From: Candidatus Limnocylindria bacterium
Lineage (GTDB): Bacteria > Chloroflexota > Limnocylindria > P2-11E
DNA length: 53,652 nucleotides
Assembly: GCA_036569845.1 (NCBI GenBank)
Contig: DATCPY010000065.1
Span: 1 to 53,652 of the forward strand
Direction: 5' to 3'
The position numbers and the translations under genes are program-made. This document shows, in pieces, positions 1-53,652 of this stretch. The first letter of the stretch is position 1. Every line of letters starts with the position of its first letter. The notes under the pieces are model-generated. The model saw only the letters and a list, made by a program, of their open reading frames with translations, did not search any database and had not been told where the DNA came from.

Positions 1-289
1 CTTCGTCGATGCCGGCCCGCGCGAGCCAGCGGCGAAGCTCCGCGCCCGCGCGGCCGGAGAACGGCATCCGTGTCGTGAGCTCGACGATCCCTGGCGCCTG
101 GCCGACGATCATCACGCGATCGGTGACGTCGCCGGCGACGACGGGGGCGGCCGCGTCGAGGTAACCCGCCTCAACGCACTTCGTGCACGCGCGGATCCGG
201 GCGTGCAGGCGCTTGAGCTTCGCCGCGTCGGTCGGATCGCGCACGACCATCGCCGCGTCGGCCTTGGCGCGCTGTAGATGCGATCTCAT
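1..289 (-). CDS. Uracil-DNA glycosylase superfamily protein (Fe-S family 4/5-like), N-terminal part. The gene runs off the window start.
   Basis: Manual minus-strand translation from ATG at 289 gives MRSHLQRAKADAAMVVRDPTDAAKLKRLHARIRACTKCVEAGYLD...RVMIVGQAPGIVE...PFSGRAGAEL. The CxxC near the N-terminus and the GQAPG and FSGxxG motifs fit the UDG superfamily. It is absent from the ORF track because it is truncated by the window edge. Confidence 0.6.
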   Translation of the reverse strand, partial: MRSHLQRAKADAAMVVRDPTDAAKLKRLHARIRACTKCVEAGYLDAAAPVVAGDVTDRVMIVGQAPGIVELTTRMPFSGRAGAELRRWLARAGIDE

Positions 290-328
290 GGGCTTCACAC
301 GACGTTATGAGATGTGCATATTTGAGGA

Positions 329-1291
329 ATGGAACGACGACGATCGCTCCGCATCGATCGCGAACGGCTGGCGTGGGCGGCCGGTTTCTACGACGGGGAA
401 GGCACGACCTTCGCGAAGTCTGATAGCGACCGTCCTGGCTACCATCAGCTCTATGTCTCCGTCCCGCAGGCGGGAATCTCTACGCCACGCGTCCTCGAGC
501 GCTTCCGATCCTCACTGTTCGGCATGGGCAGGATCGACCCGCCCTCGACGAACGGCGCATACGTTTGGCGTGCGCGTGGCTTCGTTGACGCTCAGCAGTC
601 GGTGATCTGTCTTTGGCCGTATCTCGGGACGATCAAGAGGCAACAGGCTGCGGCCGCGATGCGTCGCGTATCGGGCCAGTTCAGCAGCGGCAGATACCGG
701 GCAAGACCCCCGAAGTCTAGACCGGTACTCGTCGAACATCGCATCTCGCGGCCGAGTGATCCCTCGCGGCTCGATCGCGCTTGGGCCGCGGGGTTCCTCG
801 ACGCCGAGGGTTGCTTTGGTCTCGCTCGAAGCCATAGGCGGGGTGACGGTTCGTCGTGGTATCGGATCCGAGCCTCCGCCAGCCAAAAGGGCGAGATCGG
901 CCGACCGCCGGAGGTCCTCGAGCAGCTGCATCGCGTGTTGGACGGCATCGGACGCATCGAGCGCCACGGCGAACCCGATGACTTCAAGTGGCTGGTCGAG
1001 GGAGTTCCCGCCGTGCGACAGGTTCTCACCATCGTTGGTCCATGGCTCAGCTCGGTGAAGCGGGAACAGGCGTGGAAGGCGCTCGACGACTTTCTCGGCC
1101 AGCGGCGGATCCACGGCGATCACGAACGTTGCGTTCGCGGGCACGCGTACGACAAGCGGGTGCTGCTGCAGGGCGGCCGTAGCCGCGGCTACTGCAATAC
1201 GTGCCGACGGTTGCTGGATCGACGGAAGCGAGCCGCGCAAGGGGTCGCTCCGCGTCAGTTCCGGAACGTCGCGCGTCGCTACACTGAATGA
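329..1291 (+). mobile_element. Free-standing double-motif LAGLIDADG homing endonuclease with a C-terminal Cys/His zinc-ribbon-like tail
   Basis: 320-aa ORF with two LAGLIDADG-type motifs, LAWAAGFYDGEG (residues about 14-25) and RAWAAGFLDAEGCFGL (about 150-165). The tail is ERCVRGHAYDKRVLLQGGRSRGYCNTCRRLL (CxxxH...CxxC). Third-codon positions look more A/T-rich than in neighbouring genes. Confidence 0.8.
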
Positions 1292-1297
1292 CGTCCA

Positions 1298-1374
1298 CGG
1301 GGTGTGGCCTAGCCCGGTTTAAGGCGCCACTCTGGGGGAGTGGAGACTCGCGGGTTCAAATCCCGCCACCCCGA
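1298..1374 (+). tRNA. tRNA-Pro: tRNA-Pro (anticodon GGG); CCA not encoded
   Basis: Manual cloverleaf: acceptor CGGGGTG/CACCCCG; D arm GCCT-AGCCCGGTTTA-AGGC; anticodon arm CCACT-CTGGGGG-AGTGG (U33, GGG at 34-36, G37); T arm GCGGG-TTCAAAT-CCCGC; discriminator A. The variable region seems to be 6 nt, which is slightly unusual. Confidence 0.85.
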
Positions 1375-1393
1375 CTGCCAGTAACCTACGAGG

Positions 1394-2692
1394 CTACGCC
1401 TCCACCGCCGCTGCCACGCTTGCCGGGAGCGCGACGCGGAACGTCGTGCCCTTCCCCACCTCGCTGTCGGCCCAAATGCGCCCGTTGTGGCGGTCGACGA
1501 TCTCCTTGGTGATGTAGAGACCGAGCCCCATGCCGCCAACATCACGCGCGAGGCGGTCGGGGGATCGGTAGAAGAGGCCAAAGACGCGGGCCAGCTCAGC
1601 CGGGCGGATGCCGATCCCGTGATCCTCGACCGTGAACTCGATCTCCTGCGCACCCACCCGCGTCACCGTCACCTCGATGGCACCGCCGTCGGGCGAGTAC
1701 TTCATGGCGTTCCCGATCAGGTTGTTGAGCACCTGCTCCAAGTGGTCGCGGTCACCTCGCACGCCGAGCTTGTGGTCGGGGTCGTAGTGCAGGCGGAGGT
1801 CGTGCTTCGTCGCCATCAGCTGGTGGCGCCGCATGACCTCCGCGAGGAGCTCGGGTAGATCCACGTCCGACACGCGAAGCTCGAGCCGTCCGGATTCGAT
1901 CCGCGAGACGTCGAGCAGCTCGTCGACGAGCCGAGCAAGCTTTGAGGTCTGCCGCTGCACGACCTCGAGCTGCTCGAGGAGGGTCTCCTCCTCTTTCTTC
2001 CAGTCCGCCTCGGCCGGCCTGCCCGCGCCCAGGCGCCGCTTGATCCGCCGCACCGCGATCTGCACGAATCCGGACATCGCCGTGATCGGCGTTTTCAGCT
2101 CGTGGGATGCGATCGAGAGGAACTGCGACTTCAGCTTGTCCAGCTCCTGCAGCTTCTCGTAGCTCGTCTGCAGCTCGGCACGGGCCTGGTCCAGCTCTTC
2201 GACGCGTTCCTGCAGCGAGTGCGTCGCCTCGGCGACGCGATCCTGCAGACCTTCGTTGAGCTCGTGGATCGTCTGGTTCGCCGCCTCGAGCTCTGTCACG
2301 CGCGTGCGCAGCTGCTCGCCGAGCCGCCGCCGCTCGATGCCGCGCGCGACCGTCGCGCGCAGCTCCTCCACGTCCGCGGGCTTGAGCATGTAGTCGTACG
2401 CGCCTTCGCGGAGCGCCTTCACGGCGGACTCGAGCGAGGCGTACCCGGTGAGCACGATGCCAACGGTGTCGCGCGATCGTTTGCGCGCCGCCGCGAGCAC
2501 GTCCATGCCGTCGAAGTCGTCGAGCCGGAGGTCGGTCAGCACGAGGTCGAACTCCTCGGCCTCGATCTGCGACAGCGCGTCCTGACCCCGGAGCGCGGTC
2601 GCGACGCTGTAGCCGTCCATCTCGAGGATCGCGGCCATCGTGATCGTGACGCTCTCCTCGTCATCGACGACCAGCACCCTAGGCGGCGGCAT
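1394..2692 (-). CDS. Hybrid response-regulator receiver / histidine kinase (REC, coiled coil, HisKA, HATPase_c)
   Basis: The N-terminus VLVVDDEESV...LVLTDLRLDDFDGMDV...LKP is a REC domain. A long coiled coil follows, then the H-box SIASHELKTPITAM and the G-boxes DHGIGI and GMGLGLYITKEIV. ATG at 2692 overlaps the upstream kinase stop by 14 nt. Confidence 0.9.
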   Translation of the reverse strand: MPPPRVLVVDDEESVTITMAAILEMDGYSVATALRGQDALSQIEAEEFDLVLTDLRLDDFDGMDVLAAARKRSRDTVGIVLTGYASLESAVKALREGAYDYMLKPADVEELRATVARGIERRRLGEQLRTRVTELEAANQTIHELNEGLQDRVAEATHSLQERVEELDQARAELQTSYEKLQELDKLKSQFLSIASHELKTPITAMSGFVQIAVRRIKRRLGAGRPAEADWKKEEETLLEQLEVVQRQTSKLARLVDELLDVSRIESGRLELRVSDVDLPELLAEVMRRHQLMATKHDLRLHYDPDHKLGVRGDRDHLEQVLNNLIGNAMKYSPDGGAIEVTVTRVGAQEIEFTVEDHGIGIRPAELARVFGLFYRSPDRLARDVGGMGLGLYITKEIVDRHNGRIWADSEVGKGTTFRVALPASVAAAVEA

Positions 2693-4751
2693 CTGGCGGC
2701 GGACCTCCGATCGGGAGCGTCATGCTGAAGACCGAGCCGCCGCCGGGCTGGTTGCGCACTTGCAAACGCCCGCCGTGGCTCTGCGCGATCCCAAGGCTCA
2801 CCCAGAGGCCGAGGCCGGTGCCCTTTTTGCCCTTCGTCGAGAAGAACGGCTCGAAGATGTGCGCAAGGTATTCCTCCGCGATCCCCGGCCCGGTGTCCGC
2901 GACCTGGATGCGCACCGCATCGGTCCGAATGAAACCCGAGGCCGCGTCACGATGCGATTCGGTCGACACGGTGACGAGCCCGCCCTTCGGCATCGCCTCG
3001 GCCGCGTTCAGCACGAGGTTGAGGATGACCTGCTTGATCTGGTCCGATGAGGCCATGACCTTCGGCAGGTCCGGCTGGAGCTTCTTCTCCACCTTCACGT
3101 TGCGCTCGCGGAGCCGCTTCGCGACCAGGGCCTCGGCCTCCTCGATGAGCGCGTTCAGGTCGGTCGGCACGAGGTCCGCCGCCGGCCGGTAGAAGCCGAG
3201 CATCTGCCGGAGGATCCGGCTCATCCGCTCGGTCTCTTTCATCGCGATGTTCAAGAACTTGGCGTTCGGGTCATCGTCGGGAATGCGCTTCACGAGGAGG
3301 TAGAGGGCGTTCTGGATCGCCTCGAGCGGGTTGTTGATCTCGTGCGCGATCGAGGCTGCGAGCCGGCCGGTCGCGGCGAGCTTCTCGGACTCGAAGAGAG
3401 CCTGCTCCAGCCGGCGGCGCTCGAGCTCGCGAAGGCGACCGACGTCCTGCATGACCGACACGGTCGCGATGGTCGCGCCGACGGTGTCGCGGACCTCGTT
3501 CGCGGTCACCTGCAGCTCGAGCTCCTCACCCGTGTCGACGTCGGTGAGCCGCAGCTCGCCGGTCCGCCGGGTCTCGGGATCGAGAGACAGCTGGGCCAGG
3601 AACGAGGTGAACTTCGCGTCGTTGCGCATCGCGACCTGGTTTCGGCGCGATTGCACGAGCGGATCGCGCGGCGGCTTGAACAGCCGATCGGCCGCTGCGT
3701 TCATGCTGACGATCTCGTTCGTGTTGTCGACGACGATGATCGGGTTCGGCACGTTGCGGAGCACGAGATCCAAACGGTCCCGCTCCATCCGGATCTCCTG
3801 GTCGACGGACTGCAGGCGCTGGATGTTCGCGGATAGCTCCTGGGTGACGTGCCGCAGGTCAGTCACGTTCTTGAGGACCGATACGACGCCCTTGGCGCCG
3901 ATGCGGTAATTGGTCGCCGGCGAGGTGATGACCTCGAAGATGAGCTCGTCGCCTTCGATCGGGTCGACGAGGGTCAGCTCACGGGTGCGCTCGCTCGCGC
4001 TCTGGAGATTCCAGGTCGAGAGCGCCGCGGTGAACAGGAAGTTGTTCATCGAGATCGCGTGCGCCTTTCCGGCGCTGTCGTCCTTGCCGCTCTTGAACAG
4101 CAGCTCGGCGCTGTGGTTCGCGAGCACGAGCTCGTTCTGGTCGTCGGTCACCACGACGGGGTCGGCGAAGGCGTTGACCATCCACCAGAGCCATTCCTTC
4201 TCGATCGCGTGGGCCTCGGCGCCGAGGCGTAGCTCGGCGACGGAACGGGCCTGTGCCAGGAGGCTCCCGGCCTGCGACGCGAACGGGGCGAGGGCCCGTA
4301 CATCGGCATCGCTCGCCGGCGCGCCCTTCGAGAGCAGCACCACGCCGATCGGCGGCTGATCGGCGCCGCGCAACGGCGCGACGACGAATGACTCGAAGCC
4401 GAGCTCCGTGAGGATCTCCCGCGTCGTCGGCGTGACCCGCTCGTCGGAGGCCACGTCGTCGACCCGCTGCGGCACCCCGGAGTGGAACGCGACGATGCTC
4501 GGATCCTGGAGGTTCGCCAGAGGGACCGAGAACGCCTCAGCGATCTGATCGGCGATGCCGCGGCCGAATCGGCCGCGGATCACGCGCGTCCGTTCATCGG
4601 CGAGCGCTACGAGCGATCGCTCGTAGCCGAACGCGCGAGCCAGACCATCGAGCACCGGCAGGAGCGCCGCTTCGGGATCGGTCCCGATCAGCAGCTCTCG
4701 CGGAAGGGCCTCGAACTCGTCGAGCGCGGTGCGCTCGATCGCGCCGGCCAT
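2679..4751 (-). CDS. Cytoplasmic sensor histidine kinase (GAF, two PAS-like regions, HisKA, HATPase_c)
   Basis: 690 aa. The N-terminal region is GAF-like (LDGLARAFGYERSLVAL...VVAPLRG...IGVVLL). The central part has PAS-like segments. The H-box is ASIAHEINNPLEAI and the ATP-lid is GTGLGLWVSLGIAQSHGGRLQV. No obvious TM segment. Confidence 0.88.
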   Translation of the reverse strand: MAGAIERTALDEFEALPRELLIGTDPEAALLPVLDGLARAFGYERSLVALADERTRVIRGRFGRGIADQIAEAFSVPLANLQDPSIVAFHSGVPQRVDDVASDERVTPTTREILTELGFESFVVAPLRGADQPPIGVVLLSKGAPASDADVRALAPFASQAGSLLAQARSVAELRLGAEAHAIEKEWLWWMVNAFADPVVVTDDQNELVLANHSAELLFKSGKDDSAGKAHAISMNNFLFTAALSTWNLQSASERTRELTLVDPIEGDELIFEVITSPATNYRIGAKGVVSVLKNVTDLRHVTQELSANIQRLQSVDQEIRMERDRLDLVLRNVPNPIIVVDNTNEIVSMNAAADRLFKPPRDPLVQSRRNQVAMRNDAKFTSFLAQLSLDPETRRTGELRLTDVDTGEELELQVTANEVRDTVGATIATVSVMQDVGRLRELERRRLEQALFESEKLAATGRLAASIAHEINNPLEAIQNALYLLVKRIPDDDPNAKFLNIAMKETERMSRILRQMLGFYRPAADLVPTDLNALIEEAEALVAKRLRERNVKVEKKLQPDLPKVMASSDQIKQVILNLVLNAAEAMPKGGLVTVSTESHRDAASGFIRTDAVRIQVADTGPGIAEEYLAHIFEPFFSTKGKKGTGLGLWVSLGIAQSHGGRLQVRNQPGGGSVFSMTLPIGGPPPDAAA

Positions 4752-4769
4752 CAGCCGGTCACCGAGCCG

Positions 4770-5072
4770 CTAGCGACGTTCCGCGGCGCCGGCCGGTGCC
4801 GACGACGGCGTGCCCGACATCCCGCCCGAGCCGATCGATCCACCGCTGCCCGATCCGGCAGCGGGGCGAGCGACGGTCGACGTGATGCCGAGGGCCTCGG
4901 CGTAGCGGAGGTACGTGTCGATCGACGCGACGACGACGCGAGCCTCGACGGTGATCAGGTCGATGCCGACGAGCGAGACCCGGATCCAGGCATCGATGAC
5001 GATGCCCTTGTCCAGGATCCGGTCGAGGACATCGATGAGGCTGGTGCCACCAGCGGCGCGTTCAACTGGCAT
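4770..5072 (-). CDS. gvpA: Major gas vesicle structural protein GvpA with a Gly/Ser-rich C-terminal extension
   Basis: [52 protein letters not shown] is almost colinear with the canonical GvpA core ([49 protein letters not shown]). An ATG start is present. Confidence 0.93.
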
Positions 5073-5079
5073 TTCTTAC

Positions 5080-5403
5080 CTACCGTTTCGGATTCGCGGA
5101 CTTGAGCGTGCGTTCGAGATCGGCAATGCGCGCTTCGAGACGTTTGATTTCTCCCGCTCCATCGCCACCGCTCGCGCCTGGCTCGACGAGCCGCTTGTCG
5201 TACCGCCACCAGTTCAGCCCGATCTGCTCGGCCTTGTCGATCGAGCAGACCAGGAGCCGGATGCGGATCGTGAGCAGCTCGACGTTCGCGAGCGAGATGC
5301 TGATGTCACCCGCGACCACGAGGCCCTTGTCGAGGACCCGGTCGAGGATGTCGATGATGCTCGTCGACGGCGCGGGCGAGATCCCGCGTCCACTCATTGT
5401 CAT
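5080..5403 (-). CDS. gvpJ: Gas vesicle protein GvpJ/GvpM (GvpA family)
   Basis: SIIDILDRVLDKGLVVAGDISISLANVELLTIRIRLLVCSIDKAEQIGLNWW shows the GvpA-family fold signature, and the trailing WW motif is typical of GvpJ/M. Confidence 0.88.
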   Translation of the reverse strand: MTMSGRGISPAPSTSIIDILDRVLDKGLVVAGDISISLANVELLTIRIRLLVCSIDKAEQIGLNWWRYDKRLVEPGASGGDGAGEIKRLEARIADLERTLKSANPKR

Positions 5404-5410
5404 TGGCGGC

Positions 5411-5731
5411 TCACAATAGCTTTCCGATCGGACCGAGGCCCAGGTTGAGATCGTCGGGGTCCAGGTCGAAGGCCAGCGCCATCTCCCGGACTTTCGCTTC
5501 CAGCCGCATCAGTGCGAGTCCCACCCGCTCGATCTCGTCATCGCTCAGCGTGCCTCCGTCCATCCGTCTGATCGCCTGTCGCTCGAGCAGCTGCCGAAAG
5601 AACTCGACGAGGGTGAGCACCAGCTTGGCCAACCCCTGCTCGACGCCCTCCGGGTCGACATTGACGCGGTCCGGCAGGATCCCGCGGACCCGCTCCAGCT
5701 CTTTCCGGAGCGCCCCGATCTCATCCTCCAC
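5411..5731 (-). CDS. gvpK: Gas vesicle protein GvpK
   Basis: 106 aa. GLAKLVLTLVEFFRQLLERQAIRRMDGGTLSDDEIERVGLALMRLE matches the conserved GvpK core as I recall it. The GTG start overlaps the upstream gene by 11 nt. Confidence 0.8.
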   Translation of the reverse strand: MEDEIGALRKELERVRGILPDRVNVDPEGVEQGLAKLVLTLVEFFRQLLERQAIRRMDGGTLSDDEIERVGLALMRLEAKVREMALAFDLDPDDLNLGLGPIGKLL

Positions 5732-6470
5732 GGCCGCTCCCGAGCTCCTCGGTGAAGCTGTAGGGCGGCCACGGCCCGCTCACCACCCCGCGAACGCCCG
5801 CGATCGCGCCCACGGCCGACGTCGCCCGCGCCTTCAGCGCGCCGGCCTCGTCCCTCCGAGCCAGTAGCGACATGGACAGCGCCACCTCAGCGCTCGGGCA
5901 ACTTTCGTGCCGAGCGTCTGCTTGGTCGATCGACAGCTCGACGCGGAGCCGCTCCGCGAACGCGTCGGCCAGATACCGGCGTTCGTCGGTGACGGCATGC
6001 GCCGCTCGCTTGCGATCGAGGAATTTCCGGCCGGCCCCGTCCCCGTCCTTCGTGCGGCCGGGCCCGGCTTGGCCGGCCCCGGCCGAGCCCCATTCAAAGG
6101 CGCCTGGCCGCACGATTTCGGCGGCATCTTGCCAGAGCAGGGTCACCGCGACTTCTTGGCTCTCACCGAGCCGGTCGATGGCGGCGCTGAACCGGTCTTG
6201 ATCGGTCTCGAGCGATCGTCGGGCGGCAGCCTCGTCAATGAGCCAGGTGCCGAACCGGACGGGCAAGCATGGCCCCGCCTCGCACAGCACCGCGACCAGG
6301 TCGTGATGGGCGAACGCGTCGTCGCGCGAGAGCGTCGGCTCGCCATCCCACCTCGTCGCCCACAATCCGAGCTCGCCGGCGGTGATCTGCTCGAGGGGCC
6401 GGCCGCGAAGCCCCGCCTCCGGGCCATCGGCGGCGCGGCGCGTGATCGCGTGCGCCAGGAATCGGGTCAC
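5721..6470 (-). CDS. gvpL: GvpL/GvpF family gas vesicle protein (paralog 3), carrying an in-frame copy of a GC-rich hairpin repeat
   Basis: 249 aa. It ends with SGPWPPYSF, the typical GvpL/F C-terminal motif. The N-terminal LPVRFGT resembles the GvpF/L core. GTG start in a GTGA overlap with the gvpS-like stop. Confidence 0.75.
   Translation of the reverse strand: MTRFLAHAITRRAADGPEAGLRGRPLEQITAGELGLWATRWDGEPTLSRDDAFAHHDLVAVLCEAGPCLPVRFGTWLIDEAAARRSLETDQDRFSAAIDRLGESQEVAVTLLWQDAAEIVRPGAFEWGSAGAGQAGPGRTKDGDGAGRKFLDRKRAAHAVTDERRYLADAFAERLRVELSIDQADARHESCPSAEVALSMSLLARRDEAGALKARATSAVGAIAGVRGVVSGPWPPYSFTEELGSGRGG
6038..6097. repeat. GC-rich REP-like hairpin element, copy 1 (inside the gvpL/F paralog CDS)
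   Basis: CGTCCCCGTCCTTCGTGCGGCCGGGCCCGGCTTGGCCGGCCCCGGCCGAGCCCCATTCAA matches 16554-16613 at 56/60 positions by manual alignment. It contains a 13-bp imperfect stem (6055-6067 / 6073-6085). Confidence 0.8.
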
Positions 6471-6664
6471 TTCGTGCGTGCTTCCTTCTGGGCGATGGTC
6501 TCGACGGCCGTCAGGATGACGTTGAGGCCGAGGTAGATCAGGTCAACGCCCGCGACGGAGATCGTGGCCTCGCCGGTGATGACCACGCCGCGGTTCAGCA
6601 GCCGGTCGACGAGATCGAGGACGCTGAGCTCCTCGTCGGGGAGCGCCGCGAGCGGGCCGGTCAT
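6467..6664 (-). CDS. gvpS: Small GvpA-family protein (GvpS-like)
   Basis: 65 aa starting at the internal ATG (6664) of the long track ORF 6467..7264: MTGPLAALPDEELSVLDLVDRLLNRGVVITGEATISVAGVDLIYLGLNVILTAVETIAQ. ATGA overlap with the upstream stop. Confidence 0.8.
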   Translation of the reverse strand: MTGPLAALPDEELSVLDLVDRLLNRGVVITGEATISVAGVDLIYLGLNVILTAVETIAQKEARTK

Positions 6665-7446
6665 GACAGCTCGACCGTCGAGAACCGGTACGCCGGCCAG
6701 GGACCGCTGAGCTCCAGCGCATAGCCGCGCGCGCCCCACGCCGCGCCGAAGGAGCTGCGGAGCGCATCGAGCGTGGCCGTCGCGTCGCGAGCTGCGAGCA
6801 CCGAGAACCGCGCGATCATCCCGCCGCCGGCGTCCTCGACGAGCGGCTCGCGGAACAGCGGCATCGTGGCGCCCTCGAATGACCCCGTCGCCGCGGCGAC
6901 GGCCGCCGCGTCGGCCGCGCGCAGCTCCTGGCGCTTCGTCTCGTCGAGCCGGCGGGCGACGAGGTAGGCGCGCCCCGGCGGCGCTGCCTCGATCTCGGCC
7001 CGCAGCGCGCGGAGCGCCTCGCTCCCCTGCTCCACGGCCGCCAGCGCCGCGTCCTTGTCCCGCCGGACCACCGCGATCCACTCCGCCTTGCCCCGAAGGG
7101 ACTCGAACCGCGGGCCGAGCTCCGCGCCGCGTTCGCGAAGCATCCGGGTCACGCCGTCCGCGTCGCGGAAGACGGTACCGAACGAGAGCGGGACGAGCGG
7201 ATCGCACGCACTCGCGAGCGCGCCATTCACGTCCTGATGGCGGACGGCGCGCGGAGTGAGCCACTCCATATCGGACAGGTGCGCGTTCAGCGGGGCCTCG
7301 GCGTAGTCGCTTTCGGGAACGTCGCTCACGAATGCCGCGAGGTCGCCATCGCGGATCGCGCGGATCGCCCCGTCATCGAGGCCCCGCAGGCCGCCGGGCT
7401 CCGCGCAGACGGCGCGCGCGATCGCGTAGACATAGACGAGGCTCAC
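6661..7446 (-). CDS. gvpL: GvpL/GvpF family gas vesicle protein (paralog 2)
   Basis: Starts at GTG 7446 (GTGA overlap with the gvpG stop): VSLVYVYAIAR...LVPLSFGTVFRD...SGPWPAYRFS. The part of track ORF 6661..7845 upstream of this is an Arg/Gly-rich artefact. Confidence 0.8.
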   Translation of the reverse strand: MSLVYVYAIARAVCAEPGGLRGLDDGAIRAIRDGDLAAFVSDVPESDYAEAPLNAHLSDMEWLTPRAVRHQDVNGALASACDPLVPLSFGTVFRDADGVTRMLRERGAELGPRFESLRGKAEWIAVVRRDKDAALAAVEQGSEALRALRAEIEAAPPGRAYLVARRLDETKRQELRAADAAAVAAATGSFEGATMPLFREPLVEDAGGGMIARFSVLAARDATATLDALRSSFGAAWGARGYALELSGPWPAYRFSTVELS

Positions 7447-7781
7447 GCGGGCCGGTCGAGCTCCTCGGGCGTCTCGATGATGGCGACCCGCCCCGATCCT
7501 GTCTCCGCGACGAGCCCGGCCATCTGCTCCTCCGCGAGCTGCTTGCGGTACGCGCGGATGGTCGAGAACTGCGCCAGGAGCGGGGCCTCTTGGCGTCGGA
7601 ACTCCGCCTCGTCGATCTCGCCGTCCTCGAGGCGCATGTTCAGGAGGATGAGCTCGTCCTTCACCGCGGAGTCGTCGGTCATCTCGACCTCGGCCATCTG
7701 GATGACCTGATTGATGCAGTACTTGATGCCCGCTGCAGGAAGCGAGTACGGGAGCATGAGCAGCTTGCCGAGGCCGAACAC
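7443..7781 (-). CDS. gvpG: Gas vesicle protein GvpG
   Basis: 112 aa. The N-terminus FGLGKLLMLPYSLPAAGIKYCINQVIQMAE and the following acidic helix (ELILLNMRLEDGEIDEAEF) fit my recollection of GvpG. GTG start 3 nt after the gvpF stop. Confidence 0.75.
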   Translation of the reverse strand: MFGLGKLLMLPYSLPAAGIKYCINQVIQMAEVEMTDDSAVKDELILLNMRLEDGEIDEAEFRRQEAPLLAQFSTIRAYRKQLAEEQMAGLVAETGSGRVAIIETPEELDRPA

Positions 7782-7784
7782 GGC

Positions 7785-8603
7785 CTAGACCGAAGCCGAG
7801 CGCTCGAGCTGCAGGCGGATCGTCACGAAGTTGTATGGCGGCCACGGACCCGTGTAGCGGAACGAGAGCGTGCCCTCGAACTTCTTGCCGATGTCGTGGA
7901 CCTTCGCGTCGAAATGCTCCGCCTGGTCGCGGGCCACGAGGAACGCCGCGTTCATGATCATCTTGTCGCCGATGACCTTGTTCGACCGCGACGCGATCGC
8001 GGCATCGCGGAGATGGTCGTAGATCTCCCGAACGAACGAGTCGGACTTGTCCGCCAGCGCCTGCTCGACGAGCCGGCCAAGCTGCATGCGGGCGAAGTAC
8101 GTCGAGGACTGGGTGTTCGTCTGGATCTCGGCCTTGAGCCGGCGGATCTCCTCGTTCTGCTCCTCGATCTCGCGCAGGACCTGCTCGCGATCCCAGTTCA
8201 CCTTGAGACCGAACTCCAGCTTGTCCTTCATCTTCAGCAGCACATCGCGAAGCGCGTCATACGTGTCCTTCAGGAACTCGACGGTGTCGTTGTCGGTCTT
8301 GAACAGCGTCCCGAAGCTCATCGGCACCGGCGTGAAGCCGTGCTCGTTCATGACGACTTCCTGCACGTGTTCGTGGGTCAGGGCGTTCTCGCGGGTCGGG
8401 TCGTAGACGATGAGCGGTGCGCGGCTGACCACGGCCGCGAGATCCCGGTGGTGCACGGTGAAGACCTCGTCACCGCGGCCACCGATGCCGATGGTCCCGA
8501 AGGTCCGCGACTCGCCTGCCTCGATGATGCAGTACACGTAGACGCCGTCCTGGGCGGCCTCGCCCTCGGCGACAGCTGCGGTACCGCCTCGCTCTTCGCT
8601 CAT
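7785..8603 (-). CDS. gvpF: Gas vesicle protein GvpF
   Basis: 272 aa. GVYVYCIIEAGE...FTVHHRDLAAVVS...THEHVQEVVMNEHGFTPVPMSFGTLFK...YTGPWPPYNF is strongly GvpF-like. It is Lys/Glu-rich and visibly less GC-biased than the two other L/F paralogs. Confidence 0.9.
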   Translation of the reverse strand: MSEERGGTAAVAEGEAAQDGVYVYCIIEAGESRTFGTIGIGGRGDEVFTVHHRDLAAVVSRAPLIVYDPTRENALTHEHVQEVVMNEHGFTPVPMSFGTLFKTDNDTVEFLKDTYDALRDVLLKMKDKLEFGLKVNWDREQVLREIEEQNEEIRRLKAEIQTNTQSSTYFARMQLGRLVEQALADKSDSFVREIYDHLRDAAIASRSNKVIGDKMIMNAAFLVARDQAEHFDAKVHDIGKKFEGTLSFRYTGPWPPYNFVTIRLQLERSASV

Positions 8604-8615
8604 CTGCGCGGAATA

Positions 8616-8840
8616 TTACGTCGCGAGGTTGAGGAATTCGCGCGTGAAGCCGTACAGCTTCTCGCGGTCCTCGGGGAGCACCGGGCGCAGGCCGTAGTGG
8701 TTGATGACCCGGATCTGAGCGGCGGTCCACTCCTTCCAGCACTCGGCGCAGACGCGCTGCTCGATCTCAAGGCCGAGCGCGCCGGGCAATCCGGTCTTCC
8801 CCGCACCTTGGCGAGTGTTGCCGCAGCGCGCACACGTCAC
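8616..8840 (-). CDS. yggX: YggX-like Fe(2+)-trafficking / oxidative-damage protection protein
   Basis: 74 aa from GTG 8840: VTCARCGNTRQGAGKTGLPGALGLEIEQRVCAECWKEWTAAQIRVINHYGLRPVLPEDREKLYGFTREFL. The pattern C..(x)..PG.LG..I......W..W......IN...L.....R..L......FL matches my recollection of the YggX family. Confidence 0.65.
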   Translation of the reverse strand: MTCARCGNTRQGAGKTGLPGALGLEIEQRVCAECWKEWTAAQIRVINHYGLRPVLPEDREKLYGFTREFLNLAT

Positions 8841-8848
8841 GTCGGTCG

Positions 8849-9181
8849 TCAGCGGACGAGGCCGATCCGGTGTAGCGGCGCGTAACGGACGAACGGCCGG
8901 CCTACCACCGCCGAGCCTGGGATCGCCCCGAACTGCCGCGAGTCCGTCGACTCCGCGGGATCCGGATGGTCGCCTCGAACGATCACCTGATCGCCCGCGA
9001 CCGCGCTCACGCGCTTCACGAGGAGCCGCTCGGGCTCGCGCGGGTCGGTCGCGACCACGAGCTCGCCAGGGCGTGGCGGGCGGCGAAGCTGCCGCACGAG
9101 CAGCCAATCACCGTCCTGGAAGGTGGGCTCCATGCTGCGGCCGGCGACGGCGACCCGGAACAGCGCCGTCGCCGGTCTCAC
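8849..9181 (-). CDS. sodX: Nickel-SOD maturation protease SodX (S26/S24 signal-peptidase-like)
   Basis: 110 aa from GTG 9181 (GTGA overlap with the sodN stop). It has the GRSMEPTF catalytic Ser motif and LVKRV...GD (Lys motif). It sits immediately downstream of sodN. Confidence 0.8.
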   Translation of the reverse strand: MRPATALFRVAVAGRSMEPTFQDGDWLLVRQLRRPPRPGELVVATDPREPERLLVKRVSAVAGDQVIVRGDHPDPAESTDSRQFGAIPGSAVVGRPFVRYAPLHRIGLVR

Positions 9182-9588
9182 TTCTTGGTCGCCCAGAAGA
9201 TGTCGGCGATCTCCTTGACCGCCGCCTGGAGATCGGCCGCGGCCTTCGCGTCGACGCTCTGCTTGTTCTTCGAGCAGAGCTTCGCCGCCTTCCAGAAGGT
9301 GTCGTGGAGCTTCGGGTACTTCTCGAGGTGCTCGGGCTTGAAGTAGTCGGTCCAGAGGATGAGCAGCTCCTTTTTGCAGATCTGGGCGTGCTCCTCCTTC
9401 ACCGCGACCGAGCGGATGAACGTGTTGCGGCTGGCCTCGTCCGTGCCGGTCGACGCGGTGATCTTCTCGATCATCTTCGCGACGGTGTCGGACGCGATCT
9501 TCGCCGCGGTCGGGTCGTAGATGCCGCACGGGATGTCGCAGTGGGCGTGCGCCACGAGCCGTGGCGCGATCAGCGAGCGCAGGTCCAT
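9178..9588 (-). CDS. sodN: Nickel-containing superoxide dismutase precursor
   Basis: MDLRSLIAPRLVAHA followed by HCDIPCGIYDP is a 15-aa leader plus the Ni-hook motif (canonical form HCDLPCGVYDP). GGAGG lies 7 nt upstream of the ATG. Confidence 0.92.
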   Translation of the reverse strand: MDLRSLIAPRLVAHAHCDIPCGIYDPTAAKIASDTVAKMIEKITASTGTDEASRNTFIRSVAVKEEHAQICKKELLILWTDYFKPEHLEKYPKLHDTFWKAAKLCSKNKQSVDAKAAADLQAAVKEIADIFWATKK

Positions 9589-9631
9589 GAGTCGTCCTCC
9601 CCGGTGGATGTGCTTCGGATTATGGGCGCGG

Positions 9632-11140
9632 TCAGGGGTTCGCGTCGACGAGGGCCACGTCGATGGTCATCGCTCGGTCGACCGTCACCGGCCGACCCTC
9701 GACGCTCACCAGCTCGCTCGGGAACGGCGCGAAGAAATCGAAGATGTAGCTCCCGCGTGGCAGCGCGACCGAATACGTGCCCGTCGAATCGGTATACGTG
9801 CCGGTCAAGAAGCCCTGCCCGTCCGACACGTTCACCGACGCGCCCTCGAGCGGGATGCCGGTCTGCGAACGGAGCACCCCGCTCACGACGAAGCCCCGCT
9901 GCAGCTTGACGTCCACGGTGACGTTCTGCGACCGCACGGTCACGGTGTTCGCGTCGAGCCACGTGCGGCCGCCGCCGACGTACTGGGGCAGGAGATCGCT
10001 GCCGTCCGGCGGGATGATCTGCACCATGTAGCTCTCCGGCCGGGTCGTGATGCGGTAGGCGCCGCTCGCATCGGTCGGCCGGCAGATCCGCCCAGTCGGG
10101 AACGGCGTGTCGGCGCACACGAACGCGTGGATGACCGGCCCGCCCGCTGGGTCGGTGACGTGGCCGACGATCGACGGCCCCCCGCCGAGGACCTGATCGA
10201 TGACCCGATCGCGGCTGAGGTCCACCGGCGTCGCCCCTACGCCGACGGAGGCGTCGTCGAACCATTGCATGAGCAGCGGCTCATCATCGGGCGGGATCAT
10301 CCAGACCCAGTACGTGTCGGGCTCGCGCAGCGCCACGTAGTGGCCGTGATCGTCGGTGCGTTCGCAATCCCAGGGCAGCGACTGGCTGAACGGGTGGGTG
10401 CAGACCTGGGCCTTTTTCACCGGACGGCCGTCCGTCGCAGTCACCGTGCCCTGCAGCGTCACGCCCTGTCGCAGCACCACGTCCACACCCGACGCGTCCG
10501 CTGACCGGACGTCGATGACGTCGGCCTCGCCGCTGTCGACGCGGCCATAGGCCCATTGCGAGAGGAGCCGCAGCCCGGGTCCGCCGTCGAAGCTCATCTT
10601 GTAGAGGCCGGGCGTGACGTCGACGAAGTACGTTCCGTCTGCCTTGCTCTTGTCGCAGACCGACGCAGCGAGGGAGAGCGGATTCGCGCACACCGGTGCC
10701 AGCCCGACCGGCTTCGTGTTCGGATCGGTGATCGTGCCGCTGATCCGGCGGACCTTCTCGAACTGGAGGCGGATCGACGCGTCTCCGCGGGTGAGATCGG
10801 CGCCCGCGGGCGCGCCGCCCTGTGGGCCGGCCGGCACGCCGTCGACGTCGACGCGCCGTTGGCTCGCGGGCGCTTCCGACCGGACCTGGTAGGTGCCCGT
10901 CGGAAGAGTGAAGCTCGCGATGCCGTCCGCACCGGTCGGCGCGCACGTCTGGGTGCCCGACAGCGTGGCCGCGCACACCCGCAGGCCGGCGACCGGCCCG
11001 TCCGCGCCCGCGGCGACGACCTGGAGCTTGTGGGTCGCCGGCCCCGACGATGGCACGACCGCCGGTGCGGGCGCTGAGCAGGCTGCCGCGATGACCCCAA
11101 CGACGAGCCATTTCACAGCGGCTTTACGGATGACTGTCAC
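9632..11140 (-). CDS. Lipoprotein with about five tandem carboxypeptidase-regulatory-like (beta-sandwich) repeats
   Basis: The signal/lipobox is MTVIRKAAVKWLVVGVIAAAC. Repeated modules of the type G.V.D..G.PV....VC.......C..TD..G.Y......P..Y recur about every 90-100 aa. Four of them carry a conserved Cys pair. GTG start with an upstream AGGGAA. Confidence 0.7.
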   Translation of the reverse strand: MTVIRKAAVKWLVVGVIAAACSAPAPAVVPSSGPATHKLQVVAAGADGPVAGLRVCAATLSGTQTCAPTGADGIASFTLPTGTYQVRSEAPASQRRVDVDGVPAGPQGGAPAGADLTRGDASIRLQFEKVRRISGTITDPNTKPVGLAPVCANPLSLAASVCDKSKADGTYFVDVTPGLYKMSFDGGPGLRLLSQWAYGRVDSGEADVIDVRSADASGVDVVLRQGVTLQGTVTATDGRPVKKAQVCTHPFSQSLPWDCERTDDHGHYVALREPDTYWVWMIPPDDEPLLMQWFDDASVGVGATPVDLSRDRVIDQVLGGGPSIVGHVTDPAGGPVIHAFVCADTPFPTGRICRPTDASGAYRITTRPESYMVQIIPPDGSDLLPQYVGGGRTWLDANTVTVRSQNVTVDVKLQRGFVVSGVLRSQTGIPLEGASVNVSDGQGFLTGTYTDSTGTYSVALPRGSYIFDFFAPFPSELVSVEGRPVTVDRAMTIDVALVDANP

Positions 11141-11196
11141 TTCCCTGCCTCGAATCGTGAATGAAGGAGAGAACGAACGGAAGCGAGGCGAGCCAA

Positions 11197-11364
11197 ATGG
11201 AGTCAGAACTGATCGCGATCGGCGTGGTCCTCCTGGTCGTCGCAGCGGTGCTGCTCGTCGCGGTCGGTGCCGGGCCCACCCCGCTCGATGCCCACATCGC
11301 GGCCGTCCGCGTCGAGGCGCAGGCCCACGTCCTCGTCAGTGCGGTCGCCGCGCATCTCCCGTAG
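11197..11364 (+). CDS. Possible small single-pass membrane protein (55 aa)
   Basis: MESELIAIGVVLLVVAAVLLVAVGAGPTPLD... is preceded by GAGG. Third-position GC is high in this frame. It overlaps the gpsA 3-prime end convergently by 29 nt and could be spurious. Confidence 0.3.
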   Translation: MESELIAIGVVLLVVAAVLLVAVGAGPTPLDAHIAAVRVEAQAHVLVSAVAAHLP

Positions 11365-12400
11365 CCACCCGCAGCAGCCGTGAGACCTCGGCGAGCGGGC
11401 CCGAGAGCTCTTCGCCCCGCTCACGTTCCATGAGACCCCGCATCGCGTCCCGGATGGGCTTTCCCTCGAACAGGACCCGATAGGTCTCGGCGGCGATCGG
11501 CATGTCGACGCCCTTCGCCAAGGCGAGCGCGTGGACCGCCTCGGTCGTCCCGATCCCTTCGGCGACCTGGCCACCCAGTCGCCGCTTGATGTCGGCGATC
11601 GTCGCGCCCTTGGCGAGCTGCTCTCCGACCGTGCGATTCCGCGAGTGGACGCTCGTGCACGTGGCGATGAGGTCGCCGAACCCCGCGAGGCCGGCGCAGG
11701 TGAGCGGATCCGCGCCGCTCGCGAACGCGTATCTCGCGATCTCAGCGAGACCTCTGGTCATGAACCCGGCCTTCGCGTTGACCCCGTACCCCATGCCGTC
11801 GATGGCGCCGGCGCCCAGGGCGACGATGTTCTTGAGCGCGCCGCAGAGCTCGACCCCGATGACGTCGTCATTCGTGTACGCGCGGAACATCGGCGTCCCG
11901 AGGAGCTCTTGGAACGCCTTCGCGGTGTCTCGGTCCGAGGACGCGATGACCGTCGGCGCAGGAAGGCCGGCCGCGATCTCGCGAGAGATGTTCGGGCCGG
12001 AGAGCACCGCGACCCGCGACGCCGGCATCGCATCCGTCCAGAGCTCGCTCATGCGCCGCGAGTCATCGGGGGTGAGCCCTTTCGTCGCCGAGCACAGCCG
12101 GTGCGCGGGCCGCAGCAGCGGCGCGACGCGGTCGCGCAGCAGGCGAACGCCCTGCGCCGGGGTCGCGACCACGAGCGAATCCGCCTCGAGCGCACGCTCG
12201 AGGTCGTCCGTGACGATCACCGTGTTCGGGATCGTGACCCCGGGGAGGTAGGGGGCGTTCTCGCGCCGCGCGGCGATCTCGTTCGCCCGCGCCGCATCAC
12301 GGGTCCAGAGGACCACGGAACGTCCGCCATCGCGGGCGAGGATCGTCGCGAGCGTCGTACCCCAGGACCCGGCCTGGAGGATCGCTACGTCGACGGGGAT
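11336..12400 (-). CDS. gpsA: NAD(P)H-dependent glycerol-3-phosphate dehydrogenase. The start codon is uncertain (no ATG/GTG/TTG is available).
   Basis: VAILQAGSWGTTLATILARDG is the Rossmann motif. GALKNIVALGAG and the rest are colinear with GpsA. The 5-prime end is set at the ATC codon (12400) just upstream of the Rossmann motif. The upstream part of track ORF 11336..13090 overlaps plsY. Confidence 0.85.
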   Translation of the reverse strand: MPVDVAILQAGSWGTTLATILARDGGRSVVLWTRDAARANEIAARRENAPYLPGVTIPNTVIVTDDLERALEADSLVVATPAQGVRLLRDRVAPLLRPAHRLCSATKGLTPDDSRRMSELWTDAMPASRVAVLSGPNISREIAAGLPAPTVIASSDRDTAKAFQELLGTPMFRAYTNDDVIGVELCGALKNIVALGAGAIDGMGYGVNAKAGFMTRGLAEIARYAFASGADPLTCAGLAGFGDLIATCTSVHSRNRTVGEQLAKGATIADIKRRLGGQVAEGIGTTEAVHALALAKGVDMPIAAETYRVLFEGKPIRDAMRGLMERERGEELSGPLAEVSRLLRVATGDARRPH

Positions 12401-13029
12401 CTGCGTTGCCCGAGCCGCGGCTCGTTGCCGCGGACGATCCGCTCGATGTTCGCCCGGTGCCGGATGATGACGATCAAGCCGGCGATCACGATGAAACCCA
12501 GCACCGCCCAGTGGAACGAGAGATAGCCGGCGGACACGAAGATGATGTAGCCGACCAGCGCGCCGGCCACCGATGCCAGCGAGCTCACGCTCACCATCCG
12601 CGTGATCGCGAGGGCGAGCATGAACGCGACGACCGCGCCGAGCCACGCCGGCGTCGCGATGAACAGGAGCGCGCCAAAACCCGTCGCGACGCCGCGGCCG
12701 CCGCGGCCCTCGAGGAACGCCGGCCAGCAGTGACCGGCGACCGCGGCCACTGCCGCGACGGCCGCCGCCACGCTCCGCTCGTCGGCAGATCCGTCCACGA
12801 TCGCCGACGCGATCCACACGGACAGCGCGCCCTTCAGGATGTCGAGGATCGCCACGAGCAACGCGGCACCGAGACCGAGGTTGCGGTACGTGTTCGTCGC
12901 CCCCGTCGAGCCCGAGCCGACCGTGCGGAGGTCGACGTTGCGGTACATCCGGCCGACGATGTAACCGCTGGAGACCGACCCGATCCCGTAGCCGATGATG
13001 CCGCAGGCGACGATGCGAGCCAGGTCCAT
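12385..13029 (-). CDS. plsY: Glycerol-3-phosphate acyltransferase PlsY
   Basis: GSVSSGYIVGRMYRNVDLRTVGSGSTGATNTYR is the PlsY signature. It is polytopic. ATGA overlap with the der stop. Confidence 0.92.
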   Translation of the reverse strand: MDLARIVACGIIGYGIGSVSSGYIVGRMYRNVDLRTVGSGSTGATNTYRNLGLGAALLVAILDILKGALSVWIASAIVDGSADERSVAAAVAAVAAVAGHCWPAFLEGRGGRGVATGFGALLFIATPAWLGAVVAFMLALAITRMVSVSSLASVAGALVGYIIFVSAGYLSFHWAVLGFIVIAGLIVIIRHRANIERIVRGNEPRLGQRRSPST

Positions 13030-14342
13030 CAGTCGCGAGCTCCGCGGAACTGCAGGCGGATCGGGGTGCCCGGGAACGGGAAGCGCTCACGCAGCTTGTT
13101 CTCGAGGTACCGCTGATACGAGAAGTGGACGAGGTCCGGGCGGTCGACGAAGAACACGAATGTCGGAAGCGCGGCGTCCGCCTGGGTCACGTGGTGGAAG
13201 CGGACCTCCTTGCCGCGGACGGTCGGCGGAGGGTGCGAGCCGATGGCCTCGACGAGGAGCCGGTGGAGCTCGGCGGTCGAGACATGGGTGTGCCGCGTTC
13301 CGACGATCTTGACCGCGTCCGCGAGGGCGGCGTCGACGTTCCGTCCGTTCTTCGCGGAGGTGTAGTGGCTCGTCAGCCAGGGCGCGAAGTGGAACTCACG
13401 CGCCACGTCGGCCCTGAAACGTTCGGTCGTCTCCATGCCGCGGTCGACAGCATCCCACTTGTTGATGGCGAGCACCAGCCCCACCCCCGCCTCGAGCGCG
13501 TAGCCGGCGTTGTGGACGTCCTGATCGACGATGCCTTCGACCGCGTCGATGAGCAGGATCGCGACGTCGGCGCGTTCGATCGCCCGCACCGTCCGCAGGA
13601 GCGCGTACTGCTCGATGCCGTGCTCGATGCTTCCGCGGCGGCGGATGCCCGCCGTGTCGACCAAGAGGATCCGTTTCCCATCGCGCTCGAGCGCAGTGTC
13701 GACGGTGTCGCGCGTCGTGCCCGGCACCTCGCTCACGACCGCGCGCTGCTCGCCCACGAGCGCGTTCAGGAAGCTCGACTTGCCAACGTTCGGCCGGCCG
13801 ATGATCGCGACGCGGGCGTCGTACTCGGTTTCTGAGGTCTCGTCCTCCGGGAGCGCGGCGACGACGGCGTCGAGCAGATCGCCGGTCCCGGTGCCCTGGA
13901 TCGCGGAGACGGTGTGCACCTCGCCGAGCCCGAGCGAGTAGAACTCCGCGGCCTGGGCCTCGCCGCGCCAGGAATCGCTCTTGTTCGCCACGACGAGCAC
14001 CGGCTTGCGGCTGCGTCGCAGCCGGTCGGCGACGTCATGCTCCACCGGCAGGATGCCGATCTTCGCATCGACGATGAACAGGACGACGTCGGCCTCATCG
14101 ATCGCGGTCTCCGCCTGCGCGCGGACGGCAGCTTCCATCGGACCGGCCTTCGGATCGTCGAGCCCGCCGGTGTCGACGAGGGCGAACTCGCGGCCGCGCC
14201 AGTCCGCCGTCGCATACAAGCGGTCACGGGTGGTACCGGGGAGGTCCTCGACGATCGCGACGCGCTCGCCGACGAGGCGGTTGAAGAGCGTGGACTTGCC
14301 GACGTTCGGTCGGCCGACGATCGCGACGACCGCGCGTGCCAT
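13029..14342 (-). CDS. der: Ribosome-associated GTPase Der (EngA)
   Basis: Two G domains are present (GRPNVGKSTLFN ... DTGG, and GRPNVGKSSFLN ... DTAG) plus a KH-like C-terminus. The internal ATG at 14342 was chosen; it sits right before the first P-loop and overlaps the ispH stop by 1 nt. Confidence 0.93.
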   Translation of the reverse strand: MARAVVAIVGRPNVGKSTLFNRLVGERVAIVEDLPGTTRDRLYATADWRGREFALVDTGGLDDPKAGPMEAAVRAQAETAIDEADVVLFIVDAKIGILPVEHDVADRLRRSRKPVLVVANKSDSWRGEAQAAEFYSLGLGEVHTVSAIQGTGTGDLLDAVVAALPEDETSETEYDARVAIIGRPNVGKSSFLNALVGEQRAVVSEVPGTTRDTVDTALERDGKRILLVDTAGIRRRGSIEHGIEQYALLRTVRAIERADVAILLIDAVEGIVDQDVHNAGYALEAGVGLVLAINKWDAVDRGMETTERFRADVAREFHFAPWLTSHYTSAKNGRNVDAALADAVKIVGTRHTHVSTAELHRLLVEAIGSHPPPTVRGKEVRFHHVTQADAALPTFVFFVDRPDLVHFSYQRYLENKLRERFPFPGTPIRLQFRGARD

Positions 14343-15178
14343 TAGCCCGCGAGCGCTTCGGCGCGCTCCTTCACTTCCAGGAGTGTCTCCATGGGCGTCG
14401 AGCAGCCACCGATGAGCCCGACGCGTTCGATGCCCTCGAGCCACGCAGGCTCGAGCTCGGCCGAGTCCTCGATGTGATACGCGATCTTCCCCTGCATGCG
14501 CGCGAGGTTCACCAGCTCGCGGGTGTTGGCTGAGTTCTTCCCGCCGACGACGACGATCATGTCGCTCTCACCTGCAAGCTCGGTGGCGGCGTTCTGCCGC
14601 TTGATCGTGACGGGGCAGACGGTGTTGAAGACCTTGAGCTCCTGGCTGATCTCGGCCACGTGACCCACGAGCTCCTTGAACGCCCAGGGCGGCTGCGTCG
14701 ACTGCGAGACGACGCCGGCCTTTTTCATCCTCGGCAGGCGCTCCCACTCGTCCTTCGTCTCGACGATCGTGTAGTCGGTGCCCGCGAAGCCCACGAGGCC
14801 GACGACCTCGGGGTGCTCGGGCGTGCCGAGGATGATCACGCGGTAGCCCTCGTCAGCGAGCTGCTTCGTGAAGCGCTGCGCCCGCAGGACGAGCGAGCAG
14901 GTGGCGTCGATGCACTCGAGGCCGTGCTCCTCGATGCTCTTGCGCATCGCCGGCGGGACGCCGTGCGCGCGGATCACGACGATCCCCGAGTCCGCTTCGG
15001 CCGGATCCTTGATCACCTTCACCCCGCGCGCGGCGAGGCGCTCGCTGATCCGAGGGTTGTGCACGACCTGACCGAGATTGAAGACCGACTTCCCCGATTC
15101 GGCGGCGGCTTCGGTCAGCTCGACGGCCTTCTTGACCCCGAAACAGAACCCGTTCTCACGCGCGAGGAGGACTTCCAC
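14342..15178 (-). CDS. ispH: 4-hydroxy-3-methylbut-2-enyl diphosphate reductase IspH
   Basis: GFCFGVKKAV...VVHNPRI...NTVCPVT...SANT are the IspH/LytB Cys and conserved motifs. GTG start. Confidence 0.92.
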   Translation of the reverse strand: MEVLLARENGFCFGVKKAVELTEAAAESGKSVFNLGQVVHNPRISERLAARGVKVIKDPAEADSGIVVIRAHGVPPAMRKSIEEHGLECIDATCSLVLRAQRFTKQLADEGYRVIILGTPEHPEVVGLVGFAGTDYTIVETKDEWERLPRMKKAGVVSQSTQPPWAFKELVGHVAEISQELKVFNTVCPVTIKRQNAATELAGESDMIVVVGGKNSANTRELVNLARMQGKIAYHIEDSAELEPAWLEGIERVGLIGGCSTPMETLLEVKERAEALAG

Positions 15179-15196
15179 AGAGTCGAGTGTAGGCCG

Positions 15197-15844
15197 CTAC
15201 ATGGGTGTTTCGATCCCGTCGGCGTAATACCCGCGCATGTCCGCTGGGAGGAGCATCGCGACGCGGCGCATGATCGCGTCGGCGGTCTCTTGGTCGCTCG
15301 CGTTCTCGGGGAGTCCCAGGGCGTTCAACTGGAACGGCTCGCCGACGTTCACCAGGATCCGCGATCGGAACATCTTCGCTTCCGGCGTGCCGGCCAGACC
15401 GACCGGAAGGATCGGCACGCCGGACTTGCGCGCGAGGAACCCGATCCCGGGCAGCGCGCGATGCAGCATCCGGTCGCGGCTGCGCGTTCCCTCCGGAAAG
15501 AACGCGAGCGGATTGCCGGCACGCAGGACCTGGAGGCACATGACGACCGCGCGACGATCGCCTTCGCCGCGACGGACGGGGAAGCACCCGATGCCCCGCA
15601 TGAGACCACCGACGAAGAACATCTGGAACGCCTCGATCTTCGCCATGAACCGCAGGGCCACGCGGAACGTCAGCTCGATGGCCGGCGGGTCCTTCCAGTC
15701 GATGTGATTCGCGACGACGATGTAGGGCCTGTGCTTCGGGATCCGGTCGCGGCCCTCGAGCCGCATGGCGTAGAGCGTGAGCCCGACGGCACGGACCGGA
15801 GGGAACAGCGTCTGCCACACCCACAGCCGTCGCTGCGGCCACAA
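15197..15844 (-). CDS. plsC: 1-acyl-sn-glycerol-3-phosphate acyltransferase
   Basis: Contains the NHIDWKD (HX4D) and FPEGTRS motifs. TTG start as given in the track. Confidence 0.85.
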   Translation of the reverse strand: MWPQRRLWVWQTLFPPVRAVGLTLYAMRLEGRDRIPKHRPYIVVANHIDWKDPPAIELTFRVALRFMAKIEAFQMFFVGGLMRGIGCFPVRRGEGDRRAVVMCLQVLRAGNPLAFFPEGTRSRDRMLHRALPGIGFLARKSGVPILPVGLAGTPEAKMFRSRILVNVGEPFQLNALGLPENASDQETADAIMRRVAMLLPADMRGYYADGIETPM

Positions 15845-15870
15845 CGGGTCGCCGAGCAGCCGGATGAGCG

Positions 15871-16551
15871 TCAGGGCCGTTGGATCGCCGCCAGTACCTT
15901 GTCGAGCGCCTCGCGCACCGACAGCCCGTCGGTCTGGACGACGATCGCGTCCTCGGCAGCTTTCAGCGGCGAGACGGCGCGCTCGGTGTCCAGCTGATCG
16001 CGCCGAAGGATCTCGTGCAGGAGATCCTGCCGCGCGCGCCGCTCCCCGCGCGTCGCGAGCTCCTCTTCCCTCCGGCGCGCGCGCTCGCTCGCCGACGCGG
16101 TGAGGAAGATCTTCCGCTCGGCATGCGGAAGGACGACCGTGCCGATGTCTCGGCCGACCATCACGACACGACCCTGTCCCGCGAGCGCACGCTGTTGCTC
16201 GACCATCGCATCACGCACCCCAGCCACGCGCGCGACCTGCGACACGATGCGGTCGATGTCGGCCGACCGGATGTCCCACGTGACGTCGCTCCCATCGAGC
16301 AGCACGGTGTACGCGCGACCGTCCTGCGTCGTGGGCGGGCCGATCATGATCCGGACCTTCTTCGCTTGCTCCGTCAGCAACTGGGCGTCGTCCGGGTCGA
16401 TCCCGCGCCGCATCGCGGCAAGGGCCACTGCGCGATACATCGCGCCGGTGTCGAGGAAGAGGTACCCAAGACGCTCCGCCACGAGCGCGCCGATCGTGCT
16501 CTTCCCCGCCCCGGCGGGCCCGTCGATCGCGATCGTTCTCGGCGTCGCCAT
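15871..16551 (-). CDS. cmk: Cytidylate kinase
   Basis: Starts at the internal ATG 16551: MATPRTIAIDGPAGAGKSTIGALVAERLGYLFLDTGAMYRAV. The upstream extension in the track ORF is translation of the repeat element. Confidence 0.92.
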   Translation of the reverse strand: MATPRTIAIDGPAGAGKSTIGALVAERLGYLFLDTGAMYRAVALAAMRRGIDPDDAQLLTEQAKKVRIMIGPPTTQDGRAYTVLLDGSDVTWDIRSADIDRIVSQVARVAGVRDAMVEQQRALAGQGRVVMVGRDIGTVVLPHAERKIFLTASASERARRREEELATRGERRARQDLLHEILRRDQLDTERAVSPLKAAEDAIVVQTDGLSVREALDKVLAAIQRP

Positions 16552-17303
16552 TACGTCCTCGTCCTTCGTGCGGCCGGGCCGGGCTTTGCCCGCCCCGGCC
16601 GAGCCCCATTCAAGAGCACGCGGACCTCTTGCTTGGTCAGCTCGCGCCACTTCCCGAGGGGCACCGCGCCGAGTACCTGCGGCCCCATGCGCACGCGGCG
16701 CAGCCGCGTGACGCGCAAGCCGACGGCGGCGCACATCCGCCTCACCTGGCGCTTCCAACCCGTGCGCAGCACCAGCCGCAGCCGGCCCGGCGCGACGAGG
16801 CGTAACCCATAGAGCTTCCCTTCGCCCTCCTCCAGGTGAACGCCGCGGCGCAGCGCAGAGAGCTGGTCGGCCGTCGGCTCCGGCTCCACGTCGACCTCGT
16901 ACTCGCGCTCGTGCCCGAATCGCGGATGAAGCACGCGCTCGGCCCAGGCACCGTCGTTCGTGAGGAGGAGCAGCCCCTCCGAGTCCGCGTCCAGACGACC
17001 GACCGGATAGAGGCGCTCGCGCGCGCCGACGAGCGACACCACCGTGGCGCGGCCGCGCTCGTCGCGCGCGGTCGACACGACGCCGGTCGGCTTGTTCAAC
17101 AGGACGTAGCGATGCGCGACGGCGGTCTCGGCGCGGGCGCCGTCGACCTCGAGTGGCGCGTCCGGCGCCACCTTCTCCCCGATCGCGATGCGCCGACCGC
17201 GGCTGGTCACGCGGCCGGCGGCGATGAGCGCCTCGGCATGACGGCGCGATGCGACGCCGCGTTCCGACAGGAGCTTCTGTGCGCGCGCCGGAGCGACCTT
17301 CAC
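16551..17303 (-). CDS. rluB: Pseudouridine synthase, RsuA/RluB family, with N-terminal S4 domain
   Basis: From GTG 17303 (GTGA overlap with the scpB stop). The S4 domain is KLLSERGVASRRHAEALIAAGRV. The catalytic motif is YPVGRLDADSEGLLLLTNDG. The last approximately 17 aa (NGARPGRAKPGPAARRTRT) are encoded by the hairpin repeat. Confidence 0.88.
   Translation of the reverse strand: MKVAPARAQKLLSERGVASRRHAEALIAAGRVTSRGRRIAIGEKVAPDAPLEVDGARAETAVAHRYVLLNKPTGVVSTARDERGRATVVSLVGARERLYPVGRLDADSEGLLLLTNDGAWAERVLHPRFGHEREYEVDVEPEPTADQLSALRRGVHLEEGEGKLYGLRLVAPGRLRLVLRTGWKRQVRRMCAAVGLRVTRLRRVRMGPQVLGAVPLGKWRELTKQEVRVLLNGARPGRAKPGPAARRTRT
16554..16613. repeat. GC-rich REP-like hairpin element, copy 2 (rluB 3-prime end / cmk junction)
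   Basis: CGTCCTCGTCCTTCGTGCGGCCGGGCCGGGCTTTGCCCGCCCCGGCCGAGCCCCATTCAA. It contains a 13-bp imperfect stem (16571-16583 / 16589-16601). 56/60 positions are identical to copy 1. Confidence 0.8.
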
Positions 17304-17839
17304 TGGCTCCTCACCGCGTCGTCGCTGCGCACGCCCTCCGGCGTCAAGACCGATGGGAGCGCGTCGAGCGAGGTCAACCCGAAGCACTCGAGGAACTCCC
17401 AGGTCGTGCCGTACTCGAACGGACTGCCCGGCGCCTCGCGCCGCCCCAGCTCCTCGATGAGCCGGCGGGACATGAGCGTGTAGATCGTCTGGTCGCAATT
17501 CACGCCGCGGATCGATTCGACCTCCGCCCGCGTCGCCGGTTGGCGATATGCGACGACGGCGAGGGTCTCGAGCGCGGCCGACGAGAGCCGCAGCCGGTCC
17601 GCGCCCAGGTACGCCGACACGAATGGGGCCATCTCCGGCGCGGTGACGATCTGCCAGTCATCGCCCTCGTGCTGCAGCCGCAGTCCCGTGCCGCGGTACC
17701 ACTCCTCGAGCTCCGCGAGCGCTTCGGCGACGGCCTTGTTCCCCGCGCCGATCGTTTTCGCGAGCTCGGCGCGGCTCACCGGCTTCTCCGCCACGAAGAG
17801 CACGGCCTCGACGCCGGCGGCGGTCGCGGAGCGCGTCAT
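17300..17839 (-). CDS. scpB: Segregation and condensation protein B
   Basis: VEAVLFVAEKPVSRAELAK...LETLAVVAYRQPATRAEVESIRGV is an ScpB winged-helix repeat. ATGA overlap with scpA. Confidence 0.9.
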   Translation of the reverse strand: MTRSATAAGVEAVLFVAEKPVSRAELAKTIGAGNKAVAEALAELEEWYRGTGLRLQHEGDDWQIVTAPEMAPFVSAYLGADRLRLSSAALETLAVVAYRQPATRAEVESIRGVNCDQTIYTLMSRRLIEELGRREAPGSPFEYGTTWEFLECFGLTSLDALPSVLTPEGVRSDDAVRSQ

Positions 17840-18573
17840 TCGGAAATCCCCTCCATCCGTCGGACCTTTCGTTCGATGCGGATCTCGCCGAACAGCTCGT
17901 CCTGCGTGATGTCGATGACCAAGCGGCGATACAGGTCCAGCAGCGCGATGAACGTCACGATCGCGTACCCCAGGGTCGGCCGCTCACCGAGGAGCGTACC
18001 GAAGGTCATCGCCGGCTGTTCCGCGATGAGCGCCTCGATCTCCGCGGTGCGCTGCTCGACGGAATAGCGCTCGCCCGGGACCTCGACCTCCTCTTCGCTT
18101 CGTCGCGTGATCGCGAGCACCTTCAGCCACGCTGCGGCGAGCGCATCGGGATCGCCGCCCTTCGGCGGCAGGTCGACGGTCCCGCCCTCGCGGTGGAAGA
18201 CGCGCTCCCCGGCGCGCATCCGATCGCCGAGCGCTTCCGCCCGGCCCTTCGTCGTGGCGTATTCGATCAGCCGCAGCCGCAGCTCTTCCTCGGTGTCGGC
18301 CTCGTCGTCGTCCGTCGCGGGGCTGAGTGACGGCAGCAGGCTCCGCGCTTTCAGCAGCACGAGGCGCGACGCGATGTAGAGGAACGCGGAGACTTCATCG
18401 GCGGGAAGCGTGGCCATCGCCCGGACGCGCGCCAGATACCCGTCGGCGAGGTCGCCCAGGCGGACGCTGAACACATCGAGCTTCTTCTCCTCGATGAGCT
18501 CGAGCAGCAGGTCGAGCGGTCCCTCGAAGCCGGCAACGCTCACATCCGGAGGCCGGGGTCCCACGGGCATCAC
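17836..18573 (-). CDS. scpA: Segregation and condensation protein A (kleisin)
   Basis: FEGPLDLLLELIEEKKLDVFSVRLGDLADGYL is the ScpA N-terminal signature. The start is GTG 18573 or ATG 18570. Confidence 0.9.
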   Translation of the reverse strand: MMPVGPRPPDVSVAGFEGPLDLLLELIEEKKLDVFSVRLGDLADGYLARVRAMATLPADEVSAFLYIASRLVLLKARSLLPSLSPATDDDEADTEEELRLRLIEYATTKGRAEALGDRMRAGERVFHREGGTVDLPPKGGDPDALAAAWLKVLAITRRSEEEVEVPGERYSVEQRTAEIEALIAEQPAMTFGTLLGERPTLGYAIVTFIALLDLYRRLVIDITQDELFGEIRIERKVRRMEGISE

Positions 18574-18974
18574 GGCAGCGCCTCGTGATCCGCCAGCGCG
18601 AGCAGCCGCGCGTCATCGTCACGCGGCGGGCTGTGGTGGCCGGCGATCAGGAAGACGACGCGATCGGATGCGCCCAGACTGCGGGCTTCCAGGGCGCCGA
18701 GCCGAGCGTGGTCCAGGTACCGCGCGAACGTCGAATCCCCTCGAGCGAGCTCGCGCCGCACCCGCGGCGCGCTCCACGCCAGCAGCACGCCGGCGACGCG
18801 ATGCCAGAGCTGCGTGCTCGCGGGCTTCGCGACGTCGTGCAGCAGCCCGGCGGTGATCAGCTCCTCGTCCGCGCCGAGCGCGCGAAGGATCTCCGCCGTC
18901 CGCTCCGCGTGGCGGGCGTCGGCCGATGCGCCAGCGGCGGCGACCCGCAGTGTCTGCCGCGCGCGATCCATCAT
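18570..18974 (-). CDS. HD-domain phosphohydrolase
   Basis: Contains HAERTAEIL...AGLLHDVAKP...IAGHH. The start was placed at ATG 18974 (ATGA overlap with the M50 protease stop) rather than the track start at 19013. Confidence 0.7.
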   Translation of the reverse strand: MMDRARQTLRVAAAGASADARHAERTAEILRALGADEELITAGLLHDVAKPASTQLWHRVAGVLLAWSAPRVRRELARGDSTFARYLDHARLGALEARSLGASDRVVFLIAGHHSPPRDDDARLLALADHEALP

Positions 18975-19702
18975 CGGAAGAAGCCTGGACCGAGGAAGAG
19001 CGACTCGAGCCATTGCGCGGGCACGATGACGATCGTCGAGAGGAACCGCCCGCCGAACAGCAGCAACGCGATCAAGATCATCGGCCCATACGCCTGGACC
19101 TGACGCCAGGAGTACTGCTGTCGCGGGGGCAGCAGGCCGTACACCACGTTCGATCCGTCGAGCGGCGGGATCGGCAAGAGGTTGAATACCGCGAGCAGGC
19201 AGTTGATGCCAACGACCGTCAAGAGGAACCGCTCATATTCGAATCCCATCGCCGACGCCACACCGAAACGCAACGGAAGCGCGAATGCCGCTGCCAGCGC
19301 CACGTTCGTGAGCGGCCCTGCCCCCGCGACGATCGCCACGCCAAAAGCGCCGCGAAGGCGCGCTTCGTTGAACGGCACGGGCTTTCCGTAGCCGAATCTG
19401 AACAAGATGATCATCAGGGTGCCGAAGATGTCGAAGTGAGCCAGTGGATTGAGCGTCAGGCGGCCCATGAGCCGAGCGGTGTCGTCCCCAAGCCGAGTGG
19501 CCGCGTACGCGTGCATGAACTCGTGGACCGTGATCGAGAGCAGGATCGCGACGACGAAGTCGACGAAACCGATCGGGTCCCGGCCGGCGTTCTGGATCGG
19601 GCTCTGAAGGCTGCCGGTGAGGAAATAGACCACGAGCAGGACGAGCGACAGGAGGAGCATCGGGTTGCCGCTGCCGGGGCCTCGGTATCCACGCGCTATC
19701 AC
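18971..19702 (-). CDS. Site-2 protease family (M50) membrane zinc metalloprotease
   Basis: Contains HEFMHAYAA (HExxH) and NLLPIPPLDGS (NxxPxxxLDG). Multiple TM segments. Confidence 0.85.
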   Translation of the reverse strand: MIARGYRGPGSGNPMLLLSLVLLVVYFLTGSLQSPIQNAGRDPIGFVDFVVAILLSITVHEFMHAYAATRLGDDTARLMGRLTLNPLAHFDIFGTLMIILFRFGYGKPVPFNEARLRGAFGVAIVAGAGPLTNVALAAAFALPLRFGVASAMGFEYERFLLTVVGINCLLAVFNLLPIPPLDGSNVVYGLLPPRQQYSWRQVQAYGPMILIALLLFGGRFLSTIVIVPAQWLESLFLGPGFFR

Positions 19703-19849
19703 TTTGTCGAGTCTATGGGCGCGGACGACCGCGTCGTTGACCGAACGTTGACGTTTCCCGATACCGCGCGGCGACGACAGCGAGCTTCGAGCCCGTTCAA
19801 ATCGGCGTACTCGATCCGGCGTGGTGGTGGATGGCGTGGGAGGTTCGCG

Positions 19850-20314
19850 ATGAAGCGCAGCCTGGCGACGGCGATCCTGCTTTCGGCGTCGATGCTCCTG
19901 TCAGGACAGCTCGCCCTCGCCGGCGAGAAATGGTGCGAAGAGGATCCGGTCCTCACGATCGACGGCCGGACCGTCGACTACACGGCGTCGTTCCCCTCGG
20001 CGAATCTGAGCGGGACGACCGTGAACTGGACCTTCCACATCCCGTCGAACGTCCTCATCGCGACCGCGATCACGCCCCCGGCGGTCGGCTCGCCGACGAT
20101 CCCGTCAACGGTGACGATCATCCGTGACCAGCCGGCCTACCTGCTGCTCTCCGACGCGATCGTTTCCGCCAACGTCCTGTACGCGGCGAGCAGCTCATTC
20201 TCGACGAGCACCGCGGTCCAGGGATTGAACAGCTCGTGGAGCGCGTACTCCGGGAGGTCGAACAAGAAGCAGACGATCTCGACGAGCTACAGCACGCTGC
20301 CGCTCCTCTACTAG
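19850..20314 (+). CDS. Small secreted Ser/Thr-rich protein of unknown function
   Basis: ATG at 19850 is preceded by GGGAGG. The signal peptide is MKRSLATAILLSASMLLSGQLALA. Third-position GC is high. I recognise no family. The upstream part of track ORF 18926..20314 is antisense to the M50 gene. Confidence 0.6.
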   Translation: MKRSLATAILLSASMLLSGQLALAGEKWCEEDPVLTIDGRTVDYTASFPSANLSGTTVNWTFHIPSNVLIATAITPPAVGSPTIPSTVTIIRDQPAYLLLSDAIVSANVLYAASSSFSTSTAVQGLNSSWSAYSGRSNKKQTISTSYSTLPLLY

Positions 20315-20316
20315 CG

Positions 20317-21561
20317 ATGCGCACGCTGCGGCTCCCCCTTCGGCTATACGTCGCGGGCGTCATCGCCGCAGGGAGCGCCGCCCTGGCGCTCGGCACGCTC
20401 GTCCTCCGGCCGGAGGCGGGCGACGTCGGCGTCGCGGCCGTGCTCCTCCTCCTCGCGACCATCGCGCAGCTGCGACCGGTACACCTCACCCAGAAGACCA
20501 AGGTGACGGTCGAGGACGCCGCCACTTTCGCGGCCGCGCTGCTCCTCGACCCGGCGCTGGCCATGCTCGTGGCCGGCGCCAGCACGGCGATCGCGAGCCT
20601 GCGCAGGCGACAGAGCTGGTACAACCGCGCCTTCAACACGTCGGCGGTCGTCCTGGACACCGGCGCGGCCGCGGTCGCGTTCACCGTCCTTGCCGGCGGC
20701 GCCGGTCCGTCCCTTGCGACGCTGCCGGCCATCGCCGCGGCAGCGATCTTGAAGTTCGGCCTCAACTCGACGGTCGTCGACGTTGCGGTCGCGTTGCAGC
20801 TCCGCCGAAGGCCACTCGCGAAGTGGTGGGCTCGCCACCGCCGGGACACGGCGCAGCTGCTGTCGCTGTACGTCATCGGCGCGATCGGCGCCGTCGCGGC
20901 GACCGACTCTCCGCTGACGCTGGCCCTCTTCGTCGCACCGTCCGCCCTGGTGCTCCTCGCGCTGCGCAACATCGCCCGCATCGAGGCCCGGACCAAGCAG
21001 GCGGCTCACGCGCTCGCGCGACTCATCGAGCAGCGCGACCGCTACACCTACGGTCATTCGCAGCGCGTCGCCGACTACGCCGAGCGGCTCGCCCGCGCCA
21101 TGCGCATGGACCAGGTGCAGATCGACCTGATCCGCGAGGCCGCGTTCCTCCACGACATCGGGAAGATCACCACCCCTGACGGCGTGCTCCTCAAACCGGG
21201 CGCGCTCGACGCGTGCGAGCAGGAGGTCATGCACGCCCACGCGGAGCAGGGCTACACGCTCCTCGAGAAGCTGCCCGCGTTCTGGGAAGGCGCCGACTTC
21301 GTCCGCTCGCACCACGAGCGCGTCGATGGCACCGGGTACCCGCGCGGGCTACGGGGGTGGGAGGTCCCGCTCGAGGTCTCGGTGATCGCGGTGGCGGACA
21401 GCTATGACGCCATGACGACCGATCGGGTCTACCGGAAGGCGCTTCCCTGGCCCGTCGTGCGGGCCGAGCTCCTCCGCGAGCGAGACCGGCAGTGGCACGC
21501 GGCGGTGGTGGACGCGTTCCTCGCGATGATCGACGGCGAGCGGACCGAGGCCGCCGCCTAG
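20317..21561 (+). CDS. Membrane-anchored HD-GYP domain phosphodiesterase
   Basis: The internal ATG 20317 lies 2 nt after the upstream stop. The N-terminal approximately 220 aa are polytopic and hydrophobic. The C-terminal part is HSQRVADYA...FLHDIGKI...SHHERVDGTGYPRGL (HD and GYP motifs). Confidence 0.88.
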   Translation: MRTLRLPLRLYVAGVIAAGSAALALGTLVLRPEAGDVGVAAVLLLLATIAQLRPVHLTQKTKVTVEDAATFAAALLLDPALAMLVAGASTAIASLRRRQSWYNRAFNTSAVVLDTGAAAVAFTVLAGGAGPSLATLPAIAAAAILKFGLNSTVVDVAVALQLRRRPLAKWWARHRRDTAQLLSLYVIGAIGAVAATDSPLTLALFVAPSALVLLALRNIARIEARTKQAAHALARLIEQRDRYTYGHSQRVADYAERLARAMRMDQVQIDLIREAAFLHDIGKITTPDGVLLKPGALDACEQEVMHAHAEQGYTLLEKLPAFWEGADFVRSHHERVDGTGYPRGLRGWEVPLEVSVIAVADSYDAMTTDRVYRKALPWPVVRAELLRERDRQWHAAVVDAFLAMIDGERTEAAA

Positions 21562-22862
21562 CCTGCCACCCGTGCGAGCACGAGCTTGCGTGGCGTGACC
21601 GGCCGCGCGCTCCAGGCGAACGCGTTGCGCACCTGCTCGATGGCGGCGGTGTCCGTCGGCTTTCCGGCGTGATGCACCTCGGCGTACACGGCTCCGCGCT
21701 CGACGCGGTCCCCGACCTTCGCCCGCAGGACGATCCCGGTGCGGTGGTCGATCGGCTCACCCTTCTTCTCGCGGCCCGCCCCCAGCCGGACCGACGCGAT
21801 GCCCACTTCGTCCGCCGCAATGCGCCGCACGTACCCGGTGCGCGTCGCGCGCAGCGTCTCGACGTGCGGCGCGGCCGGCAGCCGGCCAGGGTCGTCGACC
21901 ATCCGGGCGTCGCCACCCTGTGCGGCGACGAGCTCGCGAAATTTCGCGAGGCCGCTGCCATCGGCGATCGCGCGGTCGATGCGTCGCACCGCCGCGGCAC
22001 GGTCGCGTGCCTTTCCGCCGAGGATGAGCATCTCGGCGCCCGCGAGGCGAGTGAGGGCCAGGAGGTCGGGCGGCCCTTCGCCGCGGAGCGTCGCAATGGC
22101 CTCGGCGACCTCGAGGCTGTTCCCCACGGCGCGGCCGAGCGGCTGCTCCATGTCGGTGAGCTCGCAGGCCACTCGCAGGCCGTGGGCCTTCCCGATCGCG
22201 ACCATCGTGCGGGCGAGCGATCGAGCCTCGGGGAGCCGCTTCATGAACGCGCCGCTTCCGACCTTCACGTCGAGGACAACGGCGTTCGCGCCCGCGGCGA
22301 TCTTCTTCGACATGATGCTCGAGGCGATGAGCGGGATCGAGGCCACCGTCCCGGTCGTGTCCCGCAGCCCGTAGAGCTTGCCGTCCGCCGGTGCGAGATC
22401 AGCGGTCTGGCCGGTGAGGACGATGCCGATGCGCTCGAGCTGCGTGAGGAATTCGGCTGTCGACAGATCGACGCGGTAGCCGGCGATCGATTCGAGCTTG
22501 TCCAGCGTGCCGCCGGAGAAGCCAAGTCCGCGCCCGCTCATCTTCGCGACCGGCAGGCCGCAGGCCGCGACGAGCGGGGCAACGACGAGCGTCGTCTTAT
22601 CGCCGACGCCGCCGGTGGAATGCTTGTCGACCACCCGTCCGAAGCGCCGGAGATCGAGCCGCTCGCCGCTGGCCACCATCGCGGCGGTCAGGTCGGCGGT
22701 CTCGCGAATGTCCATCCCTCGCCAGACCACCGCCATGCAGAACGCGGCCATCTGGTAGTCCGGGATCTCGTCCTTGGTGTAGCCCTCGACGAGGAAGGCG
22801 ATCTCCGCGCCGGAGAGCGCTCCGCCGTCGCGCTTCTTCTCGATCAGGTCGACCGTCCGCAT
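21558..22862 (-). CDS. pdp: Thymidine / pyrimidine-nucleoside phosphorylase
   Basis: From ATG 22862: MRTVDLIEKKRDGGALSGAEIAFLV...HSTGGVGDKT...SGRGLGFSGGTLDKLE. Confidence 0.92.
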   Translation of the reverse strand: MRTVDLIEKKRDGGALSGAEIAFLVEGYTKDEIPDYQMAAFCMAVVWRGMDIRETADLTAAMVASGERLDLRRFGRVVDKHSTGGVGDKTTLVVAPLVAACGLPVAKMSGRGLGFSGGTLDKLESIAGYRVDLSTAEFLTQLERIGIVLTGQTADLAPADGKLYGLRDTTGTVASIPLIASSIMSKKIAAGANAVVLDVKVGSGAFMKRLPEARSLARTMVAIGKAHGLRVACELTDMEQPLGRAVGNSLEVAEAIATLRGEGPPDLLALTRLAGAEMLILGGKARDRAAAVRRIDRAIADGSGLAKFRELVAAQGGDARMVDDPGRLPAAPHVETLRATRTGYVRRIAADEVGIASVRLGAGREKKGEPIDHRTGIVLRAKVGDRVERGAVYAEVHHAGKPTDTAAIEQVRNAFAWSARPVTPRKLVLARVAG

Positions 22863-22864
22863 CG

Positions 22865-23689
22865 TCAGAGCTTCGCGACCACGCCCTTGACGAGCGCCCC
22901 GAGCCGCGCGCCCGCGCGCTCCGCGACCGCGATGACCTGCTCTCCGGTCACGTGCTCGATCTGGCCGGGAATACCGGTGGCCATGTCGGTGACGGTCGCG
23001 ATCGCGAGGATCCGCATCCCGAGGTGGCGCGCGGCGATCACTTCGGGCACGGTGCTCATCCCGACGGCATCGGCACCGAACCCCCGGAGCATCCGAAGCT
23101 CGGCGGGCGTCTCGAAGTTCGGACCTGACACGCCGACGTAGATCCCCTCGCGCAGGTCCGGGTCGACGGTCTTCGCGATCGCGCGCAGCTCCTCGGTGTA
23201 CGTGCCGACCATGTCCGGGAAGCGCGGACCCAGCTTCTCGTCGTTCGGCCCGCGCAACGGATTCGCGGGCATGAAGTTGATGTGGTCTTCGATCAGCATG
23301 AGGTCGCCGGCTTTGAACTTCGGATTCAAGCCGCCGCATGCGTTCGTCAGGATGAGGGTGTCGATCCCCCAGGCTTTGAATACGCGCACCGGGAACGCGA
23401 CCGCCGCCATGTCATAGCCCTCGTAGTAGTGGAGGCGCCCCTTCATCACCGCGACAGTCGTGCCGGCCAGGGTGCCGACGACGAGCTCCCCCGAATGCCC
23501 CGGCGCGGTGCTGCGCTCCCAGCCCGGGATGTCGGCGTATGGGATGCGCACGCTCTCGGATACGTCGTCGGCGAGCCGTCCCAATCCGGAGCCGAGGACG
23601 ATCGCGACGCGCGGCTGGACCGCGGTCCGGGCGCGGATCGCCGCGACCGCGGCCTGCGGATCGAGGGCCGCCGGGGGTGGCTGCGCCAT
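22865..23689 (-). CDS. punA: Purine nucleoside phosphorylase (PunA/PNP family I, trimeric type)
   Basis: From ATG 23689 (ATGA overlap with nadK): VAIVLGSGLG...PGHSGELVVG...GRLHYYEGY...TNACGGLN...GVSGPNFETPAE. Confidence 0.9.
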   Translation of the reverse strand: MAQPPPAALDPQAAVAAIRARTAVQPRVAIVLGSGLGRLADDVSESVRIPYADIPGWERSTAPGHSGELVVGTLAGTTVAVMKGRLHYYEGYDMAAVAFPVRVFKAWGIDTLILTNACGGLNPKFKAGDLMLIEDHINFMPANPLRGPNDEKLGPRFPDMVGTYTEELRAIAKTVDPDLREGIYVGVSGPNFETPAELRMLRGFGADAVGMSTVPEVIAARHLGMRILAIATVTDMATGIPGQIEHVTGEQVIAVAERAGARLGALVKGVVAKL

Positions 23690-24522
23690 CACGAGGGCCC
23701 ACCCTCTTCCTTGAGGATCTTCTTCCGGAGGAGCGTCAGGAACGGTCGCATCGTCGCGGTCCGGACGAAACGCGCGACCGGCTTCGCCCGCCGCACCTCG
23801 ATCCGATCGCCGACATGGAGGTCGTGCTCCTCCTGGCCGTCGAGCGAGAGCCGCGCTGGCTCGTCTTGGACCTCGAGCCCGATCGTCTGATCCACGTCGA
23901 GGACGACCGCGTTCGGGAACGAGAGGTGCGGCGCGATCGGCACGATCATGATCGCGCGCGACGACGGGATGATCAGCGGGCCGCCGACGGACATGCCGTA
24001 CGCGGTGCTGCCGGTGGCCGTCGCGACGATGAGCCCGTCGGCCCAGTAGACCGTGAACGGCGCTCCGTCGATCGTCACCTCGATGTGGATCGAGCGCACC
24101 TCGCGGCCGCGCGCTACGACGACGTCGTTCAACGCGAGCGCCTCGAGATCCGCGGCACCCTTCCGCAGTACGCGCGCCTCGAGCAGGGTGCGTTCCTCGA
24201 TCGTGCACCGTCCGGCCGCGAGCTCCGCGATGAACCCGTCGAGCTCCGGCAGCGATCCGCCCGCGAGGAAGCCGAGGCGGCCGAGGTTCACGCCGAGGAT
24301 GGGGATGGCGAGCGGCGCCAGCGCACGGGCAGCACGCAGCATCGTCCCATCGCCACCGAAGACGATCGCTGCTTCGGCGCCCGCGACCTCTGTGGCAAGA
24401 GCGGTCGAGTCGAGCCTCACCAGGGCGACCTCGTGACCCTTCGCGCGAGCCCGCGTCGCGGCGTCGCGGGCGGCGTCGAGCGCGACGTTCCAGTCGGGCC
24501 GGACCGCGAAGGCGAGCTTCAT
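23689..24522 (-). CDS. nadK: NAD kinase
   Basis: Contains FGGDGTMLRAAR, NLGRLGFL and ATATGSTAY motifs. Confidence 0.9.
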   Translation of the reverse strand: MKLAFAVRPDWNVALDAARDAATRARAKGHEVALVRLDSTALATEVAGAEAAIVFGGDGTMLRAARALAPLAIPILGVNLGRLGFLAGGSLPELDGFIAELAAGRCTIEERTLLEARVLRKGAADLEALALNDVVVARGREVRSIHIEVTIDGAPFTVYWADGLIVATATGSTAYGMSVGGPLIIPSSRAIMIVPIAPHLSFPNAVVLDVDQTIGLEVQDEPARLSLDGQEEHDLHVGDRIEVRRAKPVARFVRTATMRPFLTLLRKKILKEEGGPS

Positions 24523-25307
24523 TCGGCCGCCTCGGCGGCTCGCTCACGGATGCGTCCCGGTGCCAGGCCCGGTTCGCCATTACGGCAGTGGATGAAGATC
24601 TCCCGGTTGCCCTCGCGGCCCGGAAGGCGCGAGGGCACGATCGCGACCGTGCCGACGCCGACCGCTGTGAATGCCTCACAGACCGCCACCGTCGCCGCGG
24701 CGCGGTCCTTCGCGTCCCGCACGATGCCGCCACGTCCCACGGCGTCACGGCCGGCCTCGAACTGCGGCTTCACGAGCGCGACCACATCGCCGCCTTCGCG
24801 CAGATGCCGGAACGATGGCAGCAGCGCGATGCGGAGCGAGATGAACGACAGGTCGGCGACGACGATGTCCACGCGGTCGGGTAGCTCGAACCCCAGGCGG
24901 GCGTTCACCCCTTCGCGCGCGACGACCCGCCCGTCGGTCCTGAGCTTCCAGTCCAGCTGGTTCTTGCCCACGTCGATGGCGTACACGCGGAGAGCGCCGC
25001 GCTGCAGGAGACAATCGGTGAACCCGCCAGTGGATGAGCCCACGTCCAACGCGACCATCCCCGCGACGTCGATGCCGAGCTCTGCCAGGGCTGCGTCGAG
25101 CTTCTCGCCGCCACGCGAGACGAACCGGGGGCCCTCGGCCACCGTGATCGCGGCCGCGTCGGAGACCGGCGCGGCCGCCCGGTCGGCGACCTCGCCGTCG
25201 ACGCGCACGGCACCGGCCAAGATCAGCGCCTGTGCGCGCTCGCGGCTCGGTGCGAGCGAACGTTGGACGAGCAGCTGATCGAGCCGTGTGCGCCCGGCGC
25301 GGACCAT
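24519..25307 (-). CDS. tlyA: TlyA family rRNA 2-prime-O-methyltransferase (S4 domain plus FtsJ-like methyltransferase domain)
   Basis: From ATG 25307: RTRLDQLLVQRSLAPSRERAQALILAGAVRV...FVSRGGEKL...LDVGSSTGGFTDCLLQRGA...YAIDVG. Confidence 0.88.
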   Translation of the reverse strand: MVRAGRTRLDQLLVQRSLAPSRERAQALILAGAVRVDGEVADRAAAPVSDAAAITVAEGPRFVSRGGEKLDAALAELGIDVAGMVALDVGSSTGGFTDCLLQRGALRVYAIDVGKNQLDWKLRTDGRVVAREGVNARLGFELPDRVDIVVADLSFISLRIALLPSFRHLREGGDVVALVKPQFEAGRDAVGRGGIVRDAKDRAAATVAVCEAFTAVGVGTVAIVPSRLPGREGNREIFIHCRNGEPGLAPGRIRERAAEAAE

Positions 25308-25340
25308 CACCGGCGAAAGCCTATCCCTAGACTCCGCGCG

Positions 25341-26219
25341 ATGCCGAAGCGTTTGCCACGTTCGCGCACGCTGAAGGGTGATCCGAAGCTCGCGTACTAC
25401 GACTCGGGCGGTGGCGCGCCCGGCGAGCCGCCGATCGTCCTGCTCCATGGCTCCACGTTCCGCGCCGAAGATTGGGAGAACATCTTCCCGCGTCTCGCGA
25501 CCCGCTATCGCGTCATCGCCTACGACGCGCGCGGCCACGGTAAGAGCGGGCGCGCGACGAGCTACGCCATCGACGCGCTCGCGGACGACCTGCTGCGCGT
25601 GATCGACCAGGTCGCCGGTGGGCCGGCCATCGTCATCGGCCATTCGCTCGGCGGGGCGACCGCCCTCGTCGCGGCAGCGACCCGCCCGGACCGGATCCGC
25701 GCGCTCGTGCTCGAAGAGCCGGTGGTCGACAACTGGGATCGTGACTGGCGGGCGCAGTACTACACCGACGTGCGCGCGGCGCTCGACAAGGCGGGCGAGC
25801 CGTCCGCGTTCAAGCGCGCGGTCGCGTCACTTCCTTTGCCGGCGCGCGGTCCGCGCGGCGAGCGGACCGTCGGTGAGGTCCGCGGCTTCTACGCCGCGGA
25901 TCGCCTCGCGACGTACTACAAGGATGTCGACCCGGCGTTCGTCGAGCAGTTCGGCCACAGCAAGCCCGACGGGCACGAGCGGGTCGTGCGCGCGGTGCCC
26001 CCGATGCCGACGCTCCTGCTCGCGACCGGCGCAGCGGACGGCAGCGCGCTCAAAGATGGAGAGGCCGACGCGATAGCGAAACGGTGGCCCGACGTCCAGG
26101 TCGTGCGTTTCCCTGGCGTTGGCCACCGTATCCACGGACTCCGTCCGGAACCCTTCCTCGAAGCGCTCGAGCCATTCCTGCGAAAGGCCCGAGCCCAACC
26201 CATCGCTAGCGGACGGTGA
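25341..26219 (+). CDS. Alpha/beta-fold hydrolase
   Basis: Contains IVLLHGS, YDARGHGKSG and the nucleophile elbow GHSLGG. The C-terminal GHRIH holds the catalytic His. The internal ATG 25341 was chosen to avoid overlap with the divergent tlyA. Confidence 0.8.
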   Translation: MPKRLPRSRTLKGDPKLAYYDSGGGAPGEPPIVLLHGSTFRAEDWENIFPRLATRYRVIAYDARGHGKSGRATSYAIDALADDLLRVIDQVAGGPAIVIGHSLGGATALVAAATRPDRIRALVLEEPVVDNWDRDWRAQYYTDVRAALDKAGEPSAFKRAVASLPLPARGPRGERTVGEVRGFYAADRLATYYKDVDPAFVEQFGHSKPDGHERVVRAVPPMPTLLLATGAADGSALKDGEADAIAKRWPDVQVVRFPGVGHRIHGLRPEPFLEALEPFLRKARAQPIASGR

Positions 26220-27090
26220 TGATCCAGTAGACCCCGGAGTCCTCGAGCCAGGTCGCGCCATCGATCACGCCGCGCACATCGAGCCGGTACGTCCCGGGGG
26301 TCGATGGCGCATGGACCTGGAACTGGAACCAGCCGACCTGGCTGGGACCGACATAGCTGGTCGAGGTGGTCGCGAGACGATTGCCGAGGCCGAGCTCCGG
26401 CCGCGTCACGTCGAGCGGTGAGCTCGTGCCGAGGCTCGCCTGCTGCCCCGGGCTTCCGATGTACCAGCCGCGGTACCCGTTGTTGCGGAGCGCGACCACG
26501 AGCGTCGCCGTCTGGCCCGGTGCGAGCGTCGGGTTCGGGCTCTGGCCCGCCCACGCGGAGTGGAAGCCCTGATCGAAGTTCGAGATGGTGGAGGTGCTGG
26601 CCCGGTCGGCGATGCCGCCGAAGTCCGCGTCCCAGTACCAGCCGTACTGCGAGCCACCGGAGTACGACCGGCCGATGCCGATCGCGCGGTACGCCGGATT
26701 CGTGAGCACCGCGAGGTGCGCCGGGCTGTTGATCCAGCCCTGGAGGACCTGATCGGCCGAGCTGTATCCGGCCGCGAGGTCTTCCCCGGCCCAGGTCGAG
26801 AACGCCGGGTAGCCGGCGTCGGCCATGCGCTGCGTGGGCGAGCGTCCGTCGAGCGAGGTGTGCTGGAAGTAGTTGTTCACCGACATGTCGGTGGCCATCC
26901 ACTTCGCAGCCATGGTGAGCGAATCGGAGACCACGAGGGTCGACAGGCCGCGTGCGGCGCGGAAGCTGTTCACCTGCGAGAGGAGGTCGCCCTCTCCACT
27001 GTCGAGCGTCGCGGCGCGAGCGACGAAGCCGCCCCCGGCGAGCTCGGCGAAGGCGATGAACAGGAGCGCTGCGAGAGCGACCTTCTTCAA
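26206..27090 (-). CDS. Secreted CAP/SCP (YkwD-like) domain protein with a C-terminal Ig-like (NBR1-like) domain
   Basis: TTG 27090 is preceded by GGGAAGGGA. The signal peptide is KKVALAALLFIAFAELAG. The CAP region is VNSFRAARGL...HTSLDGRS...GWINSPAHLAVL. The C-terminus is PGQTATLVVALRNNG...GTYRLDVRG. An alternative GTG start lies at 27135. Confidence 0.7.
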   Translation of the reverse strand: MKKVALAALLFIAFAELAGGGFVARAATLDSGEGDLLSQVNSFRAARGLSTLVVSDSLTMAAKWMATDMSVNNYFQHTSLDGRSPTQRMADAGYPAFSTWAGEDLAAGYSSADQVLQGWINSPAHLAVLTNPAYRAIGIGRSYSGGSQYGWYWDADFGGIADRASTSTISNFDQGFHSAWAGQSPNPTLAPGQTATLVVALRNNGYRGWYIGSPGQQASLGTSSPLDVTRPELGLGNRLATTSTSYVGPSQVGWFQFQVHAPSTPGTYRLDVRGVIDGATWLEDSGVYWIITVR

Positions 27091-27232
27091 GACTGTTCCC
27101 TTCCCTGTGGACCGAGCGACCGTGCGGGTGCGCACGTTGCTCTTCTGGGAAGGTAAACCGCCAGGGTTGCCTTGGCGTTACCCCATCGTTACGCGATAGG
27201 TACTTCCATACCTGGTCGAGACCTTGGGCTTG

Positions 27233-27460
27233 CTAGGCCGGTGGGCGCTTCGCCTGTTGCGCGAGCGCGTCTGCGAGCTTGGTGATGCGCTGATCGGCCG
27301 CATCGAGCCGTTGGGTGCACTCCGCATAGAGCCGCAGGCCCTCTTCGTACAGCTTCACCGCCTCATCGAGATCGAGCTGGGGGTCCTCCAGCTTGTCGGC
27401 GATCGCCTCCAACCGCTCGAGTGCGGCCTCGATCGGTCGCTCGGTCTCACGATCGGCCAT
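27233..27460 (-). CDS. xseB: Exodeoxyribonuclease VII small subunit
   Basis: 75 aa from ATG 27460: IEAALERLEAIADKLEDPQLDLDEAVKLYEEGLRLYAECTQRL. Confidence 0.88.
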   Translation of the reverse strand: MADRETERPIEAALERLEAIADKLEDPQLDLDEAVKLYEEGLRLYAECTQRLDAADQRITKLADALAQQAKRPPA

Positions 27461-28673
27461 CGCCCACCTCCACCGATTCCACGCGCACCCCCGCCCGGCC
27501 GTCGCGCATCCGCAGCCGGGCCTGCTCGCCTGCACGAAGTGCGGCCGCTTCGGACCGCACGCGTCCATCCGGCCCTTCGACGATCGCGTAGCCCCGCCCC
27601 AACACCGCGAGCGGCGAGAGCGCTTCGAGCCTGCGGCGCGCGCTCACCGTCCGCTGCCGGCGGAGCGGCACCGCGCGGGCGATGGCCCGATCGATCGTCC
27701 GCCGGCTGTCGTCCAGCCGCAGGCGCAGCTCCGCGATGCGCGCGGCCGGTGCGCGCCGCTCGAGGAGCCGCATCGCGCTCAGGCTTCGGCGACGGCGGTC
27801 GCCCGCGATGTCCCTGACCCGCGCGTCGATCCGGCGGCGCAGCCTTGCGATCGTCGCGACGTCGGCGCTCGCATCCGGCACGACGAGCTCGGCTGCGACC
27901 GACGGGGTCGGGGCACGGACATCAGCCACGAGATCGACGAGCGTCACATCCGACTCGTGCCCGACGCCGCTGCAGACCGGCCGAGCGGTCCGCGACACGG
28001 CGCGGATCAGCGCTTCATCGTTGAACGGCGAGAGGTCCTCGGTGGCTCCTCCGCCGCGCGCGATGATGATGGCGTCGAGGTCGCGCAGCTGGGCGAGGCC
28101 GTCGAGGGCCGCGATCATCGACTCCACGGCGCCAACGCCCTGCACCTGGGCCGGGGCGAAGATCAGCTCCACGCTCGGGTCGCGCCGCAGGCAGACGGTC
28201 TGGACGTCGTGCCACGCGGCGCCGGTCGGGCTCGTGATCACCCCGACGCGACGCGGGCGGGCCGGCAGGGGCCGCTTCCGCTCCAGCTTGAATAGCCCCT
28301 CCGCCTCGAGCCGCTTGCGCAATGCCTCGAGCCGCAGGAACGCTTCGCCCGCGCCGGCGGGCCGGACATCGTCGCACCGCAGGTTGTACGAGCCGCCTCT
28401 CAAGTACACGTCGACGTACCCGTGCGCGATGACCCGGAGGCCCGCCCGCGGCGTGAGCGGCACGTTCGCGGCCTGCGTGGCGAAGAGGACGCAGCGGATC
28501 TGGCCGGCGTTGTCCTTGAGCGTGAAGTGGACGTGCCCGGCCGACGACACGGTCGCCTCGGCGACCTCGCCTTCGACCCAAAGGTCCTTGAGGTCGTCGG
28601 CCGCGAGCAGTCGCTCGGCGATGCGGACGCTGAGCTGGCCGACGCGAATGATGTCGTTCGGCGCGCCGGTCAC
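27447..28673 (-). CDS. xseA: Exodeoxyribonuclease VII large subunit
   Basis: 408 aa. The OB-fold N-terminus is LWVEGEVAE..VSSAGHVHFTLKD. It is followed by VGVITSPTGAA and IIARGGG motifs. GTGA overlap with efp. Confidence 0.9.
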   Translation of the reverse strand: MTGAPNDIIRVGQLSVRIAERLLAADDLKDLWVEGEVAEATVSSAGHVHFTLKDNAGQIRCVLFATQAANVPLTPRAGLRVIAHGYVDVYLRGGSYNLRCDDVRPAGAGEAFLRLEALRKRLEAEGLFKLERKRPLPARPRRVGVITSPTGAAWHDVQTVCLRRDPSVELIFAPAQVQGVGAVESMIAALDGLAQLRDLDAIIIARGGGATEDLSPFNDEALIRAVSRTARPVCSGVGHESDVTLVDLVADVRAPTPSVAAELVVPDASADVATIARLRRRIDARVRDIAGDRRRRSLSAMRLLERRAPAARIAELRLRLDDSRRTIDRAIARAVPLRRQRTVSARRRLEALSPLAVLGRGYAIVEGPDGRVRSEAAALRAGEQARLRMRDGRAGVRVESVEVGDGRS

Positions 28674-29230
28674 GACGCCCGTTCGATGTACTCCCCGGTC
28701 CGCGTGTCGACCTTGATCTTGTCGCCCTGATTCACGAACAGCGGGACGTTGACCTTGAGGCCCGACTCGAGCGTGGCCGGCTTGTTCGCGCCCGTCGCGG
28801 TGTCACCCTTGAGGCCGAACTCGACGCTCGTGACGGTCAGTACCACCGACGGTGGAAGGTCGACCCCGATCGGGTCACCCTCGTATTCGTTCAACGTCAC
28901 GACCATGCCGTCGGTGAGGTAGTTCACGCCGTCACCGAGCTGATCCGCGTCGAGGGCGACCTGGTCATAGGTCTTGGTGTCCATGAAGTGATACAGGTCG
29001 CCGTCGTGATACATGTACTGCACGTCGCGATGGTCGAGTCGCGCCCGCGCGAAGCGGTCGCCGGCCTGGAACGTCTTCTCGATGAGGTCGCCACGCCGCA
29101 CGTTCCGCAGCTTCATGCGGACCTGCGCGCTGCCCCGTCCCATCTTGATGTGCTGGAACTCGACGATCTGGTAGAGGGTGCCGTCGAGCTCGATCGTCAT
29201 GCCGCGCTTTATCTCGCCAGTTGAGACCAT
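28670..29230 (-). CDS. efp: Elongation factor P
   Basis: From ATG 29230: MVSTGEIKRGMTIELDGTLYQIVEFQHIKMGRGSAQVRMKLRN... is colinear with EF-P. Confidence 0.95.
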   Translation of the reverse strand: MVSTGEIKRGMTIELDGTLYQIVEFQHIKMGRGSAQVRMKLRNVRRGDLIEKTFQAGDRFARARLDHRDVQYMYHDGDLYHFMDTKTYDQVALDADQLGDGVNYLTDGMVVTLNEYEGDPIGVDLPPSVVLTVTSVEFGLKGDTATGANKPATLESGLKVNVPLFVNQGDKIKVDTRTGEYIERAS

Positions 29231-29259
29231 TCTTTCCGCTACCGCGGGATATTTACTCC

Positions 29260-29706
29260 TTAGCTGCGCTGCTTGCGCGCTGTCGAAGCGTTCTGAAGAA
29301 GCCAGTTGACGGCTTCTTCGTATCCCGCGACTCCCTTTCCTATCACTTGATGCGCTGTGACGTCCGCCAGATACGTATGGTGCCTGAACGGCTCCCGCTT
29401 GCCGATGTCGGAGATGTGGACCTCGACGACGGGGAACGCGCACCCGGCGACGGCGTCCCGGAGCACGATCGAGGTGTGGGCCAGCCCGCCTGGGTTGATC
29501 ACGCAGCCGTCCGCGTCGGCATGCCGTTGCAGGAAGTCGATGAGCGCGCCCTCGTGGTTGGACTGCATGTCTACGACCTGATGACCGGGTCCGGCGACCT
29601 CGTGGAAGCGCGCGATGACCTGTTCGAGCGTCGTCGTTCCATAGATCGCGGGCTCGCGGGTCCCAAGGGTGTTCAGATTCGGTCCGTTGACGAGCAGGAG
29701 CTTCAT
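29260..29706 (-). CDS. aroQ: Type II 3-dehydroquinate dehydratase
   Basis: Contains MKLLLVNGPNLNTLGTREPAIYG, QSNHEGALID, INPGGLAHTS and HISDI. Confidence 0.95.
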   Translation of the reverse strand: MKLLLVNGPNLNTLGTREPAIYGTTTLEQVIARFHEVAGPGHQVVDMQSNHEGALIDFLQRHADADGCVINPGGLAHTSIVLRDAVAGCAFPVVEVHISDIGKREPFRHHTYLADVTAHQVIGKGVAGYEEAVNWLLQNASTARKQRS

Positions 29707-31286
29707 CGTCCCTCCACGATCGTGGCCGCCTGGCGCAGCGAGCGCGCGGCGACGTCGGTGACCTCACTGAACCGGCCGATCGTCCGCGGCAGGATCCAGC
29801 GCACCGAGCCGTGCCGGGCCTTCTTGTCGGTCGCGAGCAGCGACCACGTCCGCGCCGGCAGCTTCGCTCGCACGGGCAGCCCGGCACCTTTGAGCAGCGC
29901 CTCGAGCCGCGATCGGAGCGAGGTGGGCGCGAGATCGAGCACGTCGGCCAGCGCTGCGGCGAACACCATGCCGATGCTCACCGCCTCCCCGTGGGTCACG
30001 CGATAACCGCTCGCCGCTTCGTACGCGTGTCCGAGCGTATGCCCGAAGTTCAGCAGCTCGCGCAGTCCGGTTTCGCGCTCGTCGGCGCTGACGATGCCGG
30101 CCTTGACGCTCGCCGCGAGAGCGATCGACCCGAGCGTCGGGCCGAGATCGCCCGCGACCACCGCCGCCGCGGAGCGCTCGAGCTGCGCTACCGAGTCGCG
30201 GTCGGACAGGAACGCGCACTTCGCGATCTCCGCGAATCCCGAGGCACGCTCGCGACGCGGCAGCGAGGAAAGCACGCTCGGGTCGGCGAGCACCGCGTCC
30301 GGCTGATGGAACGCGCCGACGAGGTTCTTTCCCCCCGCGGTGTCGATGCCCGTCTTCCCGCCGATGGACGAATCGACCATCGCGAGCAGCGTCGTCGGGA
30401 TCTGCGCCACGCGGACGCCGCGCAGGTATGTCGCGGCGGCGAACCCGGCGAGGTCGCCGACCGTCCCACCGCCAAGCGCGATGACACCGTCGTCGCGCCC
30501 GATGCGCGCCGCGCCGAGCGCCTCCCAGAGCTTCGCCAGGGCCGCGGCGGTCTTCGCCTTCTCGCCGCGCGGTACGCGGATCACGGTCGCGTCCAGTCCG
30601 GCGGCCGCGCAGGAGCGGCGGACCATCGGCGCGTATCGCGCGGCGGTGAACGGATCGGCGACGATGGCGACCTGGCCCTGCCATCCGATGTCGCGCAGGT
30701 GCGTCCCGGCGTGCTCGAGGAGACCCGCCCGGATGAGCACCGGGTACGGCCGAGACGCGTGCACGTCGATCCGAATGCCGCGCGCGGACACCAGCCACGC
30801 GGCGATCGCGAGCGCGACCTCGTGTGGCAGGGCGCCATCCACCGTGAACGAGGCATCGACGTCCGCATAGACGCCGCGCCGCTCCTTCAGGACACGCGCC
30901 GCGTGCTGGCGCGGTCCGACGTCGAGGTGCGCGCGCTTCCCGATCGTCGCCTTGATACCGCGGGCCACCGTGGCGACCGAGCCGGTGAGGCCGATGCGCA
31001 GGCCGAGCTCGGACATGCGCCGGCGGTTCGGCTCGAGCAGCACGGCGCCGCCGCCGGTCGAGACCACGATCGTCGCCGGCGTGGGCTGGAGCGCCGCGAG
31101 GGCCTCGGACTCGAGCGCGCGGAATCGGGGCATCCCGTCCTCGGTGATCACCTTCGTGCACGGTTTGCCTGCGGAACGCTCGATCTCGTCGTCGAGATCG
31201 ACCGACCGGCCGCCGAGCGCCTCGGCGAGCAGCGGCGCCACCGTCGACTTGCCGATGCCCGGCGGCCCGATCAGGAAGAGGTGCAT
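29703..31286 (-). CDS. aroB: Bifunctional shikimate kinase / 3-dehydroquinate synthase
   Basis: The N-terminal P-loop LIGPPGIGKSTV is AroK-like. The C-terminal approximately 360 aa carry GGGTVGDLAGF, the metal-site motif NFGHTLGHA and HGEAVSIG (AroB). Confidence 0.9.
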   Translation of the reverse strand: MHLFLIGPPGIGKSTVAPLLAEALGGRSVDLDDEIERSAGKPCTKVITEDGMPRFRALESEALAALQPTPATIVVSTGGGAVLLEPNRRRMSELGLRIGLTGSVATVARGIKATIGKRAHLDVGPRQHAARVLKERRGVYADVDASFTVDGALPHEVALAIAAWLVSARGIRIDVHASRPYPVLIRAGLLEHAGTHLRDIGWQGQVAIVADPFTAARYAPMVRRSCAAAGLDATVIRVPRGEKAKTAAALAKLWEALGAARIGRDDGVIALGGGTVGDLAGFAAATYLRGVRVAQIPTTLLAMVDSSIGGKTGIDTAGGKNLVGAFHQPDAVLADPSVLSSLPRRERASGFAEIAKCAFLSDRDSVAQLERSAAAVVAGDLGPTLGSIALAASVKAGIVSADERETGLRELLNFGHTLGHAYEAASGYRVTHGEAVSIGMVFAAALADVLDLAPTSLRSRLEALLKGAGLPVRAKLPARTWSLLATDKKARHGSVRWILPRTIGRFSEVTDVAARSLRQAATIVEGR

Positions 31287-32431
31287 CAGCGGTCGGCGAT
31301 CGGCTTCAAGCGCTCGCGATAGCGCGCGACGGCGGACGTGATGTCAGCGATCGTGTCCTCACCGAACTTCGCGCACAGCGCGTCGGCGAGGACGAGCGCG
31401 AGCATCGCTTCCGCGACGACGCCCGCGGCGGGGATGATGCAGACGTCGCTGCGCTCGACGTGCGCCGGGGCGGCCTCGCCGCTGCGGAGGTCGACGGACG
31501 CGAGGGGCTTCATCAAGGTCGAGATCGGCTTGAAGGCGACGCGGACCACGACGTCCTCGCCGTTGGTCACTCCGCCTTCGAGACCGCCGGCCCGGTTGCG
31601 GGGACGGCCGAAGCCGTCGCCCCGCCGCTCGATCGGGTCGTGCACCGCGCTGCCGCGCTCCCCGGCCGCATCGAACGCGTCCGCGAACTCGACGCCCTTC
31701 GCCGACGGGATCGACGCGAGGCTCTGGGCGATCCGGCCATCCAGGCGACGATCCCACTGCCCGTAGCTCCCGAGACCCGCGATGACCTTCGACGCGCGGA
31801 CCGCCGTCACTCCGCCGAGCGTGTCGCCCGCGTCGCGCGCGGCCGCGATCGCGCTGACCATCCGGGCCGACGCGGCCGGATCGGCGCAGCGCACCTCGCT
31901 GCGCTCGATGGCGTCGCGGTCGAAGCCGGCCGTCGCGGTGACCTCGCCGATGCGGATCGTCTCGCTCAAGACGTCGATCCCGACGGCGCCGAGCAGCGCG
32001 CGGGCAACACCGCCTGCCGCCACGCGGGCCGCGGTCTCTCGCGCGCTCGCGCGCTCGATGACGTCACGGACGTCCTCGTGCCCGTACTTCAGCGCGCCGG
32101 CGAGATCAGCATGTCCGGGACGCAGACGCGTGACCGCGTCGGGCGCCTCGGCCACCGGCGTCACGCTCATCACGCGCTCCCAATTGACCGCGTCGCGGTT
32201 CTCGATCCAGAGGGCCACCGGTGCACCGGTGGTCTTGCCCTGGCGGACGCCGCCGGTGATGCGGGCTCGATCGTGCTCGATGCGCTGGCGCGCGCCGCGG
32301 CCGTAGCCCTGCTGCCGTCGCCGCAGGTCGGCGTCGATCGCCGCGCCGTCGAGGGCGAGACCCGCTGGGACCCCGTCGACGATGATCGTGAGGCCGGGGC
32401 CGTGCGACTCCCCCGCGGTGAGAAAGCGCAC
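31286..32431 (-). CDS. aroC: Chorismate synthase
   Basis: MRFLTAGESHGPGL, RPGHAD and SARETAARVA are chorismate synthase signatures. GTG start. Confidence 0.95.
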   Translation of the reverse strand: MRFLTAGESHGPGLTIIVDGVPAGLALDGAAIDADLRRRQQGYGRGARQRIEHDRARITGGVRQGKTTGAPVALWIENRDAVNWERVMSVTPVAEAPDAVTRLRPGHADLAGALKYGHEDVRDVIERASARETAARVAAGGVARALLGAVGIDVLSETIRIGEVTATAGFDRDAIERSEVRCADPAASARMVSAIAAARDAGDTLGGVTAVRASKVIAGLGSYGQWDRRLDGRIAQSLASIPSAKGVEFADAFDAAGERGSAVHDPIERRGDGFGRPRNRAGGLEGGVTNGEDVVVRVAFKPISTLMKPLASVDLRSGEAAPAHVERSDVCIIPAAGVVAEAMLALVLADALCAKFGEDTIADITSAVARYRERLKPIADR

Positions 32432-32435
32432 GTCC

Positions 32436-33251
32436 CTAGCTCACGCTCGCGAAGAGGGCCGAGCGCATGACGTCGATCGGCGCGTCCTGTCCGGTCCAGA
32501 TCCGGAATGACGATGCGGCCTGCTGCAGGAGCATCGGCAGTCCGTCGACGACGTGGGCGCCTGCCGCGCGCGCCCGCTTCACGAGCGGCGTCGGCGCGGC
32601 GGTCGGGATGAGGTCGACGACCGCCAGACCGGAACGCAGCGGCGCACCGTCGAGGGGGTCCTCGCCACGCAACCCGAGCGAGGTGGCATTCACGAGCACA
32701 TCCACGTTCAGAAGATCCGCGCGATCCGCCCACGCGACCGCCCGCAGCTCGAGCTCGACGGGGTGCGCGACCGATCTGGCCAGGGCCTGCGCCCGACCGA
32801 GGGTCCGGTTCGTAATGGACACGTGCGCGCCGCGCCGGAAGAGCACCGCGAGCACGGCGCGGGCCGCGCCGCCCGCGCCGAGGACCAGGACCCGCGCGCC
32901 ATCGAGTGCCAGGTCGCGCGTCGCGAATTCGAAGCCCACGGCGTCGGTGTTGGAGGCGAGGAGCCGCTTCCCGTCCGGCGTACGCGACAGCGTGTTCGCG
33001 GCGCCGATCTCGGCCGTCGGCCCGTCCCAGGTGTCGACGAGCCGCATCACGGTCTCCTTGTGGGGCACGGTCACGTTCGCGCCGAGGAGCTCGCCGCTGC
33101 GGATCCGCTGCACGGCCGCGGCGAGCCCATCCGCGGTCACGTCGAGCGTCTCGTACGAATGCGGCAGCCCGAGGGCTCGGAACGCGGCGTTGTGCATCAC
33201 CGGCGAGAGCGAGTGCTCGACCGGATGGCCGAGCAGGACCACAACGCTCAC
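32436..33251 (-). CDS. aroE: Shikimate dehydrogenase
   Basis: Contains GHPVEHSLSPVMHNAAF, NVTVPHK, NTD and GAGGAARAV. Confidence 0.92.
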   Translation of the reverse strand: MSVVVLLGHPVEHSLSPVMHNAAFRALGLPHSYETLDVTADGLAAAVQRIRSGELLGANVTVPHKETVMRLVDTWDGPTAEIGAANTLSRTPDGKRLLASNTDAVGFEFATRDLALDGARVLVLGAGGAARAVLAVLFRRGAHVSITNRTLGRAQALARSVAHPVELELRAVAWADRADLLNVDVLVNATSLGLRGEDPLDGAPLRSGLAVVDLIPTAAPTPLVKRARAAGAHVVDGLPMLLQQAASSFRIWTGQDAPIDVMRSALFASVS

Positions 33252-33260
33252 TTGCTCTAT

Positions 33261-33279
33261 CTCCGGCCTGCGGCCGGAG
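33261..33279 (-). promoter_or_regulatory. Perfect 8-bp hairpin whose 3-prime arm contains the aroE Shine-Dalgarno (GGAG)
   Basis: The mRNA sense is CUCCGGCC-GCA-GGCCGGAG, followed by 9 nt and then the GUG start of aroE at 33251. Confidence 0.35.
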
Positions 33280-33336
33280 ACCGCTCAGGGCTGGTGGAGC
33301 TCACTCCTCGCGGCAAAGCCGCTCGTCGCTCGCTGT

Positions 33337-34512
33337 TCACTTGTTGCCGTACTTGACCCGGTTCGCCTCTTGTTCCTCGAGCGTGTTGGCGAACGCGTGA
33401 TCGCCGGTGCCGTCGCCCTTGGCGACGAAGTACAGGAAGTCGGTCTTCTGTGGCTGGGCCGCGGCCTGCAGGGCGGCGAGGCCCGGATTGCAGATGGGGG
33501 TCGGCGGCAGTCCGGCGTTGAGGTACGTGTTGTACGGCGAGTCGAGCTTGAGGTCGTCGAGGGACAGCTCGCCCCAGTTGTCCTTCGCGTACTGGATCGT
33601 CGGATCGGCGTCGAGCTTCATCGAGATATCGAGGCGGTGCTGGTACAGCCCGGCGATGAGCGGACTCTCCTTGCGATCGCGAGCTTCCCGCTCGACGATC
33701 GACGCGAGCTTCACGACGTCGTAGATCTCGACCTTGCGCTCCACGGCGGCGGTCCGGAGGGCGGGCCCCGCCTTCGCCTCGAACGTGTCGAGGAGGACGC
33801 CGATGATCTGGTCCGCGGTCGCGTCCGGCCGGAGGAAGTACGTGTCCGGGAACAGGAAGCCCTCGAGCGATGTCTTCGGGTCGAGCCCGCTCAGGACGAA
33901 ATTGTTCTTTGGGCCCACGACCGCGGCGGCCATGAAATCCTTCGCGCTGATCGAGGGGAATGCCTTGTTCACCGCCGCGGCCACCTCCGTGAGCCGCCAG
34001 CCTTCGATGATCCGCAGCGCCGTCTGGTCTCCCGGAGCCCTCTGGAAGAGGGTCGCCAGATCCCGGGGGCTCAGCGCCGCCGATACCTTGTACGTCCCCG
34101 TCTGGAGGGCGTTCTCCGTTCCGGTCTCGTACAGGACGTACTTGAAAGCGAGCGCGGACTTGATGAGGCCGGCCTTGAGGAGGTCGGCCGCGATCTGCGA
34201 GGCGATCGCGCCGCGCCGGACGGTGAAGTCGACGGTCTTGCCGTTCGGGTCCGCGGGCGCATCCACGAGGGGCGCCACCGACGGCGCGATGATCGCGCGC
34301 ACCGCCGATTGCTTGAGCAGCGTGTCGTGATCATCGGCCGCCTGGACGATCGCGTCGGTCGCGAGCGGGCGGGCAAGGAAGAACAGGCCGACCGCCACGA
34401 GGACGACGACGAGGGCGAAGATGAGCGGACCGCCGCTCGAGCGCTTGCGCGGCGGCCTCGCGCGGCCCCGAGCCGGCGCGCGGATGGGCCCGCGATAGAT
34501 CGGCGCGGTCAA
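33337..34512 (-). CDS. mltG: Endolytic murein transglycosylase MltG (YceG-like)
   Basis: N-terminal TM anchor. Contains ASIVEREA and SPYNTYLNAGLPPTPICNPG motifs. Confidence 0.9.
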   Translation of the reverse strand: MTAPIYRGPIRAPARGRARPPRKRSSGGPLIFALVVVLVAVGLFFLARPLATDAIVQAADDHDTLLKQSAVRAIIAPSVAPLVDAPADPNGKTVDFTVRRGAIASQIAADLLKAGLIKSALAFKYVLYETGTENALQTGTYKVSAALSPRDLATLFQRAPGDQTALRIIEGWRLTEVAAAVNKAFPSISAKDFMAAAVVGPKNNFVLSGLDPKTSLEGFLFPDTYFLRPDATADQIIGVLLDTFEAKAGPALRTAAVERKVEIYDVVKLASIVEREARDRKESPLIAGLYQHRLDISMKLDADPTIQYAKDNWGELSLDDLKLDSPYNTYLNAGLPPTPICNPGLAALQAAAQPQKTDFLYFVAKGDGTGDHAFANTLEEQEANRVKYGNK

Positions 34513-34516
34513 TTCA

Positions 34517-34927
34517 TCACCGCGCCTTCGGCGCGTCGGCCGCAGGCGCTCGCTTCGTGCTCAAGAAGTCTTCGAGGAGCACGCGCGCGGCACCCGCGTC
34601 GGGATCTTCGGCGCCGCGCCGGGCCGCCTCGACAGTCGTGTTGCGCTCGTCGTAGAGCTGCACGGTCAGGCCGGTCGGCTCGAGCGATGCGGCGAAGCGG
34701 CGCACGCGTTGCGCTTGCGTGCCTTCCTCACCACGCAGGGTCAGCGGCAGTCCGATCACGAGAGCGCCGACCTCCTCGCCGCGTGCGATCGAGGCGATCC
34801 GTTCGATGTCCGCAGCGAGGCGTCGCGATCGGCGGAGGGTCGGCAGCGCGCGCGTGAGGCCGAACGCGTCATCCCCGACCGCGAGACCGATCCGGCGGTC
34901 GCCAACGTCGAGCGCAAGATAGCGCAC
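34517..34927 (-). CDS. ruvX: Putative pre-16S rRNA nuclease / Holliday-junction-resolvase-like RuvX (YqgF)
   Basis: From GTG 34927: VRYLALDVGDRRIGLAVGD...LVIGLPL...DERNTTVEA. Confidence 0.88.
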   Translation of the reverse strand: MRYLALDVGDRRIGLAVGDDAFGLTRALPTLRRSRRLAADIERIASIARGEEVGALVIGLPLTLRGEEGTQAQRVRRFAASLEPTGLTVQLYDERNTTVEAARRGAEDPDAGAARVLLEDFLSTKRAPAADAPKAR

Positions 34928-34928
34928 G

Positions 34929-36380
34929 TCAGTTGACCGCGATCCGCGCGTCGAGCAGCGGCATCCGCGGCCACCAGCTCGGGGAGATCCGCAGGTCGGT
35001 GACCCGGAGCCCCTGGGCGGCAAGGACGTCGCGGGCCTCGGCCGGCGTGCGTCCGGCGAGCGCTCCGCGGATCCGGGCCGAGTCGAGCTGGGCGGACTGG
35101 CTGCCGGCGGCGGTGATCTTCCAGGTGACCCCGTTGTCCGCGACGCTCGCGATCGCGTTGAACTGGGCCGTGCGCTCGTCCAGGGCGTTGCCCGGCGAGG
35201 CCATCGTGCGGTAGCGCTCGAGGGCGGCCTTCGTCGGCTGATCGCCCGCGACGGCGAAGCCCTGCACGCTTGCCGAGACCGAAATGTCAAAGGTGGCCAC
35301 CTCCTTGCCGACCACGTCGCTGACGCTTCCCTGCGACGTCAGCGACGGCGTCCCGACGTAGATGAGGGCGTCGCCGGTGAGCTGCGACTTCCAGCGCAGC
35401 TTCTGGTTGTTCGCTTCATCCGCAAGTGCGCGGTCCACGCTCGCCTTCGCCGTCGCGGCGGTGTAATCCTCGGCCTTCACGACCGGGATGGTCTTCGTCG
35501 CGCCGCCCGCGGTCGCAGCGGGATTCGTCACAAGGTAGCGGCCGCTGTTGCTCACGATGATCCGGTTCGCGGCGATGTTGCCGCTCGCGCCGCCGAGCAC
35601 CGCCTCGACCCCGATATCGGCGGTGCCGGGGATGACGGTCACGAAGACGATGACGCTGCGCGGCAAGGTCTTCGTCTCGGTCGTCGCGAATTGGATCCGA
35701 TCACTGCCGGTCGTGGTCTGGACGACCGTGCCCCTGGGGATCACCAGGTCGTCCGTGGTCTGATTCGAGAACCGCACCGATCCGGTCGCCTTCACATCCT
35801 CGGTGCGCGCGCCGGTCGCGGTACCGGTCACCTTTGTCGTGATCGTCGCCGAGAGCGGCTGGGCCGGGACGTCGCCGCCGGCGCCCGCCCGGATGGTGAA
35901 GGTCGCACCGGGCATCGGGATGGCGGACGGCGACACGGTCACCGCGGCCGAGGGCAGCACGACGATGAGCAGGAGCGCGAGCGCGCCGAGGACGCTGGCG
36001 GCGATGCCGATGGCCCGCGCCGGGGATCCAAGCGAGGGCGCGGGCCGTCGCGCGGCGACGCTCGCGAGCGGTCCGCGCCGGGGCGCGCCGAGCTTCTCGG
36101 TCGGATCGAGCTCTTCGCGCTCGAGCGAGCCCAGTGTCGCGTACGCGGGCACATGGACCGACGCCGCGATCGAACGCGCGCGGGAGTCGCTGGACACCAC
36201 GGCGAGGCGTCGCTGACCGGCGAGCCCCCGCGCGACCTCGAGGAACACGGCATTGCGCGCGAACGGCGCGCCGGCGGGAACGACGAACACGACCGGCGCG
36301 TCGGCCGGCGCGGTGGCCAGCCGCTCCGCGGCGTCGAGGATCGTGGCCCGGGCGTCCAGGTCGATCACGGTCCGGGTCAC
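34929..36380 (-). CDS. Bitopic membrane protein: cytoplasmic N-terminal domain, one TM, large beta-rich extracytoplasmic domain. Family not recognised.
   Basis: 483 aa. The N-terminal approximately 90 aa are soluble (VVFVVPAGAPFARNAVFLEVARG...LAVVSSD). The TM is AIGIAASVLGALALLLIVVLP. The rest is Thr/Val/Gly-rich beta-strand-like sequence. GTGA overlap with the upstream gene. Confidence 0.6.
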   Translation of the reverse strand: MTRTVIDLDARATILDAAERLATAPADAPVVFVVPAGAPFARNAVFLEVARGLAGQRRLAVVSSDSRARSIAASVHVPAYATLGSLEREELDPTEKLGAPRRGPLASVAARRPAPSLGSPARAIGIAASVLGALALLLIVVLPSAAVTVSPSAIPMPGATFTIRAGAGGDVPAQPLSATITTKVTGTATGARTEDVKATGSVRFSNQTTDDLVIPRGTVVQTTTGSDRIQFATTETKTLPRSVIVFVTVIPGTADIGVEAVLGGASGNIAANRIIVSNSGRYLVTNPAATAGGATKTIPVVKAEDYTAATAKASVDRALADEANNQKLRWKSQLTGDALIYVGTPSLTSQGSVSDVVGKEVATFDISVSASVQGFAVAGDQPTKAALERYRTMASPGNALDERTAQFNAIASVADNGVTWKITAAGSQSAQLDSARIRGALAGRTPAEARDVLAAQGLRVTDLRISPSWWPRMPLLDARIAVN

Positions 36381-37408
36381 GAGTACGCGTCCGCGCCGAG
36401 CGCAGCGGCACCGGCCGCGACGAGGTCATCTGCCCCGAGGGTCGCGTCCGCCACCAAGCGCGGCACGAGGCTCGTGCGCAACGGGAGGACATCAACGGGG
36501 CTCCCCCGCTCCGCGGTCGCGGCGGCGGCGAGCGCGCTCGCGAGCGCCGCGAGCGCCTCGGGCACCCCGGCCACGTACCACCGGCCCGGCTGCTCCAGAC
36601 CGAGCGACCGCACCGTCGCGACGATGCAGCGCGCCCATACGGAGGCATCGGATGCGACCGCGCGCGCGATGAGCGCATCACGACCCACGGCGAACACGCG
36701 TGTGCCGGTGACCCGGCTGTCTCGGACGACGGTCACCGTGGTCTGATCGGCCGCGAGGCGGGCGATCCCCGCTTCGGCCACACCCGACTCCGCGACCAGC
36801 CGCCCGAGCGCGTAGGCGCCCGACGTCGCCGTGCCTCGCCGTTTCGCGGACTCGAGCGTCGCGGTGGCGCCGCCGGCCTGGACGAGCGGAGCGAGTGCGA
36901 CGTCGGTCCGCACCTCGAGACGCTGCCCGCGGTCGCCGACCGGCGAGCCGAGACGGCGGCCGTCGAGCACGAAGCCGCCGACGTCGTCGCGCAGCTCGGC
37001 CGTCGCGATGCCCCGCAAGGCCGGGTCATCCCCGGCGAGGTCGCGGGCCGAGCGCGCAGCCGCCTCGCGCGCGAGCCGGATGGCCTTGACCGCTTCTCCC
37101 GGCGAGACCGCATCCCGCTGATCCTCGCGCTCGAAGGTGGTGCTCTCGTGATAGGTCCGGATGTCATCGCCGTCGATCGCGACGACGACTTTCTCCGCGC
37201 GCGCCACGCGCTCCGCGGCCGCGAACGCAGCGACGAGCGCATCGCCGACCGCGCGCCGATCGGAGATGTAGCCGCCGCTCAGCGCGCTCGCCGGGATCGG
37301 CGCGTGGCCGACGCCGGTGACGCGGAAGCGACCGGAGTCGCGATGACCGACGACGACGCGCACGGCTGCCGAGGCGAGCTCGACCCCGGCGACGCCGGGA
37401 CTAGCCAC
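36377..37408 (-). CDS. FtsA/PilM-like actin-fold protein with degenerate nucleotide-binding motifs
   Basis: 343 aa from GTG 37408. It is colinear with the FtsA layout: GVELASAAVRVVVG sits at the phosphate-1 position (normally GLDIGT...), LEVRTDVALAP resembles rLEV..hvvt, and ARLAADQTTVTVV sits at the phosphate-2 position (normally DIGGGTTD). Confidence 0.55.
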   Translation of the reverse strand: MASPGVAGVELASAAVRVVVGHRDSGRFRVTGVGHAPIPASALSGGYISDRRAVGDALVAAFAAAERVARAEKVVVAIDGDDIRTYHESTTFEREDQRDAVSPGEAVKAIRLAREAAARSARDLAGDDPALRGIATAELRDDVGGFVLDGRRLGSPVGDRGQRLEVRTDVALAPLVQAGGATATLESAKRRGTATSGAYALGRLVAESGVAEAGIARLAADQTTVTVVRDSRVTGTRVFAVGRDALIARAVASDASVWARCIVATVRSLGLEQPGRWYVAGVPEALAALASALAAAATAERGSPVDVLPLRTSLVPRLVADATLGADDLVAAGAAALGADAYS

Positions 37409-40085
37409 GACCTCCGAGCTTTTCGCGCACGGCGCGCGCGCCGGCCTCGAGCGCATCGCCGAGGCGCGCGGGGTCCTTGCCGCCACCGGTCGCGCTGTTG
37501 GCGGGGCCGCCGCCGCTCCCGCCGATGATCGACGAGAGCTCCTTCACGAGGTTCCCCGCGTGCACGCGCTCGACGAGATCCTTGCTCACGGCGACCGCGA
37601 GCCCGGGCCGGCCCCCATGGGTCGAGCCGAGCACGGCGACCCCTGAGCCGAGCCCTTCGCGCACCCGGTCGGCCAGGCCGCGGAGGACCTGCTGGTCGTA
37701 GTCGCCGACGTCCAAGACGACGAGCTTCGCGCCGCCGACGGCCTCCGCCTTCGCGACGAGCCCCGCCGCGGTCTGATCGACACCGCTCTTCTGCAACGAC
37801 GCGAGCTGCTTCTCGAGACGCTCGCGCGACTCGGCGATCTGGACGACGGCCTCAGGCAGGCGCGCCGGCGGCACCTTGAGCGCGCCCGCGGCGCGGTCGA
37901 CGCGGTCGCGCATTTCGTGGACCTCGCGGAGCGCGCCTTCGCCGGTCACCGCCTCGATGCGCCGCACGCCCGCCCCGATCGACTCCTCCTTCGTGATGAG
38001 GAACAGCCCGATGTCCCCAGTGCAATGGCAATGCGTCCCGCCGCAGAGCTCGCGCGAGGTCGGGCCGGCCTCGACGACGCGGACCAGGTCCCCGTACTTC
38101 TCGTCGAAGAGGTGGGTCGCCCCGGACGCCAGCGCATCCTGCAGCGGCATCGACTGCGCGTGGACGCTCGCGTTGGTAAGGATCGCGTCGTTCACCTCGT
38201 CCTCGACCCGCCGCAGCTCCTCCGCCGTGAGCGCGCGGCCGAACGTGAAGTCGAAACGGAGATTCGGCGCATGGACGAGCGAACCCGCCTGATGCACATC
38301 GTCGCCGAAGCTGCGGCGCAACGTGGCGTGTAGGAGGTGCGTCGCCGTGTGGTTGCGCATGGTGTGCCGGCGCACGTCTTCGTCGACCGACGCGCGAGCG
38401 GGCGCGCCGGCGCGCAGGACCCCGTCGACGACCTTCGCGCTCATGACGATGACCCGCGCGGCGGCGGTCTGGGTGTCCGCGACGAGCGCGCGGCCCTCGG
38501 AGGTCGTGATGTCGCCGCGGTCGCCGACCTGGCCGCCGCCCTCCGGATAGAAGGGCGTGCGGTCGAGAACGATCTCGACGTCCTGGCCCTCGCGCGCCTC
38601 GTCCACGCGTTGGCCACCGATGACGAGCGCGCGGATGACGGCGTCGGACGCGAGCTCGTCGTATCCGGTGAAGGTGCTCGAGAGACCCTCCTTCTCATGG
38701 AGGTCCGCGTACAGCTGGCCGAAGCGCATCGCGTCCTGCGAGAACTTCGCGGCCGCGCGGCCGCGCTGCCGCTGCGCGTCGAGGAGCTTCTTGAAACCGG
38801 CCTCGTCGACGCCGATCCCCGCGGCGGTCACGAGCTCTCTCGTCATCTCCATCGGGAACCCGAACGTGTCGTACAGCCGGAAGGCCGTTTCCCCGTCGAT
38901 CTCGCCTCGGCCGCCCTGCTTCGCCGCGGCGATCGCCAGGGTGAGCTGCTCCATCCCGCTCGTGAGCGTGCGCTCGAACTTCTCCTCTTCCGCGCCGATC
39001 GTCTCCGCGATCCGCTCGCGGGCCGCGGTGAGCTCGTGGTAATGCTTCTGCATCGACTTCACGACCTCGCCAGAGACCTGCGTGATCGCGCCGGTCCGCA
39101 GGCCGAGCCGCCGGGCGTGGAGTGCGGCGCGCCGGATGAGCCGGCGCAGCACGTAGCCGCGGCCCTCGTTGGACGGCGCGATGCCGTCGGCGATGAGGAA
39201 CGCGGCCGCGCGCGCGTGCTCGGCGACCACGCGCATTGAGGTGTCGCCTGCGGTGTCGTCGCCGTACTTCTTGCCGGTGAGGGTCTCGATCTTCTTCATG
39301 AGCGGCTGGAAGAGATCGGTCTTGAACGTGTCGGTCACGCCCTGGAGGACCTGCGACGTGCGCTCGAGGCCCGCGCCCGTGTCGATGTTCCGCTTGGAGA
39401 GCGGCACCAGGGTGCCGTCCTCCTTGCGGTCGTACTGCTGGAATACGAAGTTCCAGATCTCGAGGTAGCGGCCGCAATCCTCGCCCGGGTTGCAGTCGTG
39501 TGGCTTGACGCCGGGCTGCGGGCCGCGGTCGACGAAGACCTCGCTGCACGGCCCGCATAGGCCGGTCGGGCCCGGCGACCAGAAGTTCGTGTCGTCGCCC
39601 TTCGCGAGGTTGCCGAGCCGGAACACCTTCTCGGGCGGCAGGAGCGCGAGCTCCTTCGTCCAGATGTCGAAGGCCTCGTCGTCATCGAAGTAGACGGTCG
39701 CGACGAGCGTCTTCGGATCGATCTCGAACTGCTCGGTCAGCAGCTCCCAGCCCCAGCCGATCGCTTCCTTCTTCCAGTAGTCGCCGATCCCGAAGTTGCC
39801 GAGCATCTCGAAGAACGTGTTGTGGTACGTGTCGAAGCCGACGACGTCGAGATCGGTGGTCCGGAAGCACTTCTGGACCGTGACCAGCCGCTTCGCCGGC
39901 GGCTGCTTCTTCCCGAGGAAGTACGGCACGATCGGCTGCATCCCTGCACTGGTGAACAGGACGCTCGGGTCGTCCTTCAGGACGAGGGGCGCGCTGGGCA
40001 GGCGGTGATGGCCCTTCTCCTCGAAGAACTTGATGAATCGCTCGCGGATCGTCTGGCTGTCTACGGCGAACGTCCCTTCATACAA
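37401..40085 (-). CDS. alaS: Alanine--tRNA ligase
   Basis: 894 aa. Contains IRERFIKFFEEKGH, FTSAGM, the editing-domain HTATHLLH and CGGTHC, and a C-terminal DHHA1-like region. A TTG start is the only in-frame start near the N-terminus. Confidence 0.95.
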   Translation of the reverse strand: MYEGTFAVDSQTIRERFIKFFEEKGHHRLPSAPLVLKDDPSVLFTSAGMQPIVPYFLGKKQPPAKRLVTVQKCFRTTDLDVVGFDTYHNTFFEMLGNFGIGDYWKKEAIGWGWELLTEQFEIDPKTLVATVYFDDDEAFDIWTKELALLPPEKVFRLGNLAKGDDTNFWSPGPTGLCGPCSEVFVDRGPQPGVKPHDCNPGEDCGRYLEIWNFVFQQYDRKEDGTLVPLSKRNIDTGAGLERTSQVLQGVTDTFKTDLFQPLMKKIETLTGKKYGDDTAGDTSMRVVAEHARAAAFLIADGIAPSNEGRGYVLRRLIRRAALHARRLGLRTGAITQVSGEVVKSMQKHYHELTAARERIAETIGAEEEKFERTLTSGMEQLTLAIAAAKQGGRGEIDGETAFRLYDTFGFPMEMTRELVTAAGIGVDEAGFKKLLDAQRQRGRAAAKFSQDAMRFGQLYADLHEKEGLSSTFTGYDELASDAVIRALVIGGQRVDEAREGQDVEIVLDRTPFYPEGGGQVGDRGDITTSEGRALVADTQTAAARVIVMSAKVVDGVLRAGAPARASVDEDVRRHTMRNHTATHLLHATLRRSFGDDVHQAGSLVHAPNLRFDFTFGRALTAEELRRVEDEVNDAILTNASVHAQSMPLQDALASGATHLFDEKYGDLVRVVEAGPTSRELCGGTHCHCTGDIGLFLITKEESIGAGVRRIEAVTGEGALREVHEMRDRVDRAAGALKVPPARLPEAVVQIAESRERLEKQLASLQKSGVDQTAAGLVAKAEAVGGAKLVVLDVGDYDQQVLRGLADRVREGLGSGVAVLGSTHGGRPGLAVAVSKDLVERVHAGNLVKELSSIIGGSGGGPANSATGGGKDPARLGDALEAGARAVREKLGGRG

Positions 40086-40126
40086 CGAAAAACGCGGGTC
40101 ACGGTCGGTCGACCGGCTCCCGCGTT
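40086..40126 (-). terminator. Intrinsic-terminator-like hairpin plus U-tract downstream of the YtxH-like gene, abutting the alaS start codon
   Basis: The mRNA sense is AACGCGGG-(20-nt loop containing the palindrome CGGUCGACCG)-CCCGCGUU-UUUCG, immediately followed by the UUG start of alaS. Confidence 0.45.
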
Positions 40127-40148
40127 CCCCGTTGAAAAGGATACGGGA

Positions 40149-40442
40149 CTAGGACTTCGAAGCGGTACCACCTCCGGTGGTGCCGCCCGAGCGGCCGGTG
40201 CCGGTACCGGTCGTCCGCGCGCTGCCGGTGCTGTCCCATTCCTTCTTCGCGTCGCCGATGATCTCGCGCCCCTTCACGGTGACATCGTCGGCGATCTTCT
40301 GCGCAATGCGCTGGAGATCGTCGGCCCGCTTCTTCAGTTCGTCCGCGCGGGTCTGGAGCTCACCGCGCATGCCGTCGCCCGGCTTCGGCGCATAGAGCAG
40401 CGCTCCGACCGCACCGAGCAAGAGACCAAATATGAAACCCAT
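40149..40442 (-). CDS. YtxH-domain protein (general-stress-like, N-terminal TM plus coiled coil)
   Basis: MGFIFGLLLGAVGALLYAPKPG..MR.EL...ADELKKRADDL is typical of YtxH. Confidence 0.75.
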   Translation of the reverse strand: MGFIFGLLLGAVGALLYAPKPGDGMRGELQTRADELKKRADDLQRIAQKIADDVTVKGREIIGDAKKEWDSTGSARTTGTGTGRSGGTTGGGTASKS

Positions 40443-40446
40443 GTCG

Positions 40447-40647
40447 TTACCCCCTGATGCCTTCTAGGACCATGACCGAGAGCGAGGCAAGACCTGCGCC
40501 AACGCAGGCGAACAGTACCTGCGCCTCCCCGAGCGTACCGGTCCGCCATCCGCCGATCTCGCCGAGGGTCTGCGCCGCGAGCACCGCCGCGGCCGCGAGG
40601 ATCCAGGCCGCCGGCATCCCCCTTGGCCGTCCGAAGACCGCCCGCAC
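40447..40647 (-). CDS. Possible small two-TM membrane protein
   Basis: 66-aa ORF 4 nt upstream of the YtxH gene, with hydrophobic segments AAWILAAAAVLAA and VLFACVGAGLASLSVMVL. No family recognised. Confidence 0.35.
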   Translation of the reverse strand: MRAVFGRPRGMPAAWILAAAAVLAAQTLGEIGGWRTGTLGEAQVLFACVGAGLASLSVMVLEGIRG

Positions 40648-40702
40648 GGCGGCCGGGACGCCGATCGCAACGAGGGCCAGCGGGACGAGGGCCGGCGGCA
40701 GG

Positions 40703-42121
40703 TCAGTCCGCCGCGGCCGGCGCAGACCGGGCGACCGCGACCGGCGCCCGCCTGCGCGCGATCCACGCCGGGAACGCGAACAGCGTGACCGCGCCGGATC
40801 GTCGCGCGAGCTCGGGCTCGAGCTCGCCCGCCGGCATCCGCACGAACCCGGCGAACGCGAAGAGCGGCAGCAGGAAGAAATAGGAGAACAGGCTTCGATA
40901 CGCGAAGAACAGCGGCAGCGTCGCGAGTACCGCGCCGAGCTCGGGACTGGTGCGCCGTGCGCGCCACGCGACCGCGACGCACACGGCGAACGCGGCTGCT
41001 TCGAGGGCCGTGTACGCGAGCGGCGGCCAGAGGGGCAGGACGCCGTTCAAGGCGGCGAAGATGATGCCCGCGCCGCGCGGGAACATCGGGTCCGCGATCG
41101 GCGCGGTCACGCCCGCGAGCCACGCGCGCGGATCCATGACGATGAAGGGAAGATCCACAAGGGCGAACACGGCCATGGCTGCGGCGCTCTTTCGCACCGC
41201 GGCCCTCCACCCCTCGCGGGTCGCGATAGCGATGAAGAAGAACACCGCGTAGAACCACGCGATCTGCTTCGTGGCGCAGGCGACGCCGAACAGCACGCCG
41301 CTCCAGCGCTTCTCGCGCCAGATCCACGCCGCGACGAGCGGGAGCGCGAACAGGAGGTCGGCGCTGCCGCTGACCGTGAACGCCGCGAGGCTCGCCGCGC
41401 CGAGAAGCCCGGTGAGGACGAAGGGCCGCAGGCCGGCGGAGGCGCGCACGAGGACCAGGGTCATGGCCGCCAGCAGGCACAAGACGTACAGAAGGTTCGT
41501 GTCCCAGCCCAGCGCGACCCAGGGCGCGATGAGCACGAAGGACAGCGCCGGGTACGACGGCTTCGACTCGAACTCGACGTTCTGGGTGCTCTCGAGGCTG
41601 CGGCTGGCCCACACCGTGTCGAGCTCGCCGTCGGTCGGGTACGACCCGTCGCGCGCGAACAGACCCTGGCGCAGCGGCGTCGTGCGATCCGCTCCGATGC
41701 CAAGACGGGCGTAGCACGTGAACACATCGAGCTCGGCATAGGGGTCGCGGCCGTCGAGGAACAGCCGCGCCGCGCACTCATTCAGGGCGATCGCATCGTT
41801 GTGGTACGGCGTCCAGTCGCCGGAGTGCTGCCGCGGCGCGGCGAAGAGCCACGATGCGCCGACGAGCGCCATGACACAGACGACCAGCCACGCGGCGCGG
41901 TGCGTCCGCACGTACCGCTGGACCGGCGGACTCTTCGCTTCACCGCGGCCGTCGCCGGTCATCGCGACGGCGAGCATCGCGATGCTCGCCGCGATCGCCA
42001 GAACGACCAGCACGGCGCCGTACGGGCTCGGTCGGTAGATGACCATCGAGTTCACGAGGCCGGCGTAATAGAGGACAGCGCCGCTCAGGGTGATCGCGAC
42101 GAGCCGGACGAGGGCACGCAT
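40703..42121 (-). CDS. Polytopic membrane protein, probably a GT-C-type glycosyltransferase (DUF2029/GT87-like)
   Basis: 472 aa with at least 10 predicted TM segments and an extracytoplasmic loop after TM2. The family assignment rests on overall architecture only. Confidence 0.5.
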   Translation of the reverse strand: MRALVRLVAITLSGAVLYYAGLVNSMVIYRPSPYGAVLVVLAIAASIAMLAVAMTGDGRGEAKSPPVQRYVRTHRAAWLVVCVMALVGASWLFAAPRQHSGDWTPYHNDAIALNECAARLFLDGRDPYAELDVFTCYARLGIGADRTTPLRQGLFARDGSYPTDGELDTVWASRSLESTQNVEFESKPSYPALSFVLIAPWVALGWDTNLLYVLCLLAAMTLVLVRASAGLRPFVLTGLLGAASLAAFTVSGSADLLFALPLVAAWIWREKRWSGVLFGVACATKQIAWFYAVFFFIAIATREGWRAAVRKSAAAMAVFALVDLPFIVMDPRAWLAGVTAPIADPMFPRGAGIIFAALNGVLPLWPPLAYTALEAAAFAVCVAVAWRARRTSPELGAVLATLPLFFAYRSLFSYFFLLPLFAFAGFVRMPAGELEPELARRSGAVTLFAFPAWIARRRAPVAVARSAPAAAD

Positions 42122-42126
42122 CGCCG

Positions 42127-43212
42127 CTACGCCGCGAGCGGGCGGTCGACCACGCCACCGCCGATGACCTCGTCATCGCGGTACAGGACGGCAGCCTGGC
42201 CGGGCGCCACGAGGGCGGCCTGGGCCAGCTCGAGCACGGCTCCGCTGCGGTCCGTCGACATGCGGACCTCCGACGCAAGCGGCGTGCCCCGATACCGAAG
42301 GACGGCCTCCGCGGTGAAGACGTCCGCAGGCGCGGCGTCCGCCGTGAACGTGACGTCGCGTAACGCGTACGTCCGCGTGGCGATCTCGTCCCGGCGGCCC
42401 ACGACCGCGACCCCGCGCTCGGGCTCGAGGCGCAGGACGTACAGGCGCTCGCCGGTGGCGACGCCGACGCCCGCGCGCTGACCAACGGTGAGGCCGCCAA
42501 CGCCGGCATGCGCCCCGATGACGGTGCCGTCGGCGCGCTCGATGGGTCCGGCGGCGAACGCCTCCGGGGCGCGGGCCCGGACGAAGTCGCGGTAGTTACC
42601 GCCGATGAAGCAGATGTCCATGCTCTCCGCCTTCGCGGCATTCGGCAGGCCGAATCGGGCCGCGAGCGCGCGAGTCTCGGCCTTGTCGGCGAGCTCGCCG
42701 ATCGGCAGCTCGAGCGCGCCGAGCTCGCGCTGGCCCAGCATGTACAGCGCGTAGGACTGGTCCTTGTTCGGGTCGCGCGCGCGGAGCAGCCGGCGCCGGT
42801 CGCCGGGTCCCCCGGCCACCCGGGCGTAGTGACCCGTCGCCAGGCGCGAGGCGCCGAACTTCCGGGTCACGTCGCCGAGCAGGGCCTCGAACTTCACGTA
42901 GCCGTTGCACGCGACACACGGATTCGGGGTCTCCCCCACGGCGTACGACCGCACGAAGCGATCGACGACCTCGCGTCCGAAGACCTCCGCGTAGTCGAGG
43001 GCATAGAACGGGATCCCGAGGTGCGCGGCCGCGCGACGCGCATCTTCGCCTGCCGCGTCCGTCCCGCAGCAGCGCGGGGCGTCGCTGCTCGTGCCGACAG
43101 GGGTCAAGCGCATCCAGACGCCGACGACGTCCTCGCCCCGCTCGACGAGGAGCGCGGCCGCGAGCGCCGAGTCGACGCCACCGCTCATCGCGACGAACAC
43201 CCGATCGCTCAC
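42127..43212 (-). CDS. mnmA: tRNA 2-thiouridine(34) synthase MnmA
   Basis: Contains VFVAMSGGVDSALAA (PP-loop), NPCVACN and ATGHYAR. Confidence 0.93.
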   Translation of the reverse strand: MSDRVFVAMSGGVDSALAAALLVERGEDVVGVWMRLTPVGTSSDAPRCCGTDAAGEDARRAAAHLGIPFYALDYAEVFGREVVDRFVRSYAVGETPNPCVACNGYVKFEALLGDVTRKFGASRLATGHYARVAGGPGDRRRLLRARDPNKDQSYALYMLGQRELGALELPIGELADKAETRALAARFGLPNAAKAESMDICFIGGNYRDFVRARAPEAFAAGPIERADGTVIGAHAGVGGLTVGQRAGVGVATGERLYVLRLEPERGVAVVGRRDEIATRTYALRDVTFTADAAPADVFTAEAVLRYRGTPLASEVRMSTDRSGAVLELAQAALVAPGQAAVLYRDDEVIGGGVVDRPLAA

Positions 43213-43595
43213 GGCGCCGCCCGGACTCGCGCGTCCAGCAGGGCCGCGCGCAGCGCGCCGATCGCCATGAGGGCGCAGGCCTCCTTGCGCGCGGGCAGTC
43301 CACCGAGCGCGTTCAACACGTCGGCCGGCTCGAGACGCGCAGCGTCATCGACCGGCAGCCCGTTCGCCAGCTCCGTCAGCACCGACGCGGACGCGATCGC
43401 CGCGGTGCAGCCAAAGGTACGAAATCGCAGCTCGTTCACCCGGCCGTCAGCGACACGCAGGGTCATGACCGTCCGGTCACCGCACGACGGGTTCGCGTCG
43501 GCACCGGTGCCGCTCGGATCGGAGAGGGTGCCTGTGTTACGCGGACGGGTCAGGTGATCCAGGGCGACGTCCGAATAGTGATCGCCCTCCGTCAC
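43209..43595 (-). CDS. iscU: IscU/NifU-like Fe-S cluster scaffold
   Basis: From GTG 43595 (GTGA overlap with the iscS stop). Contains NPSCGD, FGCTAAIASAS and ACALMAIGAL (three Cys ligands). Confidence 0.85.
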   Translation of the reverse strand: MTEGDHYSDVALDHLTRPRNTGTLSDPSGTGADANPSCGDRTVMTLRVADGRVNELRFRTFGCTAAIASASVLTELANGLPVDDAARLEPADVLNALGGLPARKEACALMAIGALRAALLDARVRAAP

Positions 43596-44752
43596 GCGGC
43601 GACGCCTGAAGCGGCGCGAAGACGCGCGACGATGGGCGGAAGCGCGGTGAGCAGCGCATCGATGTCGGCGTCGTTCGTCGCCCGTCCCAACGTGAGGCGC
43701 AGCGATCCCTGCGCGACGTCGCGATCGAGGCCGAGTGCCAGGAGAACATGCGACGGATCGGTGTCCCCGCTCGTGCACGCGGAGCCGCTCGAGACGCTGA
43801 ACCCCTCGAGGTCGAGCGAGACGACGAGGGCCTCGCCCTGCGTCCCGCGGAAGCAGAACGATGCGTTGTTCGGCAGCCGATCGGTGCGGTGGCCCGTGAG
43901 CAGCGCGTCCGGGATCCGCGAGCGGATGCCCTCGATCAGCCGGTCACGCAGCGCCGCCTGGCGCGCCGACTCGGTGGCGCGCTTCGCGGTCGCGATGCGC
44001 ATGGCCGCGCCGAGCCCGACGATGCCGGCGACGTTCTCCGTCCCGGTCCGGCGGCCCTTCTCCTGCCCGCCGCCGGTCTGCACGGTCGCGATCCGCGTGC
44101 CCGCCCGTACGTACAGCGCGCCGACGCCCTTCGGTCCATAGAACTTGTGCGCGTTCACGCTGAGGAGATCGACGGCGAGCGTGCGCATGTCGATGTCGAG
44201 CGCCCCGACGGTCTGCACCGCGTCGCTGTGGAACGCGACTCCACGCTCCTTGCACAGCGCGCCGATCAAATGGATGGGCTGCAGCGTCCCGATCTCGTTG
44301 TTGCCGTGCATGACCGACACCATCGCCGTGCGCTCGTCGAGCGCGGCCCGCACCGCGTCGGGCGACACCCGGCCGTCGCGATCGACGCCGAGCACTGCCA
44401 CGCGTGCCTGACCGTGGGCAGCGAGGTCGTGTGCGGTATCGAGCACCGCGTGGTGCTCGATCGCCGTGGTAACGATGCCGTCGGCCTCGCCTTCACGGGC
44501 CTTCAGCACCCCTCGGAGCGCCAGGTTGTCGGCCTCGGTGCCGCCCGAGGTGAACACGATCTCGGCGGGATCCGCTCCGATGGCCTGGGCGACCTCGTCC
44601 CGCGCGCGGTCGACGAGGGCGCGCGCCCGCCGCCCCTCGGCGTAGATGCTCGACGGGTTCCCGGGGACCTCACGGAGGACCTGCGCCATGAGCTCACTGA
44701 CCTCCGGATCGACCGGGGTCGTGGCGGCATGGTCGAGATACACGCGCCGCAT
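43592..44752 (-). CDS. iscS: Cysteine desulfurase (IscS/NifS family)
   Basis: From ATG 44752. Contains MRRVYLDHAATTP, FTSGGTEADN, SVNAHKFYGPKGVG (PLP Lys) and SSGSACTS (active Cys). The rest of the 1100-aa track ORF is artefact. Confidence 0.93.
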   Translation of the reverse strand: MRRVYLDHAATTPVDPEVSELMAQVLREVPGNPSSIYAEGRRARALVDRARDEVAQAIGADPAEIVFTSGGTEADNLALRGVLKAREGEADGIVTTAIEHHAVLDTAHDLAAHGQARVAVLGVDRDGRVSPDAVRAALDERTAMVSVMHGNNEIGTLQPIHLIGALCKERGVAFHSDAVQTVGALDIDMRTLAVDLLSVNAHKFYGPKGVGALYVRAGTRIATVQTGGGQEKGRRTGTENVAGIVGLGAAMRIATAKRATESARQAALRDRLIEGIRSRIPDALLTGHRTDRLPNNASFCFRGTQGEALVVSLDLEGFSVSSGSACTSGDTDPSHVLLALGLDRDVAQGSLRLTLGRATNDADIDALLTALPPIVARLRAASGVAA

Positions 44753-44763
44753 CGATGGAAAGT

Positions 44764-45648
44764 CTAGGCGGGCTTGCGCGAACCGACCACGTCGAGCGTC
44801 ATCGTCTCGCCTCCGAGCACGCCGCGCACGACCTTCAGGTACGTCCGGAACCGCCGGTAGTGATCCGCACCCACGAGCTGGACCAGCCGCTCGCGATGGG
44901 CGTGCATGTTCGAGAGCCACCGGTCGAGGGTCCGCTGGTAGTGCTCGCGCGCGATCTGATGGACGACCTGGACCTCGAAGCCGGCTTCGTTCGCCAACCG
45001 GAGCTCGTCGGCGAGCGTGCGGTAGTTCCCGGTGGACCCGTAGATGTCGTTCACGAACGCCATCGCCCGGGTCACGGCCGCGTACCGCTCGTGCGCGAAG
45101 TGGAGCTCCTTGTTCAACATCCAGCCGCCCTCGCGGAGCAGCGCTTTCGCGCGCGCGAAGAAGCCGCCCAGGTCCTGGAAGTGCACGATGACCTCGTCGG
45201 TCAGGACCGCGTCGAACGGCTCGTCGTCGGCGTACTCGCGCCAGTTCCGCACGAGAACCTGCGCCGCGACGCCGTGACGCGCGATCCGCTCCATGGCGGC
45301 GGCCTGCTGCGTCGGCGACAGCGTCAACCCGACCCCGCGCACGCCGTAGCGCTTGCACAGATACGTGAGCGGTCCGCCCCATCCACAGCCGACGTCGAGG
45401 ATGCGCTGGCCCGGCCGAAGGCCCACGAGCCGCGCGAGGAGATCGAGCTTCGCTTCCTGCGACGCCGTCTCGTCGCTGTCCGCGGTCCAGAGGTTCGCGG
45501 AGTAGACGTTCCACTCGCCGCCAGTGATCGTGTAGAAGAACTCGACCGGCTGTTCGTAATGCACGTTCGTCCGCGCCTGATCCTCCTGCGGCGTGAACGC
45601 CTGGTAGAGGCTGCGGGCGTCGGGCGGCGGCACGTACCGGCCGGGCAC
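44764..45648 (-). CDS. cfa: Cyclopropane-fatty-acyl-phospholipid synthase family SAM-dependent methyltransferase
   Basis: Contains HYEQPVEFF, ILDVGCGWGG, GVGLTLSPTQ and VIVHF. GTG start. Confidence 0.82.
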   Translation of the reverse strand: MPGRYVPPPDARSLYQAFTPQEDQARTNVHYEQPVEFFYTITGGEWNVYSANLWTADSDETASQEAKLDLLARLVGLRPGQRILDVGCGWGGPLTYLCKRYGVRGVGLTLSPTQQAAAMERIARHGVAAQVLVRNWREYADDEPFDAVLTDEVIVHFQDLGGFFARAKALLREGGWMLNKELHFAHERYAAVTRAMAFVNDIYGSTGNYRTLADELRLANEAGFEVQVVHQIAREHYQRTLDRWLSNMHAHRERLVQLVGADHYRRFRTYLKVVRGVLGGETMTLDVVGSRKPA

Positions 45649-45676
45649 GCGGGCAGGCTAGACCCCCGAACAGCCG

Positions 45677-48600
45677 TTGGCGAGGCGTAGAGTCGCGCCC
45701 GTGAACGAGCCGAGAACGCGCGAGGGCGGCGCGTCGCTGCAGGTCGGACCTACGCTGCGCGAGGAAGAGCGCAAGGTCGTCACGGTCGTCTTCGCCGACC
45801 TGACCGGCTCGACCGCGCTCGCCGAGCGGCTCGACGCGGAGGACCTCCGCGCGATCCTGACGTCGTTCTTCAACGGGGTCGCGACGGTCGTCCAGCAGTT
45901 CGGCGGGACCGTGGACAAGTACGCCGGTGACGCCGTCATGGCGGTCTTCGGCGCGCCGGCGGCCCACGAGGACGATCCCGAGCGCGCGATCCGCGCGGCG
46001 CTCGGCATGGTGGAGGCGGTCGAGCATCTGAACGCGGAGCTCGACCGGGATCGCGGTCCGAGGCTCGGGCTCCGCGTCGGCGTCAACACCGGCACCGTGA
46101 TCGCCGGCTCGATCGCGCCCGGCGTCCAGGTCGCGTACACCGTCGTCGGAGATGCGGTGAACACCGCCCAGCGACTGCAGTCCATCGCTCCTCCAGGCGG
46201 CGTGCTCGTGGGACGGACGACGCGCCGCCTCGCGGACCGCACGTTCACGTTCGAGGAGCTCGAGCCGGTGCGGGTGAAGGGGAAGGCTCAGCCCGTCGCC
46301 GCGTTCAGGGTGGTCGGGCCACGGAGCCAGCCGGGGATCGGCGCCAAGCTGCGCTCGGCGCTCGTCGGTCGCGACGCGCAGCTCGGTGCCCTGGTCGCGG
46401 CGGTCGACGCCGTCGCGCGAGGCGAGGGCCGGATCGCCCTCATCACGGGCGAACCGGGGATCGGCAAGTCCCGGCTCCTTTCCGAGGCGAAGCGGGCGGG
46501 GAACGCCCGCGCCGTGACCGGGCTCGAGGGTCGCGCGCTCGCGATCGCCCAGGGGATCAGCTACGGGCCGTTCGTCGAGATCGTCAAGCGCGACGCCGGC
46601 ATCGCCGACGACGACCCGGAGGCGACGAGCTGGGAGAAGCTCGAGCAGCGTGCCCGCGCGCTGTTCGGCGCGGACGCCGATGAGGAGCTTCCGTTCCTCG
46701 CATCGCTCGCCGGGATCTCGCTGCGCGGGCCGGCAACGGAACGCACGCGCTACCTCGACGCGCAGGCGATGGGACTGCGCATCTTCGCGACCGCCCGCCG
46801 GTACGTGACCTGCCTCGCGGCGCAGCGCCCGCTCGTCCTCATCTTCGAGGACTGGCACTGGGCCGACGGCTCCTCCGCCGCGCTGCTCGAGCACCTGCTT
46901 CCCCTGATCGACACCCTGCCCCTCGGCATTTGCGTCGCCAGCCGCCCCGGCGAGGCGACCAGTGCGATCGCGCAGCTACGGCAGCGCGCCGAACGCGACC
47001 ACGCTGGGCGGCTGGTCGAAGTGCCGCTCGCGCCCCTCGCACCAGCCGACAGCGAACGGCTCATGCAGAATCTGCTGACGGCGGGCCGGATCCCGAGCTC
47101 GATCCGGTCGCTCATCCTGGGCAAAGCCGAGGGCAATCCGTTCTTCGTGGAGGAGCTAGTCCGCGCGCTCCTGGATCTCGGCGGTATCGCCTACGACGAA
47201 CAGGACGGCGAGTGGCACGCCACCGAGACCCTCGACCGCATCACGATCCCCGACACGATTCAGGGGCTCCTGGTCGCGTACATCGATCGGCTCGACGAGG
47301 ACGTGAAGCAGGTCGCGAAGCTCGCGTCCGTGCTCGGCCGCGCGTTCCTCTACCGGCTCCTGCAGAAGCTCGCCGACGAGGGCGAGATCCTCGACGTCGC
47401 GCTCGCCGAGCTCCAGCACGCCGATCTCATCCGCGAACGCACGCGCATCCCTGACCTCGAGTACATCTTCAAGCACGCGCTCATCCACGACGCGGCGTAC
47501 GAGAGCATCCTGCTGCAGCGTCGGAAGGAGCTGCACGGTCGGGCGGGCGAGGTCATCGAGCTCGTCTTCACCGGGCGCCTCGAGGAGTTCTTCGGCGTGC
47601 TCGCGTATCACTTCGCCCGCGCGGAGCGCTGGGAGAAGGCACAGGACTACCTGTTCAAGGCGGCCGAGCGCGCCGAGAAGATCGCGGGCGACGCCGAGTC
47701 GCTCGAGCACTACCGGCACGCCGTGACCGCGTATGCGCGCGCCTTCGGCGACAAGTGGGACCCGGTGTCCCGCGCCGGCATCGAGCGCCGTATGGGCGAA
47801 GCGCTCTTCCGGCGGGGCGACCACCTCGAGGCGCACGAGTACCTCGATCGCGCGCTCGCGCTCCTCGGCGTGCCGGTGCCGCGGTCGCACCGCGCGCTTC
47901 TCTTCGCGGTCATCCGCGAGCTCCTCCGCCAGATCGGCCACCGGCGGCTGCCCGGCTTCGTCTGGCGCCAGCGGCACGATCCCGCCCCGGAGGAATGGGT
48001 CCGCGCGCTGGAGGTGTCCGGGTGGATCGACTTCTTCGCCGAGCCGGAGCGGCTCGTCTTCGACGTCGGGCGCCTGCTCAACCTGTCGGAGGCGAACGAC
48101 TACCCCCTCGGCATCGCCTACGGATCGATGGGCTTCGGCCTGATCTGCGACGCGCTCGCGCTCCCGAAGTTCGCGGGCGGGTACTACCGCCGCTCGGTCA
48201 AGGTCGCCGAGGCGCTCGGCCATCCGCTCGCGATCGGCCTCGCGTACAACGGGCTCGCGTATCACGAGCAGCACGCGCTCGGCGACGGCGAGGCCGCGGA
48301 TGAGCACTACCGCGTCTCGACCGACGCGTACCGCTCGGCTGGCGACGTCCGGCGGTGGTCCTCGCCCGCGACGCTTTGGAGCACCCTCCGTCGCTTCCGC
48401 GGCGATCTCGACGGCGCGATCGCCATCGGCGCCGAGGTGGCGAAGGCCGGCGACGATGGGGGCGACGATCAGATGCGCGTCTGGGGCCTCCGGGTGCTCG
48501 GCAGCGCGTACCGGCACCGCGGGGATCTCATCGCCGCCGAGGACCATCTTCGGCGGGCGATCGACCTCGCGTGGCTCGTGCCCGATTACCAGTCGATCGT

Positions 48601-49015
48601 GTCGGGCGCCGGCTACCTCGGCGAGTGCCTCGTGGCGACCGGTCGCATCGACGACGCGGTCGCGATGCTCGAGGACGCGGACCGCATCGTGCGCGAGCGG
48701 CGCATCCGCACGTTCTACGCGACCGCGACGCGCATTGCGCTCCCCGAGGCGTACCTCGCGGCGGCCGAGCGCGGCGATCGGGCACGCTGGCTCGACAATG
48801 CGAAACGCGCGCTTCGCGACGCCCAACGGCACTCGCGGATCGACCGCGAGGCGCTTCCCCCGCTCTATCGGTGGCGCGGTCGCTACGAGTGGCTGCGCGG
48901 CGACAAGGATCGGGCCCGGCGATGGTGGGGGCGGAGCCTCGTGATCGCCGAGACGCTGGGCTCGCCGTACGAAGCGCTGCGCACCCACGGCGAACGGGCC
49001 AGGCTGGACCGCTAG
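45677..49015 (+). CDS. Class III adenylate/guanylate cyclase fused to a STAND-type AAA ATPase and TPR repeats
   Basis: The cyclase domain is VVTVVFADLTGST...KYAGDAVMAVFGAP...GVNTG. The Walker A is ITGEPGIGKSRL and the Walker-B-like motif is LVLIFEDWHWAD. The C-terminal approximately 450 aa are TPR-like. The start is TTG 45677 or GTG 45701. Confidence 0.88.
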   Translation: MARRRVAPVNEPRTREGGASLQVGPTLREEERKVVTVVFADLTGSTALAERLDAEDLRAILTSFFNGVATVVQQFGGTVDKYAGDAVMAVFGAPAAHEDDPERAIRAALGMVEAVEHLNAELDRDRGPRLGLRVGVNTGTVIAGSIAPGVQVAYTVVGDAVNTAQRLQSIAPPGGVLVGRTTRRLADRTFTFEELEPVRVKGKAQPVAAFRVVGPRSQPGIGAKLRSALVGRDAQLGALVAAVDAVARGEGRIALITGEPGIGKSRLLSEAKRAGNARAVTGLEGRALAIAQGISYGPFVEIVKRDAGIADDDPEATSWEKLEQRARALFGADADEELPFLASLAGISLRGPATERTRYLDAQAMGLRIFATARRYVTCLAAQRPLVLIFEDWHWADGSSAALLEHLLPLIDTLPLGICVASRPGEATSAIAQLRQRAERDHAGRLVEVPLAPLAPADSERLMQNLLTAGRIPSSIRSLILGKAEGNPFFVEELVRALLDLGGIAYDEQDGEWHATETLDRITIPDTIQGLLVAYIDRLDEDVKQVAKLASVLGRAFLYRLLQKLADEGEILDVALAELQHADLIRERTRIPDLEYIFKHALIHDAAYESILLQRRKELHGRAGEVIELVFTGRLEEFFGVLAYHFARAERWEKAQDYLFKAAERAEKIAGDAESLEHYRHAVTAYARAFGDKWDPVSRAGIERRMGEALFRRGDHLEAHEYLDRALALLGVPVPRSHRALLFAVIRELLRQIGHRRLPGFVWRQRHDPAPEEWVRALEVSGWIDFFAEPERLVFDVGRLLNLSEANDYPLGIAYGSMGFGLICDALALPKFAGGYYRRSVKVAEALGHPLAIGLAYNGLAYHEQHALGDGEAADEHYRVSTDAYRSAGDVRRWSSPATLWSTLRRFRGDLDGAIAIGAEVAKAGDDGGDDQMRVWGLRVLGSAYRHRGDLIAAEDHLRRAIDLAWLVPDYQSIVSGAGYLGECLVATGRIDDAVAMLEDADRIVRERRIRTFYATATRIALPEAYLAAAERGDRARWLDNAKRALRDAQRHSRIDREALPPLYRWRGRYEWLRGDKDRARRWWGRSLVIAETLGSPYEALRTHGERARLDR

Positions 49016-49893
49016 GCCGAGGCGAACTCCTCGAAGATCGCGAGCGAGATCCGCGCGAGCGCGCCATCGTCGTCGATGTTGTCGCGCGGCAGCTCGCGGG
49101 CGAACAGCGCGATCACGTACGGGCCGTTCGGCGCGTACACGATGCCGACGTCGTTGCGGAGCCGGCGGTACGACCCGGTCTTGTGAGCGACGACCGTCCC
49201 CTTCGGCAGGAGACCCGGGATGCGGGTGGCCGACTGGATCCGTTTCATGAGCTCGACGATCGCCGTGCATGCGTCCGGGTCGAGGATGGCACGCGATTCG
49301 ACGAGCTCAAGGAGCCGGCACATGTCCGCGGGCGTCGTCCGGTCCGCCTGGTCCGGGATCATCGATCGTCCGCCCGTGCCCGCGGAGAGCCGGAGCAGCC
49401 GCCGGAGCTCGTCGTAGCCGCCGGGCTTGGCGTGGTCCATGTCGACCAGCTCCATGAGCATCTCGCGGATGTCGAACGGAACGCGGATGCTGGTGAGCCC
49501 CAGGCGGGCCATGGTCGCTTCGATGCGGGCCTTCCCCACTCGCTCGAACAGGAGATCGGTGGCCGTGTTGTCGCTCACCGACATCATCAGGACCGACAGG
49601 TCGCGAAGCGTCGGGGCGAGGCCGTCGTCCAGATATTGCAGCACCCCGGAGCCAGCGACCTTCGTCTCGTCGCGATAAGTGACGCGCTCTGAGAGGTCGA
49701 TGCGCCCCGCGATCGCGTCCTCGTACAGCGTCACGAGGAGCGGCAGCTTGATCACCGACGCGGTCGGGAAGAGCTCGTCCTCGCGGTACCCGAAGTGCCG
49801 CCCGGTCGCGAGCTGCGTCGCCGCGACGCCGACGATCCCGCCGGTCGCGTCGGCAAGTCGCTCGATCTGGTTCGCGACGGCCGTCGTGCTCAC
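49012..49893 (-). CDS. Class A beta-lactamase-like serine hydrolase without an obvious signal peptide
   Basis: Contains ASVIK (SxxK), SVSDN (SDN) and HKTGS (KTG). The N-terminus [19 protein letters not shown] is not signal-like. Confidence 0.75.
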
Positions 49894-51659
49894 GGCTTCG
49901 ACGGCTTGACCACGACGCGGAGCCCGAGCTCCTCGAGGAGCTTCGCGTCGATCTCCGCCGGAGCGTCGAGCAGCGGGTCGTAACCGGTCTGGGTCTTGGG
50001 GAACGACTGCACCTCGCGGATGTTCTCCGTCCCCGCGAGGCTCATGCAGAGTCGATCGATGCCGGCGCCCACGCCGCCGCTCGGCGGCGCGCCGTACTCG
50101 AGCGCATCGAGGAGCGCGCCAAAGCGCGCGGCGGCGTCCTCCTTGGTCACGCCCATCTGCTCGAAGACGCGTTCCTGCACGGCGCGCTGGAAGATACGGA
50201 TGCTGCCCCCGAAGATCTCCTTGCCGTCGACCGTGAAGTCGTACTGCATCGACTTGGCCTTTTCCGGTTCGGTATCCAACAGCTCGAGATCCTCGTTCGT
50301 TAGCGGAGCGCAGAAGGGGTTATGGGTGAACGTCCAACCGCCTTCGGGCGTGCGCTCGACCAGCGGGAAGTCGATGATCCACATCGCATAGTGCTTGGTC
50401 GTGTCGGCGAGGCCGAGGTCGAGCCCGAGGCGCTCGCGCAGGACACCGAGCGACACGCTCGCGGTGAGATGGCTGTCCGCGACGGCGAGGAGCAGGTCGC
50501 CGTCCTTCGCGCCGGAGGCGACGCGGAGCGCTTCGATCTCCTGAGCGGTCAGGAACTTCGCGACCGGCGAGCGGATCTCGCTGCCCGCGAACGCGAACGA
50601 GGCGAGGCCCTTCGCGCCCTTCGTCTTCGCGACGGCCTGCCAGCCGTCGATGTCCTTCCGGCTTGCGTCGGCCTTACCGGCCACGACCAGGCCCCGCACC
50701 GCACCGCCCGCATCGATGACCGAGCGGAAGGCGTTGAAGCCGGTCGCGCGAAGCGCGTCGGTGAGGTCCACGAGCTCCATCCCGAAGCGCATGTCGGGCC
50801 GGTCGCTGCCGTACCGCCGGATCGCCTCCTCGTACGTCATCCGCGGCACCGGCGTCCGCGCGAGCGGTTTGCGCCCGAAGGTCCTGAAGATCTCCGTGTA
50901 GAGCGCCTCGAGCGTGGCCATGACGTCCTCGCGCTCGACGAAGCTCATCTCGAGGTCGAGCTGGGTGTGCTCGTAGACACGATCCGCGCGCGGGTCTTCG
51001 TCGCGGTAGCAGTGCGCGATCTGGAAGTACTTGTCGATCCCGCCGACCATGAGGATCTGCTTGAACTGCTGCGGCGATTGCGGCAGCGCCCAGAACTTCC
51101 CCGGGTAATAGCGCGAAGGCACGACGAAGTCGCGCGCGCCCGTCGGGTCGGAGCGGATCATCGTGGGCGTCTCGATCTCCCAGAATCCGCGCTCCGTCAG
51201 GTAGCGGCGAATGAACGCGACGACCTCGTGGCGCAACCGCATGAGCTCCTTCGGCCCCTCGCGCCGGAGGTCGATGTATCGATATTTCCAGCGGAGGGTC
51301 TCGTCGACCGGCGTCTCCTCGTTCACATAGAAAGGAGGGGTCTTCGCCTCGTTCAGGACCTCGACCGCCGTCGCCGCGACCTCGATGCCCCCGGTCGGAA
51401 GCTTCGGGTTCACCGTGTCCTTCGACCGCTCGCGCACCGTACCGGTCACCTTGATCACCCACTCGCTCCGGACCGCTCCGAGCGCGTCATGCGCCGGCTC
51501 GCCGGCCTTCGCCACGATCTGGGTGATCCCGTAGCGATCGCGAAGATCGATGAACGTGAGGCCGCCCAGATCACGCCGGCGGTTCACCCAGCCGGCGAGC
51601 GTGACGGTCGAGCCTGCGGCGGCGGGCGTGAGCTCGCCGCAGGTGTGCGTGCGCAACAT
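49890..51659 (-). CDS. aspS: Aspartate--tRNA ligase
   Basis: 589 aa. [11 protein letters not shown]...[17 protein letters not shown] is the OB fold. Class II motifs FRDE-like ([11 protein letters not shown]) and GGGIGIDR-like (GVGAGIDRL) are present. Confidence 0.95.
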
Positions 51660-51661
51660 CG

Positions 51662-53014
51662 CTAGACCTTCGGGTCCACGAGGAACGGCGTCTCGCCCGC
51701 CGCGCCGGGCTCGTCGATGAGCCTCGGCTTCGGGCGCTTCGGCACGTGGCGGCCGACCTCGACGACCACCGCGGCGAGCCGGGTGACGCGCTGCTCCTTC
51801 GCGACGAGGTCGCGCACGATGACCTTGCCGCCGCGCGACTCCTCGGTGCCGCGGATCACCGCGACCTTCGCGCCGTGCTTCACGGCGCTCTCGAGCTGCT
51901 TATCGAGCGAGCGCTTCGAGTGGTCCACGGCGACGCGGAACCCGGCTTCGCGCAGCGGGGTCGCGAGCTGGATCCGGTCGGCGCCGTCGTTGGGCTCGCC
52001 GGAGAGGACGTACACGTCGGCCTCGACCGACTCGTCGATCTTCACACCCTGTTTCTTCAACGCGAAGTACAGCACGTCCACCCCCCCTGCGACACCCGTA
52101 CCGGGACGGTCGGGGCCGCCCATCGTGCGGACGAGCTCGTCGTACCGCCCGCCGCCAGCGACGGAGATGTCGCCGGCCTGAGTGAATTCCGGATCGGTGA
52201 GGATGAACTCGAAGACCGTGCGCGTGTAGTAGTCGAAGCCGCGCACCTTCCGGTCGTCGATCTCGTAGCGGATCCCGAGGCGCTCGAGGCCCTCCGTCAC
52301 CTCGGCGAAGTGGGCCTTGTCCTCGTCGGACACGAGCTCGCGGATCTTCGGTGCGCCCTCGGCGATCTTCCGGTCGTTCGCGTTCTTGCAGTCGAAGATG
52401 CGCATCACGCTGCCCTCGAGCCGCTGCTTGCAGTCCTCGTCGAGTTGGTCGCGGTACGTGCTGAAGTAGTCCACGAGCGCGGCCCTCACCTTCGGGCGCG
52501 ACGCCGTGTCGCCGATCGTGTTCAGCTTCAGCACGACGTCGGTCAGGCCGACCTCCCCGAGGAGCCCATTCGTGAACTCGATGATCTCGACGTCGGCCGC
52601 CGGCTCGCCCGCGCCGAAAAGCTCGAGGCCCCACTGCCAGAACTGGCGGTAGCGGAGCTTCTGCGGACGCTGGCCGCGGAACATCGGCTCCCAGTAGAAG
52701 AGGCGCACCGGCTGCGGGACGAGGTGCAGAGCGTGCTCGAGGTACGCGCGCACGACCGGCGCGGTGCCCTCGGGCCGCAGCGCGAGCCCGCTCTGGCCGT
52801 GCAGCGCGACGTCGTACATCTCCTTACCCGCGGTGTCGCTCGTCGCGCCGGCCGAGCGGAGGAACACCTCGCGGTCCTCCACGGCAGGGGTGACGATCCG
52901 CGGGTACCCGTAGCGCTTCGCGCGCGCCATCACCACGGAGAACAGCCGGTCGAAGCCGGCGGCCTCCTCAGGCAGTAGATCCCGCATCCCGCGGGGCGCT
53001 TGATACGTGGGCAT
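51662..53014 (-). CDS. hisS: Histidine--tRNA ligase
   Basis: From ATG 53014: [15 protein letters not shown]...[17 protein letters not shown]...GGGRYD. Confidence 0.93.
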
Positions 53015-53491
53015 CGGGCCATCAAGTATGGTCGAAAGGACACATCGCATCGGAGGTGCACCACGACCGATCAACAGAGCGCCAGCGTCGAGCTCGAGCG
53101 CGGCGGGAGCTTCACCATCGCGCTGCGGCCGGACAAGGCCGCCAAAACCGTCGAGAACTTCGTCGCGAAAGCGAAGGCCGGCTTCTACGACGGCAAGACG
53201 TTCCATCGGGTCGAGGACTGGGTCGTTCAGGGCGGTGATCCGGACGGCACCGGCCGCGGCGGCGGCAAGATGCCGAGCGAGCTGAACGACCTGCCGTTCT
53301 CGAAGGGCTCCGCCGGGATCGCCCGCGGGCCGGATATCAAGGTCAACAATGACGCCCAGTTCTTTGTCTGTAAGACCGACGCGTCGTGGCTGAACGACCA
53401 GTACACGAACTTCGGCCAGGTCACGACCGGCCAGGACGTCGTGCAGGGGATCCGGGTCGGCGACAAGATCAAGAAGGTCACCGTCGGGTGA
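53000..53491 (+). CDS. Cyclophilin-type peptidyl-prolyl cis-trans isomerase. The start is uncertain (TTG 53000 is the only in-frame candidate).
   Basis: Contains KTVENFVAKAKAGFYDGKTFHRV, VQGGDP and the end of the cyclophilin core, FGQVTTGQDVV. Confidence 0.8.
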   Translation: MIRGHRAIKYGRKDTSHRRCTTTDQQSASVELERGGSFTIALRPDKAAKTVENFVAKAKAGFYDGKTFHRVEDWVVQGGDPDGTGRGGGKMPSELNDLPFSKGSAGIARGPDIKVNNDAQFFVCKTDASWLNDQYTNFGQVTTGQDVVQGIRVGDKIKKVTVG

Positions 53492-53652
53492 GACACGCCA
53501 CCCTCTTCGCGACACTCGTCGTCATCGCGGCCGCCTGCGGCAGCACCGCCGCGGCGCCGACGGCGACGCCCATCCGCACCGCGGCGCCCGTCGCGCGGAC
53601 CGCGACCGCCGCGCCGGCGGTCCTCTGCCAGGGCGCGCCGAACCAGCCGTCG
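53488..53652 (+). CDS. Putative lipoprotein, N-terminal fragment (runs off the window end)
   Basis: GTG 53488 lies in a GTGA overlap with the PPIase stop. The translation is VRHATLFATLVVIAAACGSTAAAP.... It has the same VIAAAC lipobox-like motif as the 9632..11140 protein. Confidence 0.45.
   Translation, partial: MRHATLFATLVVIAAACGSTAAAPTATPIRTAAPVARTATAAPAVLCQGAPNQPS

Follow-up and report, generated by a model that had tools for sequence, protein, structure and literature searches.

Predicted gas-vesicle genes with an appended pair of histidine kinases adjoin a separable nickel superoxide dismutase unit in a Limnocylindria bacterium

In a 53,652-nt stretch of DNA from a Candidatus Limnocylindria bacterium (hereafter, the window), we have found an array of 14 genes that is probably best described as two separable units placed side by side: namely, an oxidative-stress unit, sodN-sodX-yggX, and a cassette of gas-vesicle (gvp) genes ending in two histidine kinases (HK1 and HK2), in which a relay from HK1 to HK2 would control the gvp genes. 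All 14 genes are encoded on the minus strand, and every coordinate and spacing given in a first-pass annotation of this DNA was reproduced when genes were called from six-frame open reading frames with inspection of the start codons and were identified by Pfam and NCBIfam profile searches.

The second unit (7.2 kb, gvpF-G-L-S-L-K-J-A-HK1-HK2) would be a compact, actinomycete-like gas-vesicle set without gvpN, gvpC, and gvpO but with a dedicated pair of soluble kinases. It opens with gvpF (7785-8603; PF06386, E 4.7e-74), which is followed by gvpG (7443-7781; PF05120, E 2.3e-16), the first GvpL/F paralogue past gvpF, gvpL1 (6661-7446; PF06386, E 8.4e-49), gvpS for a small GvpA-family protein (6467-6664; PF00741, E 2.2e-14), the third GvpL/F paralogue, gvpL2 (5721-6470; PF06386, E 1.1e-34), gvpK (5411-5731; PF05121, E 6.1e-34), gvpJ for another GvpA-family protein (5080-5403; PF00741, E 1.1e-16), and gvpA for the major shell protein with a Gly/Ser-rich C-terminal tail (4770-5072; PF00741; NCBIfam GvpA subfamily NF006874, 113 bits, cut-off 100). 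The Gas_vesicle family (PF00741) is thus found in three genes and the GvpL_GvpF family (PF06386) in three, and the shell protein is accompanied by GvpF/L, GvpG, GvpK, and GvpJ/S, the hits to PF06386, PF05120, and PF05121 all being well clear of their gathering scores; the cluster is hence predicted, from the genes of an uncultured host, to encode gas vesicles. When the called genes were examined over 10 kb to each side, neither the GvpN AAA+ ATPase nor GvpC was represented by its Pfam family, while gvpN and gvpC are counted among the genes conserved in gvp clusters (PMC9501494). After gvpA come HK1 (2679-4751), a soluble sensor kinase with the Pfam architecture GAF-PAS-PAS-HisKA-HATPase, and HK2 (1394-2692), a REC-HisKA-HATPase kinase with which the cassette ends.

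The first unit is preceded by a gene (9632-11140) for a lipoprotein-like or secreted protein of 502 amino acids, which has four CarboxypepD_reg stretches (PF13620, E 2.9e-30) and an N-terminal signal-peptide-like stretch ending in AAAC. The sodN gene (9178-9588) encodes a nickel superoxide dismutase (Ni-SOD) precursor (PF09055, E 1.2e-47; TIGR02753, 168 bits against a cut-off of 90), in which a 14-residue leader is followed by the nickel hook, reading MDLRSLIAPRLVAHA and then HCDIPCGIY. SodX is known to remove the leader of SodN, which allows the His-Cys nickel hook to form, and sodX (8849-9181; S26 family, PF10502; TIGR02754, 68.8 bits against a cut-off of 63.25) overlaps sodN by 4 nt; the HCxxPCGxY hook after a leader, the equivalog score, and the adjacent S26 protease all identify the protein as Ni-SOD. 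The third gene, yggX-like (8616-8840), encodes a 74-residue protein with CxxC...CxxC motifs resembling Fe(2+)-trafficking/oxidative-damage protection proteins; it scores 43.5 bits with PF04362 (cut-off 27) but only 50 bits with the NCBIfam equivalog NF003817 (cut-off 74). The cleavable leader before the His-Cys-x-x-Pro-Cys-Gly-x-Tyr hook and the overlapping gene of the S26-family protease are shared with the sodN-sodX operons of Streptomyces and marine cyanobacteria, whereas the YggX-like gene after sodX is a difference from them. Furthermore, SodN of the window's clade is of a divergent type, sharing only ~44% identity with the canonical SodN that a sister clade has at this locus.

The genes are tightly packed: the junctions from sodN/sodX to HK1/HK2 are -4, 8, 12, 3, -4, -4, -4, -11, 7, 7, 18, and -14 nt, and a 43-nt gap separates the lipoprotein-like gene from sodN. 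The absence of terminator-like hairpins from these gaps, as reported in the first-pass annotation, was borne out by our search of the minus strand at positions 1-13000, and the RNA folds at the junctions were not stabler than those of shuffled sequence (z of -0.44 to +0.53). From the lipoprotein-like gene to HK2, therefore, the array has what is expected of a single operon, namely the same strand, gaps of at most 43 nt, and no terminator, and this is consistent with an alternative in which sodN (or the lipoprotein-like gene) through HK2 would form one oxygen- or redox-responsive operon coupling superoxide defence to buoyancy, with HK1 as the sensor. We nonetheless consider this alternative unlikely. 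The array is part of a run of 24 consecutive same-strand genes from scpA to HK2, and the housekeeping junctions in the same run are -4, -4, -1, 50, 18, 0, -1, and 68 nt; the equally packed genes from scpA to gpsA would then by the same logic be "linked". Since the close co-directional spacing extends to the upstream housekeeping genes, spacing alone carries little information, and in this genome it is not by itself a mark of a functional unit. The genes of the 53-kb window are mostly on the minus strand.

For comparison with relatives, linkage was counted in GTDB species representatives (one genome per species) with compact clusters and enough downstream sequence. The gene order gvpF-G-L-S-L-K-J-A was followed by the GAF/PAS kinase HK1 in 38 of 38 compact clusters, and HK2 came next in all 34 that could be counted (34/34), over GvpF identities from 95% down to ~70%. 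The HK1-HK2 pair also follows gvpA in two Chloroflexota loci (L057 and L072) with a different, longer cluster layout, and was present in none of 19 gvp clusters outside Chloroflexota (mostly labelled Acidobacteriota). The first-pass annotation had posed the question of whether the whole sodN-sodX-yggX-gvp-kinase adjacency recurs in relatives; the gvp-kinase part of it always does, but sodN-sodX-yggX lies directly upstream of gvp in only 15 of 36 species. Elsewhere, the cassette has other neighbours, such as a LuxR-PAS regulator, ATP synthase genes, or a sigma/anti-sigma pair. In favor of the single operon, the sodN-gvp arrangement is retained in the ~15 species representatives and on further metagenome contigs, and in two more relatives (L032 and L036) sodN-sodX lies 2-4 kb from gvpF, albeit on the opposite strand; such proximity could reflect either a non-random association or a remnant of ancestral synteny. 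In another relative (L014), 3.6 kb with a glpD-like gene and an opposite-strand GDPD-like gene separates sodX from yggX.

These counts also bear on the possibility that the kinases are mere neighbours that play no part in gas-vesicle biology, kept beside gvpA only by inherited synteny. Indeed, the cassette has no DNA-binding output gene, HK1 and HK2 both stay below the cut-offs of all named kinase families in NCBIfam, and the evidence for the link is all comparative. The linkage is, however, unbroken over differing upstream contexts and two cluster layouts; the gaps between gvpA and HK1 are conserved and short (mostly 9-18 nt across relatives, with a GGTGA Shine-Dalgarno-like element, which also stands ahead of HK1 in the window, 18 nt past gvpA), and the kinases were lost jointly with gvp as described below. 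We thus regard mere neighbourhood as highly improbable, and the comparison supports the gvp genes and the two kinases acting as one unit.

The boundaries of this unit are revealed by a gvp-less relative (L090/L091), which keeps der-plsY-gpsA-lipoprotein-sodN-sodX-yggX with tRNA-Pro only 6 nt further on and lacks exactly gvpF through HK2, both kinases included. When L090 was compared with the window by blastn, its positions 4297-5213 corresponded to window 9557-8634 and its positions 5252-5367 to window 1378-1264, which places the presence/absence cassette at 1379-8615 on the minus strand, from the yggX stop codon to the 3' end of a tRNA-Pro (GGG) gene (1298-1375, plus strand; ARAGORN; Rfam tRNA, 57.6 bits) convergent with HK2. 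The yggX-like gene is thus kept without gvp, and so is the lipoprotein-like gene upstream of sodN, which is therefore a conserved sodN neighbour outside the predicted gvp cassette. SodN of L090/L091 is of the window type (79% identity), and this relative is about as far from the window as is L087, which bears gvp; the simplest explanation is hence that the cassette was lost as a whole. Taken together, the varying upstream genes, the absence of gvpF-HK2 from L090, and the 3.6-kb split in L014 show that the units are separable in both directions, which argues against the single operon; window 1379-8615 is accordingly delimited by comparison as a discrete, predicted gas-vesicle-plus-kinase cassette, with the Ni-SOD unit as a separate and independent neighbour. 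Of the co-transcribed array proposed in the first-pass annotation, therefore, the gvp-kinase unit is supported while its functional fusion to the SOD genes is not.

The exact position of the cassette between yggX and the tRNA-Pro 3' end, its all-or-none distribution between relatives, its several genomic contexts across the phylum, and the apparently recombinant make-up of the cluster in L010 might instead indicate a horizontally acquired island, whose proximity to sodN-yggX would be an accident of the integration site. We consider this very unlikely, because neither an integrase nor, at the far junction, a direct repeat of the tRNA end was found and the GC content of the cassette matches its flanks. 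Moreover, the same site is occupied in two diverged clades, and the gvp-less lineage has the SodN type otherwise seen in gvp-bearing lineages; both favor ancestral presence followed by one loss.

Promoter-like elements were also consistent with two units. A consensus scan gave a site for sodN in the 43-nt gap (TCGACG, an 18-nt spacer, and CATAAT; 9619-9648, minus strand), downstream of which is a ribosome-binding site, GGGGAGGA; the CATAAT/GATAAT box is kept in all close relatives while the surrounding intergenic bases vary, and the oxidative-stress unit would hence have its own conserved -10-like box. Another -10-like hexamer, TAATAT (8613-8618, minus strand), overlaps the yggX stop codon. 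The gvpF ATG follows 9 nt downstream, and the window has no Shine-Dalgarno sequence ahead of it. This TA[A/G]TAT box is kept in seven close species (L007-L013) with a spacer varying between 7 and 9 nt, L015 carries a looser TAGACT at the position, and a TAnnnT box is found 5-11 nt upstream of gvpF also in most of the sodN-less relatives; in the gvp-less relative, no such box follows yggX. TAATAT is placed as expected of the TANNNT signal described for leaderless genes (PMC3160421) and is thus a candidate promoter for a gvpF mRNA with no leader or almost none. For a leaderless start, a distance of 9 nt is on the long side. Neither a -35 element nor extra conservation at synonymous sites was seen within the 3' end of yggX. 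The conserved boxes before sodN and gvpF suggest separate promoters and speak against the single operon; indeed, a promoter between yggX and gvpF is the kind of signal that the first-pass annotation itself had named as evidence against its co-transcription hypothesis.

In the sister clade, meanwhile, gvpF either abuts or overlaps yggX and carries a GGAGG site, which favors co-transcription there and is in line with the single operon; co-transcription of yggX and gvpF is plausible from this arrangement. In the window's clade, where the cassette directly follows yggX, transcripts started at the sodN promoter may extend into it given that no terminator is evident, so that gvpF could be served by such read-through as well as by its own -10 box with no leader or a very short one. 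A stronger version, in which read-through via yggX would make Ni-SOD, the YggX-like protein, the buoyancy genes, and the kinase pair co-vary with oxygen or oxidative stress as sensed by the GAF/PAS kinase, seems to us quite unlikely; if true, vertical positioning would be hard-wired to superoxide defence in a soil lineage that is abundant and uncultured. RNA reads matching the window at an identity of at least 96% covered short conserved fragments only, and soil metatranscriptomes contain gvpA/J-like and gvpF-like RNA from relatives.

As to what the kinases might sense, an AlphaFold model of HK1 residues 1-450 (mean pLDDT of 79.9) has GAF and two PAS folds linked by long helices. Its fold matches include DosP, FixL, and PpsR, as would suit an oxygen-responsive operon, but they are generic tandem-PAS matches with 12-16% identity. 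Furthermore, no His in the sensor region is invariant among 33 orthologues (the best are H301 in 23/33 and H181 in 22/33, while H231 alternates with Arg, 19 His to 14 Arg), and the sensor region of the window protein has no Cys. A haem site of the FixL/DosP/DosS/T type and a LOV flavin-adduct site are not supported on these grounds. For the PAS/GAF ligands whose prediction was put forward in the first-pass annotation (haem, flavin), neither a conserved ligating His nor an adduct Cys was thus seen, and for its idea that oxygen or redox state controls the gas vesicles we obtained no positive evidence.

The catalytic parts of the kinases, on the other hand, appear complete: HisKA, HATPase_c, and Response_reg score above their cut-offs, and the H-box and receiver residues are intact in both kinases, with the acidic pocket VVDDEE, the likely acceptor Asp in LVLTDLRLDD, and the H-box ASHELKTP in HK2. 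No other receiver domain was found in the 53-kb window and no DNA-binding response regulator in the cassette. We infer from the domain logic that HK1 would autophosphorylate upon sensing a cytoplasmic signal with its GAF and PAS domains, that the phosphate would pass to the receiver domain of HK2, and that the kinase activity of HK2 toward a response regulator encoded elsewhere would then shift and set the expression of the gas-vesicle genes. With the kinases at the end of the gvp operon, such a system would feed back on its own level. A similar case is the paired hybrid kinases LvrA/LvrB of Leptospira, which are also encoded by two adjacent kinase genes, one of them bearing a receiver domain, and likely share the kinase-to-kinase phosphotransfer logic; LvrB was matched by the HK1 core in PDB and NCBIfam searches, albeit with scores far under the family cut-offs, and the domain order and the sensor domains differ.

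Among known gas-vesicle clusters, gvpOAFG-JLSK of Streptomyces coelicolor, also a soil bacterium with a high-GC genome, shares the core families GvpA, F, G, J, L, S, and K with the window and is likewise listed without gvpN and gvpC (PMC9501494); it also lacks the gvr genes (PMC4982088). In the window, however, the order is F-G-L-S-L-K-J-A with gvpA last, gvpO is missing, an extra GvpL/F paralogue is present, and two histidine kinases are appended. Signalling or regulatory genes inside a gvp locus are shared with Serratia sp. ATCC 39006, in which GvrA/B/C, encoded by related proteobacterial clusters as well, are needed for gvp expression (PMC4982088, PMC6617781); to say that gvp clusters carry no signalling genes of their own would therefore be too strong, and the idea of a gas-vesicle cluster with its own regulators is already known. 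In Serratia, the NtrC-family sigma-54 activator GvrA is encoded alongside GvrB and GvrC by a second operon, which has a promoter of its own, whereas in the window a GAF-PAS kinase and a REC-kinase come straight after gvpA, with no sigma-54 activator domain in the cassette or flanks and no DNA-binding protein in the cassette. The gvpA1 operon of Serratia is induced by low oxygen (PMC4982088, PMC6617781), a precedent that the single-operon alternative could draw upon.

Limnocylindria are common uncultured Chloroflexota of soil and freshwater. In our literature searches, no paper joining gas vesicles and Limnocylindria was found, and those on gas vesicles in Chloroflexota genomes gave nothing on this cluster. 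The purpose of gas vesicles in such non-aquatic, non-phototrophic bacteria is itself unsettled, and the same holds for Streptomyces. Lacking gvpN, gvpC, and gvpO, the eight-gene set is a compact candidate for heterologous expression, and the fixed position of the kinases in every compact cluster examined offers a testable candidate switch for gas-vesicle formation in these bacteria.

When the window was re-read in six frames with every candidate start codon inspected, all 14 genes of the array were found on the minus strand at the coordinates of the first-pass annotation, and the spacings reported there were all reproduced. From the lipoprotein gene onward, the array has a 43-nt gap to sodN, a 4-nt overlap of sodN and sodX, gaps of 8 nt (sodX to yggX), 12 nt (yggX to gvpF) and 3 nt (gvpF to gvpG), 4-nt overlaps at each of the gvp G/L, L/S and S/L junctions, an 11-nt L/K overlap, gaps of 7 nt from gvpK to gvpJ and again from gvpJ to gvpA, an 18-nt gap from gvpA to the first kinase (HK1), and a 14-nt overlap of HK1 with the second (HK2). 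The gene names were also borne out by profile searches (Pfam and NCBIfam): SodN and the SodX protease each exceeded the NCBIfam equivalog cut-off and GvpA its NCBIfam subfamily cut-off, the gvp set comprises three GvpL/F paralogues, three GvpA-family proteins, GvpG and GvpK, and the kinases are built as GAF-PAS-PAS-HisKA-HATPase (HK1) and REC-HisKA-HATPase (HK2). The YggX-like protein was above the Pfam cut-off and below the stricter NCBIfam equivalog cut-off; it (8616-8840) has two CxxC motifs (four cysteines), which are kept in all relatives aligned and are not known from E. coli YggX, and might possibly have its own metal site. GvpA, furthermore, has a Gly/Ser/Ala-rich C-terminal tail of about 30 residues (4770-4860) past the conserved shell-protein core.

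As noted previously, no terminator-like site was detected on the gene strand by a terminator scan. RNA at the junctions folds no better than shuffled sequence, and the sole match in an Rfam search was a tRNA-Pro gene (about 1298-1374), convergent with HK2. Beside this gene lies a 320-aa ORF (329-1291, plus strand) with a weak LAGLIDADG_1 match (E 3e-05), and DNA similarity to this region is also present in a gvp-less relative. The array belongs to a run of 24 consecutive same-strand genes, scpA to HK2; since the upstream housekeeping genes are equally tightly packed and the genes of the window lie mostly on the minus strand, spacing alone does not single out the array. The 195-nt gap between gpsA and the lipoprotein gene, which is only 4-30 nt in the sister clade, contains a small hydrophobic ORF (11161-11364; 50-67 aa) that different pipelines call on opposite strands.

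The same locus is carried by 16 metagenome contigs, and a GvpF scan of one genome per GTDB species gave 80 loci, the closest of which (95-84% identity) are labelled Candidatus Limnocylindria (Chloroflexota) and the distant ones (about 65-70%) mostly Thermoanaerobaculia (Acidobacteriota). By tblastn of the window's 15 proteins against all loci, from which gene bounds were derived, a compact gvpF-to-gvpA cluster was recognized in 40 species. HK1 directly follows gvpA in 38 of the 38 compact clusters with at least 700 nt past gvpA, including two partial HK1 copies at contig ends, and each of the 34 clusters with room for it has HK2 behind HK1. The idea that kinases and gvp genes form a unit thus stands for the compact clusters examined, in which their linkage is complete. 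Two Chloroflexota loci of a longer, different layout (L057 and L072) likewise have gvpA followed by the kinase pair. The pair is absent from the remaining long clusters, mostly labelled Acidobacteriota, which have an ArsA-like ATPase instead. In most of these long clusters (L054-L083), the gvpG-to-gvpL gap is 1.6-5 kb; the single gap read (L064, 10955-12937) encodes a 660-aa protein resembling ArsA/GET3-type ATPases, with two GKGGVGKTT P-loops.

In most compact clusters, HK1 starts 9-18 nt after gvpA, and in the window's clade this gap contains a conserved GGTGACCGGCTG, whose GGTGA is similar to a segment of an extended Shine-Dalgarno sequence. Several relatives (L087, L025, L041, L042 and L047) have an enlarged gap of 77-136 nt; that of L087 (9877-10000) holds a GC-rich hairpin, GGGGCGAAGCCCC, which may be an attenuator reducing kinase expression relative to gvpA. 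We also noticed that in L010 (DATCPK010000011.1, 137-8000) YggX and GvpF are of the window type (91-92% identity) and GvpG through HK2 of the sister-clade type (43-58%); its gvpF|gvpG junction is either a recombination breakpoint or an assembly chimera.

Among known systems, gvpOAFG-JLSK of S. coelicolor (actinomycete type) has a similar gene set and likewise misses gvpN and gvpC (PMC9501494, PMC4982088), whereas the window's cluster differs in gene order, lacks gvpO, and has an extra GvpL/F paralogue as well as the kinases. The gvp clusters of Serratia 39006 and related proteobacteria carry gvrA (NtrC family), gvrB and gvrC, and the Serratia gvpA1 operon is induced by low oxygen (PMC4982088, PMC6617781). 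Cluster-encoded regulation of gas vesicles is therefore already known, and the earlier remark that no gvp cluster is known to end in a kinase pair of its own was too broad as regards signalling genes; a GAF/PAS kinase and a REC-kinase fixed behind gvpA were not found in the literature searched.

Adjacency to sodN fared differently. In itself, sodN-sodX is a Ni-SOD operon of the standard kind, and gpsA-lipoprotein-sodN-sodX-yggX lies immediately upstream of gvpF in only 15 of the 36 species with enough upstream sequence; elsewhere, the cassette follows ATP synthase genes, a sigma/anti-sigma pair, unrelated genes, or a LuxR-HTH/PAS regulator together with a divergent receiver gene and a REC-GAF-GGDEF-EAL gene. 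In the last context, represented by L031 (5653-9901) of a Chloroflexota subclade and also seen in L027, L028, L034, L037, L038 and L043, the LuxR-type HTH regulator upstream of gvpF is 335 aa long and PAS-like in its C-terminal part, and the divergent single receiver gene and the REC-GAF-GGDEF-EAL-reading gene also precede gvpF, these domain names being read from sequence and not from profiles. Through such genes, the cassette would have another signalling input of a different kind. In another locus, L014, sodX and yggX are separated by a glpD-like gene and, on the opposite strand, a glycerophosphodiester-phosphodiesterase-like gene (names taken from the sequences, not from profiles), and hence sodN-sodX cannot share a transcript with gvp there; its yggX-to-gvpF gap is about 180-216 nt.

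Conversely, the SOD unit occurs without the cassette. A metagenome scan with YggX gave only seven loci, with gvpF downstream in every one with room. Two contigs located by a search with the YggX-like protein, L090 (GCA_009772835.1) and L091, have the order der-plsY-gpsA-lipoprotein-sodN-sodX-yggX, followed by UDG, HTH_17, CAP and AhpC, with neither a gvp gene nor a kinase on either contig. In nucleotide alignment, L090 4297-5213 corresponds to window 9557-8634 and L090 5252-5367 to window 1378-1264, and the tRNA-Pro gene of L090 starts 6 nt past the yggX stop; the unit that is present or absent as a whole is therefore precisely window 1379-8615 (gvpF to HK2). Because L090 has a SodN of the window type (79% identity) and lies about as far from the window as does L087, which bears gvp, and because the sister clade has the cassette at the same site as the window, one clean loss would be the simplest history of this gvp-less relative. 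An island integrated at tRNA-Pro is unlikely: neither an integrase nor, at the yggX|gvpF junction, a copy of the tRNA-Pro 3' end was found. Between the window (9178-9588) and L016-L026, two SodN types only about 44% identical occupy the same locus, the window type reading HCDIPCGIYDPTAAK and the canonical, Streptomyces-like type HCDLPCGVYDPEQARIEAES; the flanking SodX and YggX stay orthologous (52-70% identity), which points to a sodN that was replaced in place or diverged fast.

Promoter-like elements were seen in front of both units. The 43-nt gap upstream of sodN contains TCGACG-18-CATAAT, and every close relative keeps the CATAAT/GATAAT box and the ribosome-binding site GGGGAGGA amid varying neighbouring bases. 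The 12-nt gap upstream of gvpF reads TAATAT-tccgcgcag-ATG, its TAA being the yggX stop codon; TA[A/G]TAT is kept in seven close species with a variable spacer of 7-9 nt, and an eighth (L015) has a looser TAGACT. No Shine-Dalgarno sequence precedes gvpF in the close species with the TA[A/G]TAT-type box, in most sodN-less relatives a TAnnnT box lies 5-11 nt before the gvpF start, also without Shine-Dalgarno, and the gvp-less relative has no such box after yggX. Leaderless genes of high-GC bacteria, Chloroflexi included, have a published signature of TANNNT about 12 nt upstream of the start codon (PMC3160421). The -10-like box of gvpF, at the long end of the usual distance from the start, is thus only suggestive of a leaderless-type promoter. 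No -35 element or other embedded signal was seen in the 3' end of yggX, where synonymous-site variation is no lower than elsewhere in the gene. In the sister clade, yggX directly adjoins or overlaps gvpF, and gvpF is equipped with a GGAGG site, an arrangement that would favour co-transcription and translational coupling there. A TATTGT box made of the last gvpK codons also lies 9 nt upstream of the gvpJ ATG (5404-5420); a TAnnnT box at that distance occurs in 14 of 62 loci and may either arise by chance from the conserved GvpK C-terminus or serve as an internal start for gvpJ-gvpA.

The phospho-acceptor and ATP-binding motifs are intact in HK1 and HK2 alike, and the HK2 receiver is complete. 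Reading the two sequences revealed no hydrophobic stretch that would span a membrane, and both kinases are therefore taken as soluble; neither reaches the cut-off of a named kinase family. HK1 had been proposed as an oxygen or redox sensor. Sequence search gave no solved relative of its sensor region, and an AlphaFold model of residues 1-450 (mean pLDDT 79.9) has a GAF and two PAS domains linked by long helices, with best fold matches to tandem-PAS or phytochrome-like proteins (DosP, bacteriophytochromes, PpsR, Brucella LOV-HK and FixL) that are generic at 12-16% identity. HK1 of the window has no cysteine, and across 33 orthologues none of the sensor-region histidines is invariant, so that the haem-His and LOV-Cys signatures are absent; FixL/DosP/DosS-type haem, LOV, a covalent bilin and a thiol switch are hence all unsupported. 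Oxygen or redox sensing by HK1 would be an analogy rather than a finding. PAS-A, as the most conserved part of HK1, is likely to be its ligand site. As for a cognate response regulator, the 53-kb window has no receiver domain besides that of HK2 and no homologue of the LuxR-PAS regulator adjoining gvpF in the other subclade, leaving no candidate there.

Public runs holding the locus are all DNA. Relatives are represented in soil metatranscriptomes by gvpA/J-like, gvpF-like and sodN-like contigs (80% identity or more), and at 96% identity only conserved fragments of 31-60 nt map. In three soil/rhizosphere runs (X13, X14 and X16), contigs are abundant over window 4670-5343, 7703-8376 and 9051-9387. 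Related clusters are thus transcribed in soil, with some cross-mapping from other taxa possible.

Taken together, sodN-sodX-yggX would be a unit of its own, driven by a promoter within the 43-nt gap, and the -10 box at the yggX stop codon would direct transcription of the cassette, perhaps supplemented by read-through from further upstream. HK1 would detect a cytoplasmic cue and phosphorylate the HK2 receiver, and HK2 would target a response regulator encoded elsewhere that sets gvp expression, the position of the kinases at the operon's end allowing autoregulation. The array described in the first-pass annotation is accordingly confirmed, and its interpretation holds for the gvp-kinase linkage but not for a fusion with SOD. 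A hard-wired link between superoxide defence and buoyancy is unlikely even in the window's clade; rather, a gas-vesicle cassette with a dedicated kinase pair is really there, conserved across soil Chloroflexota, and the Ni-SOD/YggX unit is its independent neighbour in one clade.

Follow-up and report, generated by a model that had tools for sequence, protein, structure and literature searches.

In the review table of characterised gas-vesicle (gvp) clusters gvpA is always the first gene (PMC9501494). According to the same review, GvpN is conserved in all clusters and serves only in enlargement of the bicone, the role of GvpC is reinforcement only, and GvpO is essential in Haloferax (PMC9501494). 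Bacillus (Priestia) megaterium carries gvpAPQBRNFGLSKJTU, in which the structural gene is placed upstream and gvpN, gvpP, gvpQ, gvpR, gvpT and gvpU are present (PMC9501494). The Streptomyces type, gvpOAFG(YZ)JLSK, begins with gvpO-gvpA, has J before L and two F/L paralogs, and is without linked kinases; in S. coelicolor, which is without gvpN and gvpC, no vesicles have been reported under any tested condition (PMC4982088). On plasmid pOA238_160 of Octadecabacter arcticus the arrangement is gvpA ... gvpN-hsp20-F-G-O-J-L-L-S-L-K, with gvpA separate upstream and no kinases. The operons of Serratia sp. ATCC 39006 are gvpA1CNVF1GWA2KXA3Y and gvrA-gvpHZF2F3-gvrB-gvrC, of which A1, F1, G, A2, K, A3, F2 and F3 together with gvrA and gvrB make up the essential set (PMC4982088), and the low-oxygen response of this organism is ascribed to the cluster-encoded gvrA-gvrC operon (PMC11778176). 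Finally, the gas-vesicle passages of Castillo and Saier 2010 (PMC2963123) note in passing ArsA-linked gvp clusters, including one of an acidobacterium, where a two-domain ArsA/GET3 ATPase lies beside gvpL, gvpJ, gvpK and gvpM-type genes.

How does a gvp cluster from an uncultured soil lineage compare with these systems? The cluster described here occupies positions 4770-8603, minus strand, of a 53,652-nt stretch of DNA (the window, meaning the whole stretch analysed) from an uncultured Candidatus Limnocylindria (Chloroflexota) bacterium. Its genes and neighbours, from upstream to downstream, are as follows.

9178-9588, minus strand: sodN, Ni superoxide dismutase (Sod_Ni match), upstream context
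about 8849-9181, minus strand: S26/S24 peptidase (Peptidase_S26 match), upstream context
8616-8840, minus strand: yggX-like Fe(2+)-trafficking gene (Pfam Iron_traffic 2.7e-11)
7785-8603, minus strand: gvpF, 272 aa (Pfam GvpL_GvpF 4.7e-74)
7443-7781, minus strand: gvpG, 112 aa (Pfam GvpG 2.3e-16)
6661-7446, minus strand: gvpL, 261 aa (Pfam GvpL_GvpF 8e-49)
6467-6664, minus strand: gvpS, 65 aa, small GvpA-family protein, GvpM-like (Pfam Gas_vesicle 2.2e-14)
5721-6470, minus strand: gvpL', 249 aa, third GvpF/L paralog, between gvpS and gvpK (Pfam GvpL_GvpF 1.1e-34)
5411-5731, minus strand: gvpK, 106 aa (Pfam GvpK 6.1e-34)
5080-5403, minus strand: gvpJ, 107 aa, GvpA-family protein (Pfam Gas_vesicle 1.1e-16)
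4770-5072, minus strand: gvpA, 100 aa, shell protein (Pfam Gas_vesicle 6.5e-17)
2679-4751, minus strand: HK1, GAF-PAS-HisKA-HATPase sensor histidine kinase (Pfam domains)
1394-2692, minus strand: HK2, REC-HisKA-HATPase hybrid, 432 aa (Pfam Response_reg 5e-25, HisKA, HATPase_c)
1298-1375, plus strand: tRNA-Pro(GGG) (ARAGORN and Rfam), the boundary downstream of HK2

A sequence-only reading of this DNA had recognised eight consecutive minus-strand gvp genes, and Pfam, NCBIfam and PDB matches agree with it: in profile-HMM searches all eight ORFs score above the Pfam gathering scores (GvpL_GvpF, GvpG, GvpK, Gas_vesicle), so that the GvpA shell protein, gvpF, gvpL, gvpG, gvpK and two minor GvpA paralogs (J and M/S) are all found in the window. 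Adjacent gvp genes either overlap by 4-11 nt or are separated by 3-7 nt, packed so closely that the cluster could hold no additional gene. The start codon of gvpL is GTG and overlaps the stop codon of gvpG, and gene calls on identical contigs also give 261 aa. GvpG has a hydrophobic stretch at its N-terminus, GvpJ a coiled C-terminal tail, and the best NCBIfam match of GvpS is the GvpM model, with a score under its cut-off. In the search of the operon strand no promoter or terminator was assignable with confidence; the sole sigma-70-like match, at 9648-9619, is weak evidence. The yggX-like gene stops 12 nt before gvpF and possibly belongs to the same transcript, and its position is unchanged in the related loci L001, L002, L073 and L086-L088.

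The nearest relatives of the cluster are metagenome-assembled genomes (MAGs) of Candidatus Limnocylindria, which fits the earlier description of a compact set of gvp genes from a little-studied, high-GC lineage. Independent Limnocylindria contigs have identical synteny (sodN-S26-yggX-gvpFGLSL'KJA-HK1-HK2-tRNA-Pro), the surroundings in the window are a housekeeping region by Pfam scans of the ORFs, and all eight gvp genes as well as HK1 have dN/dS values of 0.13-0.33 against L001. Judged from these comparisons of sequence, positions 4770-8603 are a genuine, well-conserved eight-gene gas-vesicle operon of soil Limnocylindria. Our main reading, to which we give a probability of roughly 0.7, is that this operon is vertically inherited, is kept under purifying selection and extends into dedicated regulatory kinases.

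GvpA consists of a canonical 70-aa core, in which the conserved alpha-beta-beta-alpha fold elements are found, and a Gly/Ser-rich tail of about 30 aa. It scores 113 bits against the NCBIfam GvpA subfamily (cut-off 100), its residues 1-71 align with the Anabaena GvpA structure 8GBS at 9e-26, and it matches 7R1C at 3e-22. Thus the core is, as had been noticed from the sequence, nearly identical to the canonical one and to those of the shell-forming GvpA of Anabaena and B. megaterium. It had also been proposed that gvpA is the terminal gene and that the order is novel. The first holds in that gvpA, 7 nt after gvpJ, is the final gvp gene, but two same-strand kinase genes continue downstream. As for novelty, the order is missing from the review table (PMC9501494) and was not among described clusters in the literature searched, while in genomes it is common: among 80 genomes with the closest GvpA, all soil MAGs (Acidobacteriota, Gemmatimonadota, Methylomirabilota, Dormibacterota, Chloroflexota), the rule is this order or a rotated form of F-G-(ArsA)-L-S-(L')-K-J-A-HK-REC, and uniqueness of F-G-L-S-L'-K-J-A has to be given up. 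By this layout we define here a soil-phyla cluster family. Directly upstream of gvpA lies gvpJ in 77 of the 80 loci, and a further mark of the family is a GvpF at least about 58% identical to that of members versus below 40% to characterised clusters. The window shows the J-A adjacency, the PAS kinase followed by a receiver after gvpA and the GvpF identity, and is without the tandem ArsA/GET3 gene between gvpG and gvpL, which members of the family may or may not have; its locus is to be regarded, by its gene content and order, as one ArsA-less rotation of an arrangement found widely across soil phyla. All 80 loci come from MAGs, with no isolate among the top homologues, and the family is known from genes alone.

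Among described clusters, that of B. megaterium shares the colinear accessory order F-G-L-S-K-J with the window (PMC9501494), the lack of GvpC, and a GvpA homologue with a C-terminal extension (7R1C chain, 88 aa); in the window, unlike there, L' is inserted between S and K, gvpA follows gvpJ, an ATPase is missing and two kinases lie downstream. With the Streptomyces type it has in common a soil organism, the absence of gvpN and gvpC and the L-S-K adjacency, yet it differs from the actinomycete type in having no GvpO and in having gvpA as the eighth gene; Streptomyces GvpF is 34% identical to that of the window, and Streptomyces GvpA is divergent, at about 50%. In Octadecabacter, too, there are an F-G start and an L-S-L'-K block, and the paralog between S and K falls in the same clade, whereas it has gvpN, gvpO and hsp20, and its GvpF is 38% identical. 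Serratia and the window each encode three paralogs of GvpF/L and three members of the GvpA family, and the placing of regulatory genes last in a gvp operon may be an analogous arrangement (PMC4982088); Serratia additionally has gvpC, gvpN, gvpV and the sigma-54 activator GvrA, and a sigma-54 activator domain was found in no scanned ORF of the window. The ArsA-bearing sister clusters found here (Acidobacteriota, Gemmatimonadota, Methylomirabilota, Dormibacterota) resemble those described in the gas-vesicle passages of Castillo and Saier, from which the window and its Limnocylindria relatives differ in lacking ArsA; in these passages the J-A-kinase module is not mentioned (PMC2963123).

The absence of gvpN, gvpO and gvpC from the 53 kb, claimed already from the sequence, is borne out by tblastn, Pfam scans and a repeat search. 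With GvpN, O, C, H, I, D and E of Octadecabacter, Streptomyces and Halobacterium as queries, tblastn gave no match in the window (all E > 0.04), other large ORFs gave only housekeeping and signalling proteins in Pfam scans, and the window is free of GvpC-like tandem repeats of long period. The GvpN and GvpO queries, which cross-detect one another over three distant lineages (GvpN at 1e-58), matched neither the window nor any of the 80 related loci. GvpC proteins are very divergent, and a non-homologous substitute may still exist despite the tblastn and repeat results. Is the cluster then incomplete alone, with essential partners (GvpN or an ArsA-type ATPase, a GvpO-like protein, a GvpC-like reinforcing protein) encoded elsewhere in the genome? 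This is possible, and we hold it as a tentative alternative, clearly less probable than the main reading. The view of the genome is 53 kb, haloarchaea cannot do without GvpO and vesicles reach full size only with GvpN (PMC9501494, PMC4982088), and at least 44 of the 80 related loci, sister clusters from other phyla, have a tandem (two-domain) ArsA/GET3 ATPase gene placed between gvpG and gvpL. Against it, no gvpN, ArsA-type, gvpO or GvpC-type partner is found in the window or within 10 kb on either side of the cluster in L001, L002, L006 and L073. An ArsA/GET3 ATPase is absent from the window, these four loci and L008, the Limnocylindria version of the cluster being without any ATPase; ArsA-less clusters occur elsewhere in several lineages as well (L008, L012, L023, L027, L028, L070, L078), and the essential structural set of Serratia forms bicones without these partners (PMC4982088).

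It is also conceivable, if rather unlikely, that the proteins are expressed without giving buoyancy organelles and have another role in soil, such as in stress response, or form tiny non-buoyant bicones. Such an explanation has likewise been proposed for the cryptic clusters of Streptomyces, and the never observed vesicles of S. coelicolor, the missing ATPase and a habitat in soil instead of a water column are in line with it. On the other hand, purifying selection acts on all eight genes, the GvpA core is almost that of proteins known to form shells, and soil pores flood, so that buoyancy or gas-space roles would be plausible there. Moreover, the eight families of the window, each individually essential in Serratia 39006, correspond by homology to the genetically essential structural set of that organism (PMC4982088).

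Does the operon really extend beyond gvpA? HK1 starts 18 nt downstream of gvpA on the same strand, is soluble in that it has no membrane segment, and has a dN/dS of 0.13; the ATG of HK2 overlaps its end. HK2 is kept in L001, L002, L006, L073 and L008, and the tRNA-Pro follows it in the first four of these as well. Of the 70 related loci that could be assessed, from five phyla, 61 have a PAS kinase directly after gvpA, and a REC protein follows in 39. That the two kinases are mere neighbours, functionally unlinked to the gvp genes, could be argued from the abundance of two-component genes in such genomes, from the lack of a linked DNA-binding regulator among the scanned ORFs, and from the nine of 70 loci, mostly of Thermoanaerobaculia, where no kinase follows gvpA; nevertheless it appears improbable, since the adjacency persists across five phyla despite a rotated gene order in many loci, the junctions are as tight as described, the kinase architecture is unchanged across phyla, kinase similarity co-varies with GvpF similarity (rho 0.46, p 4e-4), and the dN/dS of the kinase is as low as that of gvpA. 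From this conserved adjacency, HK1 and HK2 would form a conserved regulatory module of the soil-phyla cluster family.

The three GvpF/L proteins have GPWP(P/A)Y(N/R/S)F close to the C-terminus, and gvpF is less GC-rich (0.640) than gvpL (0.740) and gvpL' (0.719), both as reported from the sequence. Neither the number three as something unusual nor different evolutionary histories of the paralogs, both suggested there, survive comparison: Serratia needs three (F1, F2, F3; PMC4982088) and Octadecabacter has four. The GC deficit of gvpF is confined to codon positions 1 and 2, while GC3 is 0.908 in gvpF and 0.905 in gvpL, the same as in housekeeping genes; with GC3 equal, the low GC comes from amino-acid composition only (Lys + Glu is 14% in GvpF versus 8-9% in the other two). 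Each paralog falls inside its own orthologous clade crossing phyla: GvpL in a clade located before gvpS, alongside Streptomyces GvpL, and GvpL' in a clade of 31 sequences, 29 of them between S and K, that includes the Octadecabacter paralog. GvpF, which matches the solved structures 6L5D and 4QSG, is the most conserved accessory protein of the cluster (dN/dS 0.13), with 89% identity to L001, 58-71% across phyla inside the family, and 34-38% to Octadecabacter, Streptomyces and Halobacterium. Its constraint is about three-fold stronger, and the difference between F and L or L' is accounted for by the about three-fold faster evolution of the latter. A mosaic cluster, in which gvpF was gained separately from the two Ala/Arg-rich paralogs, would explain its lower GC and higher Lys + Glu but can practically be dismissed in view of the equal GC3, the separate cross-phylum clades, the unequal rates and the fact that all three rank the relatives in one order (L006 < L001 < L002 ~ L073 < L008). 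The three are therefore best regarded, from their sequences, as three ancient orthologous groups, not separately acquired.

If the operon makes vesicles as the main reading has it, homology would let F/L/L', G, K, J and S form a nucleation complex starting the conical caps, and the ribbed shell would next be built up by polymerisation of GvpA. Without GvpC this shell would be unreinforced, and the Gly/Ser-rich tail of GvpA may or may not compensate. If GvpN and an ArsA-type ATPase are missing, bicones would have to grow into cylinders independently of an ATPase, to a limited extent, or with the help of a gene elsewhere in the genome. Most likely, HK1 and HK2 link the making of vesicles to a signal from inside the cell; judging by the regulators encoded in the Serratia cluster, our best guess is redox or oxygen. 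The ArsA/GET3 ATPase of most sister clusters suggests an energy-dependent step that would be lacking in the Limnocylindria version. And the gene order that looked odd in a single window is, among the related genomes, the usual arrangement in a large but hardly described family of soil-bacterial gas-vesicle clusters.

Eight consecutive ORFs on the minus strand of the window had been assigned Gvp signatures from the sequence alone, and this assignment held when it was checked with profile HMMs, since all of the eight are above the Pfam gathering score, as follows (L' is a third GvpF/L paralog, located between gvpS and gvpK).

7785-8603, minus strand: gvpF (GvpL_GvpF, 4.7e-74)
7443-7781, minus strand: gvpG (GvpG, 2.3e-16)
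6661-7446, minus strand: gvpL (GvpL_GvpF, 8e-49)
6467-6664, minus strand: gvpS (Gas_vesicle, 2e-14)
5721-6470, minus strand: gvpL' (GvpL_GvpF, 1e-34)
5411-5731, minus strand: gvpK (GvpK, 6e-34)
5080-5403, minus strand: gvpJ (Gas_vesicle, 1e-16)
4770-5072, minus strand: gvpA (Gas_vesicle, 6.5e-17)

GvpA (100 aa) is also above the cut-off of the NCBIfam GvpA subfamily. Its residues 1-71 align to the cryo-EM structure of Anabaena GvpA (8GBS, 9e-26) as well as to B. megaterium GvpB (7R1C), and they are followed by an additional Gly/Ser-rich tail of about 30 aa. GvpF has matches to the solved GvpF structures 6L5D and 4QSG. Adjacent genes are 3-7 nt apart or overlap by 4-11 nt, so that there is no space for more genes inside the cluster. 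Judged by its predicted proteins, this is a true gas-vesicle operon, and hence of a kind already known.

What, then, surrounds this operon, and is it found elsewhere? A GvpA alignment scan of one genome per GTDB species gave 517 confirmed relatives, the best 80 of which were analyzed together with 10 kb flanks by annotating six-frame ORFs with phmmer. All of these best 80 are soil MAGs, from Acidobacteriota (Thermoanaerobaculia, Vicinamibacteria, Blastocatellia and Terriglobia), Gemmatimonadota, Methylomirabilota, Dormibacterota and Chloroflexota. The sequence-only reading regarded gvpA as the terminal gene. However, a 690-aa GAF-PAS-HisKA-HATPase histidine kinase (HK1; 2679-4751, minus strand) begins 18 nt after gvpA, and at its end it overlaps the beginning of HK2, a REC-HisKA-HATPase hybrid of 432 aa (1394-2692, minus strand). 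Likewise, a PAS kinase lies immediately 3' of gvpA in 61 of the 70 related loci whose sequence extends 2.5 kb or more beyond gvpA, and on this and the 18-nt gap gvpA is rejected as the operon terminus. The next gene is a receiver or receiver-kinase in 39 of these 61. Across phyla the kinase keeps its architecture of about 700 aa in total, with an N-terminal GAF-like region, two PAS, HisKA and HATPase domains, and the second gene is either a hybrid or a stand-alone receiver, in many relatives just one of a single domain. Similarity of the kinase to that of the window correlates with similarity of GvpF (Spearman 0.46, p 4e-4, n=57). Neither HK1 nor HK2 contains a membrane segment, and when nearly every other ORF of the window was scanned with Pfam, no DNA-binding response regulator was found. 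Since matches of HK1 to PDB sequences are limited to the kinase core, the signal sensed cannot be inferred from them.

Beyond HK2, a tRNA-Pro(GGG) gene forms the boundary both in the window and in its relatives; it is the single tRNA, and the sole hit, in an Rfam search of the window. It lies at 1298-1375 in the window, and among the Limnocylindria relatives at 17381-17459 in L001, 17175-17250 in L002, 7073-7148 in L006 and 13681-13755 in L073. In the window, L001 and L006 it is convergent to the cluster, in L002 and L073 co-directional, and this difference indicates a small local inversion among the relatives. Between the tRNA gene and a uracil-DNA glycosylase fragment (2-304, minus strand), there is an ORF of about 320 aa (326-1291, plus strand) with two LAGLIDADG-like motifs, WAAGFYDGEGT and WAAGFLDAEGC (Pfam LAGLIDADG_1, 3e-5), and a lower GC3 of 0.73. 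It is present in L006 at 69-72% DNA identity and absent from L001, where tRNA-Pro abuts the glycosylase gene, and no match was found in L002 and L073. This ORF looks like a free-standing homing-endonuclease-type insertion beside a tRNA gene. At the other end, genes for a Ni superoxide dismutase (sodN), its maturation peptidase of the S26 type and a YggX-like protein of Fe(2+) trafficking (8616-9588, minus strand) are located directly upstream of gvpF with a gap of 12 nt, and this arrangement is kept in Limnocylindria (L001, L002, L073 and L086-L088). Scanning for promoters turned up a single weak promoter-like match, located upstream of sodN, while 0.6 is expected by chance, and a terminator scan found no minus-strand terminator; the transcript boundaries are therefore inferred ones. 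One transcript may join the oxidative-stress genes and the gas-vesicle genes, and such neighbors right ahead of the gvp genes are suggestive, although they are limited to Chloroflexota loci.

To our knowledge, gvpN is present in all of the well-studied gvp clusters and gvpC in most of them. The sequence-only reading found no gvpN, gvpO or gvpC in the 53 kb, and every search agreed with it. Reference proteins annotated on Octadecabacter, Streptomyces and Halobacterium plasmids (GvpN, O, C, H, I, D and E) gave no tblastn match below E = 0.04 in the window. The GvpN queries match each other at 1e-58, and the GvpO queries at 1e-9 to 1e-13, across three distant lineages, and thus this negative result is meaningful. 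Pfam scans of essentially all other window ORFs revealed no AAA+ GvpN-like protein, and a tandem-repeat search of the window no long-period repeat of the GvpC kind. In phmmer searches, GvpN, O, C and H were found within 10 kb in none of the 80 related loci. The remaining ORFs of the window constitute a housekeeping region (Der, PlsY, GpsA, IspH, ScpAB, shikimate enzymes, AlaRS, AspRS, HisRS and MnmA) with a few signaling proteins. One of the latter (45662-49015, plus strand; 1117 aa) combines an adenylate/guanylate cyclase domain with AAA_16 and TPR repeats, and matches the NCBIfam TOMM kinase/cyclase model at 2e-83 with 281 bits, far under the cut-off of 706. Two long high-GC3 ORFs of 498 and 388 aa (34929-36425 and 36377-37543, both minus strand) have no Pfam match, and the kilobase around them is the GC maximum of the window (0.76).

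Many sister clusters do have an ATPase, of another family. In at least 44 of the 80 loci, gvpG and gvpL are separated by a gene whose product, about 650-700 aa long, contains two GKGGVGKTT P-loops, with a match to the GET3/ArsA/TRC40 family (TIGR00345, 5e-124). This tandem ArsA/GET3 gene is present in most non-Chloroflexota sister clusters, for example at 4878-6992 in L025 and 5607-7553 in L077, besides 42 further loci. Association of ArsA homologues with gvp genes, also in an acidobacterium, is mentioned by Castillo and Saier (PMC2963123). As the ArsA-bearing clusters are without GvpN, ArsA may be an alternative energizer of vesicle assembly there. The gene is absent from the window, from its Limnocylindria relatives and from one other Chloroflexota locus, and at the corresponding site in the window gvpG and gvpL overlap. 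As far as annotation can tell, the Limnocylindria cluster thus encodes no ATPase of any kind. The outgroup clusters nearest by GvpF have ArsA; on parsimony, the Chloroflexota lineage would have lost it.

The order with gvpA last, supposed at first to be unusual, proved in the 80 loci to be one rotation of a common layout. These loci make up a soil family of clusters, in which HK is the PAS kinase, REC the receiver gene, and genes in brackets are not always present.

Layouts of the soil family and their carriers
F-G-(ArsA)-L-S-(L')-K-J-A-HK-REC: Limnocylindria, Blastocatellia/Pyrinomonadaceae, Solibacteraceae, Gemmatimonadaceae
J-A-HK-REC-F-G-(ArsA)-L-S-(L')-K: many Acidobacteriota, Methylomirabilota
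(ArsA)-L-S-(L')-K-J-A-HK-REC-F-G: Terriglobales, Dormibacterota

Placed on a circle, the modules [F G ArsA], [L S L' K] and [J A HK REC] follow each other identically in all three layouts, which are exact rotations of each other. In these loci (L006-L085) adjacencies are retained and the start point alone differs; gvpJ immediately precedes gvpA in 77 of the 80 loci, and this pair stands first in many relatives. Tandem duplication followed by loss is one possible origin of the rotations. Variants also exist. Several Vicinamibacterales loci (L022, L029, L031, L043, L046, L049 and L060) have two gvpA copies, before F-G-L-S and after gvpJ; an additional hybrid kinase separates the blocks, and gvpK has moved downstream. 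Others, mostly from Thermoanaerobaculia (L007, L011, L015, L017, L026 and L032), are arranged as F-G-ArsA-L-S-K-J-A, lacking both L' and a kinase after gvpA, which shows that some members of the family do without the kinase module.

Were the three F/L paralogs assembled from different sources? That gvpF is less GC-biased was correctly noticed (64.0%, against 74.0% for gvpL and 71.9% for gvpL'), but the separate histories proposed from it are not borne out. GC3 is 0.908, 0.905 and 0.832 for gvpF, gvpL and gvpL', respectively, all inside the range of housekeeping genes, so the gap comes from amino-acid composition. All three rank the relatives alike (L006 < L001 < L002 ~ L073 < L008, in which L008 is a further related locus), with distances about three times larger for L and L' than for GvpF; cross-phylum identity is 58-71% for GvpF and 27-33% for L and L'. 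A neighbor-joining tree of 170 F/L sequences, drawn without support values, has three clades that agree with gene position: before gvpG, before gvpS (with Streptomyces GvpL), and between gvpS and gvpK (with an Octadecabacter paralog). A mosaic or foreign origin of gvpF is rejected on the GC3 values, the shared ranking and the positional clades. Ranking and clades argue that the paralogs are ancient and co-inherited, GvpF being merely more constrained. The high cross-phylum identity of GvpF in turn suggests horizontal spread of the soil family among soil phyla.

Within Limnocylindria the locus is stable. The closest GvpF homologues are metagenomic, with 80-97% identity, and those with names are from Candidatus Limnocylindria, Chloroflexota; an identical GvpF is encoded on 16 contigs, with NCBI assembly GCA_036844645.1 among their sources. 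The order sodN-S26 peptidase-yggX-gvpF-G-L-S-L'-K-J-A-kinase-kinase-tRNA-Pro is repeated on contigs obtained independently from forest soil and from further samples, and dN/dS against L001 is 0.13-0.33 for all eight gvp genes and HK1. Thus, the locus is chromosomal, vertically inherited and under selection, not a recently acquired island. Soil metagenomes are rich in the family, with GvpF homologues in thousands; as to cultured carriers, a Terriglobales GvpF query returned MAGs only among its best 120 matches.

The cluster shares features with several known types and seems to belong to none of them. The accessory order F-G-L-S-K-J of B. megaterium is colinear with that of the window, the Streptomyces type is likewise without gvpN and gvpC, the L-S-L'-K block is common to Octadecabacter, and Serratia resembles the window in its triple-F and triple-A content and its in-cluster regulators. 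GvpF of the window is nevertheless only 34-38% identical to GvpF of Octadecabacter, Streptomyces and Halobacterium, compared with 58-71% inside the soil family. In Serratia, formation of any vesicle needs each of gvpA1, A2, A3, F1, F2, F3, G and K, in addition to the regulators gvrA and gvrB (PMC4982088). The window has exactly these eight structural families, and three F/L paralogs, previously listed as a peculiarity, are not unusual beside the F1, F2 and F3 of Serratia. Studies of Hbt. salinarum genes in Hfx. volcanii transformants showed that GvpN is needed only for enlargement of bicones to cylinders and that the role of GvpC is confined to shell reinforcement (PMC9501494). For haloarchaea, GvpF is described there as a GvpA-binding protein and GvpL as the platform for a nucleation complex, with J and M taking part in initiation. 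On the most likely reading, the eight Gvp proteins would nucleate and then build the GvpA shell. In the absence of GvpC and an ATPase the vesicles may be small or weak, unless this is made up for by the tail of GvpA or by some factor encoded elsewhere, and the two kinases would adjust production to a cytoplasmic cue. Since the low-oxygen response of Serratia has been ascribed to the gvrA-gvrC operon of its cluster (PMC11778176), oxygen or redox would be a reasonable guess for this cue. A more far-reaching proposal, which we consider unlikely, with a probability of about one in five, is that the eight genes are a naturally minimal set needing no ATPase or GvpC, and that a dedicated PAS-kinase/receiver relay in the cytoplasm, without DNA-binding output, gates assembly or expression.

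A kinase-linked gvpJ-gvpA module, the lack of gvpN, gvpO and gvpC, and an optional ArsA ATPase characterize the soil family, and the Limnocylindria version is its leanest form. No description of the family was found in the searchable literature, in which the only related remark is the ArsA association in PMC2963123; a published phylogenetic screen was confined to organisms with confirmed vesicles (PMC10344784). An ATPase-free set of eight genes would be a compact start for engineering acoustic reporter genes, and the conserved gvpJ-gvpA-kinase-receiver module would offer a defined regulatory input to organelle formation that is open to testing. Gas vesicles are usually regarded as a buoyancy device of aquatic microbes. 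If the clusters are functional, major uncultured soil phyla have gas vesicles, and what could be their role there, for example in flooded pores or in access to oxygen? If the minimal set and its relay are real, gas vesicles would be a mainstream trait under signal control in the uncultured phyla that dominate soil, namely Acidobacteriota, Gemmatimonadota, Chloroflexota, Methylomirabilota and Dormibacterota, rather than an aquatic speciality.
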